Assembly (NCBI GenBank): GCA_035493615.1
Contig: DATJHW010000097.1
Span: 1 to 63,660, forward strand
Reading direction: 5' to 3'
DNA from: Candidatus Saccharimonadales bacterium
GTDB taxonomy: Bacteria; Chloroflexota; Limnocylindria; P2-11E
DNA length: 63,660 nucleotides
In this document: piece after piece, positions 1 through 63,660 of the stretch
How positions within the stretch are numbered: the stretch's first letter is position 1
How the letters are laid out: each line of letters begins with the position of its first letter
The notes under the pieces: generated by a model
Database searches by the model: none
What the model was told of the DNA's origin: nothing
The model's input: only the letters and a program-made list of their open reading frames with translations
Made by a program: the position numbers and the translations under genes

Positions 1-945
1 GACGAGCATCAGGTGGTTGTCGGTGCCGCCCGACACGACGCGCAGCCCCGCGCTCGCGAGCGCCGCCGCGAGCGTGCGGGCGTTCGAGCGGATCTGCTTC
101 GCGTAGGTCTTGAACTCCGGCGTCGCCGCTTCCTTCAGCGCAACGGCCTTGCCGGCGATGACGTGCATGAGCGGGCCGCCCTGCGAGTACGGGAACACGG
201 CCTTGTCGACCGCCTTCGCGTACTCCTCCGTGCAGAGGATCATGCCGCCGCGCGGCCCGCGGAGGGTCTTGTGCGTCGTCGTCGTGACGATCTGCGCATG
301 GGGCACCGGGTTCGGGTGTTCCCCTGCCGCGACCAGACCCGCGAAGTGGGCCATGTCGACCATGAGGAGCGCGCCGGCGGCATCCGCGATCTTCCGGAGC
401 CGCGGGAAGTCGAAGAACCGCGGGTACGCGGTCGCGCCGGCGACGATGAGCTTGGGGTGGTGCTCCATCGCGAGGGTCTCGAGGGCCTCGTAGTCGATGG
501 TCTCATCGTCACGCTTCACCCCGTAGGGGACGAACTTGTACAGCTGGGCCGAGAAGTTCACCGGTGACCCGTGCGTGAGGTGGCCACCTTGGTCGAGGGC
601 CATGCCGAGCACCACGTCGCCGGGCTTGATCACCGCGGCATACGCGGCCATGTTCGCCTGGGCGCCCGCGTGCGGCTGCACGTTGGCATGCTGCGCGCCG
701 AACAGCGCCTTCGCGCGCTCGATCGCGAGCGACTCGGCGACATCGACCCACTCGCAGCCACCGTAGTAGCGGTGTCCGGGGTAGCCCTCGGCGTACTTGT
801 TGGTGAGGACGCTGCCGACCGCGTCCATGACCGCCTGGCTGGTGTAGTTCTCCGACGCGATGAGCTCGATCTTCTCGACCTGACGGCGGCGTTCGTTCTC
901 GATCGCCTGGTAGATCTCCGGGTCGACGCGCTCGATCTCGCTCAT
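1..945 (-). CDS. glyA: serine hydroxymethyltransferase (N-terminal ~314 codons; C-terminus outside window)
   Basis: Absent from the ORF track because it runs off the window edge. Minus-strand translation from ATG 945 gives [36 protein letters not shown]...[13 protein letters not shown]...[14 protein letters not shown] (SHMT PLP-lysine motif). ATGA overlap with the rpiB stop. Confidence 0.93.
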
Positions 946-1394
946 GCTCTTGTCCTCACCTTTTCCAGATCTTCGATCTGCTTGCGTCGCCGCTCGTGGC
1001 GATCGCCCTGGACCGTCGCCCCGAGGTACGCGTCCACGATCGACTTCGCCAGCTCGATGCCGATGACCCGCTCGCCGAGCGTCAGCAGGTTGACGTTCAC
1101 GTGCTCGACCGCATCGCGGGCCGACCATTCGTTGTCGACCACGGCGGCGCGCACGCCCGCGATCTTGTTCCCGGCGACCGACGGGCCGATCCCGGAGCCG
1201 CAGCAGAAGATGCCCCGCTCGTAGCGCCCGGCGGCGATCGCCCGCGCGATCGGCTCGACGATGAGCGGATAGTCGTCCTCGGGATCGTTCTCGGGCGAGA
1301 GGTCGTCGACCTGATGTCCCTTGAGGCGCAGATGATGCGCGAGCTGGTCGCGCAGATCCACGCCGGCGTGATCGGCCGCGATCGCGATCCTCAC
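942..1394 (-). CDS. rpiB: ribose-5-phosphate isomerase B (RpiB/LacA family)
   Basis: 150 aa. [11 protein letters not shown]...[15 protein letters not shown]...NLLTLGERV is typical RpiB. GTGA overlap with the upstream gene. Confidence 0.9.
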
Positions 1395-1993
1395 GAGTAC
1401 GACTCGACGCCCAGCAGCGCTTCTTCGAGCTCACGCTTGGTGATCGCTCCCTCGCGCAGGACCGTGAGCGGCTCGCTCGTGCAGTCGACGATGGTCGAGC
1501 CCTTCCCCACCGGTGTCGTCCCGCCGTCGAGGATGATCGCGATGCGTCCGTCGAGCTGGGCGAGCACCTGCGCGGCGGTCGTGCACTCGGGCTTCCCCGA
1601 GCGGTTCGCGCTCGTCACGGGAAGTCCGCCACCGCCTGCGGCGATGATCCGTCGCGCGACGTCGTTGGCCGGCACGCGGAACGCGATCGTCCCGCGGCGC
1701 GGCGCGACGAGCACGATGGTCAGCGGCCCCGGCCAGAATCGCGCGGCGAGCGCTCGGGCGGCCGGCGTCACCATGGCGCTCGCCTCGAGATTCGCCGCGT
1801 CGGACAGCAGGATCGGGATGCGCTTGTCCTTCGGCCGGTCCTTCGCGACGTACAGCTTGCGGATGTGATCATGGCCGGCGGCGAGGCCGTACACGGTGTC
1901 GGTGGGAAATGCGACGAGCTCCCCGTTCGCGAGCGCGGTCGCGGCTTCTTCCACCGCCCCTGGCGCATCGGCCGGAATGAGGCGGGTCTTCAC
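1391..1993 (-). CDS. tsaC: L-threonylcarbamoyladenylate synthase (YrdC/YwlC/Sua5-domain protein)
   Basis: 200 aa. [27 protein letters not shown] and STIVD motifs of the YrdC/Sua5 domain. Conserved ywlC-rpiB-glyA gene order. Confidence 0.85.
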
Positions 1994-2003
1994 AGGGGCA
2001 ATC

Positions 2004-2387
2004 CTAACGACGAGCAGGATGCCGAGCGGCCCGCGCGTCCAGGGCTTTCACGAGCGTCTTCGGGGCGATCGCGCGGTAGCTCTCGTCGATCCAATCCGTC
2101 AATTCAGCGAGCAGCGCCGCGGAGACGGTCTTCGTCTGCAGCGAGACCCAGCCGGCCTTCCCGAGGCCATACGGCGTCGGTCGCGTTCCCTTCCTGGTGA
2201 GGGCAAGCTCGTGCGTCGCGGGAAGCTTGACCGACATGCCGAAGCCGTCCTTGCCCGCACCAAGGAATACGAAGATCTTTCCGCGCACCTTGATCGTGCG
2301 ATCACCCCACGGGAACTCTTCCGTCGCTTCCGGGTACGTGAGCGCGTGCTTGCGCAGCGCCGCGAGCGTCACTTTCGGCGTCGTCAT
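2004..2387 (-). CDS. MmcQ/YjbR family DNA-binding protein
   Basis: 127 aa. YPEATEEFPWG..IKVRGKIFVFLG...PYGLGKAGWVSL pattern of the MmcQ/YjbR family. ATGA overlap with the prmC stop. Confidence 0.75.
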   Translation of the reverse strand: MTTPKVTLAALRKHALTYPEATEEFPWGDRTIKVRGKIFVFLGAGKDGFGMSVKLPATHELALTRKGTRPTPYGLGKAGWVSLQTKTVSAALLAELTDWIDESYRAIAPKTLVKALDARAARHPARR

Positions 2388-3217
2388 CGCCGCAACCGAA
2401 CGACGCGATCAAGGCCGGCGAGGTCCTTCAGCACGTCGACGGTGCCAAGCGGCGCAAGGAGCGCGGCGATGGGCGCCGATTGCGGCGGGTCGCATTCGAA
2501 GAACGCCGCGCCCGTCCGCGCGAGCACGCGGGGCAGGTCGGCGATCGCACGCCGGACGAGTACCAGCCCGTCGGGTCCGGCAACGGTCGCGACGCGTGGC
2601 TCGAAGGCGAGTGACGTACGTTCGCCGGCAAGCTGCTCGAGGTCATCGTCGCGGAGGTACGGAAGGTTCGCGGCGACGACGTCGACCTGCTCCGTGACCG
2701 GTGCGAGGAGGTCGCCCTGCCGGAAGTCGATGCGCACGCCGTGCGCGATCGCGTTCGCGCGCGCGACGACCAGCGCCTGTGCGGAGACGTCGGTCGCGAT
2801 GACCCGCAGGCCCGGCGCGGTCACGGCGAGGGCGACCGCGATCGCGCCGGAGCCGGTGCCGACATCGACGACGACCAGGTCGCGATCGGCGGCGTACGAG
2901 CGGACGGCATCGACCAGTGCCTCCGTCTCCGGCCGCGGGACGAGGACCCGCGGGTCGACGGCGAAGCGCAGGCCGTAGAACTCCTTGAAGCCGCGCAGGT
3001 ACGCCACCGGCACGCCCTCGGCGCGCTTCGCGACCAGCGCGTCGAATCGCGATCGTTCGTCGCCGCTGAGCGCGACGTCAGGGTGCGCGACGAGCGTCTC
3101 CTTCGGCACGCCAAGCGCGTGCGCGAGGAGGACATCCGCGTCGAGGGCGGGCGTTGGCGCGCCTGCGCGCCGCAGCGTCTCGGCCGCCTGTCCACGGGCC
3201 TCGCCGCGAGTGGGCAT
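2384..3217 (-). CDS. prmC: peptide chain release factor N5-glutamine methyltransferase (HemK/PrmC)
   Basis: ORF 2384..3328 trimmed to the internal ATG at 3217. SAM motif VVDVGTGSGAIAV. The substrate motif reads VAANLPYL, a variant of NPPY. HemK-type N-terminal helical region. Confidence 0.85.
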   Translation of the reverse strand: MPTRGEARGQAAETLRRAGAPTPALDADVLLAHALGVPKETLVAHPDVALSGDERSRFDALVAKRAEGVPVAYLRGFKEFYGLRFAVDPRVLVPRPETEALVDAVRSYAADRDLVVVDVGTGSGAIAVALAVTAPGLRVIATDVSAQALVVARANAIAHGVRIDFRQGDLLAPVTEQVDVVAANLPYLRDDDLEQLAGERTSLAFEPRVATVAGPDGLVLVRRAIADLPRVLARTGAAFFECDPPQSAPIAALLAPLGTVDVLKDLAGLDRVVRLRR

Positions 3218-3237
3218 GTTGGAAGTATCGTCGCGCG

Positions 3238-4212
3238 GTGCTGAGCATCCGGGACGTCGAAGCCGCCCGGCTCGTCGTCGATCGCTACCTCCCCCGCGCG
3301 CCGATCGAACGCTCTCCGTACCTGTCACAGCTGCTCGGCGCGGAGATCCTGCTCAAGATCGAGACGTTCAAGCCGACCCGGACCTTCAAGGTGCGGGGCG
3401 CGCTGAACAAGATCGCGTCGTTGGACGACGAGCATCGCGCCCGCGGGGTCGTCGCGGCGTCGGCGGGCAGCCACGCCCAGGGGGTCTCGTACGCCGCGTA
3501 CCGCCTCGGTGCGCCGGCGACCGTGGTCATGCCGCGCGGGGTGTCCGAAACGATCGTCGGGGTGTGCCGCGCCTACGGCGCCGAGGTCCTCCTCGAAGGC
3601 GACCTGTACGACGACACGCTGGCGCTCGCGCATCGCATCGAGCGCGAGCAGGGGAAGACACTCGTCCATCCGTACGCGGACCCGCTCATCATCGCTGGTC
3701 AGGGAACGGTCGGGCTCGAGATCCTCGACGACGTGCCCGACGTCGGACTGGTCGTCGTCCCGGTCGGGGGCGGCGGGCTGATCGGCGGGATCTCGCTGGC
3801 CGTGAAGGAACGACGGCCCGACGTCCGGATCATCGGGGTCGAGCCCGAGGGCGCCGACGCGGTCCGGCGGTCGCGCGAGGCCGGCCATCCGGTGGTCGTC
3901 GAGCACCCGCACAGCGTGGCCGACAAGCTGGTCGCGAAGGGTACCGAGCAGCTGAACGTGGACCTCGCGCGCGCGTACGTCGACGAGGTCGTGACGGTCA
4001 CCGACGACGCCCTCGAGGCCGCGACCTACGACTACCTCGAACGCCTCTCGCTCCTGGTCGAGCCTTCCGGCGCCGCGACGCTGGCGGCACTGCGGTCCGG
4101 GGCCGTCCGCGCCCGCGGCAAGACCGTGCTCGTCGTGAGCGGCGGGAACGCCGACCTCCGCGTGCTCGCGCGGATCCTGGCCGAGCGCGGCGCGAAAGTC
4201 TCCGTGGCGTGA
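3238..4212 (+). CDS. PLP-dependent threonine/serine ammonia-lyase (short type, no ACT domain)
   Basis: ORF 3154..4212 trimmed to GTG 3238. TFKVRGA (PLP lysine), SAGSHAQGVS, GGGGLIGG glycine loop. About 324 aa. Confidence 0.8.
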   Translation: MLSIRDVEAARLVVDRYLPRAPIERSPYLSQLLGAEILLKIETFKPTRTFKVRGALNKIASLDDEHRARGVVAASAGSHAQGVSYAAYRLGAPATVVMPRGVSETIVGVCRAYGAEVLLEGDLYDDTLALAHRIEREQGKTLVHPYADPLIIAGQGTVGLEILDDVPDVGLVVVPVGGGGLIGGISLAVKERRPDVRIIGVEPEGADAVRRSREAGHPVVVEHPHSVADKLVAKGTEQLNVDLARAYVDEVVTVTDDALEAATYDYLERLSLLVEPSGAATLAALRSGAVRARGKTVLVVSGGNADLRVLARILAERGAKVSVA

Positions 4213-4625
4213 CGGCCGCGCATCTCGGGCTGCGGATCGAGACGTCGAAGAAGACCGAGACCATCGACATCACCGAGCGGGTCGCGGAGAAGGTGAAGGC
4301 CGCCAAGATCGGCGACGGGATCTGCGTGGTCACCCTCGCGCACACGACGGCCGGGATCTTCCTGAACGAGAACGCCGATCCGGACGTCCAGCGGGACCTG
4401 CTGGCGACGCTGGCGCGGCTCGTTCCCGACGCCGGCGATTACCGCCATGCGGAGGGCAACGGCCCCGCGCACATCAAGTCCGTGCTCGTCGGCGGCGACA
4501 TCACCGTCGCGGTCAAGAACGGCGATCTCGCGCTCGGCCGGTGGCAGGGCATCTACTTCGCGGAGTTCGACGGACCGCGGACGCGGAGCGCGACGGTCAC
4601 GATCATCGGCGAGCCCGCGGGCTAA
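4209..4625 (+). CDS. YjbQ/UPF0047 family protein (secondary thiamine-phosphate synthase-like)
   Basis: Last 138 codons of the composite ORF 2985..4625. GTG 4209 forms a GTGA overlap with the upstream stop. HTTAGIFLNENADP...HIKSVLVG...GRWQGIYFAEFDGPR signature. Confidence 0.85.
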   Translation: MTAAHLGLRIETSKKTETIDITERVAEKVKAAKIGDGICVVTLAHTTAGIFLNENADPDVQRDLLATLARLVPDAGDYRHAEGNGPAHIKSVLVGGDITVAVKNGDLALGRWQGIYFAEFDGPRTRSATVTIIGEPAG

Positions 4626-4682
4626 ACTGCGGTCCCTCGAGGGGAGGAGCGAGCCATCAGTACCGTCACGCTACCTCGCACC

Positions 4683-6083
4683 ATGACCGTCACCGAGAAG
4701 GACGCCGCTCGCGCGCTCCGGACCGCGCTGTCGCGCGGCGGCGACTGGGCCGAGCTGTTCTGGGAGCGCAGCAACGTCGTGACGCTCACGCTCGACGACC
4801 ACAAGCTCGAAGACGCGATCACCGGGGTCGACCAGGGTGCGGGCATCCGCGTCACCGCCGGCGACCGCGGCGTCTACGCGAACGGCAATGTGAACGACGG
4901 CGACGATCTGCTGGCCATCGCCGGCCGCGCCGCGGCAGCGATCGCCGACGACGACGGCGGCATGCGGGAGATCACCGCGATCTCGGCCGACGTGCTCCCC
5001 CGCCCGTCGGTCGTGCGTATCGATCCCCGCACGGTCCCGATCGAGCGGAAGGTCGAGCTCATGAAGCTCGCGAACGAGCGGGCGCGGGCGGCCGACCCGC
5101 GGGTCCACCAGGTGACGGTGCTGTACCGCGAGAGCGTGCAGGACGTCGTGGTCGCGAATAGCGAGGGCCGCTTCCGCACGGACTCGCGCACGCGCCTGGT
5201 CTTCGGCGTGCTCGTCACCGCGAAGCAGGGCGACGTGCTCGAGTCGGGCTACAAAGCGAAGGCCGGCACCGAGGGTTTCGAGATGCTCACGGAGGAGGCG
5301 GTCCTCGAGACGACCGACACGGCCGCGCGCCTGGCGGTGCAGAACGTCCAGGCCGAGCCCGCGCCGGCCGGCACGTACACCGTCGTGCTCGCGAGCGACG
5401 CGGGCGGCACCCTCATCCACGAATCGGTGGGCCACGGCCTCGAGGCCGACCTCAACTTGAAGGGCATGTCCGTCTATTCGGGCCGGCTCGGGCAGAAGGT
5501 CGCGAGCGAGCTGATCACGGTCGTCGACGACGGCACCGATCCCGGCAAGCGCGGCACCCAGGCGATGGACGACGAAGGAACCCAGACGCACCGGACCGTG
5601 TTGATCGAGAACGGCATCCTGAAGACGTATCTGAGCGACAAGAAGCATGCGCGGAAACTCGGGATCGCCGAGAGCGGGAATGGCCGTCGCGAATCATTCC
5701 GGCACCTGCCGATCTGCCGGATGACGACGACGATGATCGCGCGCGGCACGTCGGATCCCGCCGCCATCCTCGCGTCGGTGCCCGACGGCATCTTCGTGAA
5801 GGGCATGGGCGGCGGGCAGGTCGACGTGGTGAGCGGCAACTTCGCGTTCGAGATCACCGAGTGCTACCGCATCCGCGATGGAAAGCTGGCTGAGCCGTTG
5901 CGCGGCGCGACGCTGGTCGGCCAGGGACCCAAGCTGATGAGCGAGATCGACATGGTCGGGTCCGACCTCGGCTATTCCGTCGGCACATGCGGCAAGGACG
6001 GCCAGGGCGCGCCGGTCGCGGACGCGCAGCCCACGCTCCGCATCCCGAGCGTCGTCGTGGGCGGCAAGGTGAGAGCGGCGTGA
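4683..6083 (+). CDS. tldD: TldD metalloprotease (peptidase U62)
   Basis: 466 aa. HESVGHGLEAD metal-binding motif and a U62 C-terminal region. Translationally coupled (GTGA) to pmbA. Confidence 0.9.
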   Translation: MTVTEKDAARALRTALSRGGDWAELFWERSNVVTLTLDDHKLEDAITGVDQGAGIRVTAGDRGVYANGNVNDGDDLLAIAGRAAAAIADDDGGMREITAISADVLPRPSVVRIDPRTVPIERKVELMKLANERARAADPRVHQVTVLYRESVQDVVVANSEGRFRTDSRTRLVFGVLVTAKQGDVLESGYKAKAGTEGFEMLTEEAVLETTDTAARLAVQNVQAEPAPAGTYTVVLASDAGGTLIHESVGHGLEADLNLKGMSVYSGRLGQKVASELITVVDDGTDPGKRGTQAMDDEGTQTHRTVLIENGILKTYLSDKKHARKLGIAESGNGRRESFRHLPICRMTTTMIARGTSDPAAILASVPDGIFVKGMGGGQVDVVSGNFAFEITECYRIRDGKLAEPLRGATLVGQGPKLMSEIDMVGSDLGYSVGTCGKDGQGAPVADAQPTLRIPSVVVGGKVRAA

Positions 6084-7432
6084 GCGAGAAGCTGGCGAAC
6101 GACGCGGTCGTCGATCGCGCGATCGCGTCGATCAAGGGGCTGCGCGTCGATGGCGGCGAGGTGTTCCTGCGCGACGGACAGTCGACGACGATCGAGGTCC
6201 GCGACGGCGAGATCGAGAACGCGATCACCCGCGGCGAACGCGGCATCGGTGTCCGTGTCCTGCGCGGCGGCCACGTCGGGTTCGCGTATTCGAGCGACCT
6301 CTCGCCCGCGGGGATCGATGAATGCGTGGACGCCGCGCGCGACATCGCCGCGGTGACCGAGCCAGACCCGGACGTCTCGATCGCGACGAAGCAGATCGAG
6401 AGCCCGGACCTCCAGCTGTACGAGGACGGTATCGATCGCCGCACCGTGACCGAGCGCACGAACGTCGCGCTCGCCGTCGAGCGCGCAGCCAGGAACGCGG
6501 ACCCCCGGATCAGCGGCTTCCGCAAGACGACGTACGGCGACGGGTCGATGACGACGATCGTGGCGACGACGGCCGGTGTCCGGGGTGCGTACCGCGAGAC
6601 GTACTTCAGCGTGGGTACCTCGGCGGTCGCGACGGCAGGCGACGAGCGCCAGATCGGCTATCACGGCGAGGCCAAGCGCCAGTTCGGCAAAGTGGACCCC
6701 GAGGCCGTCGGCCGCCGGTCGGCGGAGCTCGCGGTCGGTAAGCTCGGCGCGCGGCCGTTCAAGACCCAAGCCCTGCCGATCGTGCTCGACCCGTACATGG
6801 GCATGGCCCTGCTCGGCGCGCTCGTCCCCCTGTTCTCCGCCGATTCGGTGATAAAAGGAAAGAGCCTGTTCGCCGGAAAGGTCGATCAGCGGGTCGCCAG
6901 CGAGCACGTGACCATCGTCGACGACGCGCGCACGCCGGGCGCCCTCCGCACGGCGCCGTTCGACGGCGAGGGTGTGGCCACGACGACGCGCACGCTCGTG
7001 GACCAGGGCGTCCTGGCCGGTTATCTCTCGTCGCTGAAGACCGCGAAGAAGATGGAGCAGGCGCCGACCGGCAACGCGCGCCGCGGCTCGTACGCGACGC
7101 CGAGCCGGATCGGCGCGGCGAACTTCCACCTGTCGCCCGGTGCCACGGCGCCGGAGGCGCTGGTCAATGGCCTCGAGCGTTCGCTGCGGATCACGTCGCT
7201 GCTCAACCTGCATACGATCGATCCGATCTCCGGGGAGTTCTCGCTCGGCGCGACCGGCGACTACCTCGAGAAGGGCGAACGCCAGTATCCGGTGCAGGGC
7301 ATCACGATCGCCGGCAATCTCACGACGCTGCTGGCGTCGATCGCCGGCGTCGCCAACGATCTGGTGTTCGGCTCATCCGGACTCGGGAGCCCCACCTTCG
7401 TGATCGCCGAGCTGTCCATCGGAGGGGTCTGA
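6080..7432 (+). CDS. pmbA: PmbA/TldE (peptidase U62 partner subunit)
   Basis: ORF 5987..7432 trimmed to GTG 6080 (VSEKLANDAVVDRAI...). U62-family paralog without the HExxxH motif. Ends ...GSPTFVIAELSIGG. Confidence 0.85.
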   Translation: MSEKLANDAVVDRAIASIKGLRVDGGEVFLRDGQSTTIEVRDGEIENAITRGERGIGVRVLRGGHVGFAYSSDLSPAGIDECVDAARDIAAVTEPDPDVSIATKQIESPDLQLYEDGIDRRTVTERTNVALAVERAARNADPRISGFRKTTYGDGSMTTIVATTAGVRGAYRETYFSVGTSAVATAGDERQIGYHGEAKRQFGKVDPEAVGRRSAELAVGKLGARPFKTQALPIVLDPYMGMALLGALVPLFSADSVIKGKSLFAGKVDQRVASEHVTIVDDARTPGALRTAPFDGEGVATTTRTLVDQGVLAGYLSSLKTAKKMEQAPTGNARRGSYATPSRIGAANFHLSPGATAPEALVNGLERSLRITSLLNLHTIDPISGEFSLGATGDYLEKGERQYPVQGITIAGNLTTLLASIAGVANDLVFGSSGLGSPTFVIAELSIGGV

Positions 7433-7436
7433 CCTC

Positions 7437-8381
7437 GTGCCCTGGCGCGCGCTGCTCCGCGGGGATCCGGTCCCATGGCTGCTCGAGCGGAGCGACCCGG
7501 CGGTCCGCGCGAACACGCTGCGCTCGCTGCTCGAACGTGGAGCGCGCGATCCCGAGCTTCGCGAGGCCCAGTCCCGGGCGATGAGCGCACCGCCGATCTC
7601 GACGGTCTTGAAGCGACAGGGCACCGACGGACGCTGGCCCGGCCCGTCGATGTACACCCCGAAGTACCTCTCGTCGCACTGGCAGAACCTGCTGCTGGTC
7701 GAGTACGGCGCCGACCCGGGCGACCCGCGGGTCCGGCGTGGTGCGCGGAAGATCCTCGAGGACGTCGCGACCCGGCCGAACGGGATGGAGTGGGTCCTCG
7801 GCCAGGATCACGGCCTGTCCTGTTTCACCGGCAACGTCGTGCGGTACGTCGCGCTCGCGGGCTACGGTAGCGACGCGCGGCTCGAGCCGCTCGTCGAGCG
7901 ACTGGTGCGCGACTCGAAGAAGTTCGACGCGGCGTGCGGGATCAACGACGAGAACCCCTGCGCCTGGGGGTACGCGCGGCTGGTCTGGGGGCTGGCGGCG
8001 CTGCCCGAATCGGCTCGCACGCGCGAGGTCGAGCGCACGATCCGGCGCGGCGTCGAGTTCCTGTTCAGCTATCACATGGAGCGGGGCGCGTACCCGGCGC
8101 CGTACGGCGACAGTCATCTCTGGCGCCAGCTGTCGTTCCCGCTCTTCTACCAGGCCGACGTCCTGTTCGTGCTTCGTGCGATCGACGCCGCCGGCCAGAT
8201 CGACGACCCGCGAGCCCAGCCGGCGCTCGCGTGGCTCCTCGCGCGGCAGGACGCGCGCGGCCGATGGGGCGGCCGGGCGCCGTACGCCGACCGGATGCCC
8301 TCGCGAGTGGATGCGAGCAAGTGGGTCACGCTGCAGGCCGTGACGATCCTGAAGCACGCGTTCGGCGAGGCCGCGGCCTGA
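7437..8381 (+). CDS. prenyltransferase/squalene-cyclase-repeat (alpha/alpha-toroid-like) protein, function unknown
   Basis: 314 aa. Two QW-like motifs (KRQGTDGRWPG, ARQDARGRWGG). Starts 5 nt after the pmbA stop, so likely the same operon. Confidence 0.7.
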   Translation: MPWRALLRGDPVPWLLERSDPAVRANTLRSLLERGARDPELREAQSRAMSAPPISTVLKRQGTDGRWPGPSMYTPKYLSSHWQNLLLVEYGADPGDPRVRRGARKILEDVATRPNGMEWVLGQDHGLSCFTGNVVRYVALAGYGSDARLEPLVERLVRDSKKFDAACGINDENPCAWGYARLVWGLAALPESARTREVERTIRRGVEFLFSYHMERGAYPAPYGDSHLWRQLSFPLFYQADVLFVLRAIDAAGQIDDPRAQPALAWLLARQDARGRWGGRAPYADRMPSRVDASKWVTLQAVTILKHAFGEAAA

Positions 8382-9319
8382 CGAAGCTGCTCAAGGAGAT
8401 CCCTCCGCTCCACTTCGGTGCGGGACGGGAGTGCAGCTTTCCAGCGGCCCTGGCCGTGGCCACGAAGACCGAATACGACTGGCTCATGGGCGCGTCGGGC
8501 GCGGCCTTCGACGTGACCATCGACCTCGACACCTTCGACCCGCTGGCGGCGACGCCGCGCGATCCCGAGACGATGGCCCTCGCGGCCCGTGCGGCGGCGG
8601 TGCGGCTGGACGACGTGCCGCCGCCCTACGACGACGACCTCCGCGATCTGGTCGGGTCGCGCATCCGCGAGGCGGTCGACGAGAAGCTGCCCCCGCTCAT
8701 CCGCGGCGCCGTCGGGCCGCCGGAGTACGGGCTCATCGTGGGCTACGTCGACGGCGATCGCTACCTGGTGCGCACGTTCTTCGACAAGGGCGACAAGCCG
8801 AGCGAGATCGGGTGGCCGGACTTCATCGACGCGGACCACGGCGGTCCGGTCTTCCTCGACCGAGCGCCCGAAGTCGAGCGGGCCGCGGTCGCGAAGGGAG
8901 GGCTCGACGCGGGGATCGCGAGCGCCGCCGCGTCGGAGTCCGCGATCGCGGGCTGGGCCACGGCGCTGCGGGACGACACGCGCTGGACCGACACGAAGCA
9001 CGCGGGCACGGCGGCGTTCTCCGAGCACGCGATGCGCGTCGTGCTCACCGACAAGCGACGGGCCGCGGCCCGATTCCTCCGCGGCCTGCGGTCGCTCTTC
9101 GCCACGCCCGGCGGGGACCTCCTGCGCGCTGCCGAGTCGTACGGCTACGTCGTCGATGCGCTGGAGAAGCTCGGGACGAAGGCCTTCGACGCGTCGGTCG
9201 CGATGCGGTTCATGGATCCCGGCCACCGCCGCGGGATCGCGAAGGCGCTGGAGACCGTCCTCGGCCACGAGCGGGAGGCCCACGACGCGCTCCGGGCCGC
9301 CCGTGCGACCATCCGGTGA
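8378..9319 (+). CDS. hypothetical protein (weak BtrH-N/papain-like Cys-fold resemblance)
   Basis: C-terminal part of ORF 7934..9319. The protein-like sequence begins LTKLLKEIPPLHFGAGRECSFPAAL. Start is uncertain: CTG 8378 (CTGA overlap with the upstream stop), GTG 8321 (57-nt overlap with Arg-rich filler), GTG 8456 or ATG 8486. The last two would remove the Cys motif. Confidence 0.6.
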   Translation: MTKLLKEIPPLHFGAGRECSFPAALAVATKTEYDWLMGASGAAFDVTIDLDTFDPLAATPRDPETMALAARAAAVRLDDVPPPYDDDLRDLVGSRIREAVDEKLPPLIRGAVGPPEYGLIVGYVDGDRYLVRTFFDKGDKPSEIGWPDFIDADHGGPVFLDRAPEVERAAVAKGGLDAGIASAAASESAIAGWATALRDDTRWTDTKHAGTAAFSEHAMRVVLTDKRRAAARFLRGLRSLFATPGGDLLRAAESYGYVVDALEKLGTKAFDASVAMRFMDPGHRRGIAKALETVLGHEREAHDALRAARATIR

Positions 9320-9323
9320 GTAC

Positions 9324-10124
9324 GTGAGTGACCAGGCTGCGGCCATCGTCCTCGGGCTGGTGCAAGGGCTCACCGAGTTCCTGCCGGTGAGCTCGACCGC
9401 GCATCTGATCCTCGTGTCCGACGCGCTCAAGCTCGACCCTCAGAAGTTCGGACTGAGCTTCGACGTCGCGCTCCACATGGGTACGGCGCTCGCGGTGCTG
9501 CTGTACTTCGCGACCACGTGGATCGGGCTGCTCAATGACGCGCTCCACGGCCGGTGGCGAGTGCCGCTGGTGATCATCGTCGGCACGATCCCCGCCGCCA
9601 TCGCGGGCGTGCTGTTCGAGGACGCGATCTCGACGACCCTCCGCAGCGTCCTGTGGATCGTCGCCGGCCTGCTCATCGGCTCTGCCGTGTTCGTCCTCGC
9701 CGAGCGGCTCGGCTCGCGCCGGCGCCGCTTCGACCGGGTCACGCTGATGGATGGGCTCGTGGTCGGCGCGGCCCAGGCGCTCGCGCTCCTGCCGGGCGTC
9801 TCGCGCTCGGGCATCACGATCTCGACCGGACTGTTCCGCGGTCTCGAGCGTCCCGACGCGACGCGCCTCGCGTTCCTCCTGGCGACGCCGATCATCCTGG
9901 GTGCCGGCCTGAAGACCCTGCTGGACGCGCGCAAGCTCTCCGGGCTCACAGCCGAGCTGGACATCGTGGCCATCGGCTTCGCCGTGTCGTTCATCTCCGG
10001 GCTCGCGGCAGTCGCGTTCATGGTCCGCTACCTGCGCACGCACTCGTTGAACATCTTCGTGGTCTACCGCGTGGCCCTCGCGGCCGTCATCATCGTCGCG
10101 GTCGCCCTCGGAGCGATCCGCTAG
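9324..10124 (+). CDS. uppP: undecaprenyl-diphosphate phosphatase
   Basis: Last 266 codons of ORF 8589..10124, from GTG 9324. GLTEFLPVSSTAHL and PGVSRSGITIS motifs. Multi-pass membrane protein. Confidence 0.9.
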   Translation: MSDQAAAIVLGLVQGLTEFLPVSSTAHLILVSDALKLDPQKFGLSFDVALHMGTALAVLLYFATTWIGLLNDALHGRWRVPLVIIVGTIPAAIAGVLFEDAISTTLRSVLWIVAGLLIGSAVFVLAERLGSRRRRFDRVTLMDGLVVGAAQALALLPGVSRSGITISTGLFRGLERPDATRLAFLLATPIILGAGLKTLLDARKLSGLTAELDIVAIGFAVSFISGLAAVAFMVRYLRTHSLNIFVVYRVALAAVIIVAVALGAIR

Positions 10125-10915
10125 TGGACCTCGGGCTCGCCGGAAAGCGCGTGCTCGTCGCGGCCGCGAGCAAGGGACTCGGGCGCGCGATCGCGGCGGA
10201 GTTCGTCCGCGAGGGTGCGCAGGTCTCGATCTGCTCTCGCGACCGGGCGCGGATCCAGCAGGTGGCGACCGACCTCGGCGGCGGCACGATCGGCATCGAC
10301 GCCGACGTGAGCACCGAGGACGGCTGCCGCCGGTTCGTCGACCGCAGCGTCGAGCGGCTCGGCGGCATCGACGTCCTCATCGTGAACGCCGGCGGCCCGA
10401 AGCCCGGGAAGTTCGCGGACCTCGACGACGGGGCGTGGCAGACGGCGTTCGAGCTCACGCTCCTGTCGGCCGTGCGGCTCACACGGCTGGCGCTTCCCGA
10501 GCTCAAAAAGACGAAGGGCTCGATCGTCTTCTCGACGTCGACCTCCGTCCGTCAGCCGGGCTCGCCGGCGTACGGCACGCTCATGCTGTCGAACGGGCTC
10601 CGGGCCGCGGTGCACGGGCTCCTGAAGACGCTCTCGACGGAGCTCGCGGCCGACGGGATCCGGGTGAACGCGATCCAGCCGGGCCGCATCTCCACCGAGC
10701 GAATCGCCCAGCTCGACGCGGACACGGCGACGCGCGACGGGGTCACGGTCGAGCAGGTCCGCGAGCGGTTCGAGAAGGGCGGGATCCCGCTCGGACGGTA
10801 CGGACGGCCGGAGGAATTCGCCGCGGCTGCCGTCTTCCTCGCGTCGCCGCGAGCGTCGTACATCACGGGCGTCAGCCTGCAGGTGGACGGCGGCATGCTC
10901 ACGAGCATGTGGTGA
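10124..10915 (+). CDS. SDR family oxidoreductase (3-oxoacyl-ACP reductase-like)
   Basis: 263 aa from GTG 10124. AAASKGLGRAIA (TGxxxGxG-like) and NAGG motifs. Active-site region Y..L..GL with C-terminal SYITGVSLQVDGG. Confidence 0.85.
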   Translation: MDLGLAGKRVLVAAASKGLGRAIAAEFVREGAQVSICSRDRARIQQVATDLGGGTIGIDADVSTEDGCRRFVDRSVERLGGIDVLIVNAGGPKPGKFADLDDGAWQTAFELTLLSAVRLTRLALPELKKTKGSIVFSTSTSVRQPGSPAYGTLMLSNGLRAAVHGLLKTLSTELAADGIRVNAIQPGRISTERIAQLDADTATRDGVTVEQVRERFEKGGIPLGRYGRPEEFAAAAVFLASPRASYITGVSLQVDGGMLTSMW

Positions 10916-12261
10916 TCGTCGAAGAGCGCCTGCGCCCGGAGACGTTCCGGCTGCCGGTCGAGAAGATCCGCGCCGGGTACAAGAGCGACATCTACTTCGC
11001 GCGCACGAAGCTGATCCTCGAGCAGGACCGGCGGCGCGACCACGTGACGATGCAGGTCTTCCAGAAGCATCCGCACGCGGTCATCGTCGGGACCGACCAC
11101 ACGCTCGCGATCCTCGTCGCGGGCACCGGCCACTACCGCGACCGCACGCGGAGCGACGCGCTGTTCGAGCGGTACCTCCAGGCCGAGCGCCGGGCGTACG
11201 CGCACTGGGCGGCGCTGCCCGCGTCGGGCGGATGGGACGCGTACGCACCGCTCGCGCGCGACGCGTTCGAGATCTCGCACGAGCTGGCCTCGCTCTGGGA
11301 GCCGGGCTGGCGCGACCTGGCGGTGCGGTCGCTCTTCGACGGCGAGATCGCCGATCGCGACGAGCCCGTCATGCACATCGAGGGCGAGTACGCCTCATTC
11401 GCGCACCTCGAGACGCTGTACCTCGGCGCCCTCGCGGAGGGGTCACGGGTGGCGACGAACACCCGCGACGTCGTCGCGGCGGCGAACGGGAAGCCGGTGA
11501 TCATGTTCGGCGCCCGCCATCAGGCCCACGAGGCCCAGGCCGGCGCCGGCTACGCCGCGTACGTCGGTGGCGCGGTCGGCGTGTCCACCGACGAGCAGGG
11601 CGAGTGGTGGGGCTCGACCGGCCTCGGCACGGTGCCGCACGCGCTCATCGCCGTGTACGGCGGCGATACGAGCGTCGCCACGCTCAAGTTCGACGAGTAC
11701 ATCAACCGCACGGGGGAGGCCGTCGGCCACCTCACCGCTCCCGGCACCGCGGAAGGTCACGTGAACGTCACGAGCCTCGTCGATTTCCAGAACGACGTCG
11801 TGAACACCTCGCTCGGGGTCGCGCACGCACTCGGGCAGCGGCTGTGGGGCGTGCGCGTCGACACGAGCGAATCGCTCATCGACAAGGCGATCCTGCGCGA
11901 GATCGAGGAGCGGGGCGGGCTGGCCGGTGCGGAGGTCCGCGGCGTGACCCCGCGGCTCGTCCAGATCCTTCGCGCGGCGCTCGACGCGGCCGGCTACGGC
12001 CACGTGCGCATCGTCGCGTCCGGCGGATTCGACGCGGAGAAGATCGCGCGGTTCGAACGGCTCGGGATCCCGGTGGACGTGTACGGCGTCGGGTCGGCGC
12101 TCGTCCATGGCAGCGGCTTCGACCACACCGCCGACATCGTGCGACTCGACGGCCGCGACCTCGCCAAGGTGGGACGCGGCTACCGGGAGAATCCTCGACT
12201 GCATCAGGTGGACTGGAGGGCGCTCGTCGGCGAGCGCGCATGGGCACAGGCGATCTCCTGA
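10912..12261 (+). CDS. nicotinate phosphoribosyltransferase family protein
   Basis: C-terminal ~449 codons of ORF 10435..12261. GTG 10912 gives a GTGA overlap; GTG 10909 is an alternative. SDIYFARTK...VMHIEGEYASFAHLETLYLG...GTVPHALI...RVDTS...VASGGF pattern of type II PRTases (NaPRT-like). Confidence 0.72.
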   Translation: MIVEERLRPETFRLPVEKIRAGYKSDIYFARTKLILEQDRRRDHVTMQVFQKHPHAVIVGTDHTLAILVAGTGHYRDRTRSDALFERYLQAERRAYAHWAALPASGGWDAYAPLARDAFEISHELASLWEPGWRDLAVRSLFDGEIADRDEPVMHIEGEYASFAHLETLYLGALAEGSRVATNTRDVVAAANGKPVIMFGARHQAHEAQAGAGYAAYVGGAVGVSTDEQGEWWGSTGLGTVPHALIAVYGGDTSVATLKFDEYINRTGEAVGHLTAPGTAEGHVNVTSLVDFQNDVVNTSLGVAHALGQRLWGVRVDTSESLIDKAILREIEERGGLAGAEVRGVTPRLVQILRAALDAAGYGHVRIVASGGFDAEKIARFERLGIPVDVYGVGSALVHGSGFDHTADIVRLDGRDLAKVGRGYRENPRLHQVDWRALVGERAWAQAIS

Positions 12262-12983
12262 TCCTCATCGTCGGCCTCGGCATCGCGGGATTCGCAAAGG
12301 GCACCACCGGAATGGGCCTGCCGCTCCTGGCCACGCCGATCCTGGCCGGCGTGTTCGGCCCGAAGGCGGCCGTGGTCATCGTGACGATCCCGATCTTCGC
12401 CGCGAACTCGATCCTGCTGGTCCAGGGCTGGCACCGGCTCGCACTGCTGCGGACGATCGCGCCGATCATCGTCGCGAGCGTCGTCGGCACAGCGATCGGC
12501 GTGAACCTCCTGGCCCTGCTCGATCAGCGGACCTTCGCGATCCTCATCTCGCTCATGGTCGCGGTGTTCCTGCTCCGCGGAGACCGTCTGATCGGCGACG
12601 ACCCCGGCGCGCGCCGCGCGCGGATCCTCGGGCCGGTCGTCGGACTCGTGAGCGGCGTCCTGCAGGGAACGACGTCGATCGCGAGCCCGCTCATCGGGTC
12701 GTTCTTCCACGCGCGGAAGATGGAGCGCCACGATTACGTGATCGTGCTCGCCGCGATCTTCGAGCTGAACGCCGTGATCCAGCTGGCCGGCTACGCGCTC
12801 CTCGGTCTGTACACGGCGAACATCGTCGCGATCGGGCTGCTCGGCCTCGTGCCGACGCTCCTTGCGCTCATGGCCGGGATCTTCTTCCGCGCGAGGCTCG
12901 ACCAGGCTCGCTTCCGCCAGCTCATCGTGGTGCTGCTCATTCTTTCGGTGGCGAACCTTCTCTGGCGGAGCTTCGGCCCCTAG
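12240..12983 (+). CDS. TauE/SafE family sulfite/anion exporter-like membrane protein
   Basis: 247 aa from ATG 12240. Two-fold repeat of hydrophobic segments with GxGGG-like motifs (FAKGTTGMG, VSGVLQGTTSIAS). Confidence 0.82.
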   Translation: MGTGDLLILIVGLGIAGFAKGTTGMGLPLLATPILAGVFGPKAAVVIVTIPIFAANSILLVQGWHRLALLRTIAPIIVASVVGTAIGVNLLALLDQRTFAILISLMVAVFLLRGDRLIGDDPGARRARILGPVVGLVSGVLQGTTSIASPLIGSFFHARKMERHDYVIVLAAIFELNAVIQLAGYALLGLYTANIVAIGLLGLVPTLLALMAGIFFRARLDQARFRQLIVVLLILSVANLLWRSFGP

Positions 12984-13028
12984 CATCTCGCTCAGCAGGC
13001 AGCCCTGAGCGGACGCGGCGAAGCCGCG

Positions 13029-13721
13029 GTGAGGAAGCGCCGAGTGGAGATCGTTCCGCAAGTCCACGGCGTTCGGGTCATCGGGGCGACGGCGCACCTC
13101 ATCGTCGAGAACGAGATCACCCTGATCGACGCCGGGCATCGCGGCTCGGGTCGCCTCGTGCAGCGCTACCTCGCCCGGATCGGCCGCCCGATGAGCGACC
13201 TCACGCGGATCCTCTGCACCCACGGGCATCCCGACCACATCGGCGGCGTCGCGGAGATCGCGGGCGCGTCGGGCGCGTCGATCCACATCCATCCCGCGGA
13301 CGCGGCGCGCTTGCGCATGGGGATCCGCGAGGTCATCGCGAATCCGGTTCCCGGCCAGGTCATCGCGTTCCTCACCCGTCCGCTCCGCGATCCGCAGCCG
13401 CTCCTGGACGGCGATGTCCTCCCGGTGCTCGGCGGCCTGCACGTCGTGCACACGCCGGGCCACACGCCGGGGAGCGTGTGCTTCTACGCGCCGATCCCGC
13501 GGCTGCTCTTCAGCGGCGACGTGCTGCAGGTCCGGCAAGGCCACCTCGCGCGGCCGCATCACATCTTCAGCGACGACCTGACGGAAGCGCAACGGTCGGT
13601 CGCCCGTCTCGCCGAGCTCGACAGCGAAACGATCTGCTTCGCGCATTTCCCGCCGCTGCGCGCCGGTGCGCGGGAGGCGCTCCGCGGCCTAGCCGCAGAC
13701 TGGGCATCGAGCCCGCGGTGA
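13029..13721 (+). CDS. MBL-fold metallo-hydrolase
   Basis: 230 aa. THGHPDHIGG (HxHxDH) and HTPGHTPG motifs. The stop overlaps the next start (GTGA). Confidence 0.85.
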   Translation: MRKRRVEIVPQVHGVRVIGATAHLIVENEITLIDAGHRGSGRLVQRYLARIGRPMSDLTRILCTHGHPDHIGGVAEIAGASGASIHIHPADAARLRMGIREVIANPVPGQVIAFLTRPLRDPQPLLDGDVLPVLGGLHVVHTPGHTPGSVCFYAPIPRLLFSGDVLQVRQGHLARPHHIFSDDLTEAQRSVARLAELDSETICFAHFPPLRAGAREALRGLAADWASSPR

Positions 13722-16228
13722 AGACGCTGAACGAGATCGTCGACGCGTCCGCCGCGCGCTTCGGCAGGAAGCCGGCGCTCATCATCCGGCCCGGCTTCCG
13801 TACGCGCACGTGGACCTACCGCGATCTCGCCGAGCTCGTGCCGCGTGTGGCGCGCACGCTCGCGGACGCAGGCGTCATGCGCGGCGATCGCATCGTCATC
13901 TGGGGCGTGAACCGTCCCGAGTACGGGATCGCGTTCCTGGCCGCGCTGCGCATCGGCGCGGTCCTGGTCCCGCTCGATGTGAACTCGCTGACCGAGTTCG
14001 CGCGGAAGATCGTGCAGCAGACCCGCGCCACCGCGGCGATCGTGTCGGCGCAGACGCGCGAGCGCGCGCTGGCGCTCGGGGTGCCGCTGCACGACATGGA
14101 GGCGTTGCCCGACCGTTCACGGGGCAACGCGCCGCTGCCGGCGGCCGATCTCGAGGGCGACGACCTCGCGGAGATCGTGTTCACCTCGGGTACCACGGGT
14201 GATCCCAAGGGCGCGATGCTCTCGCACCGGAACATCCTGTCGAACGCGGAGGCCGCACGGCAGATCTTCCCGATCGGGCCGAAGCAGCGGCTCCTCTCGT
14301 TCATCCCGCTGTCCCACATGTTCGAACAGCTGGCGGGCTTCTGGACGTTGCTGCTGACGGGCGCGTCGGTGATCTACCCGACGAGCCGTCAGCCTGCGGT
14401 GATCCGTCGCACGTTCAAGGAACGGAGGGTCTCGATGATCCTCATCACGCCCGCGGCCGTGCGCTCGATCCTGCTCGGCATCCAGCGGCAGGCCGAGCAA
14501 CAGGGGAAAGCCGAGCTGCTCGCGAAGCTCGGGAGGATCGCGCGCCATCTGCCGATGGGCCTGCGGCGACTCCTGTTCACGAGCGTTCACAGGCAGTTCG
14601 GCGGCCGATTCCGCTACATCGTCTCCGGCGGTGCCGCGCTCGATCCCGCGCTCGGCGAGGCTTGGCGCGACCTCGGGGTCGACGTGCTCCAGGGCTACGG
14701 GACCACGGAGTGCTCGCCGGCCGTCGCGTTCAACCGTCTCGACAAGAACCGCCTCGGCTCGGTCGGCGTCCCGGTCCCCGGCGTCGACGTGCGGATCGCG
14801 AGCGACGGCGAGGTGGTCGTGCGCGGACCGAACGTCTTCAAGGGATATTGGGAGAACGAGGAGGCCACGCGCGCGGTGCTCGACGCCGAGGGTTGGTACC
14901 ACACGGGCGACCTCGGGGAGATCGACGCGGACGGGTTCCTGTGGCTGCGCGGACGGAAGAAGGACATGATCGTCCTCGCCGACGGCCTCAAGGTCTATCC
15001 CGAGGACATCGAGGAAACGCTCGCTTCCGATCCGCGCGTACGGGCTGCATCGTCGCCGCTGCGGCCGGAGATCGCGACCGTCGTCGGCCTCGAGCCGCCG
15101 GGAGAACCGGTCCACGTTCATGCCGTCTTCCTCTTGAAGGACACCGATGCCGTGGCGTCGATCGTCCGTGACGCGAACACGAGGCTCTCGGGCAGCCAGC
15201 AGATCCGCGGCTGGACGGTGTGGCCCGATGAGGAGTTCCCGACGACGCCGACCCAGAAAGTGAAGAAGCGCATCGTCGTCGAGCGGCTCCTGGAGCTGGC
15301 TCGCGGGGAGCGCGCGGCCGAGGTCGTGGCAGCCGGCGGGCCGGAGCGCCAGCTCACGGAGGTCGAGCGGCTCGTCGCGCAGGTCGCGAATGTGCCGCCG
15401 GCGGTCGTCCGGCCGGAGACGCAGCTTTCCGCCGATCTCGGCATGGACTCTCTGGCTCGCGTCGATCTTCTCGGCGTCATCGAAGAGGAGCTCGGCGCGT
15501 ACATCGATGACGCAGCGGTCATGCCGAGCGCGACCGTCGGAGACCTCGAGCGCATGGTCCATGAGGCCCGCGACGCGAAGCGCGACACCGGCATCTTCGC
15601 CTGGCCGCTGAACCCGCTGGTGCGGACGTTCGGGCTGCTCCTCCAGGAGGCGATCGTGTGGCCGCTGGTCACGATCTTCTATCGCGTCCGGGTGCGTGGC
15701 CGCGAGCACCTGCACGAGATCGATCGGCCGGTGTTCTTCGCGCCGAACCACTGCCTGCACTGGGACAACGGGATCATCCTCACCGCGATCCCCGTCGGCT
15801 GGCGCTGGAAGCTCGCGATCGCCGCGGCGGCCGACGACGTGTTCGGCAACAAGCTGAATGGCTTCGCCTCCGCGGTCCTCGCCGACGCGTTCCCGATGGC
15901 CCGCGAGGGCGCGATCCGGCACAGCCTCGAGCTCCTCGGCGCGCGGCTCGACCGCAACTTCTCGGTCCTCATCTACCCCGAGGGCAAGCTCACGGTCGGC
16001 GGGCCGATGCAGCCGTTCAAGGCCGGCACCGGTCTCATCGCCGTCGAGGGCCGGACGCCGGTCGTGCCGATGAAGCTGAAGATCAAGACCATGTCCGTCA
16101 TCGACCGGGTGGGCTGGCCCCTGCGTGGCGACGTCGAGGTCGTCTTCGGGGCGCCGCTCGTGTTCGACGCGGGCACCGACACGACCGCCGCGACGCGGCG
16201 GATCGAGGCGGCGGTCGCCGAGCTCTAG
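13718..16228 (+). CDS. tri-domain fusion: acyl-AMP/CoA ligase + carrier (phosphopantetheine) domain + PlsC-type lysophospholipid acyltransferase
   Basis: 836 aa from GTG 13718, within composite ORF 12107..16228. Adenylation motifs FTSGTTGDPKGAMLSHRN, GYGTTE, WYHTGDLG, GRKKDMI. Carrier motif LSADLGMDSLARVDL. Acyltransferase motifs NHCLHWD (HX4D) and IYPEGK. Confidence 0.85.
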   Translation: MKTLNEIVDASAARFGRKPALIIRPGFRTRTWTYRDLAELVPRVARTLADAGVMRGDRIVIWGVNRPEYGIAFLAALRIGAVLVPLDVNSLTEFARKIVQQTRATAAIVSAQTRERALALGVPLHDMEALPDRSRGNAPLPAADLEGDDLAEIVFTSGTTGDPKGAMLSHRNILSNAEAARQIFPIGPKQRLLSFIPLSHMFEQLAGFWTLLLTGASVIYPTSRQPAVIRRTFKERRVSMILITPAAVRSILLGIQRQAEQQGKAELLAKLGRIARHLPMGLRRLLFTSVHRQFGGRFRYIVSGGAALDPALGEAWRDLGVDVLQGYGTTECSPAVAFNRLDKNRLGSVGVPVPGVDVRIASDGEVVVRGPNVFKGYWENEEATRAVLDAEGWYHTGDLGEIDADGFLWLRGRKKDMIVLADGLKVYPEDIEETLASDPRVRAASSPLRPEIATVVGLEPPGEPVHVHAVFLLKDTDAVASIVRDANTRLSGSQQIRGWTVWPDEEFPTTPTQKVKKRIVVERLLELARGERAAEVVAAGGPERQLTEVERLVAQVANVPPAVVRPETQLSADLGMDSLARVDLLGVIEEELGAYIDDAAVMPSATVGDLERMVHEARDAKRDTGIFAWPLNPLVRTFGLLLQEAIVWPLVTIFYRVRVRGREHLHEIDRPVFFAPNHCLHWDNGIILTAIPVGWRWKLAIAAAADDVFGNKLNGFASAVLADAFPMAREGAIRHSLELLGARLDRNFSVLIYPEGKLTVGGPMQPFKAGTGLIAVEGRTPVVPMKLKIKTMSVIDRVGWPLRGDVEVVFGAPLVFDAGTDTTAATRRIEAAVAEL

Positions 16229-16839
16229 GGGCGCGCGGACGCGCTCGACTTCGGAGGAGCGAGGAGCGCGCGTCCGAGCCACAGGCCCCAGAACGGCTGC
16301 AGCAGGAACGCCGTCTCGAGGAGCAGGATCCCGCTGTCGGTCAGGTCGTTCGTCGGGCCTTCCGCGGTCGGCGATGGAAGCCCGCCCGCGCCGAAGAGAA
16401 CGTTCGCGACGAACCAGAGCGCGCCGATCGCCGCGCCGAAGATGATCGGCGCTCGCGGCAGGCCCGTCTCCATGATCGCGACGCCGCCCGCCATGACCAG
16501 CCACACGCCGATGCCCCCGAGCACGGGGTAGTACGCGATGGTCTCCTGGTCGAATGTGAGCTGACCCGTGGCGGTCGCGAGCTCGAGGAACACGGACGCG
16601 CCGAACGCGAACAGGCCGAAGCCGAACGCCGCCGCGCTCACGATGTTCGCCTGCGTGCGCGATGTCCGATAGAAGAGGTACGCGACCGGGACGAAGCTCG
16701 CGGCCCAGATCACTCCGGCCGCGTTGTTCACGAGCCCGGCCGCGCCGTTGGCCTTCGGGTCACCGCCGGAGCTCAGCAGCTGCGCGAGCGCGCCGATGGA
16801 GTTGAGGTACGCCGCGTACGCGGCCCAGCGGATGTTCAC
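16225..16839 (-). CDS. hypothetical integral membrane protein
   Basis: 204 aa from GTG 16839 (GTGA overlap with the asparaginase stop), within ORF 16225..17652. About 5 hydrophobic helices. No recognised domain. Confidence 0.6.
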   Translation of the reverse strand: MNIRWAAYAAYLNSIGALAQLLSSGGDPKANGAAGLVNNAAGVIWAASFVPVAYLFYRTSRTQANIVSAAAFGFGLFAFGASVFLELATATGQLTFDQETIAYYPVLGGIGVWLVMAGGVAIMETGLPRAPIIFGAAIGALWFVANVLFGAGGLPSPTAEGPTNDLTDSGILLLETAFLLQPFWGLWLGRALLAPPKSSASARP

Positions 16840-17768
16840 CGCGAGCGGCGGCGCACGATCGCTCGCGCCCGGACCGCCGGGCGGGTCATCCCGACCGACT
16901 GGTACGCGTACTTCACCCCGCGCTTCGTGGTCGCGGCCGCGTGCTCGCCGTTCGCCGCAAGGACGACGATGTTCAGGCGGCTGCCGTGGCTCACCAGGGC
17001 GTTCGCGTCGGCGATCGCCTGTTCCGCGACGGCGGCCGCACTCTCGCCGCGCGCGAGCCGGTCGACGGCGGTCTTCGCCGTGACGTTGCGCATCGCGAGC
17101 TCGCCGAAGCCGGTGCAGGCCGCGCCGCCGAAGCGCGAGTCGGAGTAGTGGCCGGCGCCGATGATCGGCGAGTCGCCGACCCGGCCGGGATACTTGAACC
17201 CCCACCCGCTCGTCGTGACGGCGGACGCGATGTTGCCGCGCTTGTCCAGCGCGACGAAGTTCACGGTGCCGCGCTCCGTCACCATGTCGGCCACCACCGG
17301 CCCGAGCGCCGCCGCGCGCGCGATCGACGCCGGCGTGTGGCCGGCGTCGCGCAGGCGCTCGACCCACTTCCCGCGCGACTCCGGCGTGAGGAGCGCGCCC
17401 GCCTCGGCGCCGATCTCGGCAGCGAAGCGCACGGCGCCCGCGCCGACGAGCATCACGTGCGGGAGCCGCTCCATCACCGCGCGGGCGACGGTGATCGGGT
17501 GCAGGTATCCGGTGAGCGCGGCGACCGAGCCGGCTGCGTGGGTCGTGCCGTCGACGATCGACGCGTCGAGCTCGACGACACCGAGGACGTTCGGGAGTCC
17601 GCCGTAGCCGACCGTCTCGTCGGCCGGATCTGCCTCGACGATGCGCGCGCACGCTTCGACCGCGTCGAGCGCGGTGCCGCCCTTGGCGAGGATGCCGATG
17701 CCGGTCGCGAGCGCAGCGCGACCGTTCCCGCTCGAGACGATCGTCGGGATCACCCGCTTCGGCGCCAC
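16836..17768 (-). CDS. isoaspartyl peptidase / L-asparaginase (Ntn hydrolase, plant-type/glycosylasparaginase family)
   Basis: 310 aa. VGYGGLPN, autoprocessing site RGTVNFVALD (Thr nucleophile) and GDSPIIGAG motifs. Confidence 0.85.
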   Translation of the reverse strand: MAPKRVIPTIVSSGNGRAALATGIGILAKGGTALDAVEACARIVEADPADETVGYGGLPNVLGVVELDASIVDGTTHAAGSVAALTGYLHPITVARAVMERLPHVMLVGAGAVRFAAEIGAEAGALLTPESRGKWVERLRDAGHTPASIARAAALGPVVADMVTERGTVNFVALDKRGNIASAVTTSGWGFKYPGRVGDSPIIGAGHYSDSRFGGAACTGFGELAMRNVTAKTAVDRLARGESAAAVAEQAIADANALVSHGSRLNIVVLAANGEHAAATTKRGVKYAYQSVGMTRPAVRARAIVRRRSR

Positions 17769-17814
17769 GGCCGTACCCTACGGCTTCGGCGCGTTAGCCT
17801 CTCGCGAGAGGAAG

Positions 17815-19143
17815 ATGGCAACACCGGAGACCCGCTACGCGCGGTGCGGCGACGACTACATCGCGTACCAGACGTTGGGCGAGGGCGATCGCGACATCGT
17901 GTTCATGTCGGCCTGGTTCAGCCACGTCGACGGACGGTGGGAGGAGCCGCGGTTCGCCGCGATGCTCCGCCGGCTGGCGGCGATGGGCCGGCTCATCGTG
18001 TTCGACAAGCGCGGGTCGGGCGCGTCCGACCCGCTGCAGGTGGCCGATCCAACGTGGGAGGACTGGGCCGACGACATCCGCGCGGTCATGGACGCCGCCG
18101 GCTCGCAGCGCGCGGTCGTGGTCGGGGTCGGCGACAGCGGACCGCTCGCGTGCCTCTTCGCCGCGACGCAGCCGCAGCGCGTCCAGTCGCTCGTGCTCAT
18201 CAACACCGGGGCCAAGCTCACGCGCGCGCCCGACTACCCGCTCGGGCTCGAGCAGGACGAGGTCGACGTGTTCCTCAAGCGCACGAAGGAGACCTGGGGC
18301 ACGGGCGGCGTCGCGGACGTCTTCAGCCCGTCGGTCGCGAACGACGAGCGGTACAAACAGTGGTGGGCGCGCTACCAGCGCATGAGCGCGAGCCCCGGCC
18401 GGAGCACGGCGATGGCGCGGCTCGTCTTCGGCGTCGACGTCCGGCACGTGCTGTCGACGATCCACGTGCCGACGCTCGTGCTCCATCGCAAGGATTTCCA
18501 GTTCTTCCCCGTCGGGCTCGGGCGATACCTCGGCGATCACATCGCCGGCGCCAAGTTCATCGAGCTCCAGGGGGCCGACGGGTTCGTGTACCTCGGGGAC
18601 ACGGACGCGGTCCTGAGCGAGATCGAGGAGTTCACGACCGGGTCGCGCCGGGCGCAGGACGTCGATCGCGTGCTCGCGACCGTTCTGCTCACCGACATGG
18701 TCGGGTCGACCAACACGGCCGTCCGGCTCGGCGACCACAGATGGCGCGAGGTCCTGGACACCCACGACGAGATCGTCCGCTCGCAGCTCGCATCGTTCCG
18801 CGGGCGGCTCCATCGGGCCACCGGCGACGGCGTCCTCGCGACGTTCGACGGTCCGGCACGGGGGATCCGCTGCGCGCAGGCGATCCGCGACCGCCTGCGC
18901 GCCGCCGACATCGAGATCCGCTGCGGCCTGCACGCCGGCGAGATCGAGCTCCGTGGCGATGAGATCGGCGGCATCGCGGTCCACATCGCGGCACGCATCG
19001 AGGCCGAGGCGACGGCCGGCGAGATCCTCTGCTCCAGCACGGTGAAGGAGCTCGTCACCGGATCGGACCTTGCGTTCGCCGATCGCGGCCGCAGGCAGCT
19101 GAAGGGCGTGCCGCAGGACTGGCAGATCTACGCGGTCGAGTGA
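17815..19143 (+). CDS. alpha/beta-hydrolase domain fused to class III adenylate/guanylate cyclase domain (LipJ/Rv1900c-like architecture)
   Basis: ATG 17815 preceded by GAGAGGAAG. The N-terminal half has GVGDSGP in the nucleophile-elbow position. The C-terminal half has VLLTDMVGST, GDGVLATFDG, GLHAGE and GIAVHIAARI cyclase motifs. Confidence 0.85.
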   Translation: MATPETRYARCGDDYIAYQTLGEGDRDIVFMSAWFSHVDGRWEEPRFAAMLRRLAAMGRLIVFDKRGSGASDPLQVADPTWEDWADDIRAVMDAAGSQRAVVVGVGDSGPLACLFAATQPQRVQSLVLINTGAKLTRAPDYPLGLEQDEVDVFLKRTKETWGTGGVADVFSPSVANDERYKQWWARYQRMSASPGRSTAMARLVFGVDVRHVLSTIHVPTLVLHRKDFQFFPVGLGRYLGDHIAGAKFIELQGADGFVYLGDTDAVLSEIEEFTTGSRRAQDVDRVLATVLLTDMVGSTNTAVRLGDHRWREVLDTHDEIVRSQLASFRGRLHRATGDGVLATFDGPARGIRCAQAIRDRLRAADIEIRCGLHAGEIELRGDEIGGIAVHIAARIEAEATAGEILCSSTVKELVTGSDLAFADRGRRQLKGVPQDWQIYAVE

Positions 19144-19760
19144 TCCCGGCCCGCGTGCGCCGCGGCGAGCTCCGGCGCGGCGCAGACGACGGCCGTGACG
19201 CAGAGCGCATCGCGGAGCGATCGCGCGACGACCGTGTCCTCGAGGAGGCGACGGGCGCGCGCCGCGTAGTACAGCCGGCGCAGGACGAGCAGCAGCAGCC
19301 GCAGGCCGAGGCGCCCCGGCCGGCTCGCAAGGAGCGGCCGCAGGACGCGCGAGCGGCCGCCAGGCCAGAGCTCGCGCCCGTCCGCCCGGGCGCTGGTCCC
19401 CCACCACATCGCGCGCGCGAGCCGGTCGGCAGCGCGATGGTTGTTCTCGTCGCCCGATGTCACGTCGCCGCGCGACTCGACGATCGTGATGAGCGGCAGA
19501 TCGTGCTTGAGCGCGATGTGCGCGACGAGGTGCACGTACAGCGAGATCCGCTCGGCCGCGCTGACCGAGCGATCCACGACGAGACCCTTCGAGCCGCCGG
19601 CGGCGATCGGGCTGACGAGGAGCGCCCGCGTCCCGGGCAGCGACGTGAACCGAGTGTGGATGCCGAGCCGCTCCTCGAGCATGCCGCGCAGCCGTTCTTC
19701 CTCAGAGCGCAGCGTGTTGCTTTCCGCGAGCACAGGGACAGCGGTCACTTCGGTAGCCAT
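19128..19760 (-). CDS. hypothetical protein (possible degenerate ImmA/IrrE-like domain)
   Basis: 210 aa. Overlaps the upstream gene by 16 nt. YVHLVAHIALKH resembles the HExxH helix of COG2856 peptidases but lacks the Glu. The C-terminal half is Arg/Leu-rich and low confidence. Confidence 0.5.
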   Translation of the reverse strand: MATEVTAVPVLAESNTLRSEEERLRGMLEERLGIHTRFTSLPGTRALLVSPIAAGGSKGLVVDRSVSAAERISLYVHLVAHIALKHDLPLITIVESRGDVTSGDENNHRAADRLARAMWWGTSARADGRELWPGGRSRVLRPLLASRPGRLGLRLLLLVLRRLYYAARARRLLEDTVVARSLRDALCVTAVVCAAPELAAAHAGRDHSTA

Positions 19761-20155
19761 ACCCGCAGGCCCTCCTCGAGGTATTCGCGGAGCGTTCGCA
19801 GGTCGGCGAGCTTCGGCAGCGTCCTCCGGAGATCGGCGAAGACCAGCGTCGCGAGCGGCTCGCCGACGAATCCAGCGAGCATCGTGCGGCCCTCGCCGAC
19901 GATCTCGGCAAGGGTCAGCTCCTCCTCGCAGCCAATGATCATCAGGGCGAAGTAGAGCCGAACGCAGTCCTCCGGGCTGTCGATGGCCCGCGTGACGCGC
20001 GTCTGCCCGGTCGCGACCCGCTGAAGCGTCGCGCGATCCAGCGAGACCGATCCTTCGGTGATCTCGTAGATGCGATCGACCAGCGAATCGAGCGAGCGGT
20101 CACCCCGGAGCGTCCGGATCGCTCTCGACACGCGCTCTCGGTCTTGCAGCCGCAT
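19745..20155 (-). CDS. hypothetical protein, XRE-like helix-turn-helix suspected
   Basis: 136 aa from ATG 20155, within ORF 19745..20548. RTLRGDRSLDSLVDRIYEI..VSLDRATLQRVATGQ has the spacing of an XRE HTH. Confidence 0.55.
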   Translation of the reverse strand: MRLQDRERVSRAIRTLRGDRSLDSLVDRIYEITEGSVSLDRATLQRVATGQTRVTRAIDSPEDCVRLYFALMIIGCEEELTLAEIVGEGRTMLAGFVGEPLATLVFADLRRTLPKLADLRTLREYLEEGLRVWLPK

Positions 20156-20240
20156 CGCGCGGAACGCTACTCCGCTGACCGTTCGATGTCGTCTCACATG
20201 TGGGATGACCGTCGCGGCCCCGGCGGCGAGGATCGTCGCG

Positions 20241-21701
20241 ATGCGCACGCCGGCGGCGATGGTTCTCGCCTCGCTGCTGTTCGGCCTCGCGGGCCAGCAG
20301 CTCTTCTTCGCGCGCGCGCTCGGGCTGAACGTGCTCGTCGCGACGGCGCTCCTTCTCGCGATCAGCTGGTGGCTCCGCCCGCGCGCGGTACGCGTGGACC
20401 TCGCGGACGCGTGGCTGCCGGCGGCGGCCCTGACCTCTGCGGCGCTCGCGACGCTCCGCGCCGACGCCGCGCTGCTCGCCTTCGACGCGGCCGCGGCGGC
20501 GACGCTCTCGTGCGCGTGGATGGCGGCGCTCGGCGGCGCGCGGATCACGCGCTACGACGCGCGTGCGCTCGTGGCCGAGACCGCGGACGGGATCGCGGGC
20601 ATCGTTGACCGGCCGGTGCGCCTGGTCGGTCAGGCCGCGGGCCCGATCGCCCGCATCGTCCGCAGGCGCAGCGGCCGGCTGCCGCGATATGCAGGCGGTG
20701 CCGCGCTCGCGAGCCCGTTCCTCGCGGCGTTCTCCGTCCTCTTCGCGTCGGCCGACCCCGTCTTCGCGCAGCGCCTGACCGACCTCTTCGACATCGTCCG
20801 CTGGCGCGAGCTCCTCCGCGACGCGGGGCAACGGACCGTGCTCTTCGCTGTCATCGCCTGGCTCACCGCCGCCGCGCTCGCGGCCATCGATCACGTCCGT
20901 GCCCCGCGCGCGGCGAACGAGGCTCACGGCGTCATCACGGTCGAGACCGCGGCCGTCCTCCTCGCCAGCGTTGACGCTCTGTTCGCGGTCTTCGTCGCGT
21001 TCCAGGTCGGATATCTGTTCGGCGGCCGCGACACGATCGACGCGGCCGGCATCCCATACAGCGCGTACGCGCGGCGTGGCTTCTTCGAGCTGATGGCGAG
21101 CGCGTCCCTCGCCGGTGCGGTGCTCTTCGGCCTCGGGCTGCAGTCGCGGACGCGATCGCGCGTTACGACCGCGCTTGGCCTCGTCCTGGTCGGGCTCACG
21201 CTGGTGGTGCTCGCCTCCGCGCACTACCGCCTCGACCTCTACCAGCAGGCCTACGGCTGGACCGAGCTCCGCTTCTACGCCGCCGCGGGCATCGTGTTCC
21301 TTGCGCTCGCGCTCGCGATCCTTGCCTGGAGCGTCGTGGCCAGGCGGATGCACGTTTCGCTGCAGCCGCTCGCCGGCGCCGCGCTCCTCGTCGCGCTGGG
21401 CGTGAACGCGGTGTCGCCATCGGCGTTCGTTGCGCGCGCGGATCTCGATCGGCTGATCGATCCGGCCGGGCTTCCGGCCGATGCCGAGCGGCGAATGGAT
21501 CCGGCATACCTCGTCAGCCTCGGCGACGGCGCGTTCCCGGTCCTCGTCGAGCTGCTCCCTTCGCTGCGCTGGGAGGACCGGAACCTCCTCGAGGCCTGGC
21601 TCCACTGGACCGCACGCCGGCGCGCGGCGACACCGGATCCCTGGGAGAGCATCAGCGTGGATCGCGTGCGCGCGAATGCCGCGCTCGGATCGCTGCGCTA
21701 G
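20241..21701 (+). CDS. multi-pass membrane protein (DUF4153/DUF4173-like)
   Basis: C-terminal ~486 codons of ORF 20070..21701. ATG 20241 is preceded by GGCGAGGA; ATG 20205 is an alternative. At least 10 hydrophobic segments and a soluble C-terminal tail. Confidence 0.65.
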   Translation: MRTPAAMVLASLLFGLAGQQLFFARALGLNVLVATALLLAISWWLRPRAVRVDLADAWLPAAALTSAALATLRADAALLAFDAAAAATLSCAWMAALGGARITRYDARALVAETADGIAGIVDRPVRLVGQAAGPIARIVRRRSGRLPRYAGGAALASPFLAAFSVLFASADPVFAQRLTDLFDIVRWRELLRDAGQRTVLFAVIAWLTAAALAAIDHVRAPRAANEAHGVITVETAAVLLASVDALFAVFVAFQVGYLFGGRDTIDAAGIPYSAYARRGFFELMASASLAGAVLFGLGLQSRTRSRVTTALGLVLVGLTLVVLASAHYRLDLYQQAYGWTELRFYAAAGIVFLALALAILAWSVVARRMHVSLQPLAGAALLVALGVNAVSPSAFVARADLDRLIDPAGLPADAERRMDPAYLVSLGDGAFPVLVELLPSLRWEDRNLLEAWLHWTARRRAATPDPWESISVDRVRANAALGSLR

Positions 21702-23593
21702 CCGGCCAGCATCCGCCGCGCGTTCCGTCGCGCGAGGGCCATGACCGTGAGCATCGGATTGACGCCGGAGGCATTCGGGAACGCGCTCGCGTCGGCCACG
21801 TGCAATCCGCGCACGCCACGGACCACGCCGTCGGGATCACTGACGCTGGCCTTCGCGCCGCCCATGCCCGCGGTGCCCATCTGGTGCGCGCTGAACATCC
21901 CGACGGTGTTCGGTGCGACACCGCCGCGCGCGACGGCCGCGGCGAACAGGCCGATGTCGCCACCGGGTCCGATCGCCAGCGGCCGGGTGTGGAACGTGCG
22001 GACCTCGTCCGCGCCGGCAGCCAGGTGGACCTTCGCCGTCTCGACGATCGCGCGCACGCACATCGCGGCGTCGGCACCGCGGACCGCGTACGACACGACG
22101 GCCGCGCCTTCGCGATCGATGCCGACACGGCCGGGCTCGCGGTCGCGCACGATCGGGATGAACGCCGCGTGCTGATCGAGCGCCTGCATGACCGCGCGGT
22201 GATCCGCAGCCGATCGCCACGAGATGCCCGCCGCGGCAACGCCCGGAAGCACCGACGGGACCTCGAGCCGGAAGCCGTACGAGCCGTCGAGATGGGCGAA
22301 CGCGTCCGACACGACGCTCTGTGGCACGCCCGACCACATCCGGACCGGCTCGGAGTACCGGCCGAACACGGCCGGCACCGGGTGGAGGAAGAGACGCCGG
22401 CCGGCCCGCGGGCCGCCGAGCCCGGAGCGCAGGAGGAGCGCGGGCGTGCCGATCGCGCCGCCGGCCAGCACGACCCGGCCGCAGCGCAGCACGATCCGCG
22501 CGCCGCCGGCCTGCGCGACGACGCCGGTGACCGCACCGCCGGCCGTGGTGATGGTCCGCGCGTCGCAGCCCGCGACCACGCGCACGCCGCGCGCGACCGC
22601 GTCGGTCAAATAGGTGCGCGCGCTCGAGCGCTTCGCCCCGGCCCGGCACCCGTAGCCGCAATGCCCACAGTCGCCGCACCCGCGGGCGTTGCGCGGGATC
22701 ACCGACCACGGCAGCCCGAGCGCGTCGAGGCCGCGCGCGAGGGCGTCGTTCGGGGCGTTCCGGATGCTCTCGTCGGTGTTCACGTCGATCCGCTCTTCGA
22801 TCGCGGCGTAGTGGTCGTCGAGCTCGCGGCCCATCCCGTCCACGCCGAGCGCCTCCCACTCGGCGCGCACCTCCTCGGGCAGCCGGAGCGAGGTCATCCA
22901 GTTCACGACGGTGCCGCCGCCGACCACCCGACCGGCGAACAGCACGACGCCGAGATCGTCGGTCGCGGCGAGGCCGCGGTCCCAGAACAGGCGCGCGCTG
23001 CCCTCCGCCTCCCGCGGCACGAGATCGGGCTCGCTCCAGGCCGGTCCTCGCTCGAGCACGATGACGGAGCGGCCGGCCGCGGCGGCTTCGAACGCGGCGA
23101 CCGCGCCGCCCGCGCCGGAGCCCACGACGCACACGTCGCACTCGAGGGTGTCGCCGTCGCGCACCGCCAGCGGGGCGATCGCGAGCGGCCGGTCCGGGAG
23201 TGGCAGCGGATCCGGCCGGGCGTACCCGGTCCCGGGCAGGAGCCCGGCGGCACCGGCCTCGGGCCGCGAGTACGCGATGAACAGCGAGAGACGCTTGACC
23301 GCCTGGAAGGCGGTGCGGAGCAGCCCGAGGCGCGAGTCGGCCCACCGGCGCAGGTACGCCTCGCGCTCGCGCTGGCCGAGGTCACTGAACCGCACCGGCC
23401 GCCGCACGAGCACGAGGTTCGCGACCCGCGAATCGATGAGCCGCAGGAAGAGCCGAAGATCGGTGAGCAGCTTCGGCCGCCCGATGGCCGCGAGCTCCGA
23501 GACAATGGCGTCCGCGATCGCGCCGGGGCTGCCCTCCGGCACGAACGTGCCGCAGACCGTGACGAGCGCCGCCCGCTCGCGCGCGCCGATCAC
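21698..23593 (-). CDS. GMC family oxidoreductase (long-chain fatty alcohol oxidase-like)
   Basis: 631 aa. FAD motif DVCVVGSGAGGAVAA. N-terminal ~150-aa extension typical of alcohol-oxidase-type GMC enzymes. C-terminal HQMGTAGMG..VADASAFP. Confidence 0.85.
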   Translation of the reverse strand: MIGARERAALVTVCGTFVPEGSPGAIADAIVSELAAIGRPKLLTDLRLFLRLIDSRVANLVLVRRPVRFSDLGQREREAYLRRWADSRLGLLRTAFQAVKRLSLFIAYSRPEAGAAGLLPGTGYARPDPLPLPDRPLAIAPLAVRDGDTLECDVCVVGSGAGGAVAAFEAAAAGRSVIVLERGPAWSEPDLVPREAEGSARLFWDRGLAATDDLGVVLFAGRVVGGGTVVNWMTSLRLPEEVRAEWEALGVDGMGRELDDHYAAIEERIDVNTDESIRNAPNDALARGLDALGLPWSVIPRNARGCGDCGHCGYGCRAGAKRSSARTYLTDAVARGVRVVAGCDARTITTAGGAVTGVVAQAGGARIVLRCGRVVLAGGAIGTPALLLRSGLGGPRAGRRLFLHPVPAVFGRYSEPVRMWSGVPQSVVSDAFAHLDGSYGFRLEVPSVLPGVAAAGISWRSAADHRAVMQALDQHAAFIPIVRDREPGRVGIDREGAAVVSYAVRGADAAMCVRAIVETAKVHLAAGADEVRTFHTRPLAIGPGGDIGLFAAAVARGGVAPNTVGMFSAHQMGTAGMGGAKASVSDPDGVVRGVRGLHVADASAFPNASGVNPMLTVMALARRNARRMLAG

Positions 23594-25317
23594 GCCGCGG
23601 GAACGCGCTTCTTCTTGTCCTCCTCGGCCAGCTGCCGCCGAAGCACCTTGCCGATCAGGGTCTTCGGCAGCGAGTCCCGGAACTCGATCGCTTTCGGGAC
23701 CTTGAATGGCGCGAGGTGCTCGCGGCAGAACGTGATGAGCTGGTCGGCGGTCGCGGTCTGGCCGGGCTTGAGGACGACGAACGCCTTCACCTCTTCGCCC
23801 TTGATCGGGTGCGGCACGCCGATCGCCGCGCCCTCGAGCACCGCGGGATGTCTCGCGAGCGTCTCCTCGACCTCGCGCGGGTACACGTTGAAGCCGGAGA
23901 CGATGATCATCTCCTTCTTGCGGTCGACGATCGCGACGTAGCCGTCGGCGTCCATGGTCGCGATGTCGCCGGTGTGCAGCCAGCCATCGCGCAGCGTCGC
24001 GGCCGTCTCCTCGGGCCGGTCGTAGTAGCCGTCCATCAGCTGGGGACCGCGGATGAGGAGCTCCCCTGCCTCGCCGGCCGGGACGTCGTTCTGGCCGGTC
24101 TCGAGATCCACCAGGCGCGTCTGGGTGTCGGGGAAGGTGAGGCCGATCGTGCCGATCCGGTTCTTCGCCGAGTCGAACACGGGATTGCAGTGAGTCACCG
24201 GCGAGGCCTCGGTCAGGCCGTAGCCCTCGACGAGATTCGCGCCGGTGAGCTCACGGAACTTCCGCGCCGTCTCCATGAGCAACGGCGCGGAACCGGAGAT
24301 GCAGGCCGTGATCGAGCGCAGGTCGTACTTCTGGGCCAAGGGCGAATTGTTGATCGCGTTGTAGATCCGGGGCGCGCCGTGGAAGAGCTTCGGCTTGTGG
24401 CGCTGGATGTCCTTCAGCACGTGCTCGAGGTCGAGCTGCGGCTCGAGGATGATCGCGCCGCCCGAGAGCACCGCGAAGTTCATCACGGTGGTGAGGCCGT
24501 ACACGTGGAAGAGCGGCATCACGCCCATGACGGCGTCCTTACCGTCGCGCATGGCCTTGCCGAACCAGGCCGCGCACTGGAGCGTGTTCGCGACGAGCGC
24601 GCGGTGCGAGAGCATCGCGCCTTTTGATGTCCCCGTGGTGCCGCCGGTGTATTGAAGGAGGGCCACGTCATCCGCTGTGACGGGGGCCGCGGACTCGTCC
24701 CCACCGAGCGACAGCACCTCCCGGAGCGCGATCGCCCCGGGGTCGCCGGCGAACGCGACGCGGTGCCCGTCCTTCTTCTCCTTCGCGAACGTGAAGAGCG
24801 TGCGAAGGATGGGCGGCATCTCCTCCTTGATGTTGGTCACGATCACGTTGCGGATCCGCGTGCCTTCGCGCGCGGCCCGGACGACCGGGTAGCCGCGCGA
24901 CAACACCACGATCGTCTCCGCTCCCGAGTCCGCCAGCTGGTAGCGGAGCTCCGGCGGCGTGTACAGCGGGTTGCACGGCACGACGACCGCGCCGATCCGA
25001 AGCGCCCCGAAGAACGCGATGAGGAACTGCGGGCAATTCGGAAGATCGATGGCGACCTTGTCGCCCTGCTTCACGCCGAGCGCGCGCAGCCCGGCCGAGA
25101 ATCGCTTCGCGTCCTTCAGCAGTGACGCGTACGACCGCTTCGCGTTGAAGAAGATCGTCGCCGTCGACGCGGGGTAGAGCTCCGCCGCCTGGTCGAGCAG
25201 GGCATGCAGCGGCACGGCGGGATACTCGAGCGACGCCGGCACGCCCGCGTCGTAGCCCTTCGTGTACTCCGGTGCCCGCGTCGTGGGCTTCGCTGTGACC
25301 GCGATCCGCTGGGCCAT
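23590..25317 (-). CDS. fadD: long-chain-fatty-acid--CoA ligase
   Basis: 575 aa. YTGGTTGTSKGAMLSHR, GYGLTEASP, WLHTGDIA and DRKKEMIIVSGFNVYPRE motifs. Confidence 0.9.
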   Translation of the reverse strand: MAQRIAVTAKPTTRAPEYTKGYDAGVPASLEYPAVPLHALLDQAAELYPASTATIFFNAKRSYASLLKDAKRFSAGLRALGVKQGDKVAIDLPNCPQFLIAFFGALRIGAVVVPCNPLYTPPELRYQLADSGAETIVVLSRGYPVVRAAREGTRIRNVIVTNIKEEMPPILRTLFTFAKEKKDGHRVAFAGDPGAIALREVLSLGGDESAAPVTADDVALLQYTGGTTGTSKGAMLSHRALVANTLQCAAWFGKAMRDGKDAVMGVMPLFHVYGLTTVMNFAVLSGGAIILEPQLDLEHVLKDIQRHKPKLFHGAPRIYNAINNSPLAQKYDLRSITACISGSAPLLMETARKFRELTGANLVEGYGLTEASPVTHCNPVFDSAKNRIGTIGLTFPDTQTRLVDLETGQNDVPAGEAGELLIRGPQLMDGYYDRPEETAATLRDGWLHTGDIATMDADGYVAIVDRKKEMIIVSGFNVYPREVEETLARHPAVLEGAAIGVPHPIKGEEVKAFVVLKPGQTATADQLITFCREHLAPFKVPKAIEFRDSLPKTLIGKVLRRQLAEEDKKKRVPAA

Positions 25318-25332
25318 CTTCCCTACCTCCGC

Positions 25333-26481
25333 TCAGGCCTTGAGCAGCTCCTCCGCGATGATCATGCGCTGGACCTCGCTGGTCCCTTCATAGATCCGGA
25401 GGATCCGGGCGTCCCGATAGGCACGCTCCACGGGCGACTCCTTCATGTAGCCCATCCCGCCGTGGATTTGGAGCACCCGGTCGACGACGCGTCCGGCCAT
25501 CTCCGAGGCGAACACCTTCACCATCGCCGCCTCGGTGGAGGCGCGGATGCCCCGGTCCAGCTTGGCCGCAGCGTCGTACACCATCAGCCGTGCGGCGTGG
25601 ATCTCCACCGCGGAGTCCGCGAGCATCCACTGGATCGCCTGGTTCACGGCGATCGGCTTCCCGAACTGCACGCGCCGCTTGCTGTGCGCGATCGCCATCT
25701 CGAGCAGGTGCTGGCTCGAGCCGACCGCGCCCGCGGCGAGCGACACGCGACCGATGTCGAGAGCGCCGAGGGCGGTGCGGAATCCGCTCCCGACCGTCCC
25801 GCCGAGCACGTTCTCCTCCGGCACCTCGCAGTCCTCGAAGATGAGCTCGCCGGTGTAGCTGCCGCGAAGTCCCATCTTGTCGTCGACCTTGCCGACGCGG
25901 AATCCGGCGAAGCCCTTCTCGACGACGAACGCGGTGATCCCGCCCCGCGGCCCGAGCTTCCGGTCGTTCGCCGCGTACACGACCACGACGTCGGCGATCG
26001 GTCCGTTGGTGACCCAGATCTTCGTCCCGTTGAGGATCCAGCGGTCGCCACGCTTCGTCGCGCTCGTCTGGATCGACGCGGCGTCCGATCCGCTCGACGG
26101 CTCCGTCAGCGAGAAGGCCGCGATCTTCCGCCCGGCCGTCAGGTCAGGCAGGTACTTGCGCTTCTGCTCTTCGGTCCCGCCCAGATAGATGGACATCGAA
26201 CCGATCGACGTGTGCGCTCCGATGAGGTTGGAGAACGCCGCCGAGGTCCGCCCGAACTGCTCGAGCGCGACGCAATAGCCGAGGTCCCCCGCGCCCACGC
26301 CGCCGTACTCCTCCGGGAACGGGAGCCCGAAGAAGCCGAGCGCGCCCATCTCCTTGAGGATGGCCTCCGGGATCTTGTCGTCCGCTTCGACCTGCTGCTC
26401 GATCGGCTGCAGCCGGCCTTCGACGAACTCGCGCGCCGTGCGGGCCAGCAGCTGGAGCTCGTCCGGGATATCGAAGTCCAC
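25333..26481 (-). CDS. acyl-CoA dehydrogenase
   Basis: 382 aa. AFSLTEPSSGSDA, WVTNG, QIHGGMGY and IYEGTSEVQ motifs. Confidence 0.9.
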   Translation of the reverse strand: MDFDIPDELQLLARTAREFVEGRLQPIEQQVEADDKIPEAILKEMGALGFFGLPFPEEYGGVGAGDLGYCVALEQFGRTSAAFSNLIGAHTSIGSMSIYLGGTEEQKRKYLPDLTAGRKIAAFSLTEPSSGSDAASIQTSATKRGDRWILNGTKIWVTNGPIADVVVVYAANDRKLGPRGGITAFVVEKGFAGFRVGKVDDKMGLRGSYTGELIFEDCEVPEENVLGGTVGSGFRTALGALDIGRVSLAAGAVGSSQHLLEMAIAHSKRRVQFGKPIAVNQAIQWMLADSAVEIHAARLMVYDAAAKLDRGIRASTEAAMVKVFASEMAGRVVDRVLQIHGGMGYMKESPVERAYRDARILRIYEGTSEVQRMIIAEELLKA

Positions 26482-26491
26482 GGTCGCGAGC

Positions 26492-27181
26492 CTAGACCTC
26501 GGCGGTATGGATGGCCGCGATGCCCGCCGTCAATCGCTCGAAGGTCACGCGGAATCCCGCCTCACGGAGCATGGCCGCGAGCCGCTCGGGCTCCGGGAAC
26601 GGCCGCAGGGAACGCGGCAGGTAGCGATATGCCTCGCGGTCGCCGCCGAGGAGCAGCGCGATCGCGGGCGCGATGTGCTCGAAGTAGAAGGCGTAGAGCC
26701 AGGCGAACGCCGCGCCCGGCGGATGCGAAAGCTCGAGCACGACCGCCCGGCCACCGGGCCGGAGTACCCGCCGGAACTCGGCGAAGGCGCGTCCGAGGTC
26801 GCCGACGTTCCGGACGGTGAAGCCGGTCACGATCCGGTCGACGCTCGCGTCGGGCAGCGGCAGCGATTCGGCGGTCCCGACCAGCGCCCTGATCCGCTCG
26901 CGCTGCGCGCCGGTGGACCGGCGCGCGAGGACGGCGAGCATCCCGGGGGAGAGATCGAGCGCGACGACCTCCGCGCCCCGCGCGGCGGCGGCGAATGAGA
27001 GGTCGCCGGTGCCGGCGCCGACGTCGAGCACGGTCATGCCGGGCCCGATCCTTGCTCGCGCGATCGCCTGGCGGCGCCAGGACAGGTCGGTCCCGAACGA
27101 GAGCACGCGGTTGAGGAGGTCGTAGCGCGCGGCGATGCGGTCGAACATCGTCGCGATCTCGCGGTCGTGCCCGTCGGTCAT
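26492..27181 (-). CDS. ubiE: demethylmenaquinone/ubiquinone C-methyltransferase (UbiE/MenG family)
   Basis: 229 aa. FDRIAARYDLLNRVLSFG, VLDVGAGTGD, FTVRNV and YLPRS motifs. Confidence 0.85.
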   Translation of the reverse strand: MTDGHDREIATMFDRIAARYDLLNRVLSFGTDLSWRRQAIARARIGPGMTVLDVGAGTGDLSFAAAARGAEVVALDLSPGMLAVLARRSTGAQRERIRALVGTAESLPLPDASVDRIVTGFTVRNVGDLGRAFAEFRRVLRPGGRAVVLELSHPPGAAFAWLYAFYFEHIAPAIALLLGGDREAYRYLPRSLRPFPEPERLAAMLREAGFRVTFERLTAGIAAIHTAEV

Positions 27182-27201
27182 CTGCCGCGAACGCTAACCT
27201 C

Positions 27202-27927
27202 TTGACCATCAGCACTGCACTCTTCATCTACGCGCATCCCGACGACGAATCGTTCGTCTCCGGCACGCCCATGAAGCTCGCCGACGCCGGACACACGATC
27301 GCGCTGCTCACGCTCACCCGCGGAGATGCGGGGTTGTGGCTGGGCAAGGCCTTCGGCATGTGGTCGAAGGCGGAGCTCGGCACGGAGCGCGCGAAGGAGT
27401 GGGCGGCGGCCGTCGCGACGATCGGCTTCGGCTGGTCGCGCCTGCTGCGGTACCCCGATGGCGGGCTCAGGGACGCGCCGGCCGACGTCCTCACGGCCGA
27501 CATCGTCGCGGCGATCCGCGAGGTGCGGCCGGAGATCGTCTGCACGTTCGGGCCGGAAGGCGCCGGCAGCGAGCACGACGACCACCGCTCGACCTCGTTC
27601 TTCGCGGCGCGCGCGTTCGCGCGCGCGGCCATCCCCGATCAGTATCCGGAGCGCGGGGAGCCGCACCTCGCGCGGCGGCTCTTCTTCAGCGCGACGCCGT
27701 ACACCGCCGACGCGCCCGCCGCATTCGGCGCGACGACCCCGACTCACAGCATCGACGTCAGCGCGTACGAGCAGCGCAAGGCCGCGGCGTTCGAGTGCCA
27801 CAAGACGCAGCACAAGGACCGCGACTTCTTCTACGACCTCCTGAAGCGGCGCGCCGGCAAGGAGTACTTCCACCTCGCGATCGACCGGACCGGTGCGATG
27901 CCGAAGTCCGACGATCTGCTGGGCTAG
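27202..27927 (+). CDS. PIG-L/LmbE family N-acetylglucosaminyl deacetylase
   Basis: 241 aa with a TTG start. IYAHPDDESF and HDDHR zinc-binding motifs. Confidence 0.85.
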   Translation: MTISTALFIYAHPDDESFVSGTPMKLADAGHTIALLTLTRGDAGLWLGKAFGMWSKAELGTERAKEWAAAVATIGFGWSRLLRYPDGGLRDAPADVLTADIVAAIREVRPEIVCTFGPEGAGSEHDDHRSTSFFAARAFARAAIPDQYPERGEPHLARRLFFSATPYTADAPAAFGATTPTHSIDVSAYEQRKAAAFECHKTQHKDRDFFYDLLKRRAGKEYFHLAIDRTGAMPKSDDLLG

Positions 27928-28737
27928 ATGGCCCTCGCGACGCTGCCGCTCGTGCTCTGCGTGCTCATGGTCGAGCTCGCGATCGGCGGCGCGTTCCTCA
28001 TGTGGTACATCGATCGCACCGAGACCGCGCCGTCGGGCTTCCTGAAGCTGACCGCGTTCGTCGACGCCGGCGCGGTCGCCTTCGCCGGCGTCCTGCTGCC
28101 CGCGCTTCCGCGCGGCGATCTCGTGGCGCGGGCGGGGCTCGACGGAACCGCGCTCGCCGCCTTCGCGCAGCTGCTTGTCGTGGTGATCGTCCTCGTGGTC
28201 GCGCAGCTGGTCGCGTCGTTCACGCCGTGGAAGGCAGTGCGTGAGGTCGTGGGGATCATCACGGTGCTCGCCGGTGTCTTCGACCTCGTGCTCGCGGCCG
28301 TGGCGCGGCCGTCGACATCGCCGTTCGACGCGTTCGCCCTGGTCGCACTGCCGCTCGGGGCACTCGCGCTCGGTGGCGCGGACGCGGCGATGCTGCTCGG
28401 CCACTGGTACCTGGTCACGCCGAAGCTCTCGTCCGGCCCGCTGCAGCGTGCGGCGCTCGTGCTCGTGGGCGCGGTCGTCCTGCAGATCGTGCTGGTCGCG
28501 GTCTCGGTCGCGCGCGGCGAGCTCACGCTGAACATGGAGATGGCGTTCGTGGTCGCGGCCGGGCTGCGGGTCGGGGTCGGGCTGTTCATGACGCTCGCGG
28601 TGGCGCTCGCGGCGTGGTGGACCGCGCGGATGAACACGCAGGCGTCCACGGGATTGCTCTTCGTCGGGCTGGGCTGCGTGCTCGCGGGCGAGGTCAGCGC
28701 GCGGGTGCTGTTCTTCCTGACCGGAGCCGCGGTCTAG
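27928..28737 (+). CDS. hypothetical integral membrane protein
   Basis: 269 aa. Starts at the base after the PIG-L stop. About 8 hydrophobic helices. No recognised domain. Confidence 0.65.
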   Translation: MALATLPLVLCVLMVELAIGGAFLMWYIDRTETAPSGFLKLTAFVDAGAVAFAGVLLPALPRGDLVARAGLDGTALAAFAQLLVVVIVLVVAQLVASFTPWKAVREVVGIITVLAGVFDLVLAAVARPSTSPFDAFALVALPLGALALGGADAAMLLGHWYLVTPKLSSGPLQRAALVLVGAVVLQIVLVAVSVARGELTLNMEMAFVVAAGLRVGVGLFMTLAVALAAWWTARMNTQASTGLLFVGLGCVLAGEVSARVLFFLTGAAV

Positions 28738-29234
28738 CTCGCGCGGCGGCGCTTCTGGTGCCGCCGGGGCTCGTATTCCTCTTCGTCGAGGATCGCCCAC
28801 TCGCGGCTCGAATAGAGGGTCGACGCGATCACACCGTCGACGAGCAGCACGACAAGGCCCGCGAACGCCGACACGACCGCCCCCGGCGACGCGCCCGCGG
28901 CGGCGAGATCGGTGGACCGAAGGGCCGCGGATGCGGCATACAGGAGGAGCACCACGACCGCGGCGACGACGTCGAGGCGCGCGAGCGCGCGATCTTCTCT
29001 GGCGGCGTCGGTGGATTCGACCACCGCCGTGATGGCGGCGAGCGCCGCGGCGACGACGGTCGCTCCGGCTAGCCACGCATCGGCGATGACGAACCCATTC
29101 GTGTCACGGGCACCCCACCCGAACCACGCCATGAGGTCGAGCACTGTGACGCCGATCGCGAGGCCGAGGGCGATGTGACCGAGCTGCGGCCGCAGCGCGA
29201 ACCCGAAGCGGCGCCCCTCGAGGAATTCCTTCAT
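28734..29234 (-). CDS. membrane protein (DUF2231-like)
   Basis: 166 aa, four hydrophobic segments, acidic/basic C-terminal tail. Confidence 0.6.
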   Translation of the reverse strand: MKEFLEGRRFGFALRPQLGHIALGLAIGVTVLDLMAWFGWGARDTNGFVIADAWLAGATVVAAALAAITAVVESTDAAREDRALARLDVVAAVVVLLLYAASAALRSTDLAAAGASPGAVVSAFAGLVVLLVDGVIASTLYSSREWAILDEEEYEPRRHQKRRRAS

Positions 29235-29293
29235 TCGGGCCGATGGTACCCGGGATGCGCGTCAGGCGGACGACCGTCCACCGGTGCCGCGCG

Positions 29294-29455
29294 TCAGCAA
29301 CCCGGCTCGCCGAAGCGTCCGCAGCAGTCGTGCGGCGGCGTCGTGACCCGCCGAAGGATGTTGCCCGCCGCGACCGCGAGGCGGCGATGCACTGGCAGGT
29401 CGCTCGATCGGAACAGCCGCCACGCCGTGACGGCATCGCCGTGGTCGTCCGCCAT
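29294..29455 (-). CDS. candidate small Cys-rich protein (53 aa)
   Basis: Internal ATG of ORF 29294..29587: MADDHGDAVTAWRLFRSSDLPVHRRLAVAAGNILRRVTTPPHDCCGRFGEPGC. Second-codon-position GC is about 58%, against about 76% for the competing plus frame. Lies 59 nt upstream of the DUF2231-like gene on the same strand. Confidence 0.3.
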   Translation of the reverse strand: MADDHGDAVTAWRLFRSSDLPVHRRLAVAAGNILRRVTTPPHDCCGRFGEPGC

Positions 29456-29471
29456 CGCGGAGAATTGTGAG

Positions 29472-29867
29472 GTGACCGACGAGCTTTCATCCGAGCACAT
29501 CGCCGCCGGGCTTCCCGGCACCGCGGACCTCATGGTGCTCGTCGGCAATTCCTGGTGGCGCTGCGCATACGCCGCGCGCGGCGGCAACTGGCCGCTCGCG
29601 GCGTTCTACGCGCGTCGCGTGCGATCGCTGCAACGGCGGCTCGCGGTGATCCGTCCGAAATACGCGGAGCGCCTGGCCACGTATGAGACGCGGATGCTCG
29701 GTCCGGTGTTCGCCGCGATCGAGGTCCGGGATCGTCCCGCGTTCGACCGCGCGTTCGCGGCCGCGACCGACGACGCGAACCTGCAGCACGTGGAGACCGG
29801 CTACCCCTACATCCGCTGGAAGCTACCCGACGCGCCCCCGACGGACCTGGACCTCGGTCCCGGCTAG
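29472..29867 (+). CDS. hypothetical protein
   Basis: ORF 29175..29867 trimmed to GTG 29472, which has GGAG 9 nt upstream. 131 aa: VTDELSSEHIAAGLPGTADLMVLVGNSWWRCAYAARGGNWPLAAFY... No recognised domain. Confidence 0.5.
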   Translation: MTDELSSEHIAAGLPGTADLMVLVGNSWWRCAYAARGGNWPLAAFYARRVRSLQRRLAVIRPKYAERLATYETRMLGPVFAAIEVRDRPAFDRAFAAATDDANLQHVETGYPYIRWKLPDAPPTDLDLGPG

Positions 29868-30406
29868 CGCCGAAGCAGCGGCGCGGGATCGCGCCAGCCG
29901 TACGCGACCTCGTGCAGCTCGTACCCGTCGAACAGCTCGCGCTTCTCGCCGATGACCGTGCCGCCGAGCGCCTCGTAGAACGCGCGCGAGGCGGGATTGT
30001 CGAACAGGGTCCAGATGACGATCGGCACGAGCCCGCGATCGACCAGACCCGTGGCCGCGGCGTTCAGCAGGCGGCGCCCGATGCCCTGACGCTGATGGGC
30101 CGGCCGCACGTAGAGCGCGTAGACCTCGCCGACGTAGCCGGGCGGGGCACCCGGCCGCGCGCGCCCGCCACCGGCGAAGCCGGCGATCCGACCGCCGATC
30201 TCGGCGACGTGCACGACGCGCGTCGGGTCCATCGATTCGAACGCGCGGCGCCAGCCGTTCTCCCAGCGGTCATCGGCGAGACCATCGAGCAGCGCATCAG
30301 GTACGAGCCCGCGATACGACGTGCGCCAGGTGTCGGCATGCATCTTCGACGCTTCTGAGGCGTCATCAACGACGCCTCTCCTGATCAGGAGGTTTTCAAT
30401 GGCCAT
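29864..30406 (-). CDS. GNAT family N-acetyltransferase
   Basis: 180 aa. VRPAHQRQGIGRRLL acetyl-CoA-binding motif (Q/RxxGxG). Confidence 0.85.
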   Translation of the reverse strand: MAIENLLIRRGVVDDASEASKMHADTWRTSYRGLVPDALLDGLADDRWENGWRRAFESMDPTRVVHVAEIGGRIAGFAGGGRARPGAPPGYVGEVYALYVRPAHQRQGIGRRLLNAAATGLVDRGLVPIVIWTLFDNPASRAFYEALGGTVIGEKRELFDGYELHEVAYGWRDPAPLLRR

Positions 30407-32387
30407 CGAACCAGTCGGCGATGCGCCGGGCGTGATCGATCCGGTTGCGCGGCTTGCCGCCCCGGGTGAGCTCGTGCGAGTCGTCTTGGTAGCGGACGAA
30501 GACCGCTTCCTTGCCCAGCACCTTCAGCGCGACGAAGAACTGCTCGGCCTGCTCGATCGGGCAGCGGTAGTCCTTTTCCGCGTGGAGGATGAGCAGCGGC
30601 GTCTTCACCTGCTCGACGTAGGTCAGCGGCGAGCGCTCGACGAGCTTGTGCTCGTCGCGCCACGGCGTGGCATCCCCCATCTCGAACTGCCAGAAGTGCC
30701 AGCCGATGTCGCTCGTGCCGAACGCGCTGATGTTGTTGCTGATGCTGCGCTGGGTCGCCGCGGCCCTGAAGCGGTCGGTGTGCCCGACGATCCAGTTGGT
30801 CATGAATCCGCCGTAGCTGCCACCGGTCACGTACAGCCGATCGGGGTCGACCCAGCCGAGCTCGAGGACGTGATCGACGCCGGCCATGAGGTCCTGGTAA
30901 TCCTTGCCGCCCCAGTCGCCGACGCACGCCCGCACGAACGCGTCCCCGTAGGCGTGACTGCCGCGGGGGTTGAGGTAGAGCACGGCGTACCCGCGGCCGG
31001 CCAGGACCTGGAACTCGTGAAAGAACGCATGGCCGTACGCGCCATGCGGTCCGCCGTGGATCTCGAGCACCAACGGCCAGCGCTTCGCGGGATCGAAGTC
31101 CCGGGGCTTGAGCAGCCAGCCCTCGATCGTCCAGCCATCGGCACCGGCGAACTGGACCCGCTCGGGCTCGGCGATGTACCGCCCGGAGAGGAGCGCCGAG
31201 TTCAAGGCGGTGATCGCCTTGAGGCCACGGCCCGGCTGACCGGTGACGACCTCCCCCGGCGACGTCGCCGTCGCGATGACGCCGGCGAAGCAGCGAGCCT
31301 CGCGATCGATGGTCGCGGTAACGAGCTGGTGGGCGCCGAGGGTCTCGGCGCGCACGTCGCCACCGTCCGCGCGCACGGAGTAGAGGTTCGCGGTGCCCTG
31401 GTCGGAGCCGATGAACAGGATGCGGCCGTCGCGCGTCCACGCCGGCGGCAGCGCGGCCGTCTCGCCGCGGACGTCGCTCATCACGCGGGAGCCGGTCGTC
31501 CGATCCCAGTCACCGAGGAGATCGGTGCCCGTGCCGCCGTTTCGCGGGAACCGCCACACGCGCGTGTTGCGGGCGCCCGCGCCGATCGCATCGGCCGTCC
31601 CGAGGCACGCGATCGCACCGCCGTCCGGCGCCCACGACGCGTTCGTGTACTGGCCGCGCTCGGTCGTGACGCGCGCGGGCAAGCCACCCGCGATCGGCAT
31701 CGTCCAGATATCGCTGACCGTGTTGCGATCGCGGTCCGCGGACCGGTTCGACGTGAACGCGACGTTCGCGCCGTCGGGCGAGACCGAGGGCTGCGTGTCG
31801 TCCCAATCGCCGTCGGTCAGCTGCCGCGGATCGCCTTCCAGCGGCACGAGCCAGAGGTGCTTGCGCCGGAGATCGGACAGGCCCGCGTCGTCCGACTTGT
31901 AGCGGATGCGGTCGTATACCTTCGGCGCGTCGTCGGCCGGTCCGGTGCCGGCGTCCTTCAGCGTGACGATGACCCCCGACCCGTCCGGCAGCCAGGTCAG
32001 GTCGCCGCAGTCGTCGGCGAAGGTCGCGATCTGCCGCGGCTCTCCGCCCGTACCGTCGGCGATGAACACGTTCTTCGGCGCGCGCTTCCTGCCCGCCGGC
32101 ACCGCACCGCGGTCGCTGACGAACGCGAGCCGCTGCCCGTCCGGTGACCAGCGGGGTGTCGCGTCGTCGGCGGTGCCATCCGTCCAGCGCGCCGCACCGG
32201 AGCCGTCGACGGAGCTCACGAAGATCGCCGCGCGGTACCGGTCGGCCTGCAGATCCATCCGCCGCACCGCGTACGCCACGCGATCGCCGGCCGGCGAGAT
32301 GGCGGCCTCGTTGACGAACGCGAACGACGCGAGATCGTCGGCAGTGAGAGGTGCGGGTGACTGAGACACGGCGGCGTATCGTCCCAT
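30396..32387 (-). CDS. S9 family serine peptidase (acylaminoacyl-peptidase/prolyl oligopeptidase-like)
   Basis: ORF 30396..32714 trimmed to ATG 32387 (663 aa). N-terminal beta-propeller with WSPDG repeats. GGSYGG nucleophile motif. C-terminal HAEKDYRCP...DDSHEL. Confidence 0.88.
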   Translation of the reverse strand: MGRYAAVSQSPAPLTADDLASFAFVNEAAISPAGDRVAYAVRRMDLQADRYRAAIFVSSVDGSGAARWTDGTADDATPRWSPDGQRLAFVSDRGAVPAGRKRAPKNVFIADGTGGEPRQIATFADDCGDLTWLPDGSGVIVTLKDAGTGPADDAPKVYDRIRYKSDDAGLSDLRRKHLWLVPLEGDPRQLTDGDWDDTQPSVSPDGANVAFTSNRSADRDRNTVSDIWTMPIAGGLPARVTTERGQYTNASWAPDGGAIACLGTADAIGAGARNTRVWRFPRNGGTGTDLLGDWDRTTGSRVMSDVRGETAALPPAWTRDGRILFIGSDQGTANLYSVRADGGDVRAETLGAHQLVTATIDREARCFAGVIATATSPGEVVTGQPGRGLKAITALNSALLSGRYIAEPERVQFAGADGWTIEGWLLKPRDFDPAKRWPLVLEIHGGPHGAYGHAFFHEFQVLAGRGYAVLYLNPRGSHAYGDAFVRACVGDWGGKDYQDLMAGVDHVLELGWVDPDRLYVTGGSYGGFMTNWIVGHTDRFRAAATQRSISNNISAFGTSDIGWHFWQFEMGDATPWRDEHKLVERSPLTYVEQVKTPLLILHAEKDYRCPIEQAEQFFVALKVLGKEAVFVRYQDDSHELTRGGKPRNRIDHARRIADWFDGH

Positions 32388-32400
32388 ACATGGGACGGGT

Positions 32401-33966
32401 GTGCTCCGCGTGAGTCTCCGCCTCGATGGACGCCGTCGCACCGGGTTGCTCGTCGGCGGCGTCGCGATGTTCTTCGCCCTCGACATCGCGTTCCTGGCGA
32501 GCCTGGCCGGGTTCGCGTTCGCGCCCGATGCACTCGGCCAGGCCCTCATCGAGGTCATGCCCGGGTTCATCGTCGTGCCGCTCATCGGCCTGCTGCAGTT
32601 CTGGGCCAAGCGCCTCCTCGTCGCCGGCGTGCTCGTCGGCTTCCTCGGGTGTGGCGCCGTCGCCGGCGCGTTCGCGGTCGATCCGAGGCGGCGCGACCGA
32701 ACGGTCCTGGCCATCGGTGCGCTGCCGTGGGTCGCGTCGGTCGTGCTCGGTCAGCTGTTCGCCCCCGGGGTGGTCGACCTCTACTCGGTCTTGCTCACGA
32801 GCGCCGTCGGCGCCGTCGCGTACTTCGTCGCGCTCCAGCTGCTCGCCGGCGTCGCCACGTACCAGCCCGCGCGGTCGGCGGCCGAGCGGTCGCCCTCGCG
32901 GAGGCGCGTCCTCTACGGCGCGGCGGCGATCTCGGCGGTCGTCGCGCTCGCGAGCCTCGCCGGCGGCTCGGCCGTCCGGGCTCTTGGCAAGGGAGCCGAA
33001 GGGATCCCGCTCGTCGCGCGCCGGCTCCGGACGAAGGTCTCGCCGCCGCCCGCGCTTCCGGGGTTCGACTCGATCCAGCCGCTCACGCCGCGGATCACCG
33101 ACAACGCGGACCACTACACCGTGGACACGACGCTCATCAAGCCATCGGTGGATATCGCCAAGTGGACCTTGGACATCGGCGGCTCGGTCGCGAACCCGTT
33201 CTCGCTGACGTACGAACAGCTCCTCGATCTCGAGGCCGTCGAGCAGCTCAAGACGCTCGAGTGCATCAGCAACGAGATCGGCGGCGACCTCATGTCCACG
33301 GCCCTCTGGACCGGCGTGCCGCTACGCGACCTGCTCGCGCGCGCCCAGCCGACCGCGCAGACCTACGACGTGAAGCTCACCTCGGTCGACGGGTACACGG
33401 ATTCGATCCGCATCGAGAAGGCGATGGAGCCCGACACGATCGTGGCGTACCTGATGAACGGCGTCACGATCCCGCAGGATCACGGCTACCCCGCGCGACT
33501 CCTGGTGCCGAACATCTACGGCATGAAGAACGTCAAGTGGCTGCGCTCGGTCGAGTGTGTGACGTTCGACTATCTCGGGTACTGGATGGAGCGCGGCTGG
33601 TCCGACCTCGCGGTCATCAACACGAACACCCGGATCGACACGCCGGTCCGCGCCGCGAAGTGGGACGGCTCCGCGAAGATCCCGATCGCCGGCGTCGCGT
33701 TCTCCGGCGCGCGGGGCATCTCGACCGTCGAGGTGTCGGCCGACGGCGGTAAGACGTTCAACAAGGCAGAGCTCGAGCCCGCGCTCGGTCCGCTCACCTG
33801 GGTCCGCTGGAAGCTCGACTGGACGCCGTCGGGCACCGGCAGGTTCACGATCGTCGCGCGGTCGACCGACGGGACCGGCGAGCGCGAGACCGAGATCCGG
33901 CGCGACCCGTTCCCCAATGGCGCGACCGGGTGGGACAGCGTCGACGTCGTCATCACCCGCGGCTAG
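32401..33966 (+). CDS. membrane-anchored molybdopterin-dependent oxidoreductase (sulfite-oxidase family)
   Basis: 521 aa. N-terminal ~6 TM segments, then a Moco domain (YTVDT, TLECISNEIGG with the candidate Mo-ligand Cys, GYPARLLVPNIYGMKNVKWL) and a C-terminal Ig-like domain. Confidence 0.85.
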   Translation: MLRVSLRLDGRRRTGLLVGGVAMFFALDIAFLASLAGFAFAPDALGQALIEVMPGFIVVPLIGLLQFWAKRLLVAGVLVGFLGCGAVAGAFAVDPRRRDRTVLAIGALPWVASVVLGQLFAPGVVDLYSVLLTSAVGAVAYFVALQLLAGVATYQPARSAAERSPSRRRVLYGAAAISAVVALASLAGGSAVRALGKGAEGIPLVARRLRTKVSPPPALPGFDSIQPLTPRITDNADHYTVDTTLIKPSVDIAKWTLDIGGSVANPFSLTYEQLLDLEAVEQLKTLECISNEIGGDLMSTALWTGVPLRDLLARAQPTAQTYDVKLTSVDGYTDSIRIEKAMEPDTIVAYLMNGVTIPQDHGYPARLLVPNIYGMKNVKWLRSVECVTFDYLGYWMERGWSDLAVINTNTRIDTPVRAAKWDGSAKIPIAGVAFSGARGISTVEVSADGGKTFNKAELEPALGPLTWVRWKLDWTPSGTGRFTIVARSTDGTGERETEIRRDPFPNGATGWDSVDVVITRG

Positions 33967-33985
33967 CGGGCGCTAGGCTGCCGCG

Positions 33986-34381
33986 GTGGCTCGCCGCTTC
34001 TCGATCAGCGTTCCGCTACCCGCGTACGCGCGGCCGCGCAACGAGTGGCGCCGGCGGGTCCACGGCGCCGTCCTGGACGTGCAGACCCGGCGCGGGGTCG
34101 GCTATCGGGAGAGCGACCAGCTCGAGGTGCGGATCTCGCTGCCGCTCGGGGATCGGCCGCTCGACATCCACGAGATCGACGAGCGGGTGAAGGACGTGAT
34201 CGACGCGCTCGAAGGACGGATCGCCGGTCCGCGAAGCCGCCGGCGCATCGCGCCGATCGTGCCGTCGTCGGATCAGATCCGGCGCATCGTCCTCGAGAAG
34301 GAGCCGCGCCGGACCCGGCGGCGCGCGCTTGGGGAGCTCGCGATCTCCCGCTTCCACGCGCGCCGCCGCGCCGCCGGCTAG
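33986..34381 (+). CDS. hypothetical Arg-rich protein (faint RusA-like pattern)
   Basis: 131 aa with a GTG start. FSISVPLP...LEVRISLPL..DIHEIDERVKDVIDAL...DQIRRIVLEK loosely follows RusA topology, but the acidic catalytic residues are not clearly conserved. May be non-coding. Confidence 0.35.
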   Translation: MARRFSISVPLPAYARPRNEWRRRVHGAVLDVQTRRGVGYRESDQLEVRISLPLGDRPLDIHEIDERVKDVIDALEGRIAGPRSRRRIAPIVPSSDQIRRIVLEKEPRRTRRRALGELAISRFHARRRAAG

Positions 34382-34924
34382 CTACGCGGCGATTGCCTCG
34401 GTCTGGACCTTGGGCGTCGCGGAGACGCTCGCCTCGACCTTGATCTTCTCGCCGACGAGCACGCCGCTCGGGATCGGCATGTTCCAGACGAGTCCCCACT
34501 GCGTCCGGTCGAAGCTGAACTTCGCGTCGAACACGGCCCGCTGGCCGGCCCGGGGATCGTCCGCGATGCCGAGCAGCTCGACGTCGACCGCGACCGGCTT
34601 CGTCGTGCCGCGGATCTCCAGGTCGCCGTCGACGACGAACTCGGTGGTGCCCTTCGCCGTGATCTTCGTGCTCTTGAACACGATCTCCGGGTAGGTCGCC
34701 GCGTCGAGGAAGTCCGCCGAACGGAGGTGCCCGTCACGCTTCTCGTCGCCGGTGTTCACGGACGCGGCCGGGATATGGAGCTCGATGGCTCCGGCTTCGG
34801 GCTTGGCCGGGTCGAAATCGATGACCCCGCTCGTCCCGCTGAATGCGCCGCGGACGGTCGTGAGCATCATGTGCTTCACCGCCGCCGTGACGCTCGAATG
34901 ACTCGTGTCGATCTGCCACTGCAT
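34382..34924 (-). CDS. YceI family polyisoprenoid-binding protein
   Basis: 180 aa. DTSHSSV...VRGAF..., SVNTGDEKRDGHLRSADFLD and FDRTQWGL motifs. Confidence 0.9.
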   Translation of the reverse strand: MQWQIDTSHSSVTAAVKHMMLTTVRGAFSGTSGVIDFDPAKPEAGAIELHIPAASVNTGDEKRDGHLRSADFLDAATYPEIVFKSTKITAKGTTEFVVDGDLEIRGTTKPVAVDVELLGIADDPRAGQRAVFDAKFSFDRTQWGLVWNMPIPSGVLVGEKIKVEASVSATPKVQTEAIAA

Positions 34925-34980
34925 GGCTCGTGTCCTCCTGGACCGAAGTGCTTGCCTGGCCGCTCGCCGGTGCTATCCTT

Positions 34981-34999
34981 CTTGTTGTGCGGGAACAAG
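34981..34999. promoter_or_regulatory. inverted repeat CTTGTT-N7-AACAAG, candidate MarR operator in the yceI/marR divergent region
   Basis: A perfect 6-bp inverted repeat read directly from the sequence. It sits in a locally AT-richer stretch (cttgttgtgcgggaacaagttgcagagtcaacatattcc) between the divergent yceI and MarR genes. Confidence 0.35.
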
Positions 35000-35517
35000 T
35001 TGCAGAGTCAACATATTCCGGTGGCGGCGGTCCGGGGGCCCCCGGCCCCGGCGGACGGGAGCGGCCACGCCGGGCCTCGGATCTGGAGCTCGGCGCCTGG
35101 CGGGCGTTCCTCCGGGCCGGGACCACGTCGACGGCCGCCCTCGAGGCCGCCCTCGCGGGCACCGGGGTCAGTCACTCCGAGTACGACGTGCTGGTCAACG
35201 TGGCGAACGGACCCAAGGAGGGCCTGCGGCCGACGGAGCTCGCAGACCGAGTGCTCATCACCAAGAGCGGCCTCACTCGGCTGCTCGACCGCCTGGTCGA
35301 ACGCAACTACATCGAGCGACGGGCCTGCGCGAGCGACCGGCGCGGCCAGCTCATCGTGCTGACGACCGATGGCCGGCGTGCGTTCCGTCGCGCGGCGCCG
35401 AACGTGGTGCGCGCGATCGGCGCGCTGTTCGGCGACCACTTCAGCGAGCGCGACGTCACGGACCTTCGGGTCGCATGCGAGCGCATCGCATCCGCCGCGG
35501 AGGCGATGACCACCTAG
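34987..35517 (+). CDS. MarR family transcriptional regulator
   Basis: ORF 34930..35517. Winged-HTH core VSHSEYDVLVNVA..GLRPTELADRVLITKSGLTRLLDRLVERNYIERR..DRRG. Start is uncertain: GTG 34987 is preferred, and GTG 34930 lies only 5 nt from the yceI start. Confidence 0.8.
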   Translation: MREQVAESTYSGGGGPGAPGPGGRERPRRASDLELGAWRAFLRAGTTSTAALEAALAGTGVSHSEYDVLVNVANGPKEGLRPTELADRVLITKSGLTRLLDRLVERNYIERRACASDRRGQLIVLTTDGRRAFRRAAPNVVRAIGALFGDHFSERDVTDLRVACERIASAAEAMTT

Positions 35518-35526
35518 GCTCGGCGA

Positions 35527-37005
35527 GTGAGCGCGCGTCTCTCCACCGGTGCGCTGGTCTGGGCTGGATTCGACGGACCGGCCGTCCCCGGACCGCTCCT
35601 CGACGCGATCGAGCGCGGACGGATCGGCGGACTGCTCCTCTTCGCCTACCGCGGGAATATCCGATCGCGCGAACAGGTGCGCGGCATGCTCGGCGACGCC
35701 GTCGCGGCCGCGCGGCGCGGTGGTCTGCCACCCGTGCCGGTGGGCGTGGACCAGGAGGGCGGCAGCGTCGTCCGGATCGGCTACGGCGCCGTGTTCCCGA
35801 GCGCGATGGCCATCGCCGCGACCGGCGACCCTTCGTATGCCGAGCGAGCCGCGCGCGCGGTCGCGCTGGGCCTGCGTGCCGACGGCATCGCGATGAACCA
35901 CGCACCGGTGTGCGACGTCAACGTCGAGCCACGGAACCCGGTCATCGGCACACGCGCGTTCGGCGACGATGCGGCCGCCGTGGCTCGCTATTGCGCCGCG
36001 TGGGTGACCGGATCGGAGAGCGCGGGCGTCGCGACGTCGCCGAAGCACTTCCCCGGCCATGGCGCGGCCGCGCACGACACCCATCACACGACGGTCGACG
36101 TCGCGGCCGATCGCACGCTGCTCGAGTCGCGCGAGCTGGTGCCGTTCCGCGCCGCGTTCGCGGCCGGCGCCTCCGCCGTGATGACCGCGCACATCCGCTA
36201 CCCGGCGCTGGACGGCGACAGCATCGCGACCCTCTCACCGCGCATCCTCGGCGACCTCCTGCGGCGCGACCTCGGCTTCAGCGGGCTCGCGATCACCGAC
36301 TCGCTCGACATGTCCGGCCTCACCCAGGTCGAGGCGCCGGACCGCGTGGCGGCGCGCGCGGTGAACGCCGGCATCGACGCGGTCATGGTGACGACCGGTG
36401 TCGAGAAGCAGCTCGCGGCTGCGGAGCACCTCGCGATCGGCGTGTCGCCCGCTCGGCTGCGCGAGGCGATCGCCCGTGCGGCGGCGTTCCGCGAGCGCTT
36501 TGGCATCGACGTGCCCTCGGCGCCGTTCGACGATGCGCCCGGCCGCGCGCTGGCCCTCCAGATCGCGGCGCGGTCGATCACCCACGCCGGCCCGGCACTC
36601 CCGGCGCTCGGCGGACCGATCCGCGTCGTCATGTTCCAGCCCGAGCAGCGCTCGCCGGTCGAGGAGCTCGCGCCGCGCGAGCTCCACTTCGAGGCCGCGC
36701 TCCGCGAGCGGCTCGGGTCGAAGCTCTCGTTCACCGTCGAGCCCGTCGCGCCTCCGGGCGACGGCCCGCTGGTCGTCTGCACGTCGAGCGCGGCGTTCGA
36801 TCCCGCGCAGGCGCAGGCCGCGCGCGCCCTGCTGGCGACCGGCGGGATCCTCTGCGCGCTGCGCAGCCCGTACGACGCGGCGCTCACACCGAACGTCCCA
36901 GCCCTGCTCACGTACGGCGACGTGCCCGCGTCGCTGCAGGCGCTCGCGGACGTCCTGGCCGGACGGGCGCGGCCACGCGGCGCACTGCCGGTGCGCCTGG
37001 CGTGA
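35527..37005 (+). CDS. glycoside hydrolase family 3 (beta-N-acetylhexosaminidase-like), cytoplasmic
   Basis: 492 aa. VGVDQEGG, KHFPGHG and ITDSLDM motifs. No signal peptide. Confidence 0.85.
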   Translation: MSARLSTGALVWAGFDGPAVPGPLLDAIERGRIGGLLLFAYRGNIRSREQVRGMLGDAVAAARRGGLPPVPVGVDQEGGSVVRIGYGAVFPSAMAIAATGDPSYAERAARAVALGLRADGIAMNHAPVCDVNVEPRNPVIGTRAFGDDAAAVARYCAAWVTGSESAGVATSPKHFPGHGAAAHDTHHTTVDVAADRTLLESRELVPFRAAFAAGASAVMTAHIRYPALDGDSIATLSPRILGDLLRRDLGFSGLAITDSLDMSGLTQVEAPDRVAARAVNAGIDAVMVTTGVEKQLAAAEHLAIGVSPARLREAIARAAAFRERFGIDVPSAPFDDAPGRALALQIAARSITHAGPALPALGGPIRVVMFQPEQRSPVEELAPRELHFEAALRERLGSKLSFTVEPVAPPGDGPLVVCTSSAAFDPAQAQAARALLATGGILCALRSPYDAALTPNVPALLTYGDVPASLQALADVLAGRARPRGALPVRLA

Positions 37006-38699
37006 ACCGGCGCCGGTTCATCGGGTCCGCGGCCGCCGTGGCGGCGCTCGCGACGTGCGAGCCGCTCATCGGGTCGACGCCGAGCCCGTCGGCGTCCGGC
37101 GCGCGGATCGATCGGCTCATCGCGAACATGTCCATCGCCGAGCGCGCCGGGCAGCTGATGAGCGTGGCCTTCCACGGCACGGCGATCACGCCGGCGCTCG
37201 AAACGATGATCCGGCAGCGGAAGGTCGGGGGCGTGATCCTGTACAGCGAGAACTTCACCGATGCCGCGAGCACCAAGCGCCTCGCCGCCGACCTCCAACG
37301 CATCGCGAGCGATGCGAAAACGCTTCCGTTGTTCCTGTCGATCGATCAGGAAGGCGGCGCGGTGGTGCGCATCGCGAACGGTGCGACGGTCCTGCCGGGC
37401 AACATGGCCCTCGCGGCGACACCGGATCCGAGTGACAGCGTGCGGAAGTCCGTCGCCATCACCGCGCGGGACCTCCGGGCGTTGGGCGTGAACTTCGAGC
37501 TCGCGCCGGATGCCGACGTGAACAACGAACCGCGCAACCCGATCATCCTGAACCGCTCGTTCGGCTCGGATCCGCAGCGCGTCGCAGCGCTGGTGACGAT
37601 CGCGGCGCGGTCCTTCGCCGACGCCGGCTTCCTGTGCTGCGCCAAGCACTTTCCCGGACATGGGGAAACGACGACGGACTCGCACACCGGCCTCCCGCTC
37701 CTCGACGTCGACCGCGCGCATCTCGACGCGATCGAGCTGCCGCCGTTCAAGGCGGCCATCGCGGCAGGCGTGCCGGCGATCATGAGCGCGCACATCCGGA
37801 TGCCGGCCCTCGACCCCACGCCGGATCTCCCGGTGACGCTCTCCTCCAAGGTGATGACCGACCTCATCAGGACCCAGCTCGGGTTCGGCGGGCTGCTCGT
37901 CACGGACGATCTCGAGATGGGCGCGCTCACCCAGACGCGCACGGAGTCGCAGGCCGGATACGACGCGTTCGTCGCGGGAGCCGACTTCCTCCTGTTCCGC
38001 TTCGACGAGGGCGCGCAGATCGACGCGCACGCGAAGCTGTCCACCGGGATGGCGACCGGAGCGCTTTCGACCGGTCGGGTCGACGCGTCGTTACGCCGCA
38101 TCCTCGCGATCAAGGAGCGGTTCGGCATCCTCGACGGCTCCGCCCCGAGCGGCACCCTCGGAAGCGACGCGGACCGCGCGACGGCCGACGAGCTCGCGCG
38201 CGCGAGCGTCACGGTGCTGCGGAGCGGCGGCCTGCCGCTGCGCGGGAAGATCTTCGTGGTCTCACCCGTCAATCCGGACATCGCGCTCCTGACGGATCAG
38301 CCGTCGCTCGGCCAGGTGCTGGCGCAGCGCCTTCCGAACGTGTCGACCCAGTCGATCACGCTCTCGCCGGTCCAGGCCGACATCGACCGCGCGGTCGCGG
38401 CGGCGCGCGGGGCGGATGTCGTGGTGCTCGGGTCGGCCGATCTGTTCTCGTATCCGCAGCAGGCGGCGCTCGCGAAGGCACTGCAGGCCGTGAAATCGAC
38501 CGTGCTCGTCTCGCTCCGTTCGCCGTACGACATCCTCAGTGCACCGGGTATGTCCGGCTACGTGTGCGCGTACACCGGACGCGAGCCGACCCTGCGCGCG
38601 CTCGCCGACGTGCTGTCGGGGACCCGGGCGCCCACCGGGACGCTGCCGGTCGACGTGCCTGGTGTCTACCGTATCGGCGACGGGATGAAGAAGCTCTGA
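37002..38699 (+). CDS. glycoside hydrolase family 3, predicted exported lipoprotein
   Basis: Last 565 codons of composite ORF 34905..38699. GTG 37002 gives a GTGA overlap. N-terminus VNRRRFIGSAAAVAALATC has a twin-Arg-like motif plus a lipobox. SIDQEGG, KHFPGHG and VTDDLEM motifs. Confidence 0.85.
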   Translation: MNRRRFIGSAAAVAALATCEPLIGSTPSPSASGARIDRLIANMSIAERAGQLMSVAFHGTAITPALETMIRQRKVGGVILYSENFTDAASTKRLAADLQRIASDAKTLPLFLSIDQEGGAVVRIANGATVLPGNMALAATPDPSDSVRKSVAITARDLRALGVNFELAPDADVNNEPRNPIILNRSFGSDPQRVAALVTIAARSFADAGFLCCAKHFPGHGETTTDSHTGLPLLDVDRAHLDAIELPPFKAAIAAGVPAIMSAHIRMPALDPTPDLPVTLSSKVMTDLIRTQLGFGGLLVTDDLEMGALTQTRTESQAGYDAFVAGADFLLFRFDEGAQIDAHAKLSTGMATGALSTGRVDASLRRILAIKERFGILDGSAPSGTLGSDADRATADELARASVTVLRSGGLPLRGKIFVVSPVNPDIALLTDQPSLGQVLAQRLPNVSTQSITLSPVQADIDRAVAAARGADVVVLGSADLFSYPQQAALAKALQAVKSTVLVSLRSPYDILSAPGMSGYVCAYTGREPTLRALADVLSGTRAPTGTLPVDVPGVYRIGDGMKKL

Positions 38700-39724
38700 G
38701 CCTCGAGCGGATCAAGGCGGTCGTCGACGCGGCCGCGGGCACCCTGTTCACCGCGTGCGTCGTCCGGACCGAGCAGAAGGGCCGCGTCGAGTCCTACGCC
38801 GCCGGAACGCTCTGTCCCGACCCGAGCGCCCCACCCGACGCGCCGTGCTCGACGGAGACGATCTTCGATCTCGCGTCGCTCACGAAGCTCGCGACCACTG
38901 CACTGCTGCTGTCGTTCGTACGCGAGCGCGCCCTCACGCTGGACACGCCGCTCCGCGACCTCGTCCCCGACTTCCGTGGTGGCCGGAAGGACGAGGTCAG
39001 CCTCCGGCACGTGCTGACCCACACCGCCGGCCTCAAATGGTGGCTGCCGCTCTGGCAGGAGGTCCACTCGATCGAGGAGGCCGTGTGGCGAGCGGCGCAG
39101 GAGCCGCTCGCGCAGGACCTCGGCACGTTCACGTACAGCGACCTCGGCTACATCATGCTGACCGACGGGCTCGCGAACGCGGGCGGCGGCGCCTTCGACG
39201 AGCTCGTCGCCGAACGCGTGACCGGACCGATCGATGCCCGCACGATCGGATACCGGCCGCGCGAACCGGATCGGTGTGCCGCGACCGAGCTCGACGCGTC
39301 CGGCGAACGCGGGCGCATTCGAGGCACCGTCCACGACGAGAACGCGCACGCGATGGGGGGGATCGCCGGACATGCCGGGCTGTTCGGCACCGCCGGCGAC
39401 GTCGCCGCGCTCGCGCGGATCTTCCGTGACGGGGCGGTCATCGGGAACGACCTCGCGGCGCTCGCGCGGACCGAGCACGCGAAGGCCGAGAACGTGCGGC
39501 GCGGCCTCGGCCTCGCGCTCCGCGCGCCGAAGGGGCCGATGACGAGCGAGCACTGGAGCCTGGACAGCTACGGGCACACCGGATTCACCGGCACATCGCT
39601 CTGGGTCGACCCGTCGGTCGATCTGGAGGTCGTGCTCCTCACGAACCGTGTGTACTTCGGCCGGGCGAACGACGACGCGATGTACCGGTTCCGCATCGCC
39701 GTGCACGAGGCGGCGTACGGGTGA
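38696..39724 (+). CDS. serine hydrolase (beta-lactamase/class C-like, PBP4*/esterase family)
   Basis: C-terminal part of ORF 37634..39724. ASLTK (SxxK), YSDLGY and HTGFTG motifs. The only start candidate near the conserved N-terminus is CTG 38696 (CTGA overlap). The nearest canonical start, GTG 38564, would give a 136-nt overlap. Confidence 0.78.
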   Translation: MSLERIKAVVDAAAGTLFTACVVRTEQKGRVESYAAGTLCPDPSAPPDAPCSTETIFDLASLTKLATTALLLSFVRERALTLDTPLRDLVPDFRGGRKDEVSLRHVLTHTAGLKWWLPLWQEVHSIEEAVWRAAQEPLAQDLGTFTYSDLGYIMLTDGLANAGGGAFDELVAERVTGPIDARTIGYRPREPDRCAATELDASGERGRIRGTVHDENAHAMGGIAGHAGLFGTAGDVAALARIFRDGAVIGNDLAALARTEHAKAENVRRGLGLALRAPKGPMTSEHWSLDSYGHTGFTGTSLWVDPSVDLEVVLLTNRVYFGRANDDAMYRFRIAVHEAAYG

Positions 39725-40809
39725 TCGCGATCGGGATCATGTCCGGCACGTCGGCCGACGGCATGGACGCCGCGGCCATCGAGCTCGGTGCCGGGCCGCA
39801 GCCGAGGATCACGCTCCTCGCCCACGTCGCGCGCGACCACCCGGATAGCCTCCGGTACCGGATCCTCGCGGCCGGCTCCGGCGCGCCGCTGCCCGCGCAC
39901 GACATCGCGGTCCTGCACGCCGAGCTCGGCACGGCGTACGCGTCGCTCGCGCGCGAGATCGTCACGGTCCTCGGCCGCCAGCCGGAGTGCGTCGCGGTCC
40001 ATGGCCAGACGATCGCGCACTATCCCGCCGAGCACGCCACTCTTCAGATCGGCGATGCCTCGCGCGTCGCCCTCGAGATCGGCGTCCCGGCCATCGACGA
40101 CTTCCGGAGCGCCGACGTCGCCCTCGGTGGCCAGGGTGCGCCGCTCGTGCCGTTCGCCGATCACCTGCTGTTCGCGTCGCAGGCGCCGGTCGCGGTGCTC
40201 AACCTCGGCGGCATCGCGAACGTGACGCTCATCCCGACCGATCGGGCGGAGGACACCAGCGCATTCGATACCGGGCCGGGGAACATGGTCATCGACCAGC
40301 TCGCGCGCAAGGGCGGCAACGAGCTCGATCGCGACGGCGCCGCCGCGGCGCGCGGTCACGTGCACGAGGGCGCCCTGGCGAAGGCGCTCGCGCACCCGTA
40401 CTTCGCGCGGCCGGCACCCAAGTCCACCGGGCGCGAGGAATTCGGCGCGCCGTTCGCCCAGCAGCTCCTCACCGACGTGAAGGCGAGCGGCGGATCGCTG
40501 GACGACGCCATCGCGACCGCGACGGCGCTCACCGCGGAAACCGTCGCGCGCGCGCTCGCCGATGGACCGTGGCGCGAGCTCATCATCGCCGGCGGCGGCG
40601 CGCGCAACGCGACGCTCGTCGATCGGCTGCGCGCTCGCACGCGGCTGCCGGTCCGCCTCACCGACGAGCTCGGGATCCCCTCGGAGGCGCGCGAAGCCGT
40701 CGCCTTCGCGATACTCGGCGCGTACCGCCTGCGCGGCGAGCCGAACACGCTGCCGCGGTGCACCGGCGCATCGCGTGCGGTGTCGGCGGGCGCGATCCAT
40801 CGGCCGTGA
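39721..40809 (+). CDS. anmK: anhydro-N-acetylmuramic acid kinase
   Basis: 362 aa. GIMSGTSADGMD N-terminus, NLGGIAN, DTGPGN and GGGARN motifs. GTGA overlap with the upstream stop. Confidence 0.9.
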   Translation: MIAIGIMSGTSADGMDAAAIELGAGPQPRITLLAHVARDHPDSLRYRILAAGSGAPLPAHDIAVLHAELGTAYASLAREIVTVLGRQPECVAVHGQTIAHYPAEHATLQIGDASRVALEIGVPAIDDFRSADVALGGQGAPLVPFADHLLFASQAPVAVLNLGGIANVTLIPTDRAEDTSAFDTGPGNMVIDQLARKGGNELDRDGAAAARGHVHEGALAKALAHPYFARPAPKSTGREEFGAPFAQQLLTDVKASGGSLDDAIATATALTAETVARALADGPWRELIIAGGGARNATLVDRLRARTRLPVRLTDELGIPSEAREAVAFAILGAYRLRGEPNTLPRCTGASRAVSAGAIHRP

Positions 40810-40828
40810 CGCGGCCATACTCCAGCTC

Positions 40829-41737
40829 ATGAACGACCTCGTCGTCGGCATGGACGCCGGTGGCACGAAGACCTGCGCGTTCGCCGTGACCCGCGCCGGC
40901 GAGATCGTCGGCCGTGGCGCTGGCGGCGGCGCGAACCTGCTCTCATCACCCGACCCGCACGGCTCGATCGCGGCCGCGCTGCGCGAGGCGCTCGCCGGCC
41001 GCATCCCCGACGCGGTCGTGCTGTCGTGCGCGGGCGGCGAGCGCGAGGCGGATCGCGCGAAGGGCCGCGCGATCCTCGCGTCCCTCCTCGGCCCCGACGT
41101 CGCCGTGGACGTGACGCACGACGCGAAGGCCGCGCTGTACGCGGGTAATCCCGCCGGATGCGGCGTCGTGCTCATCAGCGGAACGGGCTCGATCGCGTAC
41201 GGCCGGAACGATCAGGGGGTCGAGGCGCGGTGCGGCGGCTGGGGTTACCTCGTGGGCGACGAGGGCTCGGCGGTGTGGATCGGGCAGGAGGGACTGCGCG
41301 CCGCGTCCTATGACCACGACGGCCGCGGTTCGCCCACCGCGATCAGCCGACACCTGTTCGAGGATCTCGGGGCCACCGATTTCAACGACGTGCTGCCGCT
41401 CCTGTACACCAAGCCGCATCCGTCGCCGGCGATCCTGGCGGCGACGAGGGCGGTCGCGCGTGCGTTCGCCCTGGGCGACGGCATCGCGGTCAACATCGTC
41501 CAGCGGGGCGCCCGGTCGCTCGCGGACATGGCCGCGACGGTCGCGCGCGAGCTGTCCCTCGAGAGCGGCCCGATCTACCTGGCCGGCGGTGCCTTCGAGA
41601 ACGTGCGGCCGCTCGAGAAGGCGGTCCGCCTTGAGCTGCTCGGCGCGCTGCCGCGCGCCGCGGTCGAGCCGGTCGGCGAAGAACCGGCGATGGGCGCCGC
41701 GCGGCTCGCGGCGGCGCTGGCGTGGCCCGCGGCATGA
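40829..41737 (+). CDS. N-acetylglucosamine kinase family ATPase (BadF/BadG/BcrA/BcrD type)
   Basis: ORF 40562..41737 trimmed to ATG 40829. GMDAGGTKT, ISGTGSIAYG and GWGYLVGDEGSA motifs. Confidence 0.8.
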   Translation: MNDLVVGMDAGGTKTCAFAVTRAGEIVGRGAGGGANLLSSPDPHGSIAAALREALAGRIPDAVVLSCAGGEREADRAKGRAILASLLGPDVAVDVTHDAKAALYAGNPAGCGVVLISGTGSIAYGRNDQGVEARCGGWGYLVGDEGSAVWIGQEGLRAASYDHDGRGSPTAISRHLFEDLGATDFNDVLPLLYTKPHPSPAILAATRAVARAFALGDGIAVNIVQRGARSLADMAATVARELSLESGPIYLAGGAFENVRPLEKAVRLELLGALPRAAVEPVGEEPAMGAARLAAALAWPAA

Positions 41738-42543
41738 CCGAGCTCCCGGGCACGGAGCGGCGCAACCCGAAGGCGGCCGCACTCGCACGGATGTCGACCC
41801 TCGAGATCCTGGAGCTCATGAACGCCGAGGACGCGACCGTTCCCGTGGCCGTGCACGCGGCCCTCCCCGATATCGCGCGCGCCACCGACGCGATCGCCGC
41901 GGCATTCACGGCCGGCGGCCGGCTCCGGTACGTGGGCGCCGGCACGAGCGGGCGGCTCGGGGTCCTCGACGCCAGCGAGGCACCGCCGACATTCGGCGTC
42001 GATCCCGACCTCGTGCACGGGGCGATCGCGGGCGGCGATGTCGCCCTGCGGACGTCGGTCGAGGGAGCGGAGGACGATCCGCTCACGGGCGAGCGCGAGA
42101 TCGTGCGCATCGCGCGGCCGGGGGACGTCGTCGTCGGGCTATCGGCCAGCGGCTCGGCGCGCTACGTGGTCGCCGCGATGAAGGCCGCCCGCGCGCTCGG
42201 CGCGGTCACCGCGTGCGTGACCTGTGTGCGGGGCTCCGCGCTCGCGGACGCGGTCGAGCTGCCGATCGTGGTCGAGGTCGGCCCGGAGATCATCGCCGGC
42301 TCGAGCCGGCTGAAGGCGGGCACCGCGACGAAGCTCGTGCTCAACATGCTGTCGACCGCGGCGATGGTCCGCAGCGGCCGGACAAAGGGCGACCTGATGA
42401 TCGACCTCCGGCCGACGAACGCGAAGCTCCGATCGCGCGCGATCCGGATGGTGCGCGACGAGCTCGGCGTGGACGAGGACGCGGCGCGAGAGAAGCTCGA
42501 GGCGAGCGGCTGGAGCGTGCGCCGCGCGATCGACGCAAGATGA
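41734..42543 (+). CDS. murQ: N-acetylmuramic acid 6-phosphate etherase
   Basis: ATG 41734 (ATGA overlap). GAGTSGRLGVLDASE, SASG and SSRLKAGTATKLVLNMLST motifs. Confidence 0.9.
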   Translation: MTELPGTERRNPKAAALARMSTLEILELMNAEDATVPVAVHAALPDIARATDAIAAAFTAGGRLRYVGAGTSGRLGVLDASEAPPTFGVDPDLVHGAIAGGDVALRTSVEGAEDDPLTGEREIVRIARPGDVVVGLSASGSARYVVAAMKAARALGAVTACVTCVRGSALADAVELPIVVEVGPEIIAGSSRLKAGTATKLVLNMLSTAAMVRSGRTKGDLMIDLRPTNAKLRSRAIRMVRDELGVDEDAAREKLEASGWSVRRAIDAR

Positions 42544-43304
42544 AGCGGCTCATCGTCAACGCCGACGACTTCGGTCGCGCGCGCGGCATCAACCGCGGCG
42601 TGCTGCGCGCCCATCGCGACGGCATCGTCACGGCGACGACCCTCATGGTCGGCGCGCCCGCGAGCGAGGATGCCGGACGCGCGGCACAGGAGGCGCCGTC
42701 GCTCGACGTCGGGGTGCACCTCACCTTGACCTACGGCCGGCCGGTCTCGGATCCGGCCTCGGTCCGCTCGCTCGTCGAGCGCGACGGCTCCTTCCCCCGC
42801 GGCCCGGACGCGTTCCTCGGCACGGGCCGAGCGGACCGCGACGAGGCGCTCGCCGAGTATCGCGCCCAGCTCGGGCGCGCCCGGACGTTGCTCGGCCGCG
42901 CCCCCACGCATCTCGACTCGCACCACTGGCTGCACGACGAGCCGGCCCTCGAGTGGGCGATCACCACGCTCGCGCGCGAGACCGGCATGCCCGTACGCCC
43001 GCACGACGACGCGCAGCGTGACCGGCTGCGGGCGGCGGGCGTGCGGACGGTCGACCACTACCGCCGTGATTTCCAGCACGAGGGTCACGTCGATATCGCG
43101 TCGCTCGAGCGGATCCTCGGTGATCTCGGCGACGGCGTGACCGAGCTCGGCTGTCATCCCGGCGAGCCCGACGCGCAGCTCGCGGCGACGTCGACGTACG
43201 CGTCGCTCCGGTCGGATGAGCTCGCGACGCTGACCGACCCGCGCGCGAAGGCCGCGATCGCCCGGAACGGCATCACCCTCACCGGCTACGCGGTGCTGCG
43301 ATGA
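42540..43304 (+). CDS. ChbG/HpnK (YdjC-like) carbohydrate deacetylase
   Basis: 254 aa from ATG 42540 (ATGA overlap). IVNADDFGRARGINRGV, HLTL and HLDSHHWLH motifs. Confidence 0.85.
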   Translation: MKRLIVNADDFGRARGINRGVLRAHRDGIVTATTLMVGAPASEDAGRAAQEAPSLDVGVHLTLTYGRPVSDPASVRSLVERDGSFPRGPDAFLGTGRADRDEALAEYRAQLGRARTLLGRAPTHLDSHHWLHDEPALEWAITTLARETGMPVRPHDDAQRDRLRAAGVRTVDHYRRDFQHEGHVDIASLERILGDLGDGVTELGCHPGEPDAQLAATSTYASLRSDELATLTDPRAKAAIARNGITLTGYAVLR

Positions 43305-44242
43305 CGTTCGCGAAGTCGCTCTGGGTCGTCCGGGACCGGATCACGACGAAGCAGGCGATCGACGATCTCCTGGCCGACAGCGTCGGCTGGAACATCCGCG
43401 ATCTCGTGGTGCAGGTGCGCGGCCGTGGCGATGCGTACTACACGAGCGCGCTCGAGCCGCGCGCGGAGACGATCGCCGATCCCACGCTCGACCCGCTCGC
43501 GCACCTCGTACGCGGCGCTGCGGCCGTCGGCGTGCGGATCCACGCCTGGGCCAACGGGACGTTCGTGTGGTCGAGCGCGACCGGCGCGCTGCCCCGATCT
43601 GCCGAACACATCGTGCACGCGCATCCAGACTGGCTGCTCCGGCCCGACGGCGTGAAATACCTCGACCCGGTGGGCGGCAGCGACTGGGAGGGCATCTACA
43701 TCGACCCGACCGTCGCGGCGGCTCGCGAGCACACGGTCGACGTGTTCGCGGACATCGTGCGCCAGTACCCCGTGGAGGGCTTCCACCACGACTACATCCG
43801 CTACCCGCAGGCCACGTACGCGGCCTCGCCCGACGACCACGCGGCGGTCACCGCGCTCGTGCGGGCCACGACCGCGCGGCTCCGCGCGCTGCGGCCCGGG
43901 ATCGTGATCTCCGCCGCCGTCTTCCCCGATCCGACCGTCGCGCGCGAGCGGGTCCTGCAGCGATGGCCCGAATGGGTGCGGGAGAAGCTCATCGACCTCG
44001 TCTGTCCGATGGCGTACCGGACCGATACCGCGGAGGTCGCACGGCTGCTCCGCGCCGCGCGCGCCGCGGCGCCGGACGCGCGCGTCTGGGGTGGCCTGAT
44101 GGCGTACGCCCACGAGCGCGAACGCGTGCGCGACCAGGTGCGCGCCGCGCGCGACGCCGGGTGCGACGGGGCCATCCTGTTCGCCTACGACCCCGCGATG
44201 CGCGACGTGATCGACGCGTTCGCGGCGGAAGCGGAACGGTAG
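43301..44242 (+). CDS. glycoside hydrolase-like family 10 (GHL10/DUF187, YngK-like) protein
   Basis: 313 aa, ATGA overlap. RIHAW, GFHHDYIRYP and CPMAY motifs of the TIM-barrel GHL10 family. Confidence 0.72.
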   Translation: MTFAKSLWVVRDRITTKQAIDDLLADSVGWNIRDLVVQVRGRGDAYYTSALEPRAETIADPTLDPLAHLVRGAAAVGVRIHAWANGTFVWSSATGALPRSAEHIVHAHPDWLLRPDGVKYLDPVGGSDWEGIYIDPTVAAAREHTVDVFADIVRQYPVEGFHHDYIRYPQATYAASPDDHAAVTALVRATTARLRALRPGIVISAAVFPDPTVARERVLQRWPEWVREKLIDLVCPMAYRTDTAEVARLLRAARAAAPDARVWGGLMAYAHERERVRDQVRAARDAGCDGAILFAYDPAMRDVIDAFAAEAER

Positions 44243-44292
44243 CGAAGCCCGCTCCGATCACAGTACGTTCGTCCTATGTACGGACCGGAGGC

Positions 44293-44793
44293 GTGCGCCG
44301 ATACCATCTACGGGTGCGGGAATCGGTCAAGGACACGACGCCGGCGGTGCCGCAGCAGCTGCCGCCTGATCCGCTCGCGAGCGCCGTCGCGCGTTCGGTG
44401 AGCGACCTTCGCCACTCGGCGGGTCTCTCCGAGCGTGCCGCGGCGCGCAAGCTCGGCACCTCGCAGACGCAGCTTCGGCGGATGGAGGACCCGCGCTACC
44501 TTCCATCGCTCCGCTCGCTGGCGCGGCTCGCGACGGTCTACGGCTACGAGCTGCGGGTCGACTTCGCGCAGAAGGGCGCGGCGGTCCCGGTCGAACGGGC
44601 CTCGCGGGGCGCCGGCGCGCAGAAAGCCGCGGCCGGACGCGCGAAAGCCGCACCGGCGAAACCGAAGTCCGCGCCGCGCAAGCGCGCTAGCGGGTCCGCG
44701 TCACCTTCGAAAGCCCGCGCGGCCGCTCCACGTCGCGGCCGCGCCGCCGCGCGAGCGCGAGCGCGACGAGCTGCGCCACGACGGCGAAGCTGA
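44293..44793 (+). CDS. XRE-family HTH protein with Lys/Ala/Pro-rich basic tail
   Basis: C-terminal part of ORF 43567..44793. GTG 44293 or 44314. HTH LRHSAGLSERAAARKLGTSQTQLRRMEDPRYLPSLRSLARLATVYGYEL. Tail KAAAGRAKAAPAKPKSAPRKRA... The 3' 107 nt overlap the convergent SIS gene. Confidence 0.68.
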   Translation: MRRYHLRVRESVKDTTPAVPQQLPPDPLASAVARSVSDLRHSAGLSERAAARKLGTSQTQLRRMEDPRYLPSLRSLARLATVYGYELRVDFAQKGAAVPVERASRGAGAQKAAAGRAKAAPAKPKSAPRKRASGSASPSKARAAAPRRGRAAARARARRAAPRRRS

Positions 44794-45718
44794 TCGGCGT
44801 GAGCGCCTCCGACAGCGGGGCGCCCAGCAGCACGGCATCATCCGCGAGCTCGGCCAACCCCGCGTCGTTCGTCACCGCGTAGACCGACGCACCCTTCGCC
44901 TGCAGCGTCCGCGACAGGGCGCGCGCCTCGGCCTGCGCCGCGCCGCGCGCGCTGAACAGGAGGACCGGGACACCCGACTCGAGCAGGGCGATCGGTCCGT
45001 GCGCGAAGTCCGCGCTCGAGTACGGCTCCGCCCAGACCTGCGCGAGCTCCTTGATCTTGAGCGCTGCCTCGAGCGCGGTCGCGTACTCGTAGCCGCGACC
45101 GAGGATCACGATCGCCCGGGCCTTCCCGATCTTGCGGGCGATCCGGTCCGCCGCCCGCTCGGTGGCCTCGGCCTCGGTGACGCTGTCGACCAGGCCGGCC
45201 AGCGACAGGGCGCTTCGGCCTCTCGACTCGGCGGCGTTCGCCGCGAGAAGGGCCAGGGCGACGCAGGTCGCGGTGTAGGTCTTCGTCGCCGCCACCGAGC
45301 GCTCGGGGCCGCAGCGAAGGAGGAACGTTTCGGCCGCCGTTCGGGCCAGGAGCGATCCGGCCTTGTTGGTGATGGCGACCGTCGGCGCGCGCACGGCCCG
45401 CGCCTCTGCCAGGACGGCAGCCACGTCGGGGGCTGCGCCGGACTGGGAGATGCCGATGACCGCTCCCCGGGCGAAGCTCGGCGGCATGCGGTAGCGGGTC
45501 ACGAGGGACGGCGCGGCGAGGGCCGTGACGACGCCGGCCAGGCTTTCGAACAAGTACTTCCCGTAGGTCGCGGCGTTGTCCGACGATCCGCGGGCGGCGA
45601 TCGTCAGGTGCTCGGCCGCCGCGAGCGGCCGGGCCAGGGTCCGGGCCTCGGGCCAGCCGGCCTCGAGGAGCCGGGCGACGACCCTGGGCTGCTCGGCGAT
45701 CTCCGATCGAAGCGACAT
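44687..45718 (-). CDS. SIS-domain sugar isomerase/deaminase (GlmS isomerase-domain-like; NagB-II/AgaS type)
   Basis: 343 aa. Two SIS modules (ARGSSDNAA, GISQSGAAPD, LGRGYEY). C-terminal PRGLSKVT resembles the GlmS tail. Confidence 0.85.
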   Translation of the reverse strand: MSLRSEIAEQPRVVARLLEAGWPEARTLARPLAAAEHLTIAARGSSDNAATYGKYLFESLAGVVTALAAPSLVTRYRMPPSFARGAVIGISQSGAAPDVAAVLAEARAVRAPTVAITNKAGSLLARTAAETFLLRCGPERSVAATKTYTATCVALALLAANAAESRGRSALSLAGLVDSVTEAEATERAADRIARKIGKARAIVILGRGYEYATALEAALKIKELAQVWAEPYSSADFAHGPIALLESGVPVLLFSARGAAQAEARALSRTLQAKGASVYAVTNDAGLAELADDAVLLGAPLSEALTPISFAVVAQLVALALARRRGRDVERPRGLSKVTRTR

Positions 45719-45837
45719 GGCTGGAGGCTAACGGCCGGCCCCTAGTACCTCTCTCCTACTTGTCGGCTCCCTGCCGACGGACGAGCATCGACCTCTCACC
45801 TTTCTCCGCGGGCGGCACAAAGAAGGAAGGGCAATCC

Positions 45838-46533
45838 GTGGCGATCCTTGCTTCCAGAACATCACGGCCGGTGCGTTGGCGGCGCAATCTGCGCGCCGCG
45901 TGCTTCTGGCTTGCCCTCGCGCTCGGCACGTCGGCCGTCTCGAAGGAGCTCGCCGGTCCGCTCTTCTACGTCCTCGCGGTCCCGCCGTTCGCGCTCGCGA
46001 TCCGTGAGGCGATCCGTGCGCTGGGCGCGCGTTCCAGCGGCATCGTCGCCGAGCGCGTGACCGATCAGCTCTCCGCGGCTCTCGGTCCCGAGTACGTCGT
46101 CCTCACCGAGTACCCGCCGCGCGATGGCGGCGCGGTCGTGCCGATCATCGTGGTCGGCCCGTCGGGCATCTCCGCGATCGAGCCGCTCGGCGACGACGCG
46201 AAGTACGGCTGCTACAACGACGGCTGGCACCGCGTCGATCCGCAGGGGCTCCGTCATCTGGCCGACTCACCATCGCGCCGCGCACGCGAGGACGCGACAC
46301 GCGTGCGCACCGACATCTCCGGCGGCGGTCACATCCGCACCAAGGTCGACGCGTATGTGCTCATCGAGCGCGGCGTCGGCGATGACTGCGCGAGCTCGAC
46401 CGTTCCCGTGGTGTGCGGCGTCGAGGCGCTCGCCGAGCGACTGCGCTCACGCGCACCCCGGTCCGAGGCGTCGGCGCGTCACGTGCAGGCCGTCGCCGAT
46501 GCGCTCACGAGGCCGCTGGCGGTCGCGAGCTAG
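45838..46533 (+). CDS. NERD (nuclease-related domain)-like protein with N-terminal membrane segments
   Basis: ORF 45760..46533 trimmed to GTG 45838, which has GAAGGAAGG 8 nt upstream. Two N-terminal hydrophobic helices, then YVVLTEYPP..VPIIVVGPSGISAIEP...GWHRV, consistent with a NERD core. Confidence 0.6.
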   Translation: MAILASRTSRPVRWRRNLRAACFWLALALGTSAVSKELAGPLFYVLAVPPFALAIREAIRALGARSSGIVAERVTDQLSAALGPEYVVLTEYPPRDGGAVVPIIVVGPSGISAIEPLGDDAKYGCYNDGWHRVDPQGLRHLADSPSRRAREDATRVRTDISGGGHIRTKVDAYVLIERGVGDDCASSTVPVVCGVEALAERLRSRAPRSEASARHVQAVADALTRPLAVAS

Positions 46534-46577
46534 CGACCCTCGCCGTCGCGGCGGGTGCCGGACCTAGCATTCGCAGC

Positions 46578-47255
46578 GTGAGCGGCACTCGCGTCGTGGT
46601 CGTCGAAGATGATCCCTCCGTCGCTGAGCTCGTCACGCTCTATCTCAAGAACGCCGGATTCGTCGTGGAGCACTGCGCGACCGCGGCCGAGGCCCGCGCG
46701 GCATTCGCCCTTGGCGCGCCGGCGTGCGTGGTGCTGGACCTCGGCCTTCCGGACGCCGACGGGCTCGAGCTGTTCGCCGAGCTCCGACGGATGCACGACT
46801 CCCCGGTCGTCGCGCTCACCGCGCGGGCCGAGGATGTCGAGAAGGTGACCGGGCTGGACGCCGGGCTCGACGACTACCTCACCAAGCCGTTCAACCCACG
46901 CGAGCTCGTGGCGCGCGTGCACGCGGTCATGCGCCGGGCGACCGGAAGCGGCGGGACGCGGCCGCTCGAGATCGGGAACCTGCTGCTCGATCCGGCGAGG
47001 CACGAGGTGATCGTCGACGGGCAGCCGGTCGCGCTGCGGGCCAAGGAGTTCGAGCTGCTCGAGGCGTTCTGCCGGCAGCCGGGCATCGTGCTCACACGCG
47101 ACAAGCTTCTCGAGAACGTCTGGGGTTTCGCGTACCCCGGTGAGACGCGGACGGTCGACGTCCACGTGAAGCAGCTTCGCGACAAGCTCGCTGCCGCGAG
47201 CGCGAAGATCGAGACCGTGTGGGGCGTGGGATATAAGCTCGTCCCGCCCGCCTGA
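46578..47255 (+). CDS. OmpR/PhoB-type response regulator
   Basis: ORF 46413..47255 trimmed to GTG 46578. Receiver domain (VVVVEDD, VVLDLGLPDADG, LTARA, DDYLTKPF) plus a winged-helix domain (LTRDKLLENVW...VDVHVKQLRDKL). Confidence 0.9.
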   Translation: MSGTRVVVVEDDPSVAELVTLYLKNAGFVVEHCATAAEARAAFALGAPACVVLDLGLPDADGLELFAELRRMHDSPVVALTARAEDVEKVTGLDAGLDDYLTKPFNPRELVARVHAVMRRATGSGGTRPLEIGNLLLDPARHEVIVDGQPVALRAKEFELLEAFCRQPGIVLTRDKLLENVWGFAYPGETRTVDVHVKQLRDKLAAASAKIETVWGVGYKLVPPA

Positions 47256-47262
47256 GCTGACC

Positions 47263-48666
47263 GTGGGTCCGCTGCGCAGCGTCGCCGGGCGCCTGTTCCT
47301 GTCGTACCTCGCCGTCGTCGCGGTCGGTCTGCTCGTCGCGGGCGTCGCGATCGGCGGCCTGCTGTTCAGGTACGAGAACGACGTCACGCGGATCCGGCTT
47401 CAGGAGCTCGCCGCGCCGTTCCAGACCGCCGTCCAGACCGCCGTCCGGAACGGGCAGCAGCCGCGGGACGCGATCGCGAACCTCGCGGAGCAGGTCCAGG
47501 CCGCGAACGCGCGCCTGCTGATCGTGAGCCCAGGGAACAATCCCACCGCGAGCAACGTGCAGCGGCGCGTCCTGGTGGACAGCGACGGCACGCTCGTGAA
47601 CACCCGACTGCCGTCGACCGACGCCGCGGGCATCGGCCAGTTCATCGACCCGGACGGGACGGTGTGGATCTTCGTGCAGCAGCAGCTTCGCGTGGCGGCG
47701 CTGGGTGCCGGCGGTCAGGGCTTCATCGTCGTCGCGCGGCCGCGCGCGGTGTTCGCCGACGTCATTCGCGAGCTCTTGCCATCGCTCGTCATCGCCGGGC
47801 TCATCGCCGCGGGGTTCGCGCTCGTCGTGGCCGGGCTCCTCGCGCGCACGATCACGTCGCCGCTGCGGCGACTCGTCGGCGGTGTCCGGGCGTTCGGCTC
47901 GGACCAGACCGCGCGCGTACCGGTGAGCGGGCCGACCGAGGTCCAGGAGCTGGGCGGCGCGTTCAACGAGATGGCCGGTGAGATCGAGCGCGCGCGAGCC
48001 AGCGAGCAGGAGTTCCTCGCGGATATCTCGCACGAGCTCCGCACGCCGCTCACCTCGATCCACGGATTCGCGCAGGCGATCGTCGAAGGCGAAGCGCGCG
48101 GTGACGGCGTGGCTCGAGCGGCCGAGGTCATCCAGCGTGAGGCGCGCCGCCTCGTACGAATGGTCGAGGGACTGCTGCAGGTGGCGAAGCTCGAGGCCGG
48201 CGTGCAGCGCCTCGCAGTCGAGCAGGTCGCGGCCGCCGATCTGCTGCGCGGCGCCGTCGCGGCGCTCGACGTGCAGGCGCGCGAGGCCGGCGTGGCGTTC
48301 GACGTCGTCGCCGAGCCGCTCGCGGTGATGGGGGACCCGGACCGGCTGTCGCAGCTGTTCATCAACGTCCTGGACAACGCGGTGAAGCACTCGCCGCGAG
48401 GGGCCACCGTGAGCGTGAACGGCGCACAGGTCAACGGCGAGGTGCTGGTCCGCGTGCGCGACCACGGCGCGGGGCTTCCGCCCGGCGGGGAGCGGAAGCT
48501 CTTCGGACGTTTCTGGCGCGGCGATGACGCCGCGGCTCACGCCGGCGCCGGCCTGGGACTCGCGATCGCGCAGGCGATCGCGGAGGCCCACGGCGGCTCC
48601 ATCGACGCGCGAAACGCGCCGGACGGCGGCGCGGAGTTCACGATCCATCTGCCTGCCGCTGCCTAG
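47263..48666 (+). CDS. sensor histidine kinase (TM-HAMP-HisKA-HATPase)
   Basis: 467 aa. H-box ISHELRTPLTSIHGF, N-box NVLDNAVKHSP, G-boxes DHGAGL and GAGLGLAIA. Confidence 0.9.
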   Translation: MGPLRSVAGRLFLSYLAVVAVGLLVAGVAIGGLLFRYENDVTRIRLQELAAPFQTAVQTAVRNGQQPRDAIANLAEQVQAANARLLIVSPGNNPTASNVQRRVLVDSDGTLVNTRLPSTDAAGIGQFIDPDGTVWIFVQQQLRVAALGAGGQGFIVVARPRAVFADVIRELLPSLVIAGLIAAGFALVVAGLLARTITSPLRRLVGGVRAFGSDQTARVPVSGPTEVQELGGAFNEMAGEIERARASEQEFLADISHELRTPLTSIHGFAQAIVEGEARGDGVARAAEVIQREARRLVRMVEGLLQVAKLEAGVQRLAVEQVAAADLLRGAVAALDVQAREAGVAFDVVAEPLAVMGDPDRLSQLFINVLDNAVKHSPRGATVSVNGAQVNGEVLVRVRDHGAGLPPGGERKLFGRFWRGDDAAAHAGAGLGLAIAQAIAEAHGGSIDARNAPDGGAEFTIHLPAAA

Positions 48667-48676
48667 ACTCGGCCTC

Positions 48677-49273
48677 ATGTTCGGGGGAACGGTCCGCGGC
48701 AAGACGGCGATGCTCCGTGTCCCATCCGACGCGGACCTCGAGGCGCACAAGCGCTGGGCGGCCGACATGCGAATTCGGCGGGCCGGTCCGATCGGACGCT
48801 GGCACGAGCCGGCCGCGACGGCGACGTGGAAGGAACGCTGGACCGAGCAGGCGAAGGACAAGACCAGCGTGCTGTGGTCCATCGCCGCCGGCGACGCGCT
48901 CGTGGGGTACGCGCGCGTCCGCTTCGAGGGCGCGCCGCTGGCCGAGGTGCTGCTGCTCGATCAGTTCGTCATCGATCCGGCCCACGCGCGCATGGGCTAC
49001 GGCTTCGACGCGGCGCTGGCCCTGCACCGCTGGGCCTTCGACTTCATGCACCTGCGCATGAGCGTCACCGACCGGATCGCGGCGGACGACATCGGACGAC
49101 AGCGGATCCTCGAGAAGCTCGGGCACGTCCGCTTCGGGCACGGCCATGCGGTCTACTACCGCGACGGCGCGTACGTCGACCAGTACCTCTATCAGCTGGA
49201 CCGCGATGGGTGGGGTGAGCGCTGGCCGGACGAGCGCGAGTACTCCCCGCTCGGCGACGAGACGGCGCGCTGA
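48677..49273 (+). CDS. GNAT family N-acetyltransferase (RimJ/RimL-like)
   Basis: ORF 48524..49273 trimmed to ATG 48677. FVIDPAHARMGYGFDAALALHRWAF core. Confidence 0.72.
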   Translation: MFGGTVRGKTAMLRVPSDADLEAHKRWAADMRIRRAGPIGRWHEPAATATWKERWTEQAKDKTSVLWSIAAGDALVGYARVRFEGAPLAEVLLLDQFVIDPAHARMGYGFDAALALHRWAFDFMHLRMSVTDRIAADDIGRQRILEKLGHVRFGHGHAVYYRDGAYVDQYLYQLDRDGWGERWPDEREYSPLGDETAR

Positions 49274-49839
49274 TGTTCGGCCCGCTGCTGAAGGGAGCGA
49301 ACGGTGTCTCGCTCCGCACGCCGACGCTCGACGACCGGAAGCTGGTGAATCGGTGGATGCTCGAGCCCGAGACCTCCCGGTTCTGGGGCGGCCGGATGAT
49401 GGACGCGCGCGACGAGGCGTTCGCGGAAAGACACACCAAGGACGCCGACGACCCGAACAGCGTGAACTGGTCGATCGCGTACGAGGACCAGACCGTCGGC
49501 TTCACCGGACTGTTCGACATCGACTGGATCGCGCGCGACTGCGAGAGTGGGCTCTTCATCGGACGCAGCGACCTGTACGGCCGGGGCATCGCGTCCGAGA
49601 CCGTCCGCTTGCGGACGGAGTTCGCCTGGCGGGAAATGAACCTGCATCGTGTCCACAACTGGATTTCGCTCCGTAATCGGGGAAGCCGGCGAGCGAACGA
49701 GAAGGCCGGCTACCGGCAGATGGGTCTGATGTCCCACTACGGATTCCGGAGCGGCCAGTGGTACGACGACTGGCTGGGCGAGGTCTTCCCCCCGGACAGG
49801 TCGGCGGGTATATTCGTGCCGCCCTCCAAAGGGGGGTAG
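49273..49839 (+). CDS. GNAT family N-acetyltransferase (RimJ/RimL-like)
   Basis: 188 aa. TGATG 1-nt overlap with the preceding GNAT gene. LFIGRSDLYGRGIASETVRLRTEFAW...N..SRRANEKAGY. Confidence 0.8.
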   Translation: MFGPLLKGANGVSLRTPTLDDRKLVNRWMLEPETSRFWGGRMMDARDEAFAERHTKDADDPNSVNWSIAYEDQTVGFTGLFDIDWIARDCESGLFIGRSDLYGRGIASETVRLRTEFAWREMNLHRVHNWISLRNRGSRRANEKAGYRQMGLMSHYGFRSGQWYDDWLGEVFPPDRSAGIFVPPSKGG

Positions 49840-49940
49840 CGGCGACAAGAGCTGAGACAACGCGAGCGTCGAGTGAGGCAGTCCTCCCGAGACCGAGCGA
49901 GGCTCGAGAAGCCAGCACACGAAAGGGAGGAAGCTTCACA

Positions 49941-50282
49941 GTGAGCTTCTCTGACAAGACCCTGACCTGCAAAGACTGCGGTCAGGAATTCATTTGGACC
50001 GCGGGCGAGCAGGAGTTCTACCAGTCCCGTGGTCTCGTGAACGAGCCGGGCCGGTGCCCGTCGTGCCGCGCGGCACGCCGGTCGTCCGGTGGCGGAGCGG
50101 GTGGCGGCATGTACGGCGGCGGTCGTGGCATGGGCGGCCCGCGCGAATTCTTCACCGCGACCTGCAGCAACTGCGGCGGTGAGGCCCGCGTTCCATTCCA
50201 GCCACGCGGCGACAAGCCGGTCTACTGCAGCTCCTGCTTCGAGCAGGTGCGGCCGTCGGCGTCGCGTGGAGCGCGGTACTAG
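49941..50282 (+). CDS. double zinc-ribbon protein (zf-trcl-like CxxC...CxxC domains) with Gly/Arg-rich linker
   Basis: ORF 49758..50282 trimmed to GTG 49941, preceded by AAAGGGAGGAAG. LTCKDCGQEFIWTAGEQEFY...RCPSCR and CSNCGGEARVPFQP..PVYCSSCF, separated by SSGGGAGGGMYGGGRGMGG. Confidence 0.75.
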   Translation: MSFSDKTLTCKDCGQEFIWTAGEQEFYQSRGLVNEPGRCPSCRAARRSSGGGAGGGMYGGGRGMGGPREFFTATCSNCGGEARVPFQPRGDKPVYCSSCFEQVRPSASRGARY

Positions 50283-50306
50283 TTCACCGATCGAGCTGGA
50301 AGCGAG

Positions 50307-50342
50307 GACCCCCGGTCGCAAGACCGGGGGTCTTTCCTATTT
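50307..50342 (+). terminator. intrinsic terminator (11-bp perfect stem, GCAA loop, T-rich tail)
   Basis: gacccccggtc-gcaa-gaccgggggtc followed by tttcctattt, 25 nt after the zinc-ribbon stop codon. Confidence 0.75.
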
Positions 50343-50828
50343 GGCTCGCCGCCGCTCCGCATACATCTGCTGGATGAAGTGCGGCGCCCACTGGAGGTAC
50401 CGTCGCTGCGTGTCCGGTGCGAGTGAGAAGAACTCACCGAGGACCTGGTGTGGACCGCGCGCCGGATCGCACAGACAGTCCATCACCCACACGCCGGTGC
50501 CGTCGTCGTACGCATTCAGCCGGTAGTCGATCGTGATCTCCTCGCCAGGTGCGATGTCACGCACCGCGATGACCGCGTCCCGCTCGGTGCCGAGCGCGTT
50601 CGGGTCGCACGCATGGTTGAGATAACAGCGTGGCTCCGGTAGCACGCGCCACAGTCCGATCCCGAACTCCGAGAGATGCTCGCGCTCCCAGACCGTGAGC
50701 TGCGCGAGCCCGCCGCGGTCAATGACCGGGCCATCGAACGCCGAGAGGATCGTCTCACCGGCCGCGAAGCGCCGGAGGGCGAAGACGCCCCTGCCCTTGC
50801 CCGCAGCGTCCCGAACGGCGACGTCTAC
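50337..50828 (-). CDS. SET-domain protein (putative lysine methyltransferase); start codon unresolved
   Basis: In-frame part of ORF 50337..51089. VAVRDAAGKGRGVFALRRFAAGETI, YLNHACDPN, EEITIDY and post-SET CLCD motifs. There is no ATG/GTG/TTG between GTG 51089 (265-nt out-of-frame overlap with cofE) and GTG 50645 (which truncates the domain). The upper bound given is the codon overlapping the cofE stop. Confidence 0.72.
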   Translation of the reverse strand, partial: VDVAVRDAAGKGRGVFALRRFAAGETILSAFDGPVIDRGGLAQLTVWEREHLSEFGIGLWRVLPEPRCYLNHACDPNALGTERDAVIAVRDIAPGEEITIDYRLNAYDDGTGVWVMDCLCDPARGPHQVLGEFFSLAPDTQRRYLQWAPHFIQQMYAERRRAK

Positions 50829-51580
50829 CGGAACATGTCCTTGTCGCGCGGGCGCACGTACGTGCGCGCGGTCTCGCTGCCTTCGGGCATCGGAAGCCCG
50901 CGCACGATCGCGGCGGGCCGTCGATCGAGCTTCCCCATCACGAGCTCCGTCGCGGCGGCGATCTCGTCGGCGATCGCGATCTCGGTGACGCGCATCTCGT
51001 AGCCGTCGGGGTCGAACTCGCCGATGTACCGGCGAAGCGCGGGGAGGCCACTGATCCCGATGGCCACGTTCATGTGACCCTCGCGCCACGCCCGGCCGAA
51101 GGTGTCGGTGATCACGACCGGCACGTCGATCCCGCTCTGCTTCCGGATCGCCGCGCGGATCCGCGCGGCCGACGCGTCGGGATCGACCGGGAGCAGGATG
51201 AGCGTGTCCGGCGCGCCGGCATTCGAGTGGTCGACCCCCGCGTTCGCAGCGACGAAGCCGTGCTTCGTCTCGACGATGAGCACGCCGCGCTGCCAGCGGA
51301 CGATGCGCACGGTCTCGTCCAGCACGGCCTGCAGGCCGCGCGCGTCCTTGCCGGACTCCGCGGCCATCCGCTCCGCGTCGGGCCCCGGCACGACGTCGGC
51401 GAGCTTGCGGATACGGCCCTCGGACTTGGAGACGACCTTCTGCGCGATCGCGAGCACGTCGCCGTCCTCGAAGGCGCGGCCGGCCGCGCGCAGGCAGTCG
51501 ATGAGCATCGCGGCCAGTTCGTCGCCCGGCTTGATCTCGGGAAGGCCGTCGATCGGGATGAGGGTGACGTCGGACACCAC
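50825..51580 (-). CDS. cofE: coenzyme F420-0:L-glutamate ligase
   Basis: ORF 50825..51652 trimmed to GTG 51580 (251 aa). DGDVLAIAQKVVSKSEGR, VETKHGFVAANAGVD, ITDTFGRAWREG and C-terminal RPRDKDMFR. Confidence 0.88.
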   Translation of the reverse strand: MVSDVTLIPIDGLPEIKPGDELAAMLIDCLRAAGRAFEDGDVLAIAQKVVSKSEGRIRKLADVVPGPDAERMAAESGKDARGLQAVLDETVRIVRWQRGVLIVETKHGFVAANAGVDHSNAGAPDTLILLPVDPDASAARIRAAIRKQSGIDVPVVITDTFGRAWREGHMNVAIGISGLPALRRYIGEFDPDGYEMRVTEIAIADEIAAATELVMGKLDRRPAAIVRGLPMPEGSETARTYVRPRDKDMFR

Positions 51581-51624
51581 TGAAAGTCTCGCTGATAGCG
51601 TGGGCAGGTGCAGAGGTACGCGAT

Positions 51625-52023
51625 GTGAAGGAGGACCTGCTCGCCAGCGCACGGCTCGGCCATCTCGCGACGACGAGCGCGACCGGCCGCCCGCACGTCG
51701 TCCCGGTGTGCTTCGCCTGGCTGCCGCCCCTCGTCTACTCGGCCATCGACGGCAAGCCCAAGCGGACGACGCTCCTGCGGCGGATCCGGAACATCGCCGA
51801 GACCGGCCGCGCGGCGCTCGTCGTCGATCGGTGGAGCGAGGATTGGACGAAGCTCGCGTACGTGCTCGTCGAAGGCCGAGCCGAGGTGCTCGAGGACGGA
51901 CGGGAGCGCGACGAGGCGCTCATCCTGCTCACCGCGAAATATCCGCAGTACGACGACCTGCCGCTCGAAGGGAACCTCGTCATCAAGCTCGTCGCCGAAC
52001 ATGTTGTTGAATGGCACGCCTGA
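51625..52023 (+). CDS. PPOX-class (pyridoxamine 5'-phosphate oxidase fold) F420-dependent oxidoreductase
   Basis: 132 aa. GHLATTSATGRPHVVPVCF...VVDRWSEDWTKLAYVLVEGRAEV pattern. Divergent from cofE. Confidence 0.8.
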   Translation: MKEDLLASARLGHLATTSATGRPHVVPVCFAWLPPLVYSAIDGKPKRTTLLRRIRNIAETGRAALVVDRWSEDWTKLAYVLVEGRAEVLEDGRERDEALILLTAKYPQYDDLPLEGNLVIKLVAEHVVEWHA

Positions 52024-53033
52024 TGGAGTTCGGCTTCACGCTCAAGCCCGACCACTCGCTCGAGCGGATCGCCTCGCTCACCAAGCTCGCCGAGCAATGC
52101 GGCTTCACCTACGGCTGGGTCTTCGACAGCCACGTGCTCTGGAAGGAGCCCTACGTCCTCCTGACGCTGATGGCCCAGAACAGCACGAAGCTGCGCCTCG
52201 GCACCTGTGTCACGAACCCGGCGACACGCGAGCCGTCGGTGACCGCGAGCGCGCTCGCGGTCCTGCAGATCCTCTCCAAGGGCCGGATGGATCTGGGCAT
52301 CGGTCGCGGCGATTCCGCGCGCCGTGTGCTGGGCAAGAAGCCGACGACGCTCGAGGATCTCGAGGCGGCGACGCTCGCGATCCGCGAGCTGTGCGAAGGC
52401 CGCGCGACCACGTACGACGGGACCGAGATCAAGCTCGACTGGGCCGAGCGCTACAAGCTGCCGGTGTGGATCGCCGGCTACGGGCCCAAGGCGCTCGCGA
52501 TGACCGGTCGGATCGCGGACGGCGCCGTCATCCAGATCGCGGACCCCAGCCTTGTGAAGTGGTGCGTCGGTCTCCTGCGTGACGGGACGCGCATCGCGCA
52601 TCGGGACGCGTCCGACGTGAAGGTCATGGTCGCGGCGCCGGCGCACGTCGGGCCGAAGGCCGCCGTCCGCGAGCGCGTGCGCTGGTTCCCCGCCCTCGTG
52701 AGCAACCACGTCGTCGACCTGGTGCGCCGCTACGGCGAGCAAGGCCTGCCGGCGGACCTCACGAGCTACGTGCGCGGCCGGCCGGGGTACGACTACAAGC
52801 ATCACGCGGAGTCGGGCTCGTCGAACGCCGGGTTCGTCGACGACGAGTCCGTCGACCGCTTCTGCGTGACCGGTGAGGTGAGCGAGCAGGTCGAGAAGCT
52901 CCACACGCTCGCAGACGCGGGGATGACCCAGTTCAACCTCTACCTCATGAGCGGCGACGAGGAGCGGCAGCTCGAGGCGTACGGCCGGGACGTGATCCCG
53001 AAGCTCCGTGGATCGGTGTCCGCGCCGGCCTAG
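52011..53033 (+). CDS. LLM-class (luciferase-like) F420-dependent oxidoreductase (Mer-like)
   Basis: 340 aa. FGFTLKP, FTYGWVFDSH, GTCVTNP, GIGRGDS and IAGYGPKAL motifs. Confidence 0.85.
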   Translation: MARLMEFGFTLKPDHSLERIASLTKLAEQCGFTYGWVFDSHVLWKEPYVLLTLMAQNSTKLRLGTCVTNPATREPSVTASALAVLQILSKGRMDLGIGRGDSARRVLGKKPTTLEDLEAATLAIRELCEGRATTYDGTEIKLDWAERYKLPVWIAGYGPKALAMTGRIADGAVIQIADPSLVKWCVGLLRDGTRIAHRDASDVKVMVAAPAHVGPKAAVRERVRWFPALVSNHVVDLVRRYGEQGLPADLTSYVRGRPGYDYKHHAESGSSNAGFVDDESVDRFCVTGEVSEQVEKLHTLADAGMTQFNLYLMSGDEERQLEAYGRDVIPKLRGSVSAPA

Positions 53034-53605
53034 GCGCCGAATCCAGCGACCCAGCGCTGCGCGTCGGCGAACCCGTACTTCGCGTCAGCCTCGGCGCCGA
53101 GCGCGTCCAGCGTCTTGCTGAAGAACGAACGGGCCGATGCGGCGAGCACGATGTCGACGATCTCGTCGTCCGTGAAGCCGTGTCCGCGCAGCCCATCGAT
53201 GTCCTCGGACGTGACCTTGTAGGCATGGAGCACGACCTTCTCGACGAGGTCGAGCATCGCGACCTCCCGTGCGTCGAGGCCGGCGGTGCGGTGATCGTTC
53301 GTGATCGCCGCGATCTGCTCGGCCGTGAAGAACTTGGACCGGAGCAGGACCGCTCCGTGGGCGAGCGTTCAGTAGCGGCAGCGCAGCTTCGCGGCGGCGA
53401 CCGTCGTGATGAGCTCGTAGCGCCGCTGGTCCTGGTGCTCGCGGATCGCGGCGATGAGCTGGCGGAACGCGACGATCGCCTTCGGCCGGAGGCTGAGGGC
53501 CTGGGTGTGGCTCGGGAGCTCGCCATTCGCGAGCACGTCGGCGTCGTAGATCTCTTTCAGCAGCCCAGTGGCCTCGCCCGATGAGACCGTCCGGATGTAG
53601 GCCAC
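53030..53605 (-). CDS. AhpD/carboxymuconolactone-decarboxylase-family peroxidase-related protein with in-frame TGA (candidate selenocysteine, CxxU)
   Basis: Track ORFs 53369..53605 and 53030..53257 share one frame and are separated only by TGA 53371..53369. Read-through gives 191 aa with ...TVAAAKLRCRY[TGA]TLAHGAVLL..., matching the C-x-x-C-x-x-x-H active-site pattern. The alternative is a pseudogene. Confidence 0.6.
53341..53356 (-). other. candidate bacterial SECIS hairpin core
   Basis: mRNA GGAGC-GGUCCU-GCUCC starts 12 nt after the UGA and is extendable to CC(A)CGGAGC...GCUCCGG with one bulged A. The apical loop contains GGUC at about the same distance from UGA as I recall for E. coli fdhF. 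Confidence 0.4.
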
Positions 53606-53634
53606 GCAGCACCTCCTCTGATCGCGCGGTGAGG

Positions 53635-54657
53635 CTAGCGGAGGACGAAGCCCTCACGCAGCGGATCGTCGGGCGCGACCCACAGCTCCGACCGGCCGAC
53701 GGTCCACGCGGATCCGGTGACCTCAGGCACGACCGCGTCGTGCCGCGCGACCGTGGCCGTCCGGGCCACCCGCCCGCGGAACACCGTACCGATGATGCTC
53801 TCGACCCGGAAGGTCGCGCCGTCGCGGAGCCGCCCGCGTGCGCGCTCGATCGCGACGCGCGCGCTCACCCCGGTGCCGGTCGGGGACCGGTCGAGCTCGC
53901 CTTCGGCGAAGACGCAGACGTTCCGCGAATCGGCACCCGGCCCGTGCGGCTTGCCGGTGAGGATCGTGCCGTACAAGAAGGAGAGATCCGCGGCGTCCGG
54001 TGAGTCGGGGTGCGTGATCTCGCGACTCGCCATGACCGCCCGTTTGATCCGCATTCCGACGTCGATGCACTGACGGAAGCCGCTCGGGTCGAGCGGCAGG
54101 CCGAGGGCGTCAGCGTCGACGAACGCGTAGAACGCACCGCCGAACGCGAGGTCGTAGCGCACCGTTCCGAGACCCGCCACCTCGACGGCGGCGTCGAGGT
54201 CGACCGCGAAGGACGGCACGTTCTCGAACGAAACCTCGCGGACCCGCACGCCGTCGCGCGTCGCGCGCGCGGTGACCCGGCCCGGCGGCGCGTCGTAGCG
54301 GATGACGTCGCCCTTCCGTTCGCCGGTCTCGAGGAGCGCCGTGGTCAGCGCGATGATCCCGTGGCCGCACATCGTGCTCCAGCCTTCGTTGTGGACGAAC
54401 AGGACGCCGAGGTCGCCGTCGTGCGTCACCGGCTCGGTCAGGATCGCCCCGTACATGTCGGCGTGGCCATGCGGCTCGAACACGATCGTCCTGCGCAGGC
54501 CGTCGAGGTGCTCGCGCGCGTAGCGGCGCTTGTCGAGCATCGTCCGACCGGGGATCGGATCGATGCCGCCGGTCACGATGCGCAACGGCTCGCCGGCGGC
54601 GTGGGACTCGAGGGTCGTGACGCGCGGCCAGGTCTTCGGCGGTGTCCAGTTCCGCAT
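53635..54657 (-). CDS. proline racemase family protein, Cys/Thr type (trans-3-hydroxy-L-proline dehydratase-like)
   Basis: 340 aa. First catalytic site WSTMCGHG (Cys). Second site DRSPTGTG has Thr instead of Cys, the signature separating dehydratases from racemases/epimerases. Confidence 0.82.
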   Translation of the reverse strand: MRNWTPPKTWPRVTTLESHAAGEPLRIVTGGIDPIPGRTMLDKRRYAREHLDGLRRTIVFEPHGHADMYGAILTEPVTHDGDLGVLFVHNEGWSTMCGHGIIALTTALLETGERKGDVIRYDAPPGRVTARATRDGVRVREVSFENVPSFAVDLDAAVEVAGLGTVRYDLAFGGAFYAFVDADALGLPLDPSGFRQCIDVGMRIKRAVMASREITHPDSPDAADLSFLYGTILTGKPHGPGADSRNVCVFAEGELDRSPTGTGVSARVAIERARGRLRDGATFRVESIIGTVFRGRVARTATVARHDAVVPEVTGSAWTVGRSELWVAPDDPLREGFVLR

Positions 54658-54675
54658 ACCTGCGCCCGGGCCGGG

Positions 54676-55914
54676 CTATGCCCGCTCCGGGCGAGCCCCA
54701 TCCAACGGGTGAACGGCGCCATCCTTCATCACGAACGCGACCGAGCCGCGGTCCTTGAACAGCGCGATGTTCGCGAGCGGATCGCCCCGCACGCCGACGA
54801 GATCCGCGCGCTTGCCCGGCTCGACGGTGCCGACGAGCTTGTCGACGCGCGAGCACTCGGCCGCTGTCTTCGTGGTGGCGACGATGGCCTGCATCGGCGT
54901 CATGCCGTTCTCGACCATGACCGCGATCTCCTCCGCGTTGCTCCCGTGCGGCCCAACGCCGGTGTCGGTGCCCATCGCGATGCGCACGCCGTGCTCGACG
55001 GCCATCCGGAACGACCGGGTGTGGGCTTCGGCAACCTCCTTGGCCTTTCGGATGGCGTACGGCGGCATCGATGAGGGATCCTTCTCGGCACGGCGGACCA
55101 CCCAGAGCGGCGCGACCAGGGTCGCGACCAGATACGTGCCACGCTTCTTCATCTCCGCGCAGATCTCCTCGGAGAGATAGATGCCGTGCTCGATTGACTC
55201 GACGCCGGCGAGGACCGCGTTCTTGATGCCCTGCATCGCCTGCGCGTGCGACATCACGGTCTTGCCCGCGGCGTGGGCCTCGTACACGACCGCGGCGATC
55301 TCGTCCGGCGAGAAGCCGGTGGCGCCCGGCTCGTCGTTCGGCGACAGGACGCCGCCGGAGGTCATGATCTTGATCTGGTCGGCGCCGGCCCGAAGGACCT
55401 CACGGGTCACCCGCCGGATGTTGTCGATCCCGTCCACCACGCCGATCGGCCGCTCCGGATCCATCACGGCCACGTTCACCCCCGACGGCATCAGGGAGTC
55501 GCCGTGCCCGCCGGTCTGCGAGAGCGGCGTCACCGCGATGCGCATGCGCGGACCGGGGAACAGGCCGCGCTCGACGGCCATCTTCACACCGCGCGTGGTG
55601 AACCCGGCGTCGCGGACGGTCGTGAAGCCGGCATCGAGCGTCTCTCGCGCGTGGACCAGGGCCATCGCCGTGTTCAGGCTCGGCGGCATGAGCAGACGCT
55701 GCTCGATGCTCTCCTGCCCAGGCACGAGATGGACATGGCAGTCGATCAAGCCGGGCAGCATCGTGAGCTCGCCGGTGTCGATGACCTCAGCGCCCTTCGG
55801 CGCGTCCTTCACGATGCTCTGGATGACCCCGTCCTCGATGACGACGAACCGCCCGCGGACCGGATCGGCCCCCGTGCCATCGATGAGCGTGCTCGCGCGG
55901 ACGGCGACGGTCAC
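54676..55914 (-). CDS. amidohydrolase family metallo-hydrolase (Xaa-Pro dipeptidase/imidazolonepropionase-like)
   Basis: 412 aa. PGLIDCHVHL (HxH), SHAQ and GTDTG motifs. Confidence 0.85.
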   Translation of the reverse strand: MTVAVRASTLIDGTGADPVRGRFVVIEDGVIQSIVKDAPKGAEVIDTGELTMLPGLIDCHVHLVPGQESIEQRLLMPPSLNTAMALVHARETLDAGFTTVRDAGFTTRGVKMAVERGLFPGPRMRIAVTPLSQTGGHGDSLMPSGVNVAVMDPERPIGVVDGIDNIRRVTREVLRAGADQIKIMTSGGVLSPNDEPGATGFSPDEIAAVVYEAHAAGKTVMSHAQAMQGIKNAVLAGVESIEHGIYLSEEICAEMKKRGTYLVATLVAPLWVVRRAEKDPSSMPPYAIRKAKEVAEAHTRSFRMAVEHGVRIAMGTDTGVGPHGSNAEEIAVMVENGMTPMQAIVATTKTAAECSRVDKLVGTVEPGKRADLVGVRGDPLANIALFKDRGSVAFVMKDGAVHPLDGARPERA

Positions 55915-56864
55915 GCGATCGCCTCCTCGAGCTGGGGACGCACCTCGGTCGCGATCCGCTCGATCGTCTCGTGGTCGAACGGCGCCATGAAGTACAGGAT
56001 GAATCCCCGGGCGCCGGCCCGCCAGAGCGCGGCGCAGCGCTCGACCAGCGCGTCGACGGTGTGGATCGGGTTCATCTTCAGCGGCTCGGGGCGCTTGGAC
56101 CGCGCGCGCACGCGCTCCAGCTGCGCCGTGACATCGCTCACCTTCGAGCGAAGGACGACATCGGGTCTCACGCTCGTCAGGGGCTTGATCTCACGTAAGT
56201 CGCGGCCGACGTCGGCGCAGTGAGCCGCAAGGACCTCGAGCTTGTGCGCGATGACCTCCGGAGTGCCATGGCCGTGCCACAAGTCCGCGTATCTGGCGAC
56301 CGTGCGGAGCGTCTTCCGCTCGCCACCGCCGCCGATGAGCAGTGGGAGCCGCTCCTGCACCGGCTTCGGCTCGGCGACCGCGTCCGTCAGCGTGTAGTGC
56401 TTGCCGGAGAAGCTCGCGGTCGGCTCGTCGAGCAGCAGACGCAGCACACGCGCGGCCTCGTCCATCCGGGCGAGCCGGCCGGCGGTCGAGGGGAAGCGCA
56501 GGCCGTACATCGCGTGCTCGCCCTCGTGCCAGGCGGCGCCGAGCCCGAGGATCGCGCGGCCGTTCGTGATGTGGTCCAACGTCGCGACCATCTTCGCCAA
56601 GACCGGTGGATGGCGGTACGTGTTCCCGGTGACGAGGGTGCCGAGACGGACGCGCGTCGTGAGGGCGCCCCACGCCGCAAGCAGCTCCCAGGCCTCGAAC
56701 ATCGGACCGTTCGGATCGCCGTCGAGCGGGACGAAGTGATCCCACGTCCAGACGGAATCGAACCCGAGCCGGTCGACGAGCGCGACCGTCTCGCGCAGCT
56801 CCGTCCAGGTCGTGTGCTGGGCCGGGAGGTTGATGCCCCAGTGCGGTCGCGGGGTCGCGACTAT
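55911..56864 (-). CDS. LLM-class F420-dependent oxidoreductase; start codon unresolved
   Basis: Track ORF 55911..56702 starts at the first ATG. The same frame stays open up to TGA 56894..56892 and encodes HWGINLPAQHTTWTELRETVALVDRLGFDSVWTWDHFVPL, which aligns with the N-terminus of the paralog at 58237. The only start-like codon there is ATA 56864, giving an ATAG overlap with the aminotransferase stop. Confidence 0.78.
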   Translation of the reverse strand: MVATPRPHWGINLPAQHTTWTELRETVALVDRLGFDSVWTWDHFVPLDGDPNGPMFEAWELLAAWGALTTRVRLGTLVTGNTYRHPPVLAKMVATLDHITNGRAILGLGAAWHEGEHAMYGLRFPSTAGRLARMDEAARVLRLLLDEPTASFSGKHYTLTDAVAEPKPVQERLPLLIGGGGERKTLRTVARYADLWHGHGTPEVIAHKLEVLAAHCADVGRDLREIKPLTSVRPDVVLRSKVSDVTAQLERVRARSKRPEPLKMNPIHTVDALVERCAALWRAGARGFILYFMAPFDHETIERIATEVRPQLEEAIA

Positions 56865-58204
56865 CCGAGCTTTCCCGTCGCCGCGTAGCGGTCAGCGACC
56901 GCGAGCGCCTCGTCGATCGCGTTGATCCCGATGCGCAGCTCCTCATCGGTGATGATCAGCGGCGGCGCGACGAAGAGCATGTTCCAGCGGCAGAACACGT
57001 AGACGTCGCGCTTCATGAGCTCGCCCTTGAGCGCGTTCGCGAGCGCGCTCGACGGGCCGTTCCACTGCTCGAGCATCTCCTTCGTGCCACGATCCTTCAC
57101 GAGCTCGACGCCCCAGAACAATCCGCGACCGCGAACATCGCCGATCGACGGATGCTTCGTCGCGAGCGTCCGTAGCTCGCGGCCGAGGCGCTCGCCCATC
57201 CGGGCGGAGTTCCCGATCAGGTCGTCGGCCTCGTACGCATCGAGCGTCGCGACGCCGGCGGCGCACGCGAGGGCGTGGCCGCTGTACGTGAGGCCGCCCC
57301 AGTAGACGTTGTCGTCGAAGTGCTTGGCGATCTTTTCGTTGACCATCGCGCCACCGAGTGGCACGTACCCGGAGTTCACACCCTTCGCGAAGGTCATGAT
57401 GTCGGGCACCGTCTGCCAGTGCTCCGAGGCGAACCACTTGCCCGTGCGCCCGAAACCGGTCATGACCTCGTCGAACACGAGCACGATCCCGTACGTGTCG
57501 CAGAGCGTCCGGAGGCCCTGGAGGAAGCCATCGGGTGGGACGAGCAGGCCCGAGGTGCCGACGATCGGCTCGAGCAGGATCGCGGCGATGTACTGCGGGC
57601 CCTCGTACCAGATGACCTCTTCGACGTGCGCGAGCGCCTTCTGCGCGTCGTCGCCGAAGACCGAGCGGTACGGATCCGGATTGAGGAAGTGCACGATCCC
57701 GGTGATGCCCGGCTCGTTGGCCCAGCGGCGGTTGTCACCGCCGAGGCTCATCGCGCCCTGGGTCTGGCCGTGGAAGCTCCGCCATTGGGTGAGGATCTTG
57801 TGGCGGCCCGTGTACAGGCGCGCGAGCTTGATCGCGTTCTCGTTCGCCTCGGTGCCACCGGTCGTGAAGAGGGTCTTGGTGAGGTCGCCCGGTGCCACAT
57901 CGGCGAGCTTGCGGGCGAGCGTCGCCTGGGCCTCGGTCGTGAACGCAGGGGTGACGTAGTTGAGCGTCGCGGCCTGCTCCTGGATCGCGCGCACGACGCG
58001 CGGATGGCCGTGACCGAGGTTGGAGTTCACGAGCTCGGAGGAGAAATCGAGGATCCGGCGGTCGCCGGAGTAGAGCCAGACGCCTTCGGCACCGGTGATG
58101 ACGAGCGGCGAAATATTCCCCTGTGCGGACCAGTTCACGAGAACGTGCTTCTTCGTGTCCGCCAGGACTTTCGCGACGTCGGTGCGATCCCGCGTGAGCG
58201 CCAT
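56861..58204 (-). CDS. class III (omega-type) aminotransferase
   Basis: ORF 56861..58234. ATG 58204 is preferred; GTG 58234 is 2 nt from the divergent gene. GGTEANE, FDEVMTGFGRTGKWF and TFAKG (PLP Lys) motifs. Confidence 0.88.
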   Translation of the reverse strand: MALTRDRTDVAKVLADTKKHVLVNWSAQGNISPLVITGAEGVWLYSGDRRILDFSSELVNSNLGHGHPRVVRAIQEQAATLNYVTPAFTTEAQATLARKLADVAPGDLTKTLFTTGGTEANENAIKLARLYTGRHKILTQWRSFHGQTQGAMSLGGDNRRWANEPGITGIVHFLNPDPYRSVFGDDAQKALAHVEEVIWYEGPQYIAAILLEPIVGTSGLLVPPDGFLQGLRTLCDTYGIVLVFDEVMTGFGRTGKWFASEHWQTVPDIMTFAKGVNSGYVPLGGAMVNEKIAKHFDDNVYWGGLTYSGHALACAAGVATLDAYEADDLIGNSARMGERLGRELRTLATKHPSIGDVRGRGLFWGVELVKDRGTKEMLEQWNGPSSALANALKGELMKRDVYVFCRWNMLFVAPPLIITDEELRIGINAIDEALAVADRYAATGKLG

Positions 58205-58236
58205 CGGCGCTCGGACTATACGCTCGGAGGCCACCC

Positions 58237-59175
58237 ATGACGTTCTTCGGCCTGCAGCTTCACCCGCAGTACACCACCTGGGACGAGATGCGCGATGCCG
58301 CGCTCCTCGCCGAGGAGAGCGGGTGGGACGTCCTCATGACGTGGGATCACTTCGTGCCGCTCATGGGCGACGTCACCGGGCCGAACCTCGAGGGCTGGCA
58401 GGTGCTCGCCGCGTTCGGCGCGATCACGAAGACCCCGAAGATCGGGATGCTCGTCACCGGCAACACGTACCGGCACCCCGCCGTGCTCGCGAACATGGCC
58501 TCCACGCTCGACAACATCACGAACGGCCGCGCGGTCCTTGGGATCGGCGCCGCATGGAACGAGCACGAGCACCGGATGTACGGGATCCACTTCGACACGC
58601 CCGCGATCCGGCTGGCGAAGCTGCGCGAGGCGACCCGGATCATCCGCGGCCTGCTCGACAAGGGGACGGTCACCTACGAGGGCAACTACTACCAGCTGGA
58701 GAACGCGACGCTCGGCACCCGGCCGATCCAGAAGCGCGTGCCGATCCTCATCGGCGGCGGCGGCGAGCGGGTCACGCTGAAGATCACCGCGCGGTACGCG
58801 GACTGGTGGCACGGGTTCGGGACCCCCGAGATCATCAAGCACAAGCTCGAGGTCCTGAAGCAGCACTGCGCCGATGTCGGACGTGACTTCAGCGAGATCG
58901 ACCCAACGGGCGGTGGGGGCATCCTGGTCCGCGACGACCTCAACACGGTCGACAAGCGGATGCGGGAGGTGGCCGCGCGGAACAAGGTCGAGGCGCCGAA
59001 CCGGCCGGCGGTGCTCGGGAAGCCCGACGACATCGTGAAGCGGCTCCTCGAATACCACAAGGTCGGGGTCAAGGGCTTCCTGTTCGGGATGTCACCGCCG
59101 TACGACCGCGAGACCATCGAACGGACGATGACCGAGGTGAAGCCGCGCTTCCTGGAGCTCGCCGGAGCGCGCTAG
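58237..59175 (+). CDS. LLM-class F420-dependent oxidoreductase
   Basis: 312 aa. FGLQLHPQ, TWDHFVPL, VTGNTYRHPAVLA, GIGAAWNEHEH and GGGGERVTL motifs. Paralog of 55911..56864. Confidence 0.88.
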   Translation: MTFFGLQLHPQYTTWDEMRDAALLAEESGWDVLMTWDHFVPLMGDVTGPNLEGWQVLAAFGAITKTPKIGMLVTGNTYRHPAVLANMASTLDNITNGRAVLGIGAAWNEHEHRMYGIHFDTPAIRLAKLREATRIIRGLLDKGTVTYEGNYYQLENATLGTRPIQKRVPILIGGGGERVTLKITARYADWWHGFGTPEIIKHKLEVLKQHCADVGRDFSEIDPTGGGGILVRDDLNTVDKRMREVAARNKVEAPNRPAVLGKPDDIVKRLLEYHKVGVKGFLFGMSPPYDRETIERTMTEVKPRFLELAGAR

Positions 59176-60947
59176 GGCGCCATGGATCTGAGCAGAGCCG
59201 GCAGGGCGAACGTGAACGTGCTTCCAGCGCCGACTTGGCTGTCGACCCAGATCCTGCCGCCGTGCAGCTCGACGAACCGCTTCGCCAGCGTGAGTCCGAG
59301 GCCCGTCCCTTCGGCGGCATGACGACCGTCCGCTGTCTGCGCAAATTCCTTGAAGAGCGTGGCTTGATCATCGGGTGCGATGCCCGCGCCTGAATCGCGA
59401 ACAGCGATCTGGACCTCGCCTTTCGTCCGCATGGCGCTGACTGAAATGCGCCCGCCGTCCGGCGTGAACTTCACGGCATTGGAGAGCAGATTGAAGACCA
59501 CCTGCTTCACCTTTCGCTCGTCAGCGGTGATGATGTCGACGTCGGGTGCGACGTCCAGCGAGAGCGCGATCCCGTGACTGGCGGCGCGCTCGCGCACCAT
59601 CGTCACACCGTTGCCGAGCACCTCGCGAAGCGAGAACGCATTCGGCTCGAGCTGCATCCGACCGGCTTCGACCTTCGCGAGATCGAGGATGTCGTTGATG
59701 AGCGACAGCAGATGCCGTCCCGAGCCAATGATGTCGTTCACGTACTCGGCCTGCCTCGGGTTGAGGTCACCGAACATGCGCTGCCCGAGAACATCGGCGA
59801 ACCCGATGACCGCGTTGAGCGGCGTGCGGAGCTCGTGAGACATGCTCGCGAGGAACTGTGACTTCGCCGCGTTCGCTTGAGCGATCCGCACATTCGCGTC
59901 GGCGAGCTCGCGTCGCTGCCGAATGGTCCGTCGCACGGTGACGGCAAGGATGTACGCCACGACAAGAAGCAGGACGATCAAGATGATCCGCACCGCGCGC
60001 TGCTGGGTGAGCGTCGAGTCCAGCTCGAGGCTCCCGACAGACGGCTGGGCAACGCCGACGATCCGCCAGCCGAGGCCGGAAACGGTCGCGGACGTCGCAA
60101 GAATCGGCCCCGCCCCGAACGGATCGTCGAACCGAGAACCGGAGAGTGGCGCCGCCAGCGCGCCGGCGATCAATGGTCCTCCACTGAGGTCCGCGAACGT
60201 GGCGGTATCCGAGGCGTACAGGTGGCTTGCTCGAACGATGAGACGACCATCTCGGTCCACGACGTACGCGTCCTGCGCCGCCGGCAGAAGTGCCTCGATC
60301 GGGTCACCCAAGATCCGCGCGGACATGTTCACGACGAGCGATCCCAGTGGCTGTCTCGTGCCGGGGTCACCGATGCGGCCGACGACCGCCACGAGGAGGT
60401 TTCCGTTCGGATCACCGACCAAAGACAGCGTCGGAATGGCGCGAAATGGGGCGGTGACCATGACGGCTTCGGTCTGCGTCGCGCCTCCGGCGTACGGCCT
60501 CGCGGAGCGATCGATGCCGATGGCGGTCCGGTTCGGGGGATCAAGCGCGACCGTGAGATTCTGGGCATCCAGGACATACCAATCCGAGTCGAACGCGCCT
60601 TGCGGAAGCTCGGGCTCGATGATCGATCGCAGCCGGGCGAGCTCTGCCTGAAGGGCGGCGGAGTCGCGGGCTTGCAGGGCAACCGCCAGCGACGTTGCCT
60701 TGCCACTGGTCGCTGGTTGGGTCATCACAGCGACCTGCGCCATCACGTTCCTGATCCGGTCGGTGATGGCAGCGGCTGCACGCTCGGTGGCGATGTTGGT
60801 GGCACGGGACTCGGCCTGGCTCGACCGTGCGCGTGCGTCGCCGGCGGCGACCTCACCCAACGCGATGATCGGGGTTCCGATCAGGACAGCAACGATCAGA
60901 ACCAGCCACAGCGGACTCGACAGGATCGTCTCGTATCGGCGTTCCAC
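59172..60947 (-). CDS. sensor histidine kinase with extracytoplasmic Cache-like domain
   Basis: 591 aa. N-terminal TM, ~270-aa periplasmic region, second TM, H-box MSHELRTPLNAVIGF, N-box NLLSNAVKFTP, G-boxes DSGAGI and GTGLGLTLA. Confidence 0.88.
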   Translation of the reverse strand: MERRYETILSSPLWLVLIVAVLIGTPIIALGEVAAGDARARSSQAESRATNIATERAAAAITDRIRNVMAQVAVMTQPATSGKATSLAVALQARDSAALQAELARLRSIIEPELPQGAFDSDWYVLDAQNLTVALDPPNRTAIGIDRSARPYAGGATQTEAVMVTAPFRAIPTLSLVGDPNGNLLVAVVGRIGDPGTRQPLGSLVVNMSARILGDPIEALLPAAQDAYVVDRDGRLIVRASHLYASDTATFADLSGGPLIAGALAAPLSGSRFDDPFGAGPILATSATVSGLGWRIVGVAQPSVGSLELDSTLTQQRAVRIILIVLLLVVAYILAVTVRRTIRQRRELADANVRIAQANAAKSQFLASMSHELRTPLNAVIGFADVLGQRMFGDLNPRQAEYVNDIIGSGRHLLSLINDILDLAKVEAGRMQLEPNAFSLREVLGNGVTMVRERAASHGIALSLDVAPDVDIITADERKVKQVVFNLLSNAVKFTPDGGRISVSAMRTKGEVQIAVRDSGAGIAPDDQATLFKEFAQTADGRHAAEGTGLGLTLAKRFVELHGGRIWVDSQVGAGSTFTFALPALLRSMAP

Positions 60948-61004
60948 GGCCGCGAGGCTAGTCCGAGATCCCCTGGGTGTATACGCCTCGGTCGTGGCGC
61001 TGAA

Positions 61005-62189
61005 TCAAGGCGAATCTGCGAGCTTCGCGATGAGGACCGCCACTGCTGCGCCAACGGCCGACGCGTCATCGGCGGGCACATCTGGCGTGAGCCCGACATT
61101 GTTGAATCGCGCCCCGGTGACCGCGCCGGCGAGCTCGGACTGCACGACGTATAGGCGCGAACCGTCCGAGCCGAGGGGAACATCGTTCTCCCCACCGAGA
61201 CAGCCCGTCGATGTGCCGCCGACGATCGTCGCGCGCTTGTTCTCATTCAGCGAAGCGGCGAAGACCTCCGGCGCTGACCCGCCCCGGTCATTCAGGATGA
61301 TCGCGATCGGCAGCTGGTACGCCGGACCCAGCCGGACGTCGCGGTTGGCGCTCAACGTCGTGGGATTGCCGCTGCGGGTCGTGTGACGCAGCGTCGGTTG
61401 GCCGTCAAGGAACCACGACGACATCGTGTCACCGCCGTTGCCGCCGATGTTGCCGCGCAGGTCGAAGAGCCAGGCCTTGGCACCAGCAGCGAGGCTCCGC
61501 TCGAGGACGGCATGCACCGCGTCCGTGATCTTGTACGTACCGACGATCTCGAACGCGTGCCAGGTGACGTACGCGATGCCATTCGCGAGGACCTTCGCCT
61601 GCAGGCCGTCCTGATCGGGCTCGCCCAGGATCGTGATGCCGCCCTCAGGGATCTGAGGGCCGGTCCCCGTGCGAGTGACGGGGCGTGAGTCATGGTTGCG
61701 TCCGTACTCGTCGACGTAGTACGTGTGGCAGTCCGGGTCGGCGCGGATCATGCCCACGATCGCCGCGTCTGCGAGCCCGTTCGCGGTCAGTTGGGGGTTG
61801 GCCGCCGCGAGAACGCCTGCGGCGGCGGCGAACTTCCGGAAGTCGTCGAGGTTCGTTCCGATGTCATCGGTGAACGTGGGGGTGGCCACGGATGCGTCAC
61901 CGCCAACGGCCGCGACAAGCGAACGCATCCCGTCGAGCGCGCCACGCAGCAGCTGTCGTGATGTCGGCCGGTGCAAAGAGCTATCCGAGATGAAGCTGTA
62001 CGCGATATCGAGCTTCGCCCGCCCGAAGGCCGGCGTCGCCGCAGGAGAGGATGCCGCGACGTCCGCGGTCCGGGCCGGGGCGCACGACGCGGCGAGGACG
62101 ATCGACAGGACGGCGATCCGCGCCAAGACCTGTACGTGCCGCGCCGAGGCCGGACGGAGCCCATTCACTTCGATCCTCTCGTGTCTCAT
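61005..62189 (-). CDS. S41-family (C-terminal processing peptidase-like) protein, probable lipoprotein
   Basis: ORF 61005..62390 trimmed to ATG 62189; a TTG nearer the lipobox is an alternative. Signal/lipobox IAVLSIVLAASC. LFDLRGNIGG and NDRGGSAPEVFAA motifs. Confidence 0.78.
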   Translation of the reverse strand: MRHERIEVNGLRPASARHVQVLARIAVLSIVLAASCAPARTADVAASSPAATPAFGRAKLDIAYSFISDSSLHRPTSRQLLRGALDGMRSLVAAVGGDASVATPTFTDDIGTNLDDFRKFAAAAGVLAAANPQLTANGLADAAIVGMIRADPDCHTYYVDEYGRNHDSRPVTRTGTGPQIPEGGITILGEPDQDGLQAKVLANGIAYVTWHAFEIVGTYKITDAVHAVLERSLAAGAKAWLFDLRGNIGGNGGDTMSSWFLDGQPTLRHTTRSGNPTTLSANRDVRLGPAYQLPIAIILNDRGGSAPEVFAASLNENKRATIVGGTSTGCLGGENDVPLGSDGSRLYVVQSELAGAVTGARFNNVGLTPDVPADDASAVGAAVAVLIAKLADSP

Positions 62190-62340
62190 CGGCCGCAGCA
62201 TGGCCTTCTGCGATCTAGGCAACCACCCACAGGAGCGCGTCGCAGCGGTGTTCCGAATCACGCCCTCAGTGCATGAATGCATGCGCTTGACGGGCGCCTC
62301 GGACTCGCGCTCGCGCGCCGGCTCACGCGGCTCATGGGCG

Positions 62341-62354
62341 GTGACGTCACGCAC
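62341..62354. promoter_or_regulatory. GTGA-N6-GCAC motif (GTG-N8-CAC), candidate Crp-family binding site upstream of the crp-like gene
   Basis: gtgacgtcacgcac lies about 80 nt upstream of GTG 62432, in the divergent S41/crp intergenic region. It contains the 10-bp palindrome gtgacgtcac. Confidence 0.25.
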
Positions 62355-62431
62355 GACTCCACGCCCGGACGTGGCTCCTTTCACGGTCACCGTCCCGGCC
62401 GCTTGACGGCGGGCGGCACTATTCAGCGGAC

Positions 62432-63103
62432 GTGGAATCGGCTGCCGTCGCAGACTTCCTCTCCGAGAGCCCGCTGTTCGCCTGCCTGAGCGAGCAGGAC
62501 CGGTTGACCCTCGCGGCGAAGATGCGGCTGCGCACGTTCGGTCGCGACGAGGTGATCTTCCACCGCGACGACCCGGCGGGCCAGGTGTTCCTCATCACGT
62601 CCGGCACGGTGAAGGTATCGATCCCCGATGAGCAGGGCCGCGAGGTGGTGGTCGCGCTCGAGCGCGGAGGCGATGTCTTCGGCGAGCTCGCGCTGTTCGA
62701 CGAAGGGCCGCGGTCGGCGACCGTGACCGCGCTCACCGAGACGCACGCCCTGTCGCTCGCGCGACAGGAATTCATCGCGACGCTCGAGCGCAATCCGGAC
62801 GCGATGCGCCGGATGCTCTCGCTTCTCGTGAAGATCGTGCGTCACAGCACCGGGCACGTGGAGGACCTCGTCTTCCTCGATCTTCCCGGGCGGGTCGCGA
62901 AGTGCCTGCTCGACCTCGCGGATGCCTCGGGCGGCGATCAGGTCGACCTCACCCAGGAGGACCTCGCGGGCTTCGTGGGCGCCACGCGCGTCTCGGTGAA
63001 CCGCGTGCTCGCCGATCTCGAGAAACGCGACGCGATCAAGATCGGCCGGCGGAACATCAAGCTCCGGGACCGCGCGATCCTGCAGGGCGAGATCCGTTAC
63101 TAG
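62432..63103 (+). CDS. Crp/Fnr family transcriptional regulator
   Basis: 223 aa. cNMP-binding domain (GDVFGELALF, RSATVTA) and C-terminal HTH (LAGFVGATRVSVNRVLADL). Confidence 0.9.
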   Translation: MESAAVADFLSESPLFACLSEQDRLTLAAKMRLRTFGRDEVIFHRDDPAGQVFLITSGTVKVSIPDEQGREVVVALERGGDVFGELALFDEGPRSATVTALTETHALSLARQEFIATLERNPDAMRRMLSLLVKIVRHSTGHVEDLVFLDLPGRVAKCLLDLADASGGDQVDLTQEDLAGFVGATRVSVNRVLADLEKRDAIKIGRRNIKLRDRAILQGEIRY

Positions 63104-63108
63104 AAGCG

Positions 63109-63135
63109 GAAGGCGGCCCCGACGGGGCCGCCTTC
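63109..63135. terminator. perfect 12-bp hairpin between convergent genes (terminator-like, no clear T-tract)
   Basis: gaaggcggcccc-gac-ggggccgccttc, 6 nt after the crp-like stop and 38 nt from the stop of the convergent repeat-protein gene. Confidence 0.5.
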
Positions 63136-63172
63136 ACCGGACATGGAGGGTGCGCGTCCTGATCGTCCTGGG

Positions 63173-63660
63173 TTAGCCCCAGCTGTGCTCGTCGCCCGTG
63201 TCCGGGCCGGTCGTGCCCTCGACGACCGCGTCGCCGCCGGTCGGGTGCTCCATCGCGCGCAGCTCGTCGGTCGGGATGACCTCGGTGCTCGCCACGGTGT
63301 TGATGCCGCTGTCGAACGGTGCGACGTCGTTGATCGCCCGGACGGACTCGGCGGTGCCGGCGTCGGCCATCTGGCTCGAAACCGACATGTCGCCAGCGAG
63401 CGAGCCGCCTCGGCCCGCGTTCATCGCCGCCTGGTTGTCGTTGATCACGATGTTGAGCGCGAACGGCTCGACATCGTTCACGGCGCGAGTGCCGCTGACG
63501 GTGGGGTCGGCGAGACCGCCGCGGCTGTCGAACGGCTCGCTGTCGTGGATCGCGCGGGTGCCGGACACGTCGCCGGTGCTTGCGGCCGCGCGGCTGTCGA
63601 ACGGCTCGCTGTCGTTGACCGCGCGGGTGCCGGACACGGTCGGGTCGGCCACGCCGCCCC
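63173..63660 (-). CDS. tandem-repeat protein of unknown function (C-terminal part; N-terminus beyond window)
   Basis: ORF 63173..63652 stays open to the window edge. The preceding codons GGV continue the repeat. Repeats of about 21-23 aa have the core SGTRA[VI][NH]D[SV]EPFDSR. Confidence 0.65.
   Translation of the reverse strand, partial: GGVADPTVSGTRAVNDSEPFDSRAAASTGDVSGTRAIHDSEPFDSRGGLADPTVSGTRAVNDVEPFALNIVINDNQAAMNAGRGGSLAGDMSVSSQMADAGTAESVRAINDVAPFDSGINTVASTEVIPTDELRAMEHPTGGDAVVEGTTGPDTGDEHSWG
63305..63660 (-). repeat. in-frame tandem repeats, period about 63-69 nt, at least 4 copies, truncated by window end
   Basis: On the plus strand ctgtcgaacggctcgctgtcgt[gt]ga[tc]cgcgcgggtgccggacacg recurs nearly identically at about 63526 and about 63592. 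More diverged copies lie at about 63460 and about 63311. Confidence 0.65.

Follow-up and report, generated by a model that had tools for sequence, protein, structure and literature searches.

Does the single in-frame TGA that interrupts an AhpD-like gene on the minus strand of this contig end a protein, mark a decaying gene, or encode selenocysteine (Sec)? We examined this question by analyzing reading frame, active site, relatives and RNA structure of the locus within the window, that is, the whole stretch of 63,660 nucleotides that was analyzed. Our reading is that 53605..53030 on the minus strand very probably constitutes one functional gene for an AhpD-like thiol/selenol oxidoreductase in which UGA79 would be read as selenocysteine. 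Every detail of the original prediction that was checked proved accurate, and each refuting condition named with it that could be examined spoke for this reading.

One reading frame with a single TGA

The frame running from 53605 to 53030 contains exactly one internal stop, the TGA at 53371..53369. As originally predicted, the two listed open reading frames that flank it (53369..53605 with 78 aa and 53030..53257 with 75 aa) lie in the same frame, and reading through the TGA yields a protein of 191 aa (78 + 1 + 112). The N-terminus MAYIRTV agrees with the starts of homologues in an alignment, and GC3 amounts to 0.89-0.90 on either side of the TGA (0.90 downstream). The integrity of the gene and the position of its TGA (Table 1) are direct observations.

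Table 1. Coordinates of the candidate selenoprotein gene, its predicted functional elements and its neighbours
Feature	Position	Strand	Remarks
AhpD-like (CMD-fold) gene of the predicted selenoprotein, complete	53030..53605	-	191 codons including Sec79
Start GTG and stop TAG	53605..53603 and 53032..53030	-	single open frame apart from one TGA
In-frame TGA	53369..53371	-	predicted selenocysteine codon Sec79; second, nucleophilic position of CxxC/CxxU
Shine-Dalgarno-like GGAGG	53612..53616	-	6 nt 5' of the GTG start; read from sequence
Cys76 codon (TGC)	53378..53380	-	predicted resolving Cys of C-R-Y-U
His83 codon (CAC)	53357..53359	-	invariant, +4 from Sec; also 5' base of the SECIS stem
Glu64 codon (GAG)	53414..53416	-	in the invariant RRYEL motif, -15 from Sec
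SECIS-like hairpin in coding sequence	53339..53359	-	codons His83-Arg89
Core stem CGGAGC/GCUCCG	53357..53352 + 53345..53340	-
Apical loop GGUCCU	53351..53346	-
Optional C-G pair with bulged A	53359/53339	-	extends the hairpin to these positions
Proline-racemase-family gene	53635..54657	-	upstream neighbour; PF05544, 339 bits
Luciferase-like oxidoreductase	52011..53033	+	convergent neighbour; PF00296, 175 bits

A bare in-frame stop, if there were nothing more to it, might come from a sequencing or assembly error or from a genome-wide reassignment of TGA. The TGA is not a sequencing error, because it is shared by four independent metagenome assemblies, which carry the same gene with one synonymous difference only. 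Reassignment is contradicted by the ordinary use of the codon elsewhere in the window, which had been part of the original prediction: TGA ends many Pfam-complete genes (for example, an acyl-CoA dehydrogenase at 25333..26529 and a response regulator ending at 47255), the sole other in-frame TGA junction (25333) divides two complete genes, and the window has a GC content of 70.6%. Error and reassignment alike are effectively refuted already.

Automated gene callers provide a different picture, namely two small genes encoding a 78-aa protein that ends at the TGA and a 75-aa protein that starts from the ATG at 53257. That automatic annotation would split the gene had been foreseen, and the 78-aa and 75-aa calls are indeed present on four public metagenome contigs. 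As a description of what the cell produces, this arrangement is very hard to credit. The 37 in-frame codons between the TGA and the ATG (TLAHGAVLLRSKFF...) belong to the best conserved ones of the family and hold the invariant catalytic His83, and no homologue occurs as two stand-alone proteins.

The TGA occupies the second active-site cysteine

The assignment of the read-through protein to the AhpD/CMD (carboxymuconolactone decarboxylase) family is borne out by a match to Pfam PF02627 (CMD; 37.3 bits vs a cutoff of 23) and by profile matches to the AhpD-like structures PDB 6k40, 2oyo, 2prr, 3c1l and 2pfx (E-values of 6e-25 to 7e-20, residues 7-177), with the CxxC motif aligned. The sequence KLRCRY-TGA-TLAHG reads as it had been described, and an alignment with 20 full-length homologues places the TGA where (C/S)xxC...H has its second, nearly invariant Cys; at least 90% of the column (C79) is Cys, and the query alone differs. 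His83 (+4) and Glu64 (-15) are invariant in the same alignment. We take Glu64 to correspond to Glu118 of Mycobacterium tuberculosis AhpD and the spacing Glu(-15)/Cys/Cys/His(+4) to equal that of Glu118/Cys130/Cys133/His137 in the same enzyme, from which the presumed catalytic roles of His83 and Glu64 are also taken.

At the level of the subfamily the window protein is filed outside strict TIGR01926, because its score with U replaced by C, 73.8 bits, falls 8 bits below the cutoff of 81.8. Its nearest relatives, the metagenome loci L074 and L124, score 72.2 and 81.2 bits and likewise stay below 81.8, and more distant TGA-containing relatives pass with 90.5-93.2 bits. By these scores the predicted protein is a divergent relative of TIGR01926 and no strict member. 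Two further models, NF041238 (AhpD_rel_CFYUT) and NF053654 (YciW-related (seleno)protein), also represent members of the AhpD superfamily whose motif is of the C-x-Y-U-T type. They give weak local matches to the window protein, and membership was rejected for both (28.9 bits vs a cutoff of 175, and 21.5 bits vs 310); about 90 of the 357 positions of NF041238 align.

Conservation of the TGA among relatives

Relatives were collected from metagenome loci with a TGA-specific DNA pattern that specifies about 40 bits, for which approximately one to two chance matches are expected by a rough hand estimate from the pattern bits, not computed by a tool. This search found the same TGA in at least 119 further metagenome loci. 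Among the matches listed, these span 40-77% GC, and the most distant are 40% identical to the window protein; nearly all are homologues whose C-terminal half of about 106-133 aa is in frame and conserved. A few are extended further at the C-terminus, and in two (L025 and L103) the frame is locally disrupted. A scan of representative genomes gave no identical locus; its best match, a locus from an Armatimonadota MAG (L001), is again of the TGA form with the hairpin present. Inspecting the codon in relatives, a check proposed along with the original prediction, thus revealed TGA at the same place and not decay, both in the metagenome loci and in the MAG.

These comparisons bear directly on the possibility that the locus is a pseudogene, in which an ordinary AhpD-like gene acquired a TGC to TGA nonsense mutation, or became dead when the Sec machinery disappeared from the lineage. 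One base change would suffice to convert TGC into TGA, gene callers split the gene, and no Sec machinery is seen in the 63-kb window. However, relatives that share 66-69% identity keep the TGA, as do the divergent loci, at least 119 in number, and the frame downstream of it is intact. In comparisons with the closest TGA relatives among the matches listed, L074 (69% identity), L124 (66%) and L077, dN/dS amounts to 0.23-0.39 before the TGA and 0.18-0.39 after it; the two parts are under equal purifying selection. Together with the high downstream GC3 and the nucleotide-level selection on the hairpin described below, this renders decay very improbable. As a variant, the Sec machinery may have been lost very recently in this one strain. 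Conservation of the TGA and of the protein downstream of it is observed in either case.

A conserved hairpin within the coding sequence

The original prediction also included a hairpin shortly after the TGA that resembles the SECIS of Escherichia coli fdhF. In a local 29-nt fold, the minimum free energy (MFE) structure does form it (CGGAGCG-GUCC-UGCUCCG, 53357..53340, -11.5 kcal/mol), and the stem spans +12 (or +10 with the bulge) to +29/+30 after the UGA. In a 71-nt fold around the TGA, though, the MFE structure prefers other pairings, and the z-scores are not significant (-1.3 for the local fold and -0.67 for the longer one). As single-sequence folding lies within chance, the significance of the hairpin has to come from comparative data only. 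When synonymous codons were shuffled in the 42 nt that follow the TGA of 92 TGA-bearing homologues (hereafter Sec-forms), the mean z was only -1.17 with 23% at p<=0.05, and the outcome for homologues with Cys at this position (Cys-forms) was similar. MFE is too blunt a measure in GC-rich reading frames, and we therefore used register-specific pair counts and per-codon synonymous entropy.

RNAalifold on 76 sequences gives the same stem as consensus. Among the matches listed, 92.9% of the stem cells are paired, compared to 29-42% in controls with a slid register. The same matches contain a compensatory CG to UA change at one pair, in three sequences, as well as 28 changes between AU and GU; true covariation is sparse and the support for the hairpin is mostly conservation. 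In two divergent SxxU members the sequence differs and the hairpin still forms at the same place. The closing pair is A.G in the window versus A-U in the family.

Selection at the nucleotide level becomes visible in codon usage. Synonymous relative entropy is 0.34 in codons 83-89 versus 0.77 elsewhere (Mann-Whitney p=4e-7). Among the matches listed, Gly84 is encoded by GGA or GGG in all 92 of 92 Sec-forms, Leu88 by CTC in 89 of 94, His83 by CAC in 83 of 94 and Arg89 by CGT in 57 of 79, whereas outside codons 83-89 of the same genes GGC, CTG and CGC predominate. The loop opens with the third base of codon 85; of the 92 Sec-forms among these matches that encode Ala here, 74 have G as this base. 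Distinct Cys-form homologues mostly do without the hairpin (15 of 16), and some of them encode the identical peptide AHGAVLR. The hairpin is thus kept in Sec-forms with the synonymous sites within it frozen, and it is mostly absent from Cys-forms, as a check on its conservation was meant to establish. The locus provides a clean example of a putative SECIS hairpin whose sequence doubles as coding sequence for a conserved catalytic peptide, His-Gly-Ala-Val-Leu-Arg, where synonymous constraint is measurable.

Similarly, the fdhF SECIS is an in-ORF hairpin immediately 3' of the UGA with a G-rich loop (GGUC...). The claimed agreement in spacing to within 1 nt was confirmed on the E. coli K-12 fdhF sequence, where GGUC begins at +19 compared to +18 for the loop here. 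In contrast to fdhF, the window hairpin is shorter, with a stem of 6-7 bp and without the long lower helix, and nothing in it clearly corresponds to the bulged U of fdhF; most members of the family have a loop of only 3 nt (GGU). Rfam provided no match at gathering score in the window, and 53200..53450 gave none at E<=10 either. Evidently no Rfam model covers bacterial SECIS hairpins that are as short as this one and lie inside an ORF.

Proposed decoding as selenocysteine

In the mechanism that we propose, SelB-tRNASec would be recruited by the short hairpin beginning 10-11 nt after the UGA, which is written in the codons for His-Gly-Ala-Val-Leu(-Leu)-Arg and exposes a G-rich apical loop from +18. 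By analogy with the AhpD family, Sec79 would replace the nucleophilic second Cys and attack peroxide or an oxidized partner, Cys76 would resolve the intermediate to an intramolecular selenenylsulfide, His83 and Glu64 would relay protons, and the enzyme would be re-reduced by a thiol system of the cell.

Stop-codon read-through can be stimulated by downstream structures in general, and Sec insertion at this codon, like the substrate and the reductant, is what we infer from sequence. The hairpin might consequently promote near-cognate suppression of UGA by Trp, Cys or Arg without SelB, a reading to which we assign as little credit as to decay of the gene. It is opposed by the location of the codon exactly at the redox-active Cys, a documented site of Sec substitution in the family (PMC1088965), and by the position and G-rich loop of the hairpin, which fit the bacterial SECIS model and the fdhF spacing. 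Furthermore, Trp or Arg as nucleophile would inactivate the enzyme.

With decoding as selenocysteine as the preferred reading, we searched the window for the corresponding machinery. Pfam analysis of about 57 stop-to-stop coding segments detected no SelA, SelB or SelD domains in the 63 kb, and with ARAGORN the window came out free of tRNA genes and hence of tRNA-Sec, as did 55 related loci. The missing machinery is uninformative rather than negative, because only 63 kb of the genome are covered. The source, a soil bacterium of 70% GC and rich in F420 genes, is likely a selenium user, and the predicted selenoenzyme likely plays a role in peroxide/thiol redox defence. The GC content of 70.6%, FbiB/CofE, several luciferase-like oxidoreductases and a prmC-sua5-glyA linkage, taken together, would point to Actinomycetota.

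Relation to known AhpD-like proteins

AhpD-like CxxU selenoproteins (COG2128/TIGR01926) were described by Zhang, Fomenko & Gladyshev in 2005 (PMC1088965); 299 members were found in GOS (PMC2398784), and the family is listed in a 2026 review (PMC13188914). The window gene shares with them the fold, a CxxU motif with the predicted Sec at the second Cys, a length of about 190 aa, a SECIS-like element that follows the UGA directly and has G in its apical loop, and widespread Cys homologues. The predicted protein is therefore a new, slightly divergent member of a well-known and abundant selenoprotein family. Since this family has been known since 2005, and few selenoprotein families have been as abundant in metagenomes from then on, the finding chiefly corrects an annotation and adds no new kind of system. 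Similar genes from soil and sediment, in the hundreds, probably carry the same annotation error, and some pipelines have apparently recorded relatives as 'CxxW' proteins.

The AhpD of M. tuberculosis and the structures 6k40 (Deinococcus radiodurans AhpD), 2oyo, 2prr, 3c1l and 2pfx differ from the window protein in having Cys, not Sec. The M. tuberculosis enzyme has AhpC/lipoamide as partner, whereas no ahpC lies adjacent to the window gene.

Compared to the described CxxU family, the window gene, L074 and L124 score 72-81 bits on TIGR01926 (cutoff 81.8), carry C-R-Y-U, and have one additional Leu codon, by which the SECIS loop grows from 3 to 6 nt. The window also comes from a different setting, a soil-associated organism with 70% GC and many F420 genes, not marine plankton. 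Given the shared C-R-Y-U, doubled loop and sub-cutoff scores, the three genes could represent a distinct sub-clade of AhpD-like selenoproteins, which could originate from high-GC, F420-rich and probably actinobacterial soil bacteria, and their function may be linked to the adjacent proline-racemase, amidohydrolase and LLM genes. A further difference concerns the Cys at -3, which nearly all distinct Sec-forms (CxxU) among the matches listed possess (103 of 105), compared to 52 of 118 homologues of the Cys-form. In Sec-forms the resolving Cys seems to be obligate (98% of the matches listed), and more than half of the Cys-forms seem to have lost it, which would imply a mechanistic difference. If true, Sec-forms would use an obligatory selenenylsulfide cycle and Cys-forms a one-Cys mechanism. 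That sub-clade, neighbour-linked function and obligate resolving Cys all hold together is a speculative proposal, which we consider unlikely in its entirety.

Gene neighbourhood

The proline-racemase-family gene ends 29 nt before the start of the predicted selenoprotein gene, with which it is probably co-transcribed; the same adjacency is present in contigs L012-L014. On the other side, the 3' end of the luciferase-like gene, whose product is probably F420-dependent, overlaps the selenoprotein stop by 4 nt, an arrangement also seen in L012 and L013.

The TGA at 25333..25335 is the only other in-frame TGA in the window with coding signal on both sides and was considered as the site of a second selenoprotein. 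It was rejected, as the genes on its two sides, for an acyl-CoA dehydrogenase and an AMP-binding enzyme, are each complete, and the ATG of the latter follows five codons past the TGA.

Reading frame and active site of the AhpD-like gene

The window carries an AhpD-like gene whose frame contains a single internal stop, a TGA, and whose GTG start is preceded by a GGAGG motif. A mechanical ORF list breaks it into two fragments, 53369..53605 (78 aa) and 53030..53257 (75 aa); the frame translation showed both in one minus-strand frame with only the TGA between them, in agreement with the original prediction. Reading through yields 191 residues (78 + 1 + 112), the normal family length that had been claimed; the best full-length homologues (~60% identity) measure 194-198 aa. 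GC at the third position is 0.89-0.90 on either side of the TGA, so that both halves look coding. From these sequence data and those described below, the gene very probably is a functional one encoding selenocysteine (Sec).

Table. Coordinates of the AhpD-like gene and other features of the window
Feature	Coordinates	Strand	Remark
AhpD-like gene	53605..53603 (GTG) to 53032..53030 (TAG)	minus	one internal stop only
In-frame TGA	53371..53369	minus	sole internal stop of the gene
GGAGG	53616..53612	minus	6 nt 5' of GTG start
Proline-racemase-family gene	53635..54657	minus	same strand as AhpD-like gene, which lies 29 nt downstream
Luciferase-like oxidoreductase	52011..53033		convergent with AhpD-like gene
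F420-0:gamma-glutamyl ligase	50828..51919
Luciferase-like oxidoreductase	55914..56891
Luciferase-like oxidoreductase	58198..59175
Acyl-CoA dehydrogenase, complete	25336..26529	minus	stop is TGA 25333..25335
AMP-binding enzyme, complete	23590..25317	minus	ATG 5 codons past TGA 25333..25335

For protein searches the TGA was replaced by Cys. The product matches Pfam CMD (PF02627; 37.3 bits, cutoff 23) and scores 73.8 bits against NCBIfam TIGR01926 'peroxidase-related enzyme', slightly below the 81.8-bit cutoff; a search of 5.8 billion proteins returned 3,911 homologues. The peptide around the TGA reads KLRCRY-TGA-TLAHG, as proposed, and an alignment with 20 full-length homologues places the TGA where the second redox Cys had been predicted: the column is Cys in every other sequence. 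His83 (+4) and Glu64 (-15, within an invariant RRYEL) are invariant, and the motif's first Cys varies between Cys and Ser. The alignment profile also matched the solved AhpD-like structures 6k40, 2oyo, 2prr, 3c1l and 2pfx (E = 6e-25 to 7e-20) with the CxxC aligned. In Mycobacterium tuberculosis AhpD the nucleophile is the second Cys, and we take the Glu/Cys/Cys/His spacing of the window protein to equal that of Glu118/Cys130/Cys133/His137 in this enzyme.

Conservation of the TGA and selection on both halves

An exact-sequence look-up with the 78-aa fragment recovered four independent metagenome contigs (soil and others) on which the gene is split in the same way, as had been anticipated for automatic annotation. 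A single synonymous CGC/CGT difference is all that separates their DNA from the window over the gene. The presence of the TGA in all four assemblies excludes a sequencing error.

A degenerate DNA pattern encoding R-Y-E-L-x4-A-A-x6-Y-TGA-x3-H (~40 bits, roughly one or two chance matches expected) was then scanned against the JGI metagenome collection and found at least 119 loci. All of the matches listed are homologues with the TGA in frame, spanning 40-77% GC and 69% down to 40% identity to the window protein. Where the contig was long enough, nearly all of those listed retain the conserved C-terminal half of ~106-133 residues and its homologous end; a few extend further at the C-terminus, and the frame is locally disrupted in two, L025 and L103. 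Among these matches, relatives thus keep the TGA in a nearly always intact frame instead of decaying. The only close match in a representative-genome collection is a TGA form from an Armatimonadota MAG (L001:2301, JAIBHM010000127.1; 58% identity), which is unannotated, has the canonical hairpin and a shorter C-terminus, 99 aa after Sec.

Comparing the window gene with its nearest TGA relatives among the loci found, L074 (69% identity), L124 (66%) and L077, gave dN/dS values of 0.23-0.39 upstream and 0.18-0.39 downstream of the TGA. Both halves are thus kept as protein equally well, which rules out a dead gene as well as a pair of independent small ORFs.

Two database homologues, P0019 and P0031, read C-x-x-W at the active site, and apart from this P0019 hardly differs from the TGA-form locus L015. 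They are probably selenoprotein genes whose TGA was translated as Trp by a pipeline using an alternative genetic code.

Stop-codon usage and selenocysteine machinery

Global recoding of TGA had been considered unlikely, and TGA indeed is the ordinary stop of many Pfam-complete genes within the window. Just one further in-frame TGA, at 25333..25335 (minus), is flanked by coding signal on either side. It was rejected as a selenoprotein codon: two complete genes share a frame there, and the TGA ends the dehydrogenase. Together these observations exclude code reassignment. A Pfam scan found no SelA, SelB or SelD domains in ~57 coding segments of the 63-kb window, a sample too small to be informative. 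ARAGORN detected no tRNA genes in the window and 55 related loci (~400 kb), fewer than would be expected by chance, which may reflect either biology or the behaviour of the tool.

A SECIS-like hairpin within the catalytic peptide

The proposed hairpin is the local 29-nt fold (CGGAGCG-GUCC-UGCUCCG, -11.5 kcal/mol), whose stem can be extended by a C-G pair with a bulged A to 53359..53339, whereas in a 71-nt context the minimum free energy fold takes other pairings. On its own it is unremarkable for 70% GC sequence (z -1.3), and Rfam gave no match in the window. The loop GGUCCU starts at +18 after the UGA, within the predicted 1 nt of the E. coli K-12 fdhF element, whose GGUC loop starts at 19 nt in the actual sequence.

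The family alignment bears out the predicted conservation. In 86 distinct TGA-form sequences, six or seven codons for His-Gly-Ala-Val-Leu-Arg are almost always CAC GGR GCG GUG CUC CGU, resulting in the element ACGGAGC-GGU-GCUCCGU. RNAalifold independently predicted the same stem, and in alignment A3, which holds 76 of these sequences, stem cells are paired in 92.9% of cases compared with 29-42% in control registers with the 3' arm shifted by 1-3 nt. True covariation is limited to one pair changing from CG to UA in three sequences and one alternating between A-U and G-U in 28. The window gene, L074 and L124 have one additional Leu codon, so that the loop grows from 3 to 6 nt while the stem stays intact. 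Two divergent SxxU members, L060 (Ga0111539_10000055) and L085 (Ga0075423_10014885), encode S-S-Y-U followed by His-Ser-Ser-Val-Leu-Leu-Asp; their RNA, CAGCAG-CGUG-CUGCUG, differs in sequence yet folds into a hairpin equally far from the UGA.

The strongest evidence for the hairpin is synonymous constraint. In a set of 94 distinct Sec-form genes, codons 83-89 have a relative codon entropy of 0.34, compared with 0.77 for 97 conserved positions outside them (Mann-Whitney p = 4e-7). Gly84 is GGA or GGG in 92/92, Leu88 is CUC in 89/94 and Arg89 is CGU in 57/79; elsewhere in the same genes GGC, CUG and CGC dominate. In Cys-forms, which have a Cys codon in place of the TGA, codon choice over the hairpin is free and 15 of 16 distinct homologues have a broken stem. 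Genes that encode the identical AHGAVLR peptide are among them, which shows that the structure is not imposed by the peptide. One Cys-form (TGC; L139:1001-1588, GCA_040960975.1, JBFONB010005783.1) retains the Sec-type codons CAC GGG GCG GTG CTC CGT and looks like a recent Sec-to-Cys conversion with a 'fossil SECIS'.

Relation to known selenoproteins

AhpD-like proteins with CxxU (COG2128) were described in 2005 as a new selenoprotein family from the Sargasso Sea metagenome, with 27 sequences and SECIS figures (PMC1088965). In GOS they ranked fourth in abundance among selenoprotein families, with 299 sequences versus 902 Cys homologues (PMC2398784); they also occur in sequenced genomes (PMC1794560) and are listed in a 2026 review as 'AhpD-like protein, TIGR01926, CxxU' (PMC13188914). 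Several TGA relatives pass the TIGR01926 cutoff with 90-93 bits, and the sub-clade of the window gene scores 72-81 bits, which makes the latter a new, slightly divergent member of a documented family. The candidate CxxU selenoprotein reading is supported by TGA conservation, dN/dS and hairpin conservation; its novelty is low and its chief value lies in correct annotation, and it illustrates clearly how a SECIS can be written into the codons of a conserved catalytic peptide.

The resolving Cys at -3 is kept in 103/105 distinct Sec-forms, whereas the 118 closest Cys-forms include 61 SxxC, 52 CxxC, two with Gly and one with Ala at this position. This difference, phylogenetically uncontrolled, may merit specialist attention.

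Genomic neighbourhood

The window has 70.6% GC and a prmC-sua5-glyA cluster, and its AhpD-like gene is detected in soil metagenomes; in combination these traits would point to an uncultured soil bacterium resembling Actinomycetota. An amidohydrolase gene precedes the proline-racemase-family gene. Between 50828 and 59175, genes of the proline-racemase family, for an amidohydrolase and for a class-III aminotransferase lie scattered among the F420-related ones, and the region may form a small catabolic island with the selenoprotein gene inside it. A very long ORF at 12107..16228 (+; ~1,373 aa) combines AMP-binding, phosphopantetheine-binding and acyltransferase domains, with ~600 N-terminal residues of the stop-to-stop frame free of Pfam matches. 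In several Cys-form loci (L134, L135, L136 and L137) the gene order PIG-L deacetylase / CMD / prfA / prmC is conserved; the window also has PIG-L (27115..27927) and prmC (2387..3352), both at a great distance from the selenoprotein gene.

What the first reader, a model, noticed from the sequence alone, without database searches (positions are those of the whole stretch)
53030..58234. Five-gene minus-strand operon linking an F420-type LLM reductase to a hydroxyproline-dehydratase-type enzyme: possible F420-dependent cyclic-imine/hydroxyproline route
The genes are tightly packed, with 4-nt overlaps or gaps of 18-29 nt. The order is class III aminotransferase, LLM F420-dependent oxidoreductase, amidohydrolase (dipeptidase-like), proline-racemase-family enzyme and the AhpD-like candidate selenoprotein. 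The proline-racemase-family enzyme carries the Cys/Thr catalytic pair typical of trans-3-hydroxy-L-proline dehydratases. These dehydratases produce delta1-pyrroline-2-carboxylate, which known pathways reduce with NAD(P)H enzymes. No such reductase is present here. LLM-type F420H2 enzymes are known to reduce cyclic imines, for example in 4-alkyl-proline biosynthesis. I do not know of an F420-dependent replacement of the Pyr2C reductase step being described.
Basis: inference. Interest (0 to 1): 0.55.

Follow-up and report, generated by a model that had tools for sequence, protein, structure and literature searches.

The report
Hydroxyproline dehydratase appended to F420 operon
A soil Chloroflexota bacterium really has a tight five-gene operon joining a 3-hydroxyproline dehydratase to an F420-type oxidoreductase, but relatives show the oxidoreductase belongs with the aminotransferase and the dehydratase came later, so F420-dependent hydroxyproline breakdown stays an untested possibility.

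Summary
Five co-directional minus-strand genes lie at 53030-58234 with the stated overlaps and gaps. They are a class III aminotransferase (AT), a TIGR03560 F420-type LLM (LLMa), an amidohydrolase (AMH), a Cys/Thr proline-racemase-family enzyme (ProR) and an AhpD-like gene with an in-frame TGA.

[quoted passage not shown] Its best solved relatives are the T. litoralis and human dehydratases, and an OCD-type Pyr2C reductase gene lies next to or near the ProR gene in other lineages.

The operon is a mosaic.
- LLMb, AT, LLMa and LLM3842 form an older core, found in four genera of one Limnocylindria family.
- In sister genera this core lies beside dihydropyrimidinase, CN-hydrolase and aldehyde dehydrogenase genes.
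- AMH, then ProR, then AhpD (this genome only) were appended at a variable 3' spot.
- LLMa orthologs occur in genomes where no ProR ortholog was found.

Against, a distant OCD paralog remains elsewhere in the genome.

I put F420H2-dependent Pyr2C reduction by LLMa at about 0.2. The scan reached similar readings before on two other genomes (e1-938478, e1-3796921).

The parts
56861..58234 (-). Class III (omega-type) aminotransferase, first gene of the operon
   Evidence: NF004718/PRK06062, 590 bits against a cut-off of 472. The best solved relative is taurine:2-oxoglutarate aminotransferase 6jix. Homologs at 47-56% identity sit in reductive pyrimidine catabolism clusters of other Chloroflexota.
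55911..56864 (-). LLMa, a TIGR03560 (Rv1855c-family) F420-dependent LLM oxidoreductase. Its probable start is the non-canonical ATA 56864..56862, which overlaps the AT stop codon (ATAG).
   Evidence: TIGR03560, 249 bits against a cut-off of 231. The model match starts at residue 10 of the read-through, upstream of the first ATG at 56702. The frame relation to the AT stop is conserved in 27 of 28 junctions.
54676..55914 (-). Amidohydrolase-superfamily carboxypeptidase or prolidase-like enzyme (AMH). Its GTG start overlaps the LLMa stop (GTGA).
   Evidence: The best NCBIfam model is the Xaa-Pro dipeptidase NF051886, 339 bits, below its cut-off of 500. The best solved relatives are ochratoxin-type amidohydrolases, Arg carboxypeptidase Cc2672 and prolidase 3feq/3n2c.
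53635..54657 (-). [quoted passage not shown]
   Evidence: PF05544, 339 bits. Motifs MCGH and DRSPTGTG are present. [quoted passage not shown] In 26 related loci an OCD gene lies next to or within about 1.5 kb of ProR.
53030..53605 (-). AhpD/CMD-family gene with an in-frame TGA (53371..53369) at the second Cys of the CxxC motif. It is a candidate selenoprotein and a genome-specific add-on.
   Evidence: CMD domain. U79 aligns with an invariant Cys in seven full-length homologs. selA, selB and tRNA-Sec are in the genome. The gene is absent from all related clusters.
58237..59175 (+). LLMb, a TIGR03560 paralog of LLMa (50% identity), divergent from AT and part of the conserved core
52011..53033 (+). 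LLM3842, a TIGR03842 Mer-like F420-dependent LLM, convergent on the operon and part of the conserved core
   Evidence: TIGR03842, 410 bits against a cut-off of 295. It is clustered with CN-hydrolase, dihydropyrimidinase and AT genes in distant Chloroflexota.
51625..52023 (+). PPOX-class F420-dependent oxidoreductase (TIGR03668)
   Evidence: 142 bits against a cut-off of 119.
50825..51652 (-). cofE, coenzyme F420-0:L-glutamate ligase
   Evidence: TIGR01916, 277 bits against a cut-off of 181.

Best explanation
The five genes form one real, tightly packed operon in a Candidatus Limnocylindria (Chloroflexota) genome. The operon is a mosaic built by stepwise addition at its 3' end.

The old core is an omega-type class III aminotransferase translationally coupled to a TIGR03560 F420-type LLM (LLMa). 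The core is flanked by two more F420 LLMs (LLMb and LLM3842). In sister genera it lies next to dihydropyrimidinase, CN-hydrolase and aldehyde dehydrogenase genes. By inference, its ancestral job is catabolism of beta-alanine or a similar omega-amino acid, connected to reductive pyrimidine breakdown.

Three genes were then appended. First came a carboxypeptidase/prolidase-like amidohydrolase. [quoted passage not shown] In this genome only, an AhpD-like candidate selenoprotein was added last.

The dehydratase (shown by homology) converts trans-3-hydroxy-L-proline to delta1-pyrroline-2-carboxylate (Pyr2C). The substrate is probably released from peptides or N-acyl conjugates by the amidohydrolase (inferred).

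What consumes Pyr2C is not settled. My estimates are:
- NAD(P)H-dependent reduction by the distant OCD paralog on contig C133, about 0.35.
- F420H2-dependent reduction by LLMa or a neighbouring LLM, about 0.2-0.25.
- Transamination of the ring-opened 5-amino-2-oxopentanoate by the AT, about 0.15.
- Something else, the remainder.

Co-transcription may reflect shared regulation of nitrogen-rich scavenging pathways, or simply a permissive insertion site, rather than one linear pathway.
For: Operon anatomy and family assignments.

ProR as a T3LHyp dehydratase:
- The best solved relatives are T. litoralis 6r76/6r77 and 7qpo (deposited as a T3LHyp dehydratase). PMC9309405 confirms the identity of 6r76/6r77 and treats the human enzyme as its ortholog.
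- All 66 relatives in which the motif could be read carry Thr at the second catalytic position.
- In 26 of 68 non-focal loci an OCD/mu-crystallin gene lies next to or within about 1.5 kb of ProR.
- In genus g5 a family-5 peptide ABC transporter follows.

Stepwise build-up:
- LLMb, AT, LLMa and LLM3842 occur together in genera g1, g4 and g8. Loci from g6 carry the AT-LLMa pair.
- AT-LLMa-AMH without ProR occurs in G076, G190 and G097.
- AT-LLMa-AMH-ProR occurs only in the g1 subclade where LLMa is at least 80% identical.
- AhpD occurs only here. Other genes occupy the same spot elsewhere, namely DinB-like, PAS-like and ABATE/zf-CGNR genes.
- No ProR ortholog was found in g4, g6 or g8.

Pyrimidine context:
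- Dihydropyrimidinase (TIGR02033, 625 bits), CN-hydrolase and ALDH lie just upstream of the core in L081, L114, L115 and L116.
- A canonical cluster of DHPase, PreA, an NCS1 transporter, CN-hydrolase, AT and MMSDH occurs in G371, with an AT homolog.

Tight AT-LLMa coupling: the codon overlapping the AT stop is in frame with LLMa in 27 of 28 distinct junctions, with spacers of 14-47 nt.

F420 supply: cofD, cofE and fgd.

OCD paralog.
Against: - No biochemical data exist for any of these proteins.
- Loss of the ProR-linked OCD ortholog from every genome searched in the genus, together with the move of ProR into this operon, looks like a non-orthologous displacement. That favours a pathway link over a neutral insertion.
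- The operon's AT is a family-specific paralog. A second AT in the genome (contig C31) is closer to the pyrimidine-cluster ATs than the operon AT is. The beta-alanine assignment for the operon AT is therefore uncertain.
- In this genome the dihydropyrimidinase, CN-hydrolase and ALDH genes lie on other contigs.
- All genomes are MAGs. This one is 85% complete, so absences are provisional.
Confidence: 0.6

Rival explanations
1. LLMa is an F420H2-dependent Pyr2C reductase that replaces the NAD(P)H-dependent OCD- or Ldh2-type enzyme. The route would run from a hydroxyproline peptide through AMH to t3LHyp, through ProR to Pyr2C, and through LLMa with F420H2 to L-proline.
For: - The ProR-linked OCD ortholog (at least 66% identity in g5, g2 and g7) was not found in any of 23 genomes of genus g1. 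In that genus ProR sits two genes downstream of LLMa.
- No Ldh_2 family gene is present.
- F420 synthesis and F420H2 supply genes are present.
- LLM-fold Fps/Apd6 enzymes reduce the endocyclic imine of 4-alkyl-pyrroline-2-carboxylates (PMC8498797).
- The genes are tightly packed with coupled junctions.
Against: - LLMa orthologs with the same AT partner occur in g4, g6 and g8, where no ProR ortholog was found. Pyr2C derived from 3-hydroxyproline therefore cannot be LLMa's ancestral substrate.
- AMH, not ProR, is the gene coupled to LLMa.
- None of 68 other ProR loci, including F420-capable Chloroflexota, has an LLM within 7 kb.
- An OCD paralog is available. It scores 206 bits on a Pyr2C/Pip2C reductase model, much like the ProR-linked OCD at 227 bits.
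- The role of the AT is left unexplained.
- In genus g2 the OCD ortholog occurs in many genomes where no ProR was found, so its loss need not be tied to ProR.
Confidence: 0.2
2. Aminotransferase route. Pyr2C opens to 5-amino-2-oxopentanoate. The omega-aminotransferase converts it to 2,5-dioxopentanoate (alpha-ketoglutarate semialdehyde). An aldehyde dehydrogenase oxidises that to 2-oxoglutarate, bypassing proline. LLMa keeps its older, unrelated carbonyl or imine reductase role.
For: - The AT belongs to the omega-amino-acid group. Its nearest solved relative is a taurine:2-oxoglutarate AT, and GABA and putrescine ATs also match.
- The family's cluster-associated ALDH scores best on alpha-ketoglutaric semialdehyde / 2,5-dioxovalerate dehydrogenase models (547 and 526 bits), not on MMSDH (345 bits).
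- A 76%-identical copy of that ALDH is in this genome.
- This model would explain why ProR was recruited to an AT-led operon.
Against: - The ALDH scores are below the equivalog cut-offs.
- The ALDH is not linked to the operon in this genome.
- From my own knowledge, the Pyr2C equilibrium strongly favours the ring form.
- I know of no precedent for this route, and the searches run here were not aimed at it.
Confidence: 0.12
3. Pure hitch-hiking. The space between the convergent LLMa and LLM3842 genes is a permissive landing pad. AMH, ProR and AhpD are unrelated cargo expressed by read-through, with no metabolic tie to AT or LLMa. Pyr2C is reduced by the OCD paralog.
For: - The spot holds different genes in different genomes. 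These are nothing (g8, an 86-nt gap), ABATE/zf-CGNR genes, DinB-like genes, PAS-like genes and AhpD.
- AhpD is unique to this genome.
- The OCD paralog is conserved across the genus.
Against: - AMH is translationally coupled to LLMa (GTGA) in every genome that has it.
- The AT-LLMa-AMH-ProR order is kept across at least 12 species at 80-96% identity.
- Loss of the OCD ortholog coincides with the relocation of ProR.
Confidence: 0.25

Closest known systems
Two-enzyme trans-3-hydroxy-L-proline pathway (LhpH dehydratase plus LhpI/OCD-type Pyr2C reductase; Azospirillum brasilense PMC3958920, Thermococcus litoralis PMC4141209, human L3HYPDH PMC9309405)
   Same: ProR shares the fold, the Cys/Thr pair and the highest similarity with the T. 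litoralis and human dehydratases. In sister lineages an OCD-family gene lies next to or near ProR, as in the known pathway.
   Different: Here the OCD partner is missing from the locus and its ortholog was not found in the genus. The dehydratase is instead embedded in an aminotransferase/F420-LLM operon.
Fps/Apd6 F420H2-dependent LLM reductases of 4-alkyl-L-proline biosynthesis (LmbY, TomJ and others; PMC8498797, PMC8518648)
   Same: They have the LLM (TIM-barrel) fold and are F420H2-dependent. They reduce an endocyclic imine of a pyrroline-2-carboxylate-type substrate, which gives a chemical precedent.
   Different: They are actinobacterial biosynthetic enzymes. LLMa is filed under TIGR03560, a family with no assigned substrate.
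Reductive pyrimidine catabolism cluster (PreA/PydA, dihydropyrimidinase, beta-ureidopropionase, beta-alanine aminotransferase, (methyl)malonate-semialdehyde dehydrogenase)
   Same: AT homologs sit in such clusters in other Chloroflexota (L140, L141, L145, L138). In sister genera the AT-LLMa core abuts dihydropyrimidinase, CN-hydrolase and ALDH genes.
   Different: In this genome those genes are on other contigs. The operon AT is a family-specific paralog. TIGR03842 or TIGR03560 LLMs stand where PreA stands in the canonical cluster.
AhpD-like (CMD-family) selenoproteins
   Same: The CxxC motif has TGA at the second Cys, full-length Cys homologs exist, and Sec machinery is present.
   Different: The gene is present only in this genome at this locus. 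No convincing SECIS was shown: the fold z-score is -1.3.

Membership tests
[quoted passage not shown] | Pro_racemase fold over the full length | tested here: met
   PF05544, 339 bits, profile positions 2-325.
[quoted passage not shown] | Catalytic pair Cys (MCGH) / Thr (DRSPTGTG) instead of Cys/Cys | tested here: met
   Both motifs are present and align with those of 6r76 and 7qpo. The same holds in all 66 relatives where the motif could be read.
[quoted passage not shown] | Closer to characterised dehydratases than to racemases or epimerases | tested here: met
   379 bits to T. litoralis T3LHypD and 272 bits to 7qpo (deposited as a T3LHyp dehydratase). This compares with 243 bits to the best racemase and 167 bits or less to the remaining solved chains. 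No formal tree with characterised members was built.
[quoted passage not shown] | Score above the NCBIfam equivalog cut-off | tested here: not met
   NF045511 scores 343 bits against a cut-off of 540. It is still the top-scoring model.
[quoted passage not shown] | Dehydratase activity on t3LHyp giving Pyr2C | not testable with these tools
   Needs an enzyme assay.
LhpH/LhpI-type T3LHyp gene pair | Adjacent OCD- or Ldh2-type Pyr2C reductase gene | tested here: not met
   None lies within 7 kb in the focal clade. No ortholog of the ProR-linked OCD was found in the genus. No Ldh_2 gene is present. One distant OCD paralog lies elsewhere in the genome.
TIGR03560 (Rv1855c-family) F420-dependent LLM oxidoreductase | HMM score above the curated cut-off | tested here: met
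   248.9 bits against a cut-off of 231.4.
TIGR03560 (Rv1855c-family) F420-dependent LLM oxidoreductase | Host makes F420 and can reduce it | tested here: met
   cofD at 318 bits, cofE at 277 bits in the window, fgd at 436 bits.
TIGR03560 (Rv1855c-family) F420-dependent LLM oxidoreductase | Intact gene with a recognisable start | tested here: inconclusive
   There is no ATG, GTG or TTG before the conserved N-terminus. ATA lies in an ATAG overlap. The frame relation is conserved in 27 of 28 junctions, which argues that the N-terminus is translated.
Fps/Apd6-type F420H2-dependent cyclic imine reductases | Sequence clustering with LmbY/TomJ-type enzymes, and imine reductase activity | not tested
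Only a chemical precedent from PMC8498797 is available.
Class III aminotransferase, PRK06062 subfamily | HMM score above the cut-off | tested here: met
   590 bits against a cut-off of 472.
Amidohydrolase-superfamily Xaa-Pro dipeptidase / carboxypeptidase group | Equivalog-level match to a characterised prolidase | tested here: inconclusive
   NF051886 scores 339 bits against a cut-off of 500. The solved relatives span Arg carboxypeptidases, prolidases and ochratoxin amidases at 181-229 bits.
AhpD-like selenoprotein | TGA aligned with the catalytic Cys of Cys homologs, plus Sec machinery and a SECIS | tested here: inconclusive
   The Cys alignment is met. selA, selB and tRNA-Sec are present. 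The SECIS was not demonstrated.

The most novel reading that the evidence does not exclude
In this Limnocylindria genus the NAD(P)H-dependent OCD-type Pyr2C reductase has been displaced by an F420H2-dependent LLM, either LLMa or one of its two neighbours. This would give the first F420-dependent step in hydroxyproline catabolism. It would parallel a second displacement suggested by the same neighbourhood, in which a TIGR03842 LLM stands in place of PreA-type dihydropyrimidine dehydrogenase.
Probability: 0.2. Interest if true: 0.65.

Novelty: new variant of a known kind. Interest (0 to 1): 0.4.

Why it matters
If an F420 LLM reduces Pyr2C, cofactor F420 would gain a role in central amino-acid salvage in abundant, uncultured soil Chloroflexota. 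The large, substrate-less TIGR03560 family would also gain a first substrate.

The comparative result has its own value. It shows how a scavenging operon grows by 3' accretion. It also ties the AT and TIGR03842 LLM genes to pyrimidine catabolism, which offers a testable candidate for an F420-dependent dihydropyrimidine dehydrogenase.

As it stands, the dehydratase is an ordinary member of a known family, and the F420 link is only a hypothesis.

Tried and rejected
- **-1 frameshift fusing AT and LLMa.** The window has a GGGAAAG heptamer in the AT frame shortly before the stop (16 nt separate heptamer and stop). It is not conserved in relatives. No natural AT-LLM fusion proteins were found, which is weak evidence. 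I reject this in favour of a non-canonical or re-initiation start.
- **LLMa as a pseudogene truncated at ATG 56702.** Rejected. The upstream 47 codons are conserved, match the family model, and keep frame across spacers of different lengths.
- **Promoter and terminator scan of 52800-58500.** Nothing above shuffled expectation.
- **SECIS fold downstream of the TGA.** A hairpin forms, but the z-score is only -1.3.
- **The C133 OCD as the relocated ortholog of the ProR-linked OCD.** Rejected. It is 36-45% identical, whereas ProR is 65-71% identical between the same genera.
- **AT-LLMa adjacency beyond the family.** Not found in 11 loci from other Chloroflexota families.
- **Literature.** No paper in the library links F420 with pyrroline-2-carboxylate, or T3LHyp dehydratase with luciferase-like enzymes. 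Rv1855c has no assigned function in the one paper found.
- **Formal phylogeny with characterised ProR-family enzymes.** Not done, because solved-structure sequences could not be passed to the tree tools.

Full report
**Observation**

The window is contig C97 of a 2.44-Mb MAG that is 85% complete. Related contigs are titled Candidatus Limnocylindria / Chloroflexota.

Five genes lie head to tail on the minus strand:
- AT, 56861..58234.
- LLMa, 55911..56864.
- AMH, 54676..55914.
- ProR, 53635..54657.
- An AhpD/CMD-like gene, 53030..53605. It is interrupted only by a TGA at 53371..53369, inside a C-R-Y-TGA-T-L-A-H motif.

- AT: NF004718, 590 bits against a cut-off of 472.
- LLMa: TIGR03560, 249 bits against 231.
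- AMH: nearest model is a Xaa-Pro dipeptidase, 339 bits, below its cut-off of 500.
- The last gene has a CMD domain.

The operon lies inside an F420 block:
- cofE, 50825..51652.
- A PPOX-class F420 enzyme, 51625..52023.
- A TIGR03842 LLM (LLM3842), 52011..53033, convergent on the operon.
- A second TIGR03560 LLM (LLMb), 58237..59175, divergent from AT.

**What ProR is**

- Its best solved relatives are 6r76/6r77 at 379 bits and 7qpo at 272 bits. [quoted passage not shown] - The MCGH Cys and the DRSPTGTG Thr align with both structures.
- The best-scoring proline racemase reaches 243 bits, and the remaining solved chains 167 bits or less.
- Among 80 related loci, every one of the 66 in which the motif could be read has Thr at the second position.
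- In 26 of the 68 loci outside the focal clade, an OCD/mu-crystallin gene lies next to or within about 1.5 kb of ProR. This family holds the known Pyr2C reductases (PMC3958920, PMC4141209).
- In genus g5 a family-5 peptide ABC transporter follows ProR.

[quoted passage not shown] It is single-copy in the genome.

**How far the linkage goes**

AT-LLMa-AMH-ProR, flanked by LLMb and LLM3842, recurs in at least 12 species-level genomes. Protein identities there are 80-96%. All ProR homologs at 71% identity or less lack AT, LLM and AMH within 7 kb.

Searching from LLMa instead gives a nested series:
- LLMb, AT, LLMa and LLM3842 occur together in genera g1, g4 and g8 of one family. Loci from g6 carry the AT-LLMa pair.
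- AT-LLMa-AMH without ProR occurs in G076 (g6) and in G190 and G097 (basal g1).
- The ProR-bearing form occurs only in the g1 subclade where LLMa is at least 80% identical.
- The AhpD gene is found only in this genome.
- In relatives ProR either abuts LLM3842 directly, or the gap holds DinB-like or PAS-like genes. In ProR-less genomes the spot holds nothing or an ABATE/zf-CGNR gene.

The operon therefore grew by accretion at a variable spot between convergent genes. No ProR ortholog was found in g4, g6 or g8. 3-Hydroxyproline-derived Pyr2C therefore cannot be the ancestral substrate of LLMa.

**What the old core belongs to**

I tested that idea.
- In L081, L114, L115 and L116 (g4, g8 and a related MAG), three genes lie immediately upstream of LLMb/AT/LLMa. 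They are a dihydropyrimidinase (TIGR02033, 625 bits against a cut-off of 393), a CN-hydrolase and an aldehyde dehydrogenase.
- In more distant Chloroflexota, AT homologs at 47-50% identity sit in CN-hydrolase / TIGR03842-LLM / dihydropyrimidinase / AT clusters (L138, L141, L145).
- In G371 the cluster is the canonical one: dihydropyrimidinase, PreA (NF006183, 524 bits), an NCS1 transporter, CN-hydrolase, AT and MMSDH. It has no LLM.
- G010 and G316, both 95% complete, have only one DHO_dh-family gene, presumably pyrD.

The AT family is thus the omega-aminotransferase of reductive pyrimidine catabolism. The TIGR03842 LLM is a candidate F420-dependent stand-in for dihydropyrimidine dehydrogenase. 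No paper in the library has F420-dependent dihydropyrimidine reduction as its subject.

Caveats:
- The operon AT is a family-specific paralog. A second AT on contig C31 is closer to the pyrimidine-cluster ATs.
- In this genome the dihydropyrimidinase, CN-hydrolase and ALDH genes lie on other contigs.

- The OCD gene that accompanies ProR in g5 has orthologs at 66% identity or more in g5, g2 and g7.
- It has no ortholog above 46% identity in any of the 23 g1 genomes searched.
- The genome has no Ldh_2 gene.
- cofD, cofE and fgd are present.
- LLM-fold Fps/Apd6 enzymes reduce endocyclic imines of proline derivatives.
- This pattern resembles a non-orthologous displacement.

**Against it**

- A 334-aa OCD paralog lies at C133:20320-21324, next to a Liv-type ABC transporter. 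It is kept throughout the genus and in genera where no ProR was found.
- That paralog scores 206 bits on a Pyr2C/Pip2C reductase model. The ProR-linked OCD scores 227 bits on the same model.
- In g2 the OCD ortholog occurs in many genomes where no ProR was found.
- LLMa's invariant partner is the AT, and the next gene recruited was AMH, not ProR.

I therefore rate LLMa as the physiological Pyr2C reductase at about 0.2.

An aminotransferase route through 2,5-dioxopentanoate is a further possibility. The family's ALDH scores best on alpha-ketoglutarate-semialdehyde dehydrogenase models, although below their cut-offs.

**Side results**

- LLMa has no canonical start before its conserved N-terminus, which the TIGR03560 model matches from residue 10. 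Most gene callers truncate it to 263-290 aa.
- In 27 of 28 distinct AT/LLMa junctions, the codon that overlaps the AT stop is in frame with LLMa. That codon is ATA, CTG, GTG, GTA or CTA. The spacers run from 14 to 47 nt, all equal to 2 modulo 3.
- The one exception carries a 568-nt insertion and has its own start codon.
- This argues for translation starting at the stop/start overlap and for tight AT-LLMa coupling.
- The AhpD TGA aligns with an invariant Cys. selA, selB and tRNA-Sec are present.

**Unpublished genomes**

The tallies include unpublished genomes. include G106, G091, G067 and G235. One search includes those four and eight more. One junction row (L086, from G106) comes from an unpublished genome. 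None of the conclusions depends on them.

**Verdict**

The dehydratase is a new member of a known family in an unusual operon context. The F420 link is possible but unproven, and comparative genomics weakens it.

Noticed in passing
window 56702-56894 (AT/LLMa junction); loci L002-L015, L081-L131: LLMa lacks any ATG, GTG or TTG before its conserved N-terminus. In 27 of 28 distinct junctions across four genera, the codon overlapping the AT stop is in frame with LLMa. That codon is ATA, CTG, GTG, GTA or CTA. Spacers of 14-47 nt are all equal to 2 modulo 3. Only a few genomes keep a canonical GTG. This suggests initiation or re-initiation at a non-canonical codon in the stop/start overlap.
   Followed up: yes
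window 52011-53033 (+); L138, L140, L141, L145: The TIGR03842 LLM sits with CN-hydrolase, dihydropyrimidinase and AT genes in several Chloroflexota families that show no PreA-type gene. G371 has the same cluster with PreA and no LLM. This complementary pattern makes the LLM a candidate F420-dependent dihydropyrimidine dehydrogenase. No paper in the library has this as its subject.
   Followed up: partly
window 53030-53605 (-): The AhpD-like gene has TGA at the position of an invariant Cys in its homologs. selA and selB (contig C28) and tRNA-Sec (contig C67) are present. The gene is unique to this genome at this locus. L011 keeps a 21-aa N-terminal remnant. The same spot holds DinB-like or PAS-like genes in other species.
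   Followed up: partly
window 58234-58237: The AT start on the minus strand (58234) and the LLMb start on the plus strand (58237) are separated by only 2 nt. The divergent genes leave no intergenic room for promoters. Either the transcripts are leaderless, with promoters inside the neighbouring gene, or AT starts at the internal ATG 10 codons downstream.
   Followed up: no
own genome C31:6-1214 (L146): A second class III aminotransferase, 53% identical to the operon AT, is closer (71% and 56%) to the pyrimidine-cluster ATs of distant Chloroflexota. It is followed by an ALDH-like gene on a 2.5-kb contig.
   Followed up: partly
L134 (G043, genus g5) 7021-15744: In the sister genus the arrangement is an OCD-family gene, a short gene with no Pfam match, ProR, a 607-aa gene with no Pfam match, and then an SBP_bac_5 peptide ABC transporter. 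It looks like a compact hydroxyproline-peptide utilisation locus.
   Followed up: partly
window 50337-51089 (-) and L133 6383-6898: A SET-domain gene lies directly behind cofE in the window. Another SET-domain gene lies about 1 kb from the unlinked ProR of genome G097.
   Followed up: no
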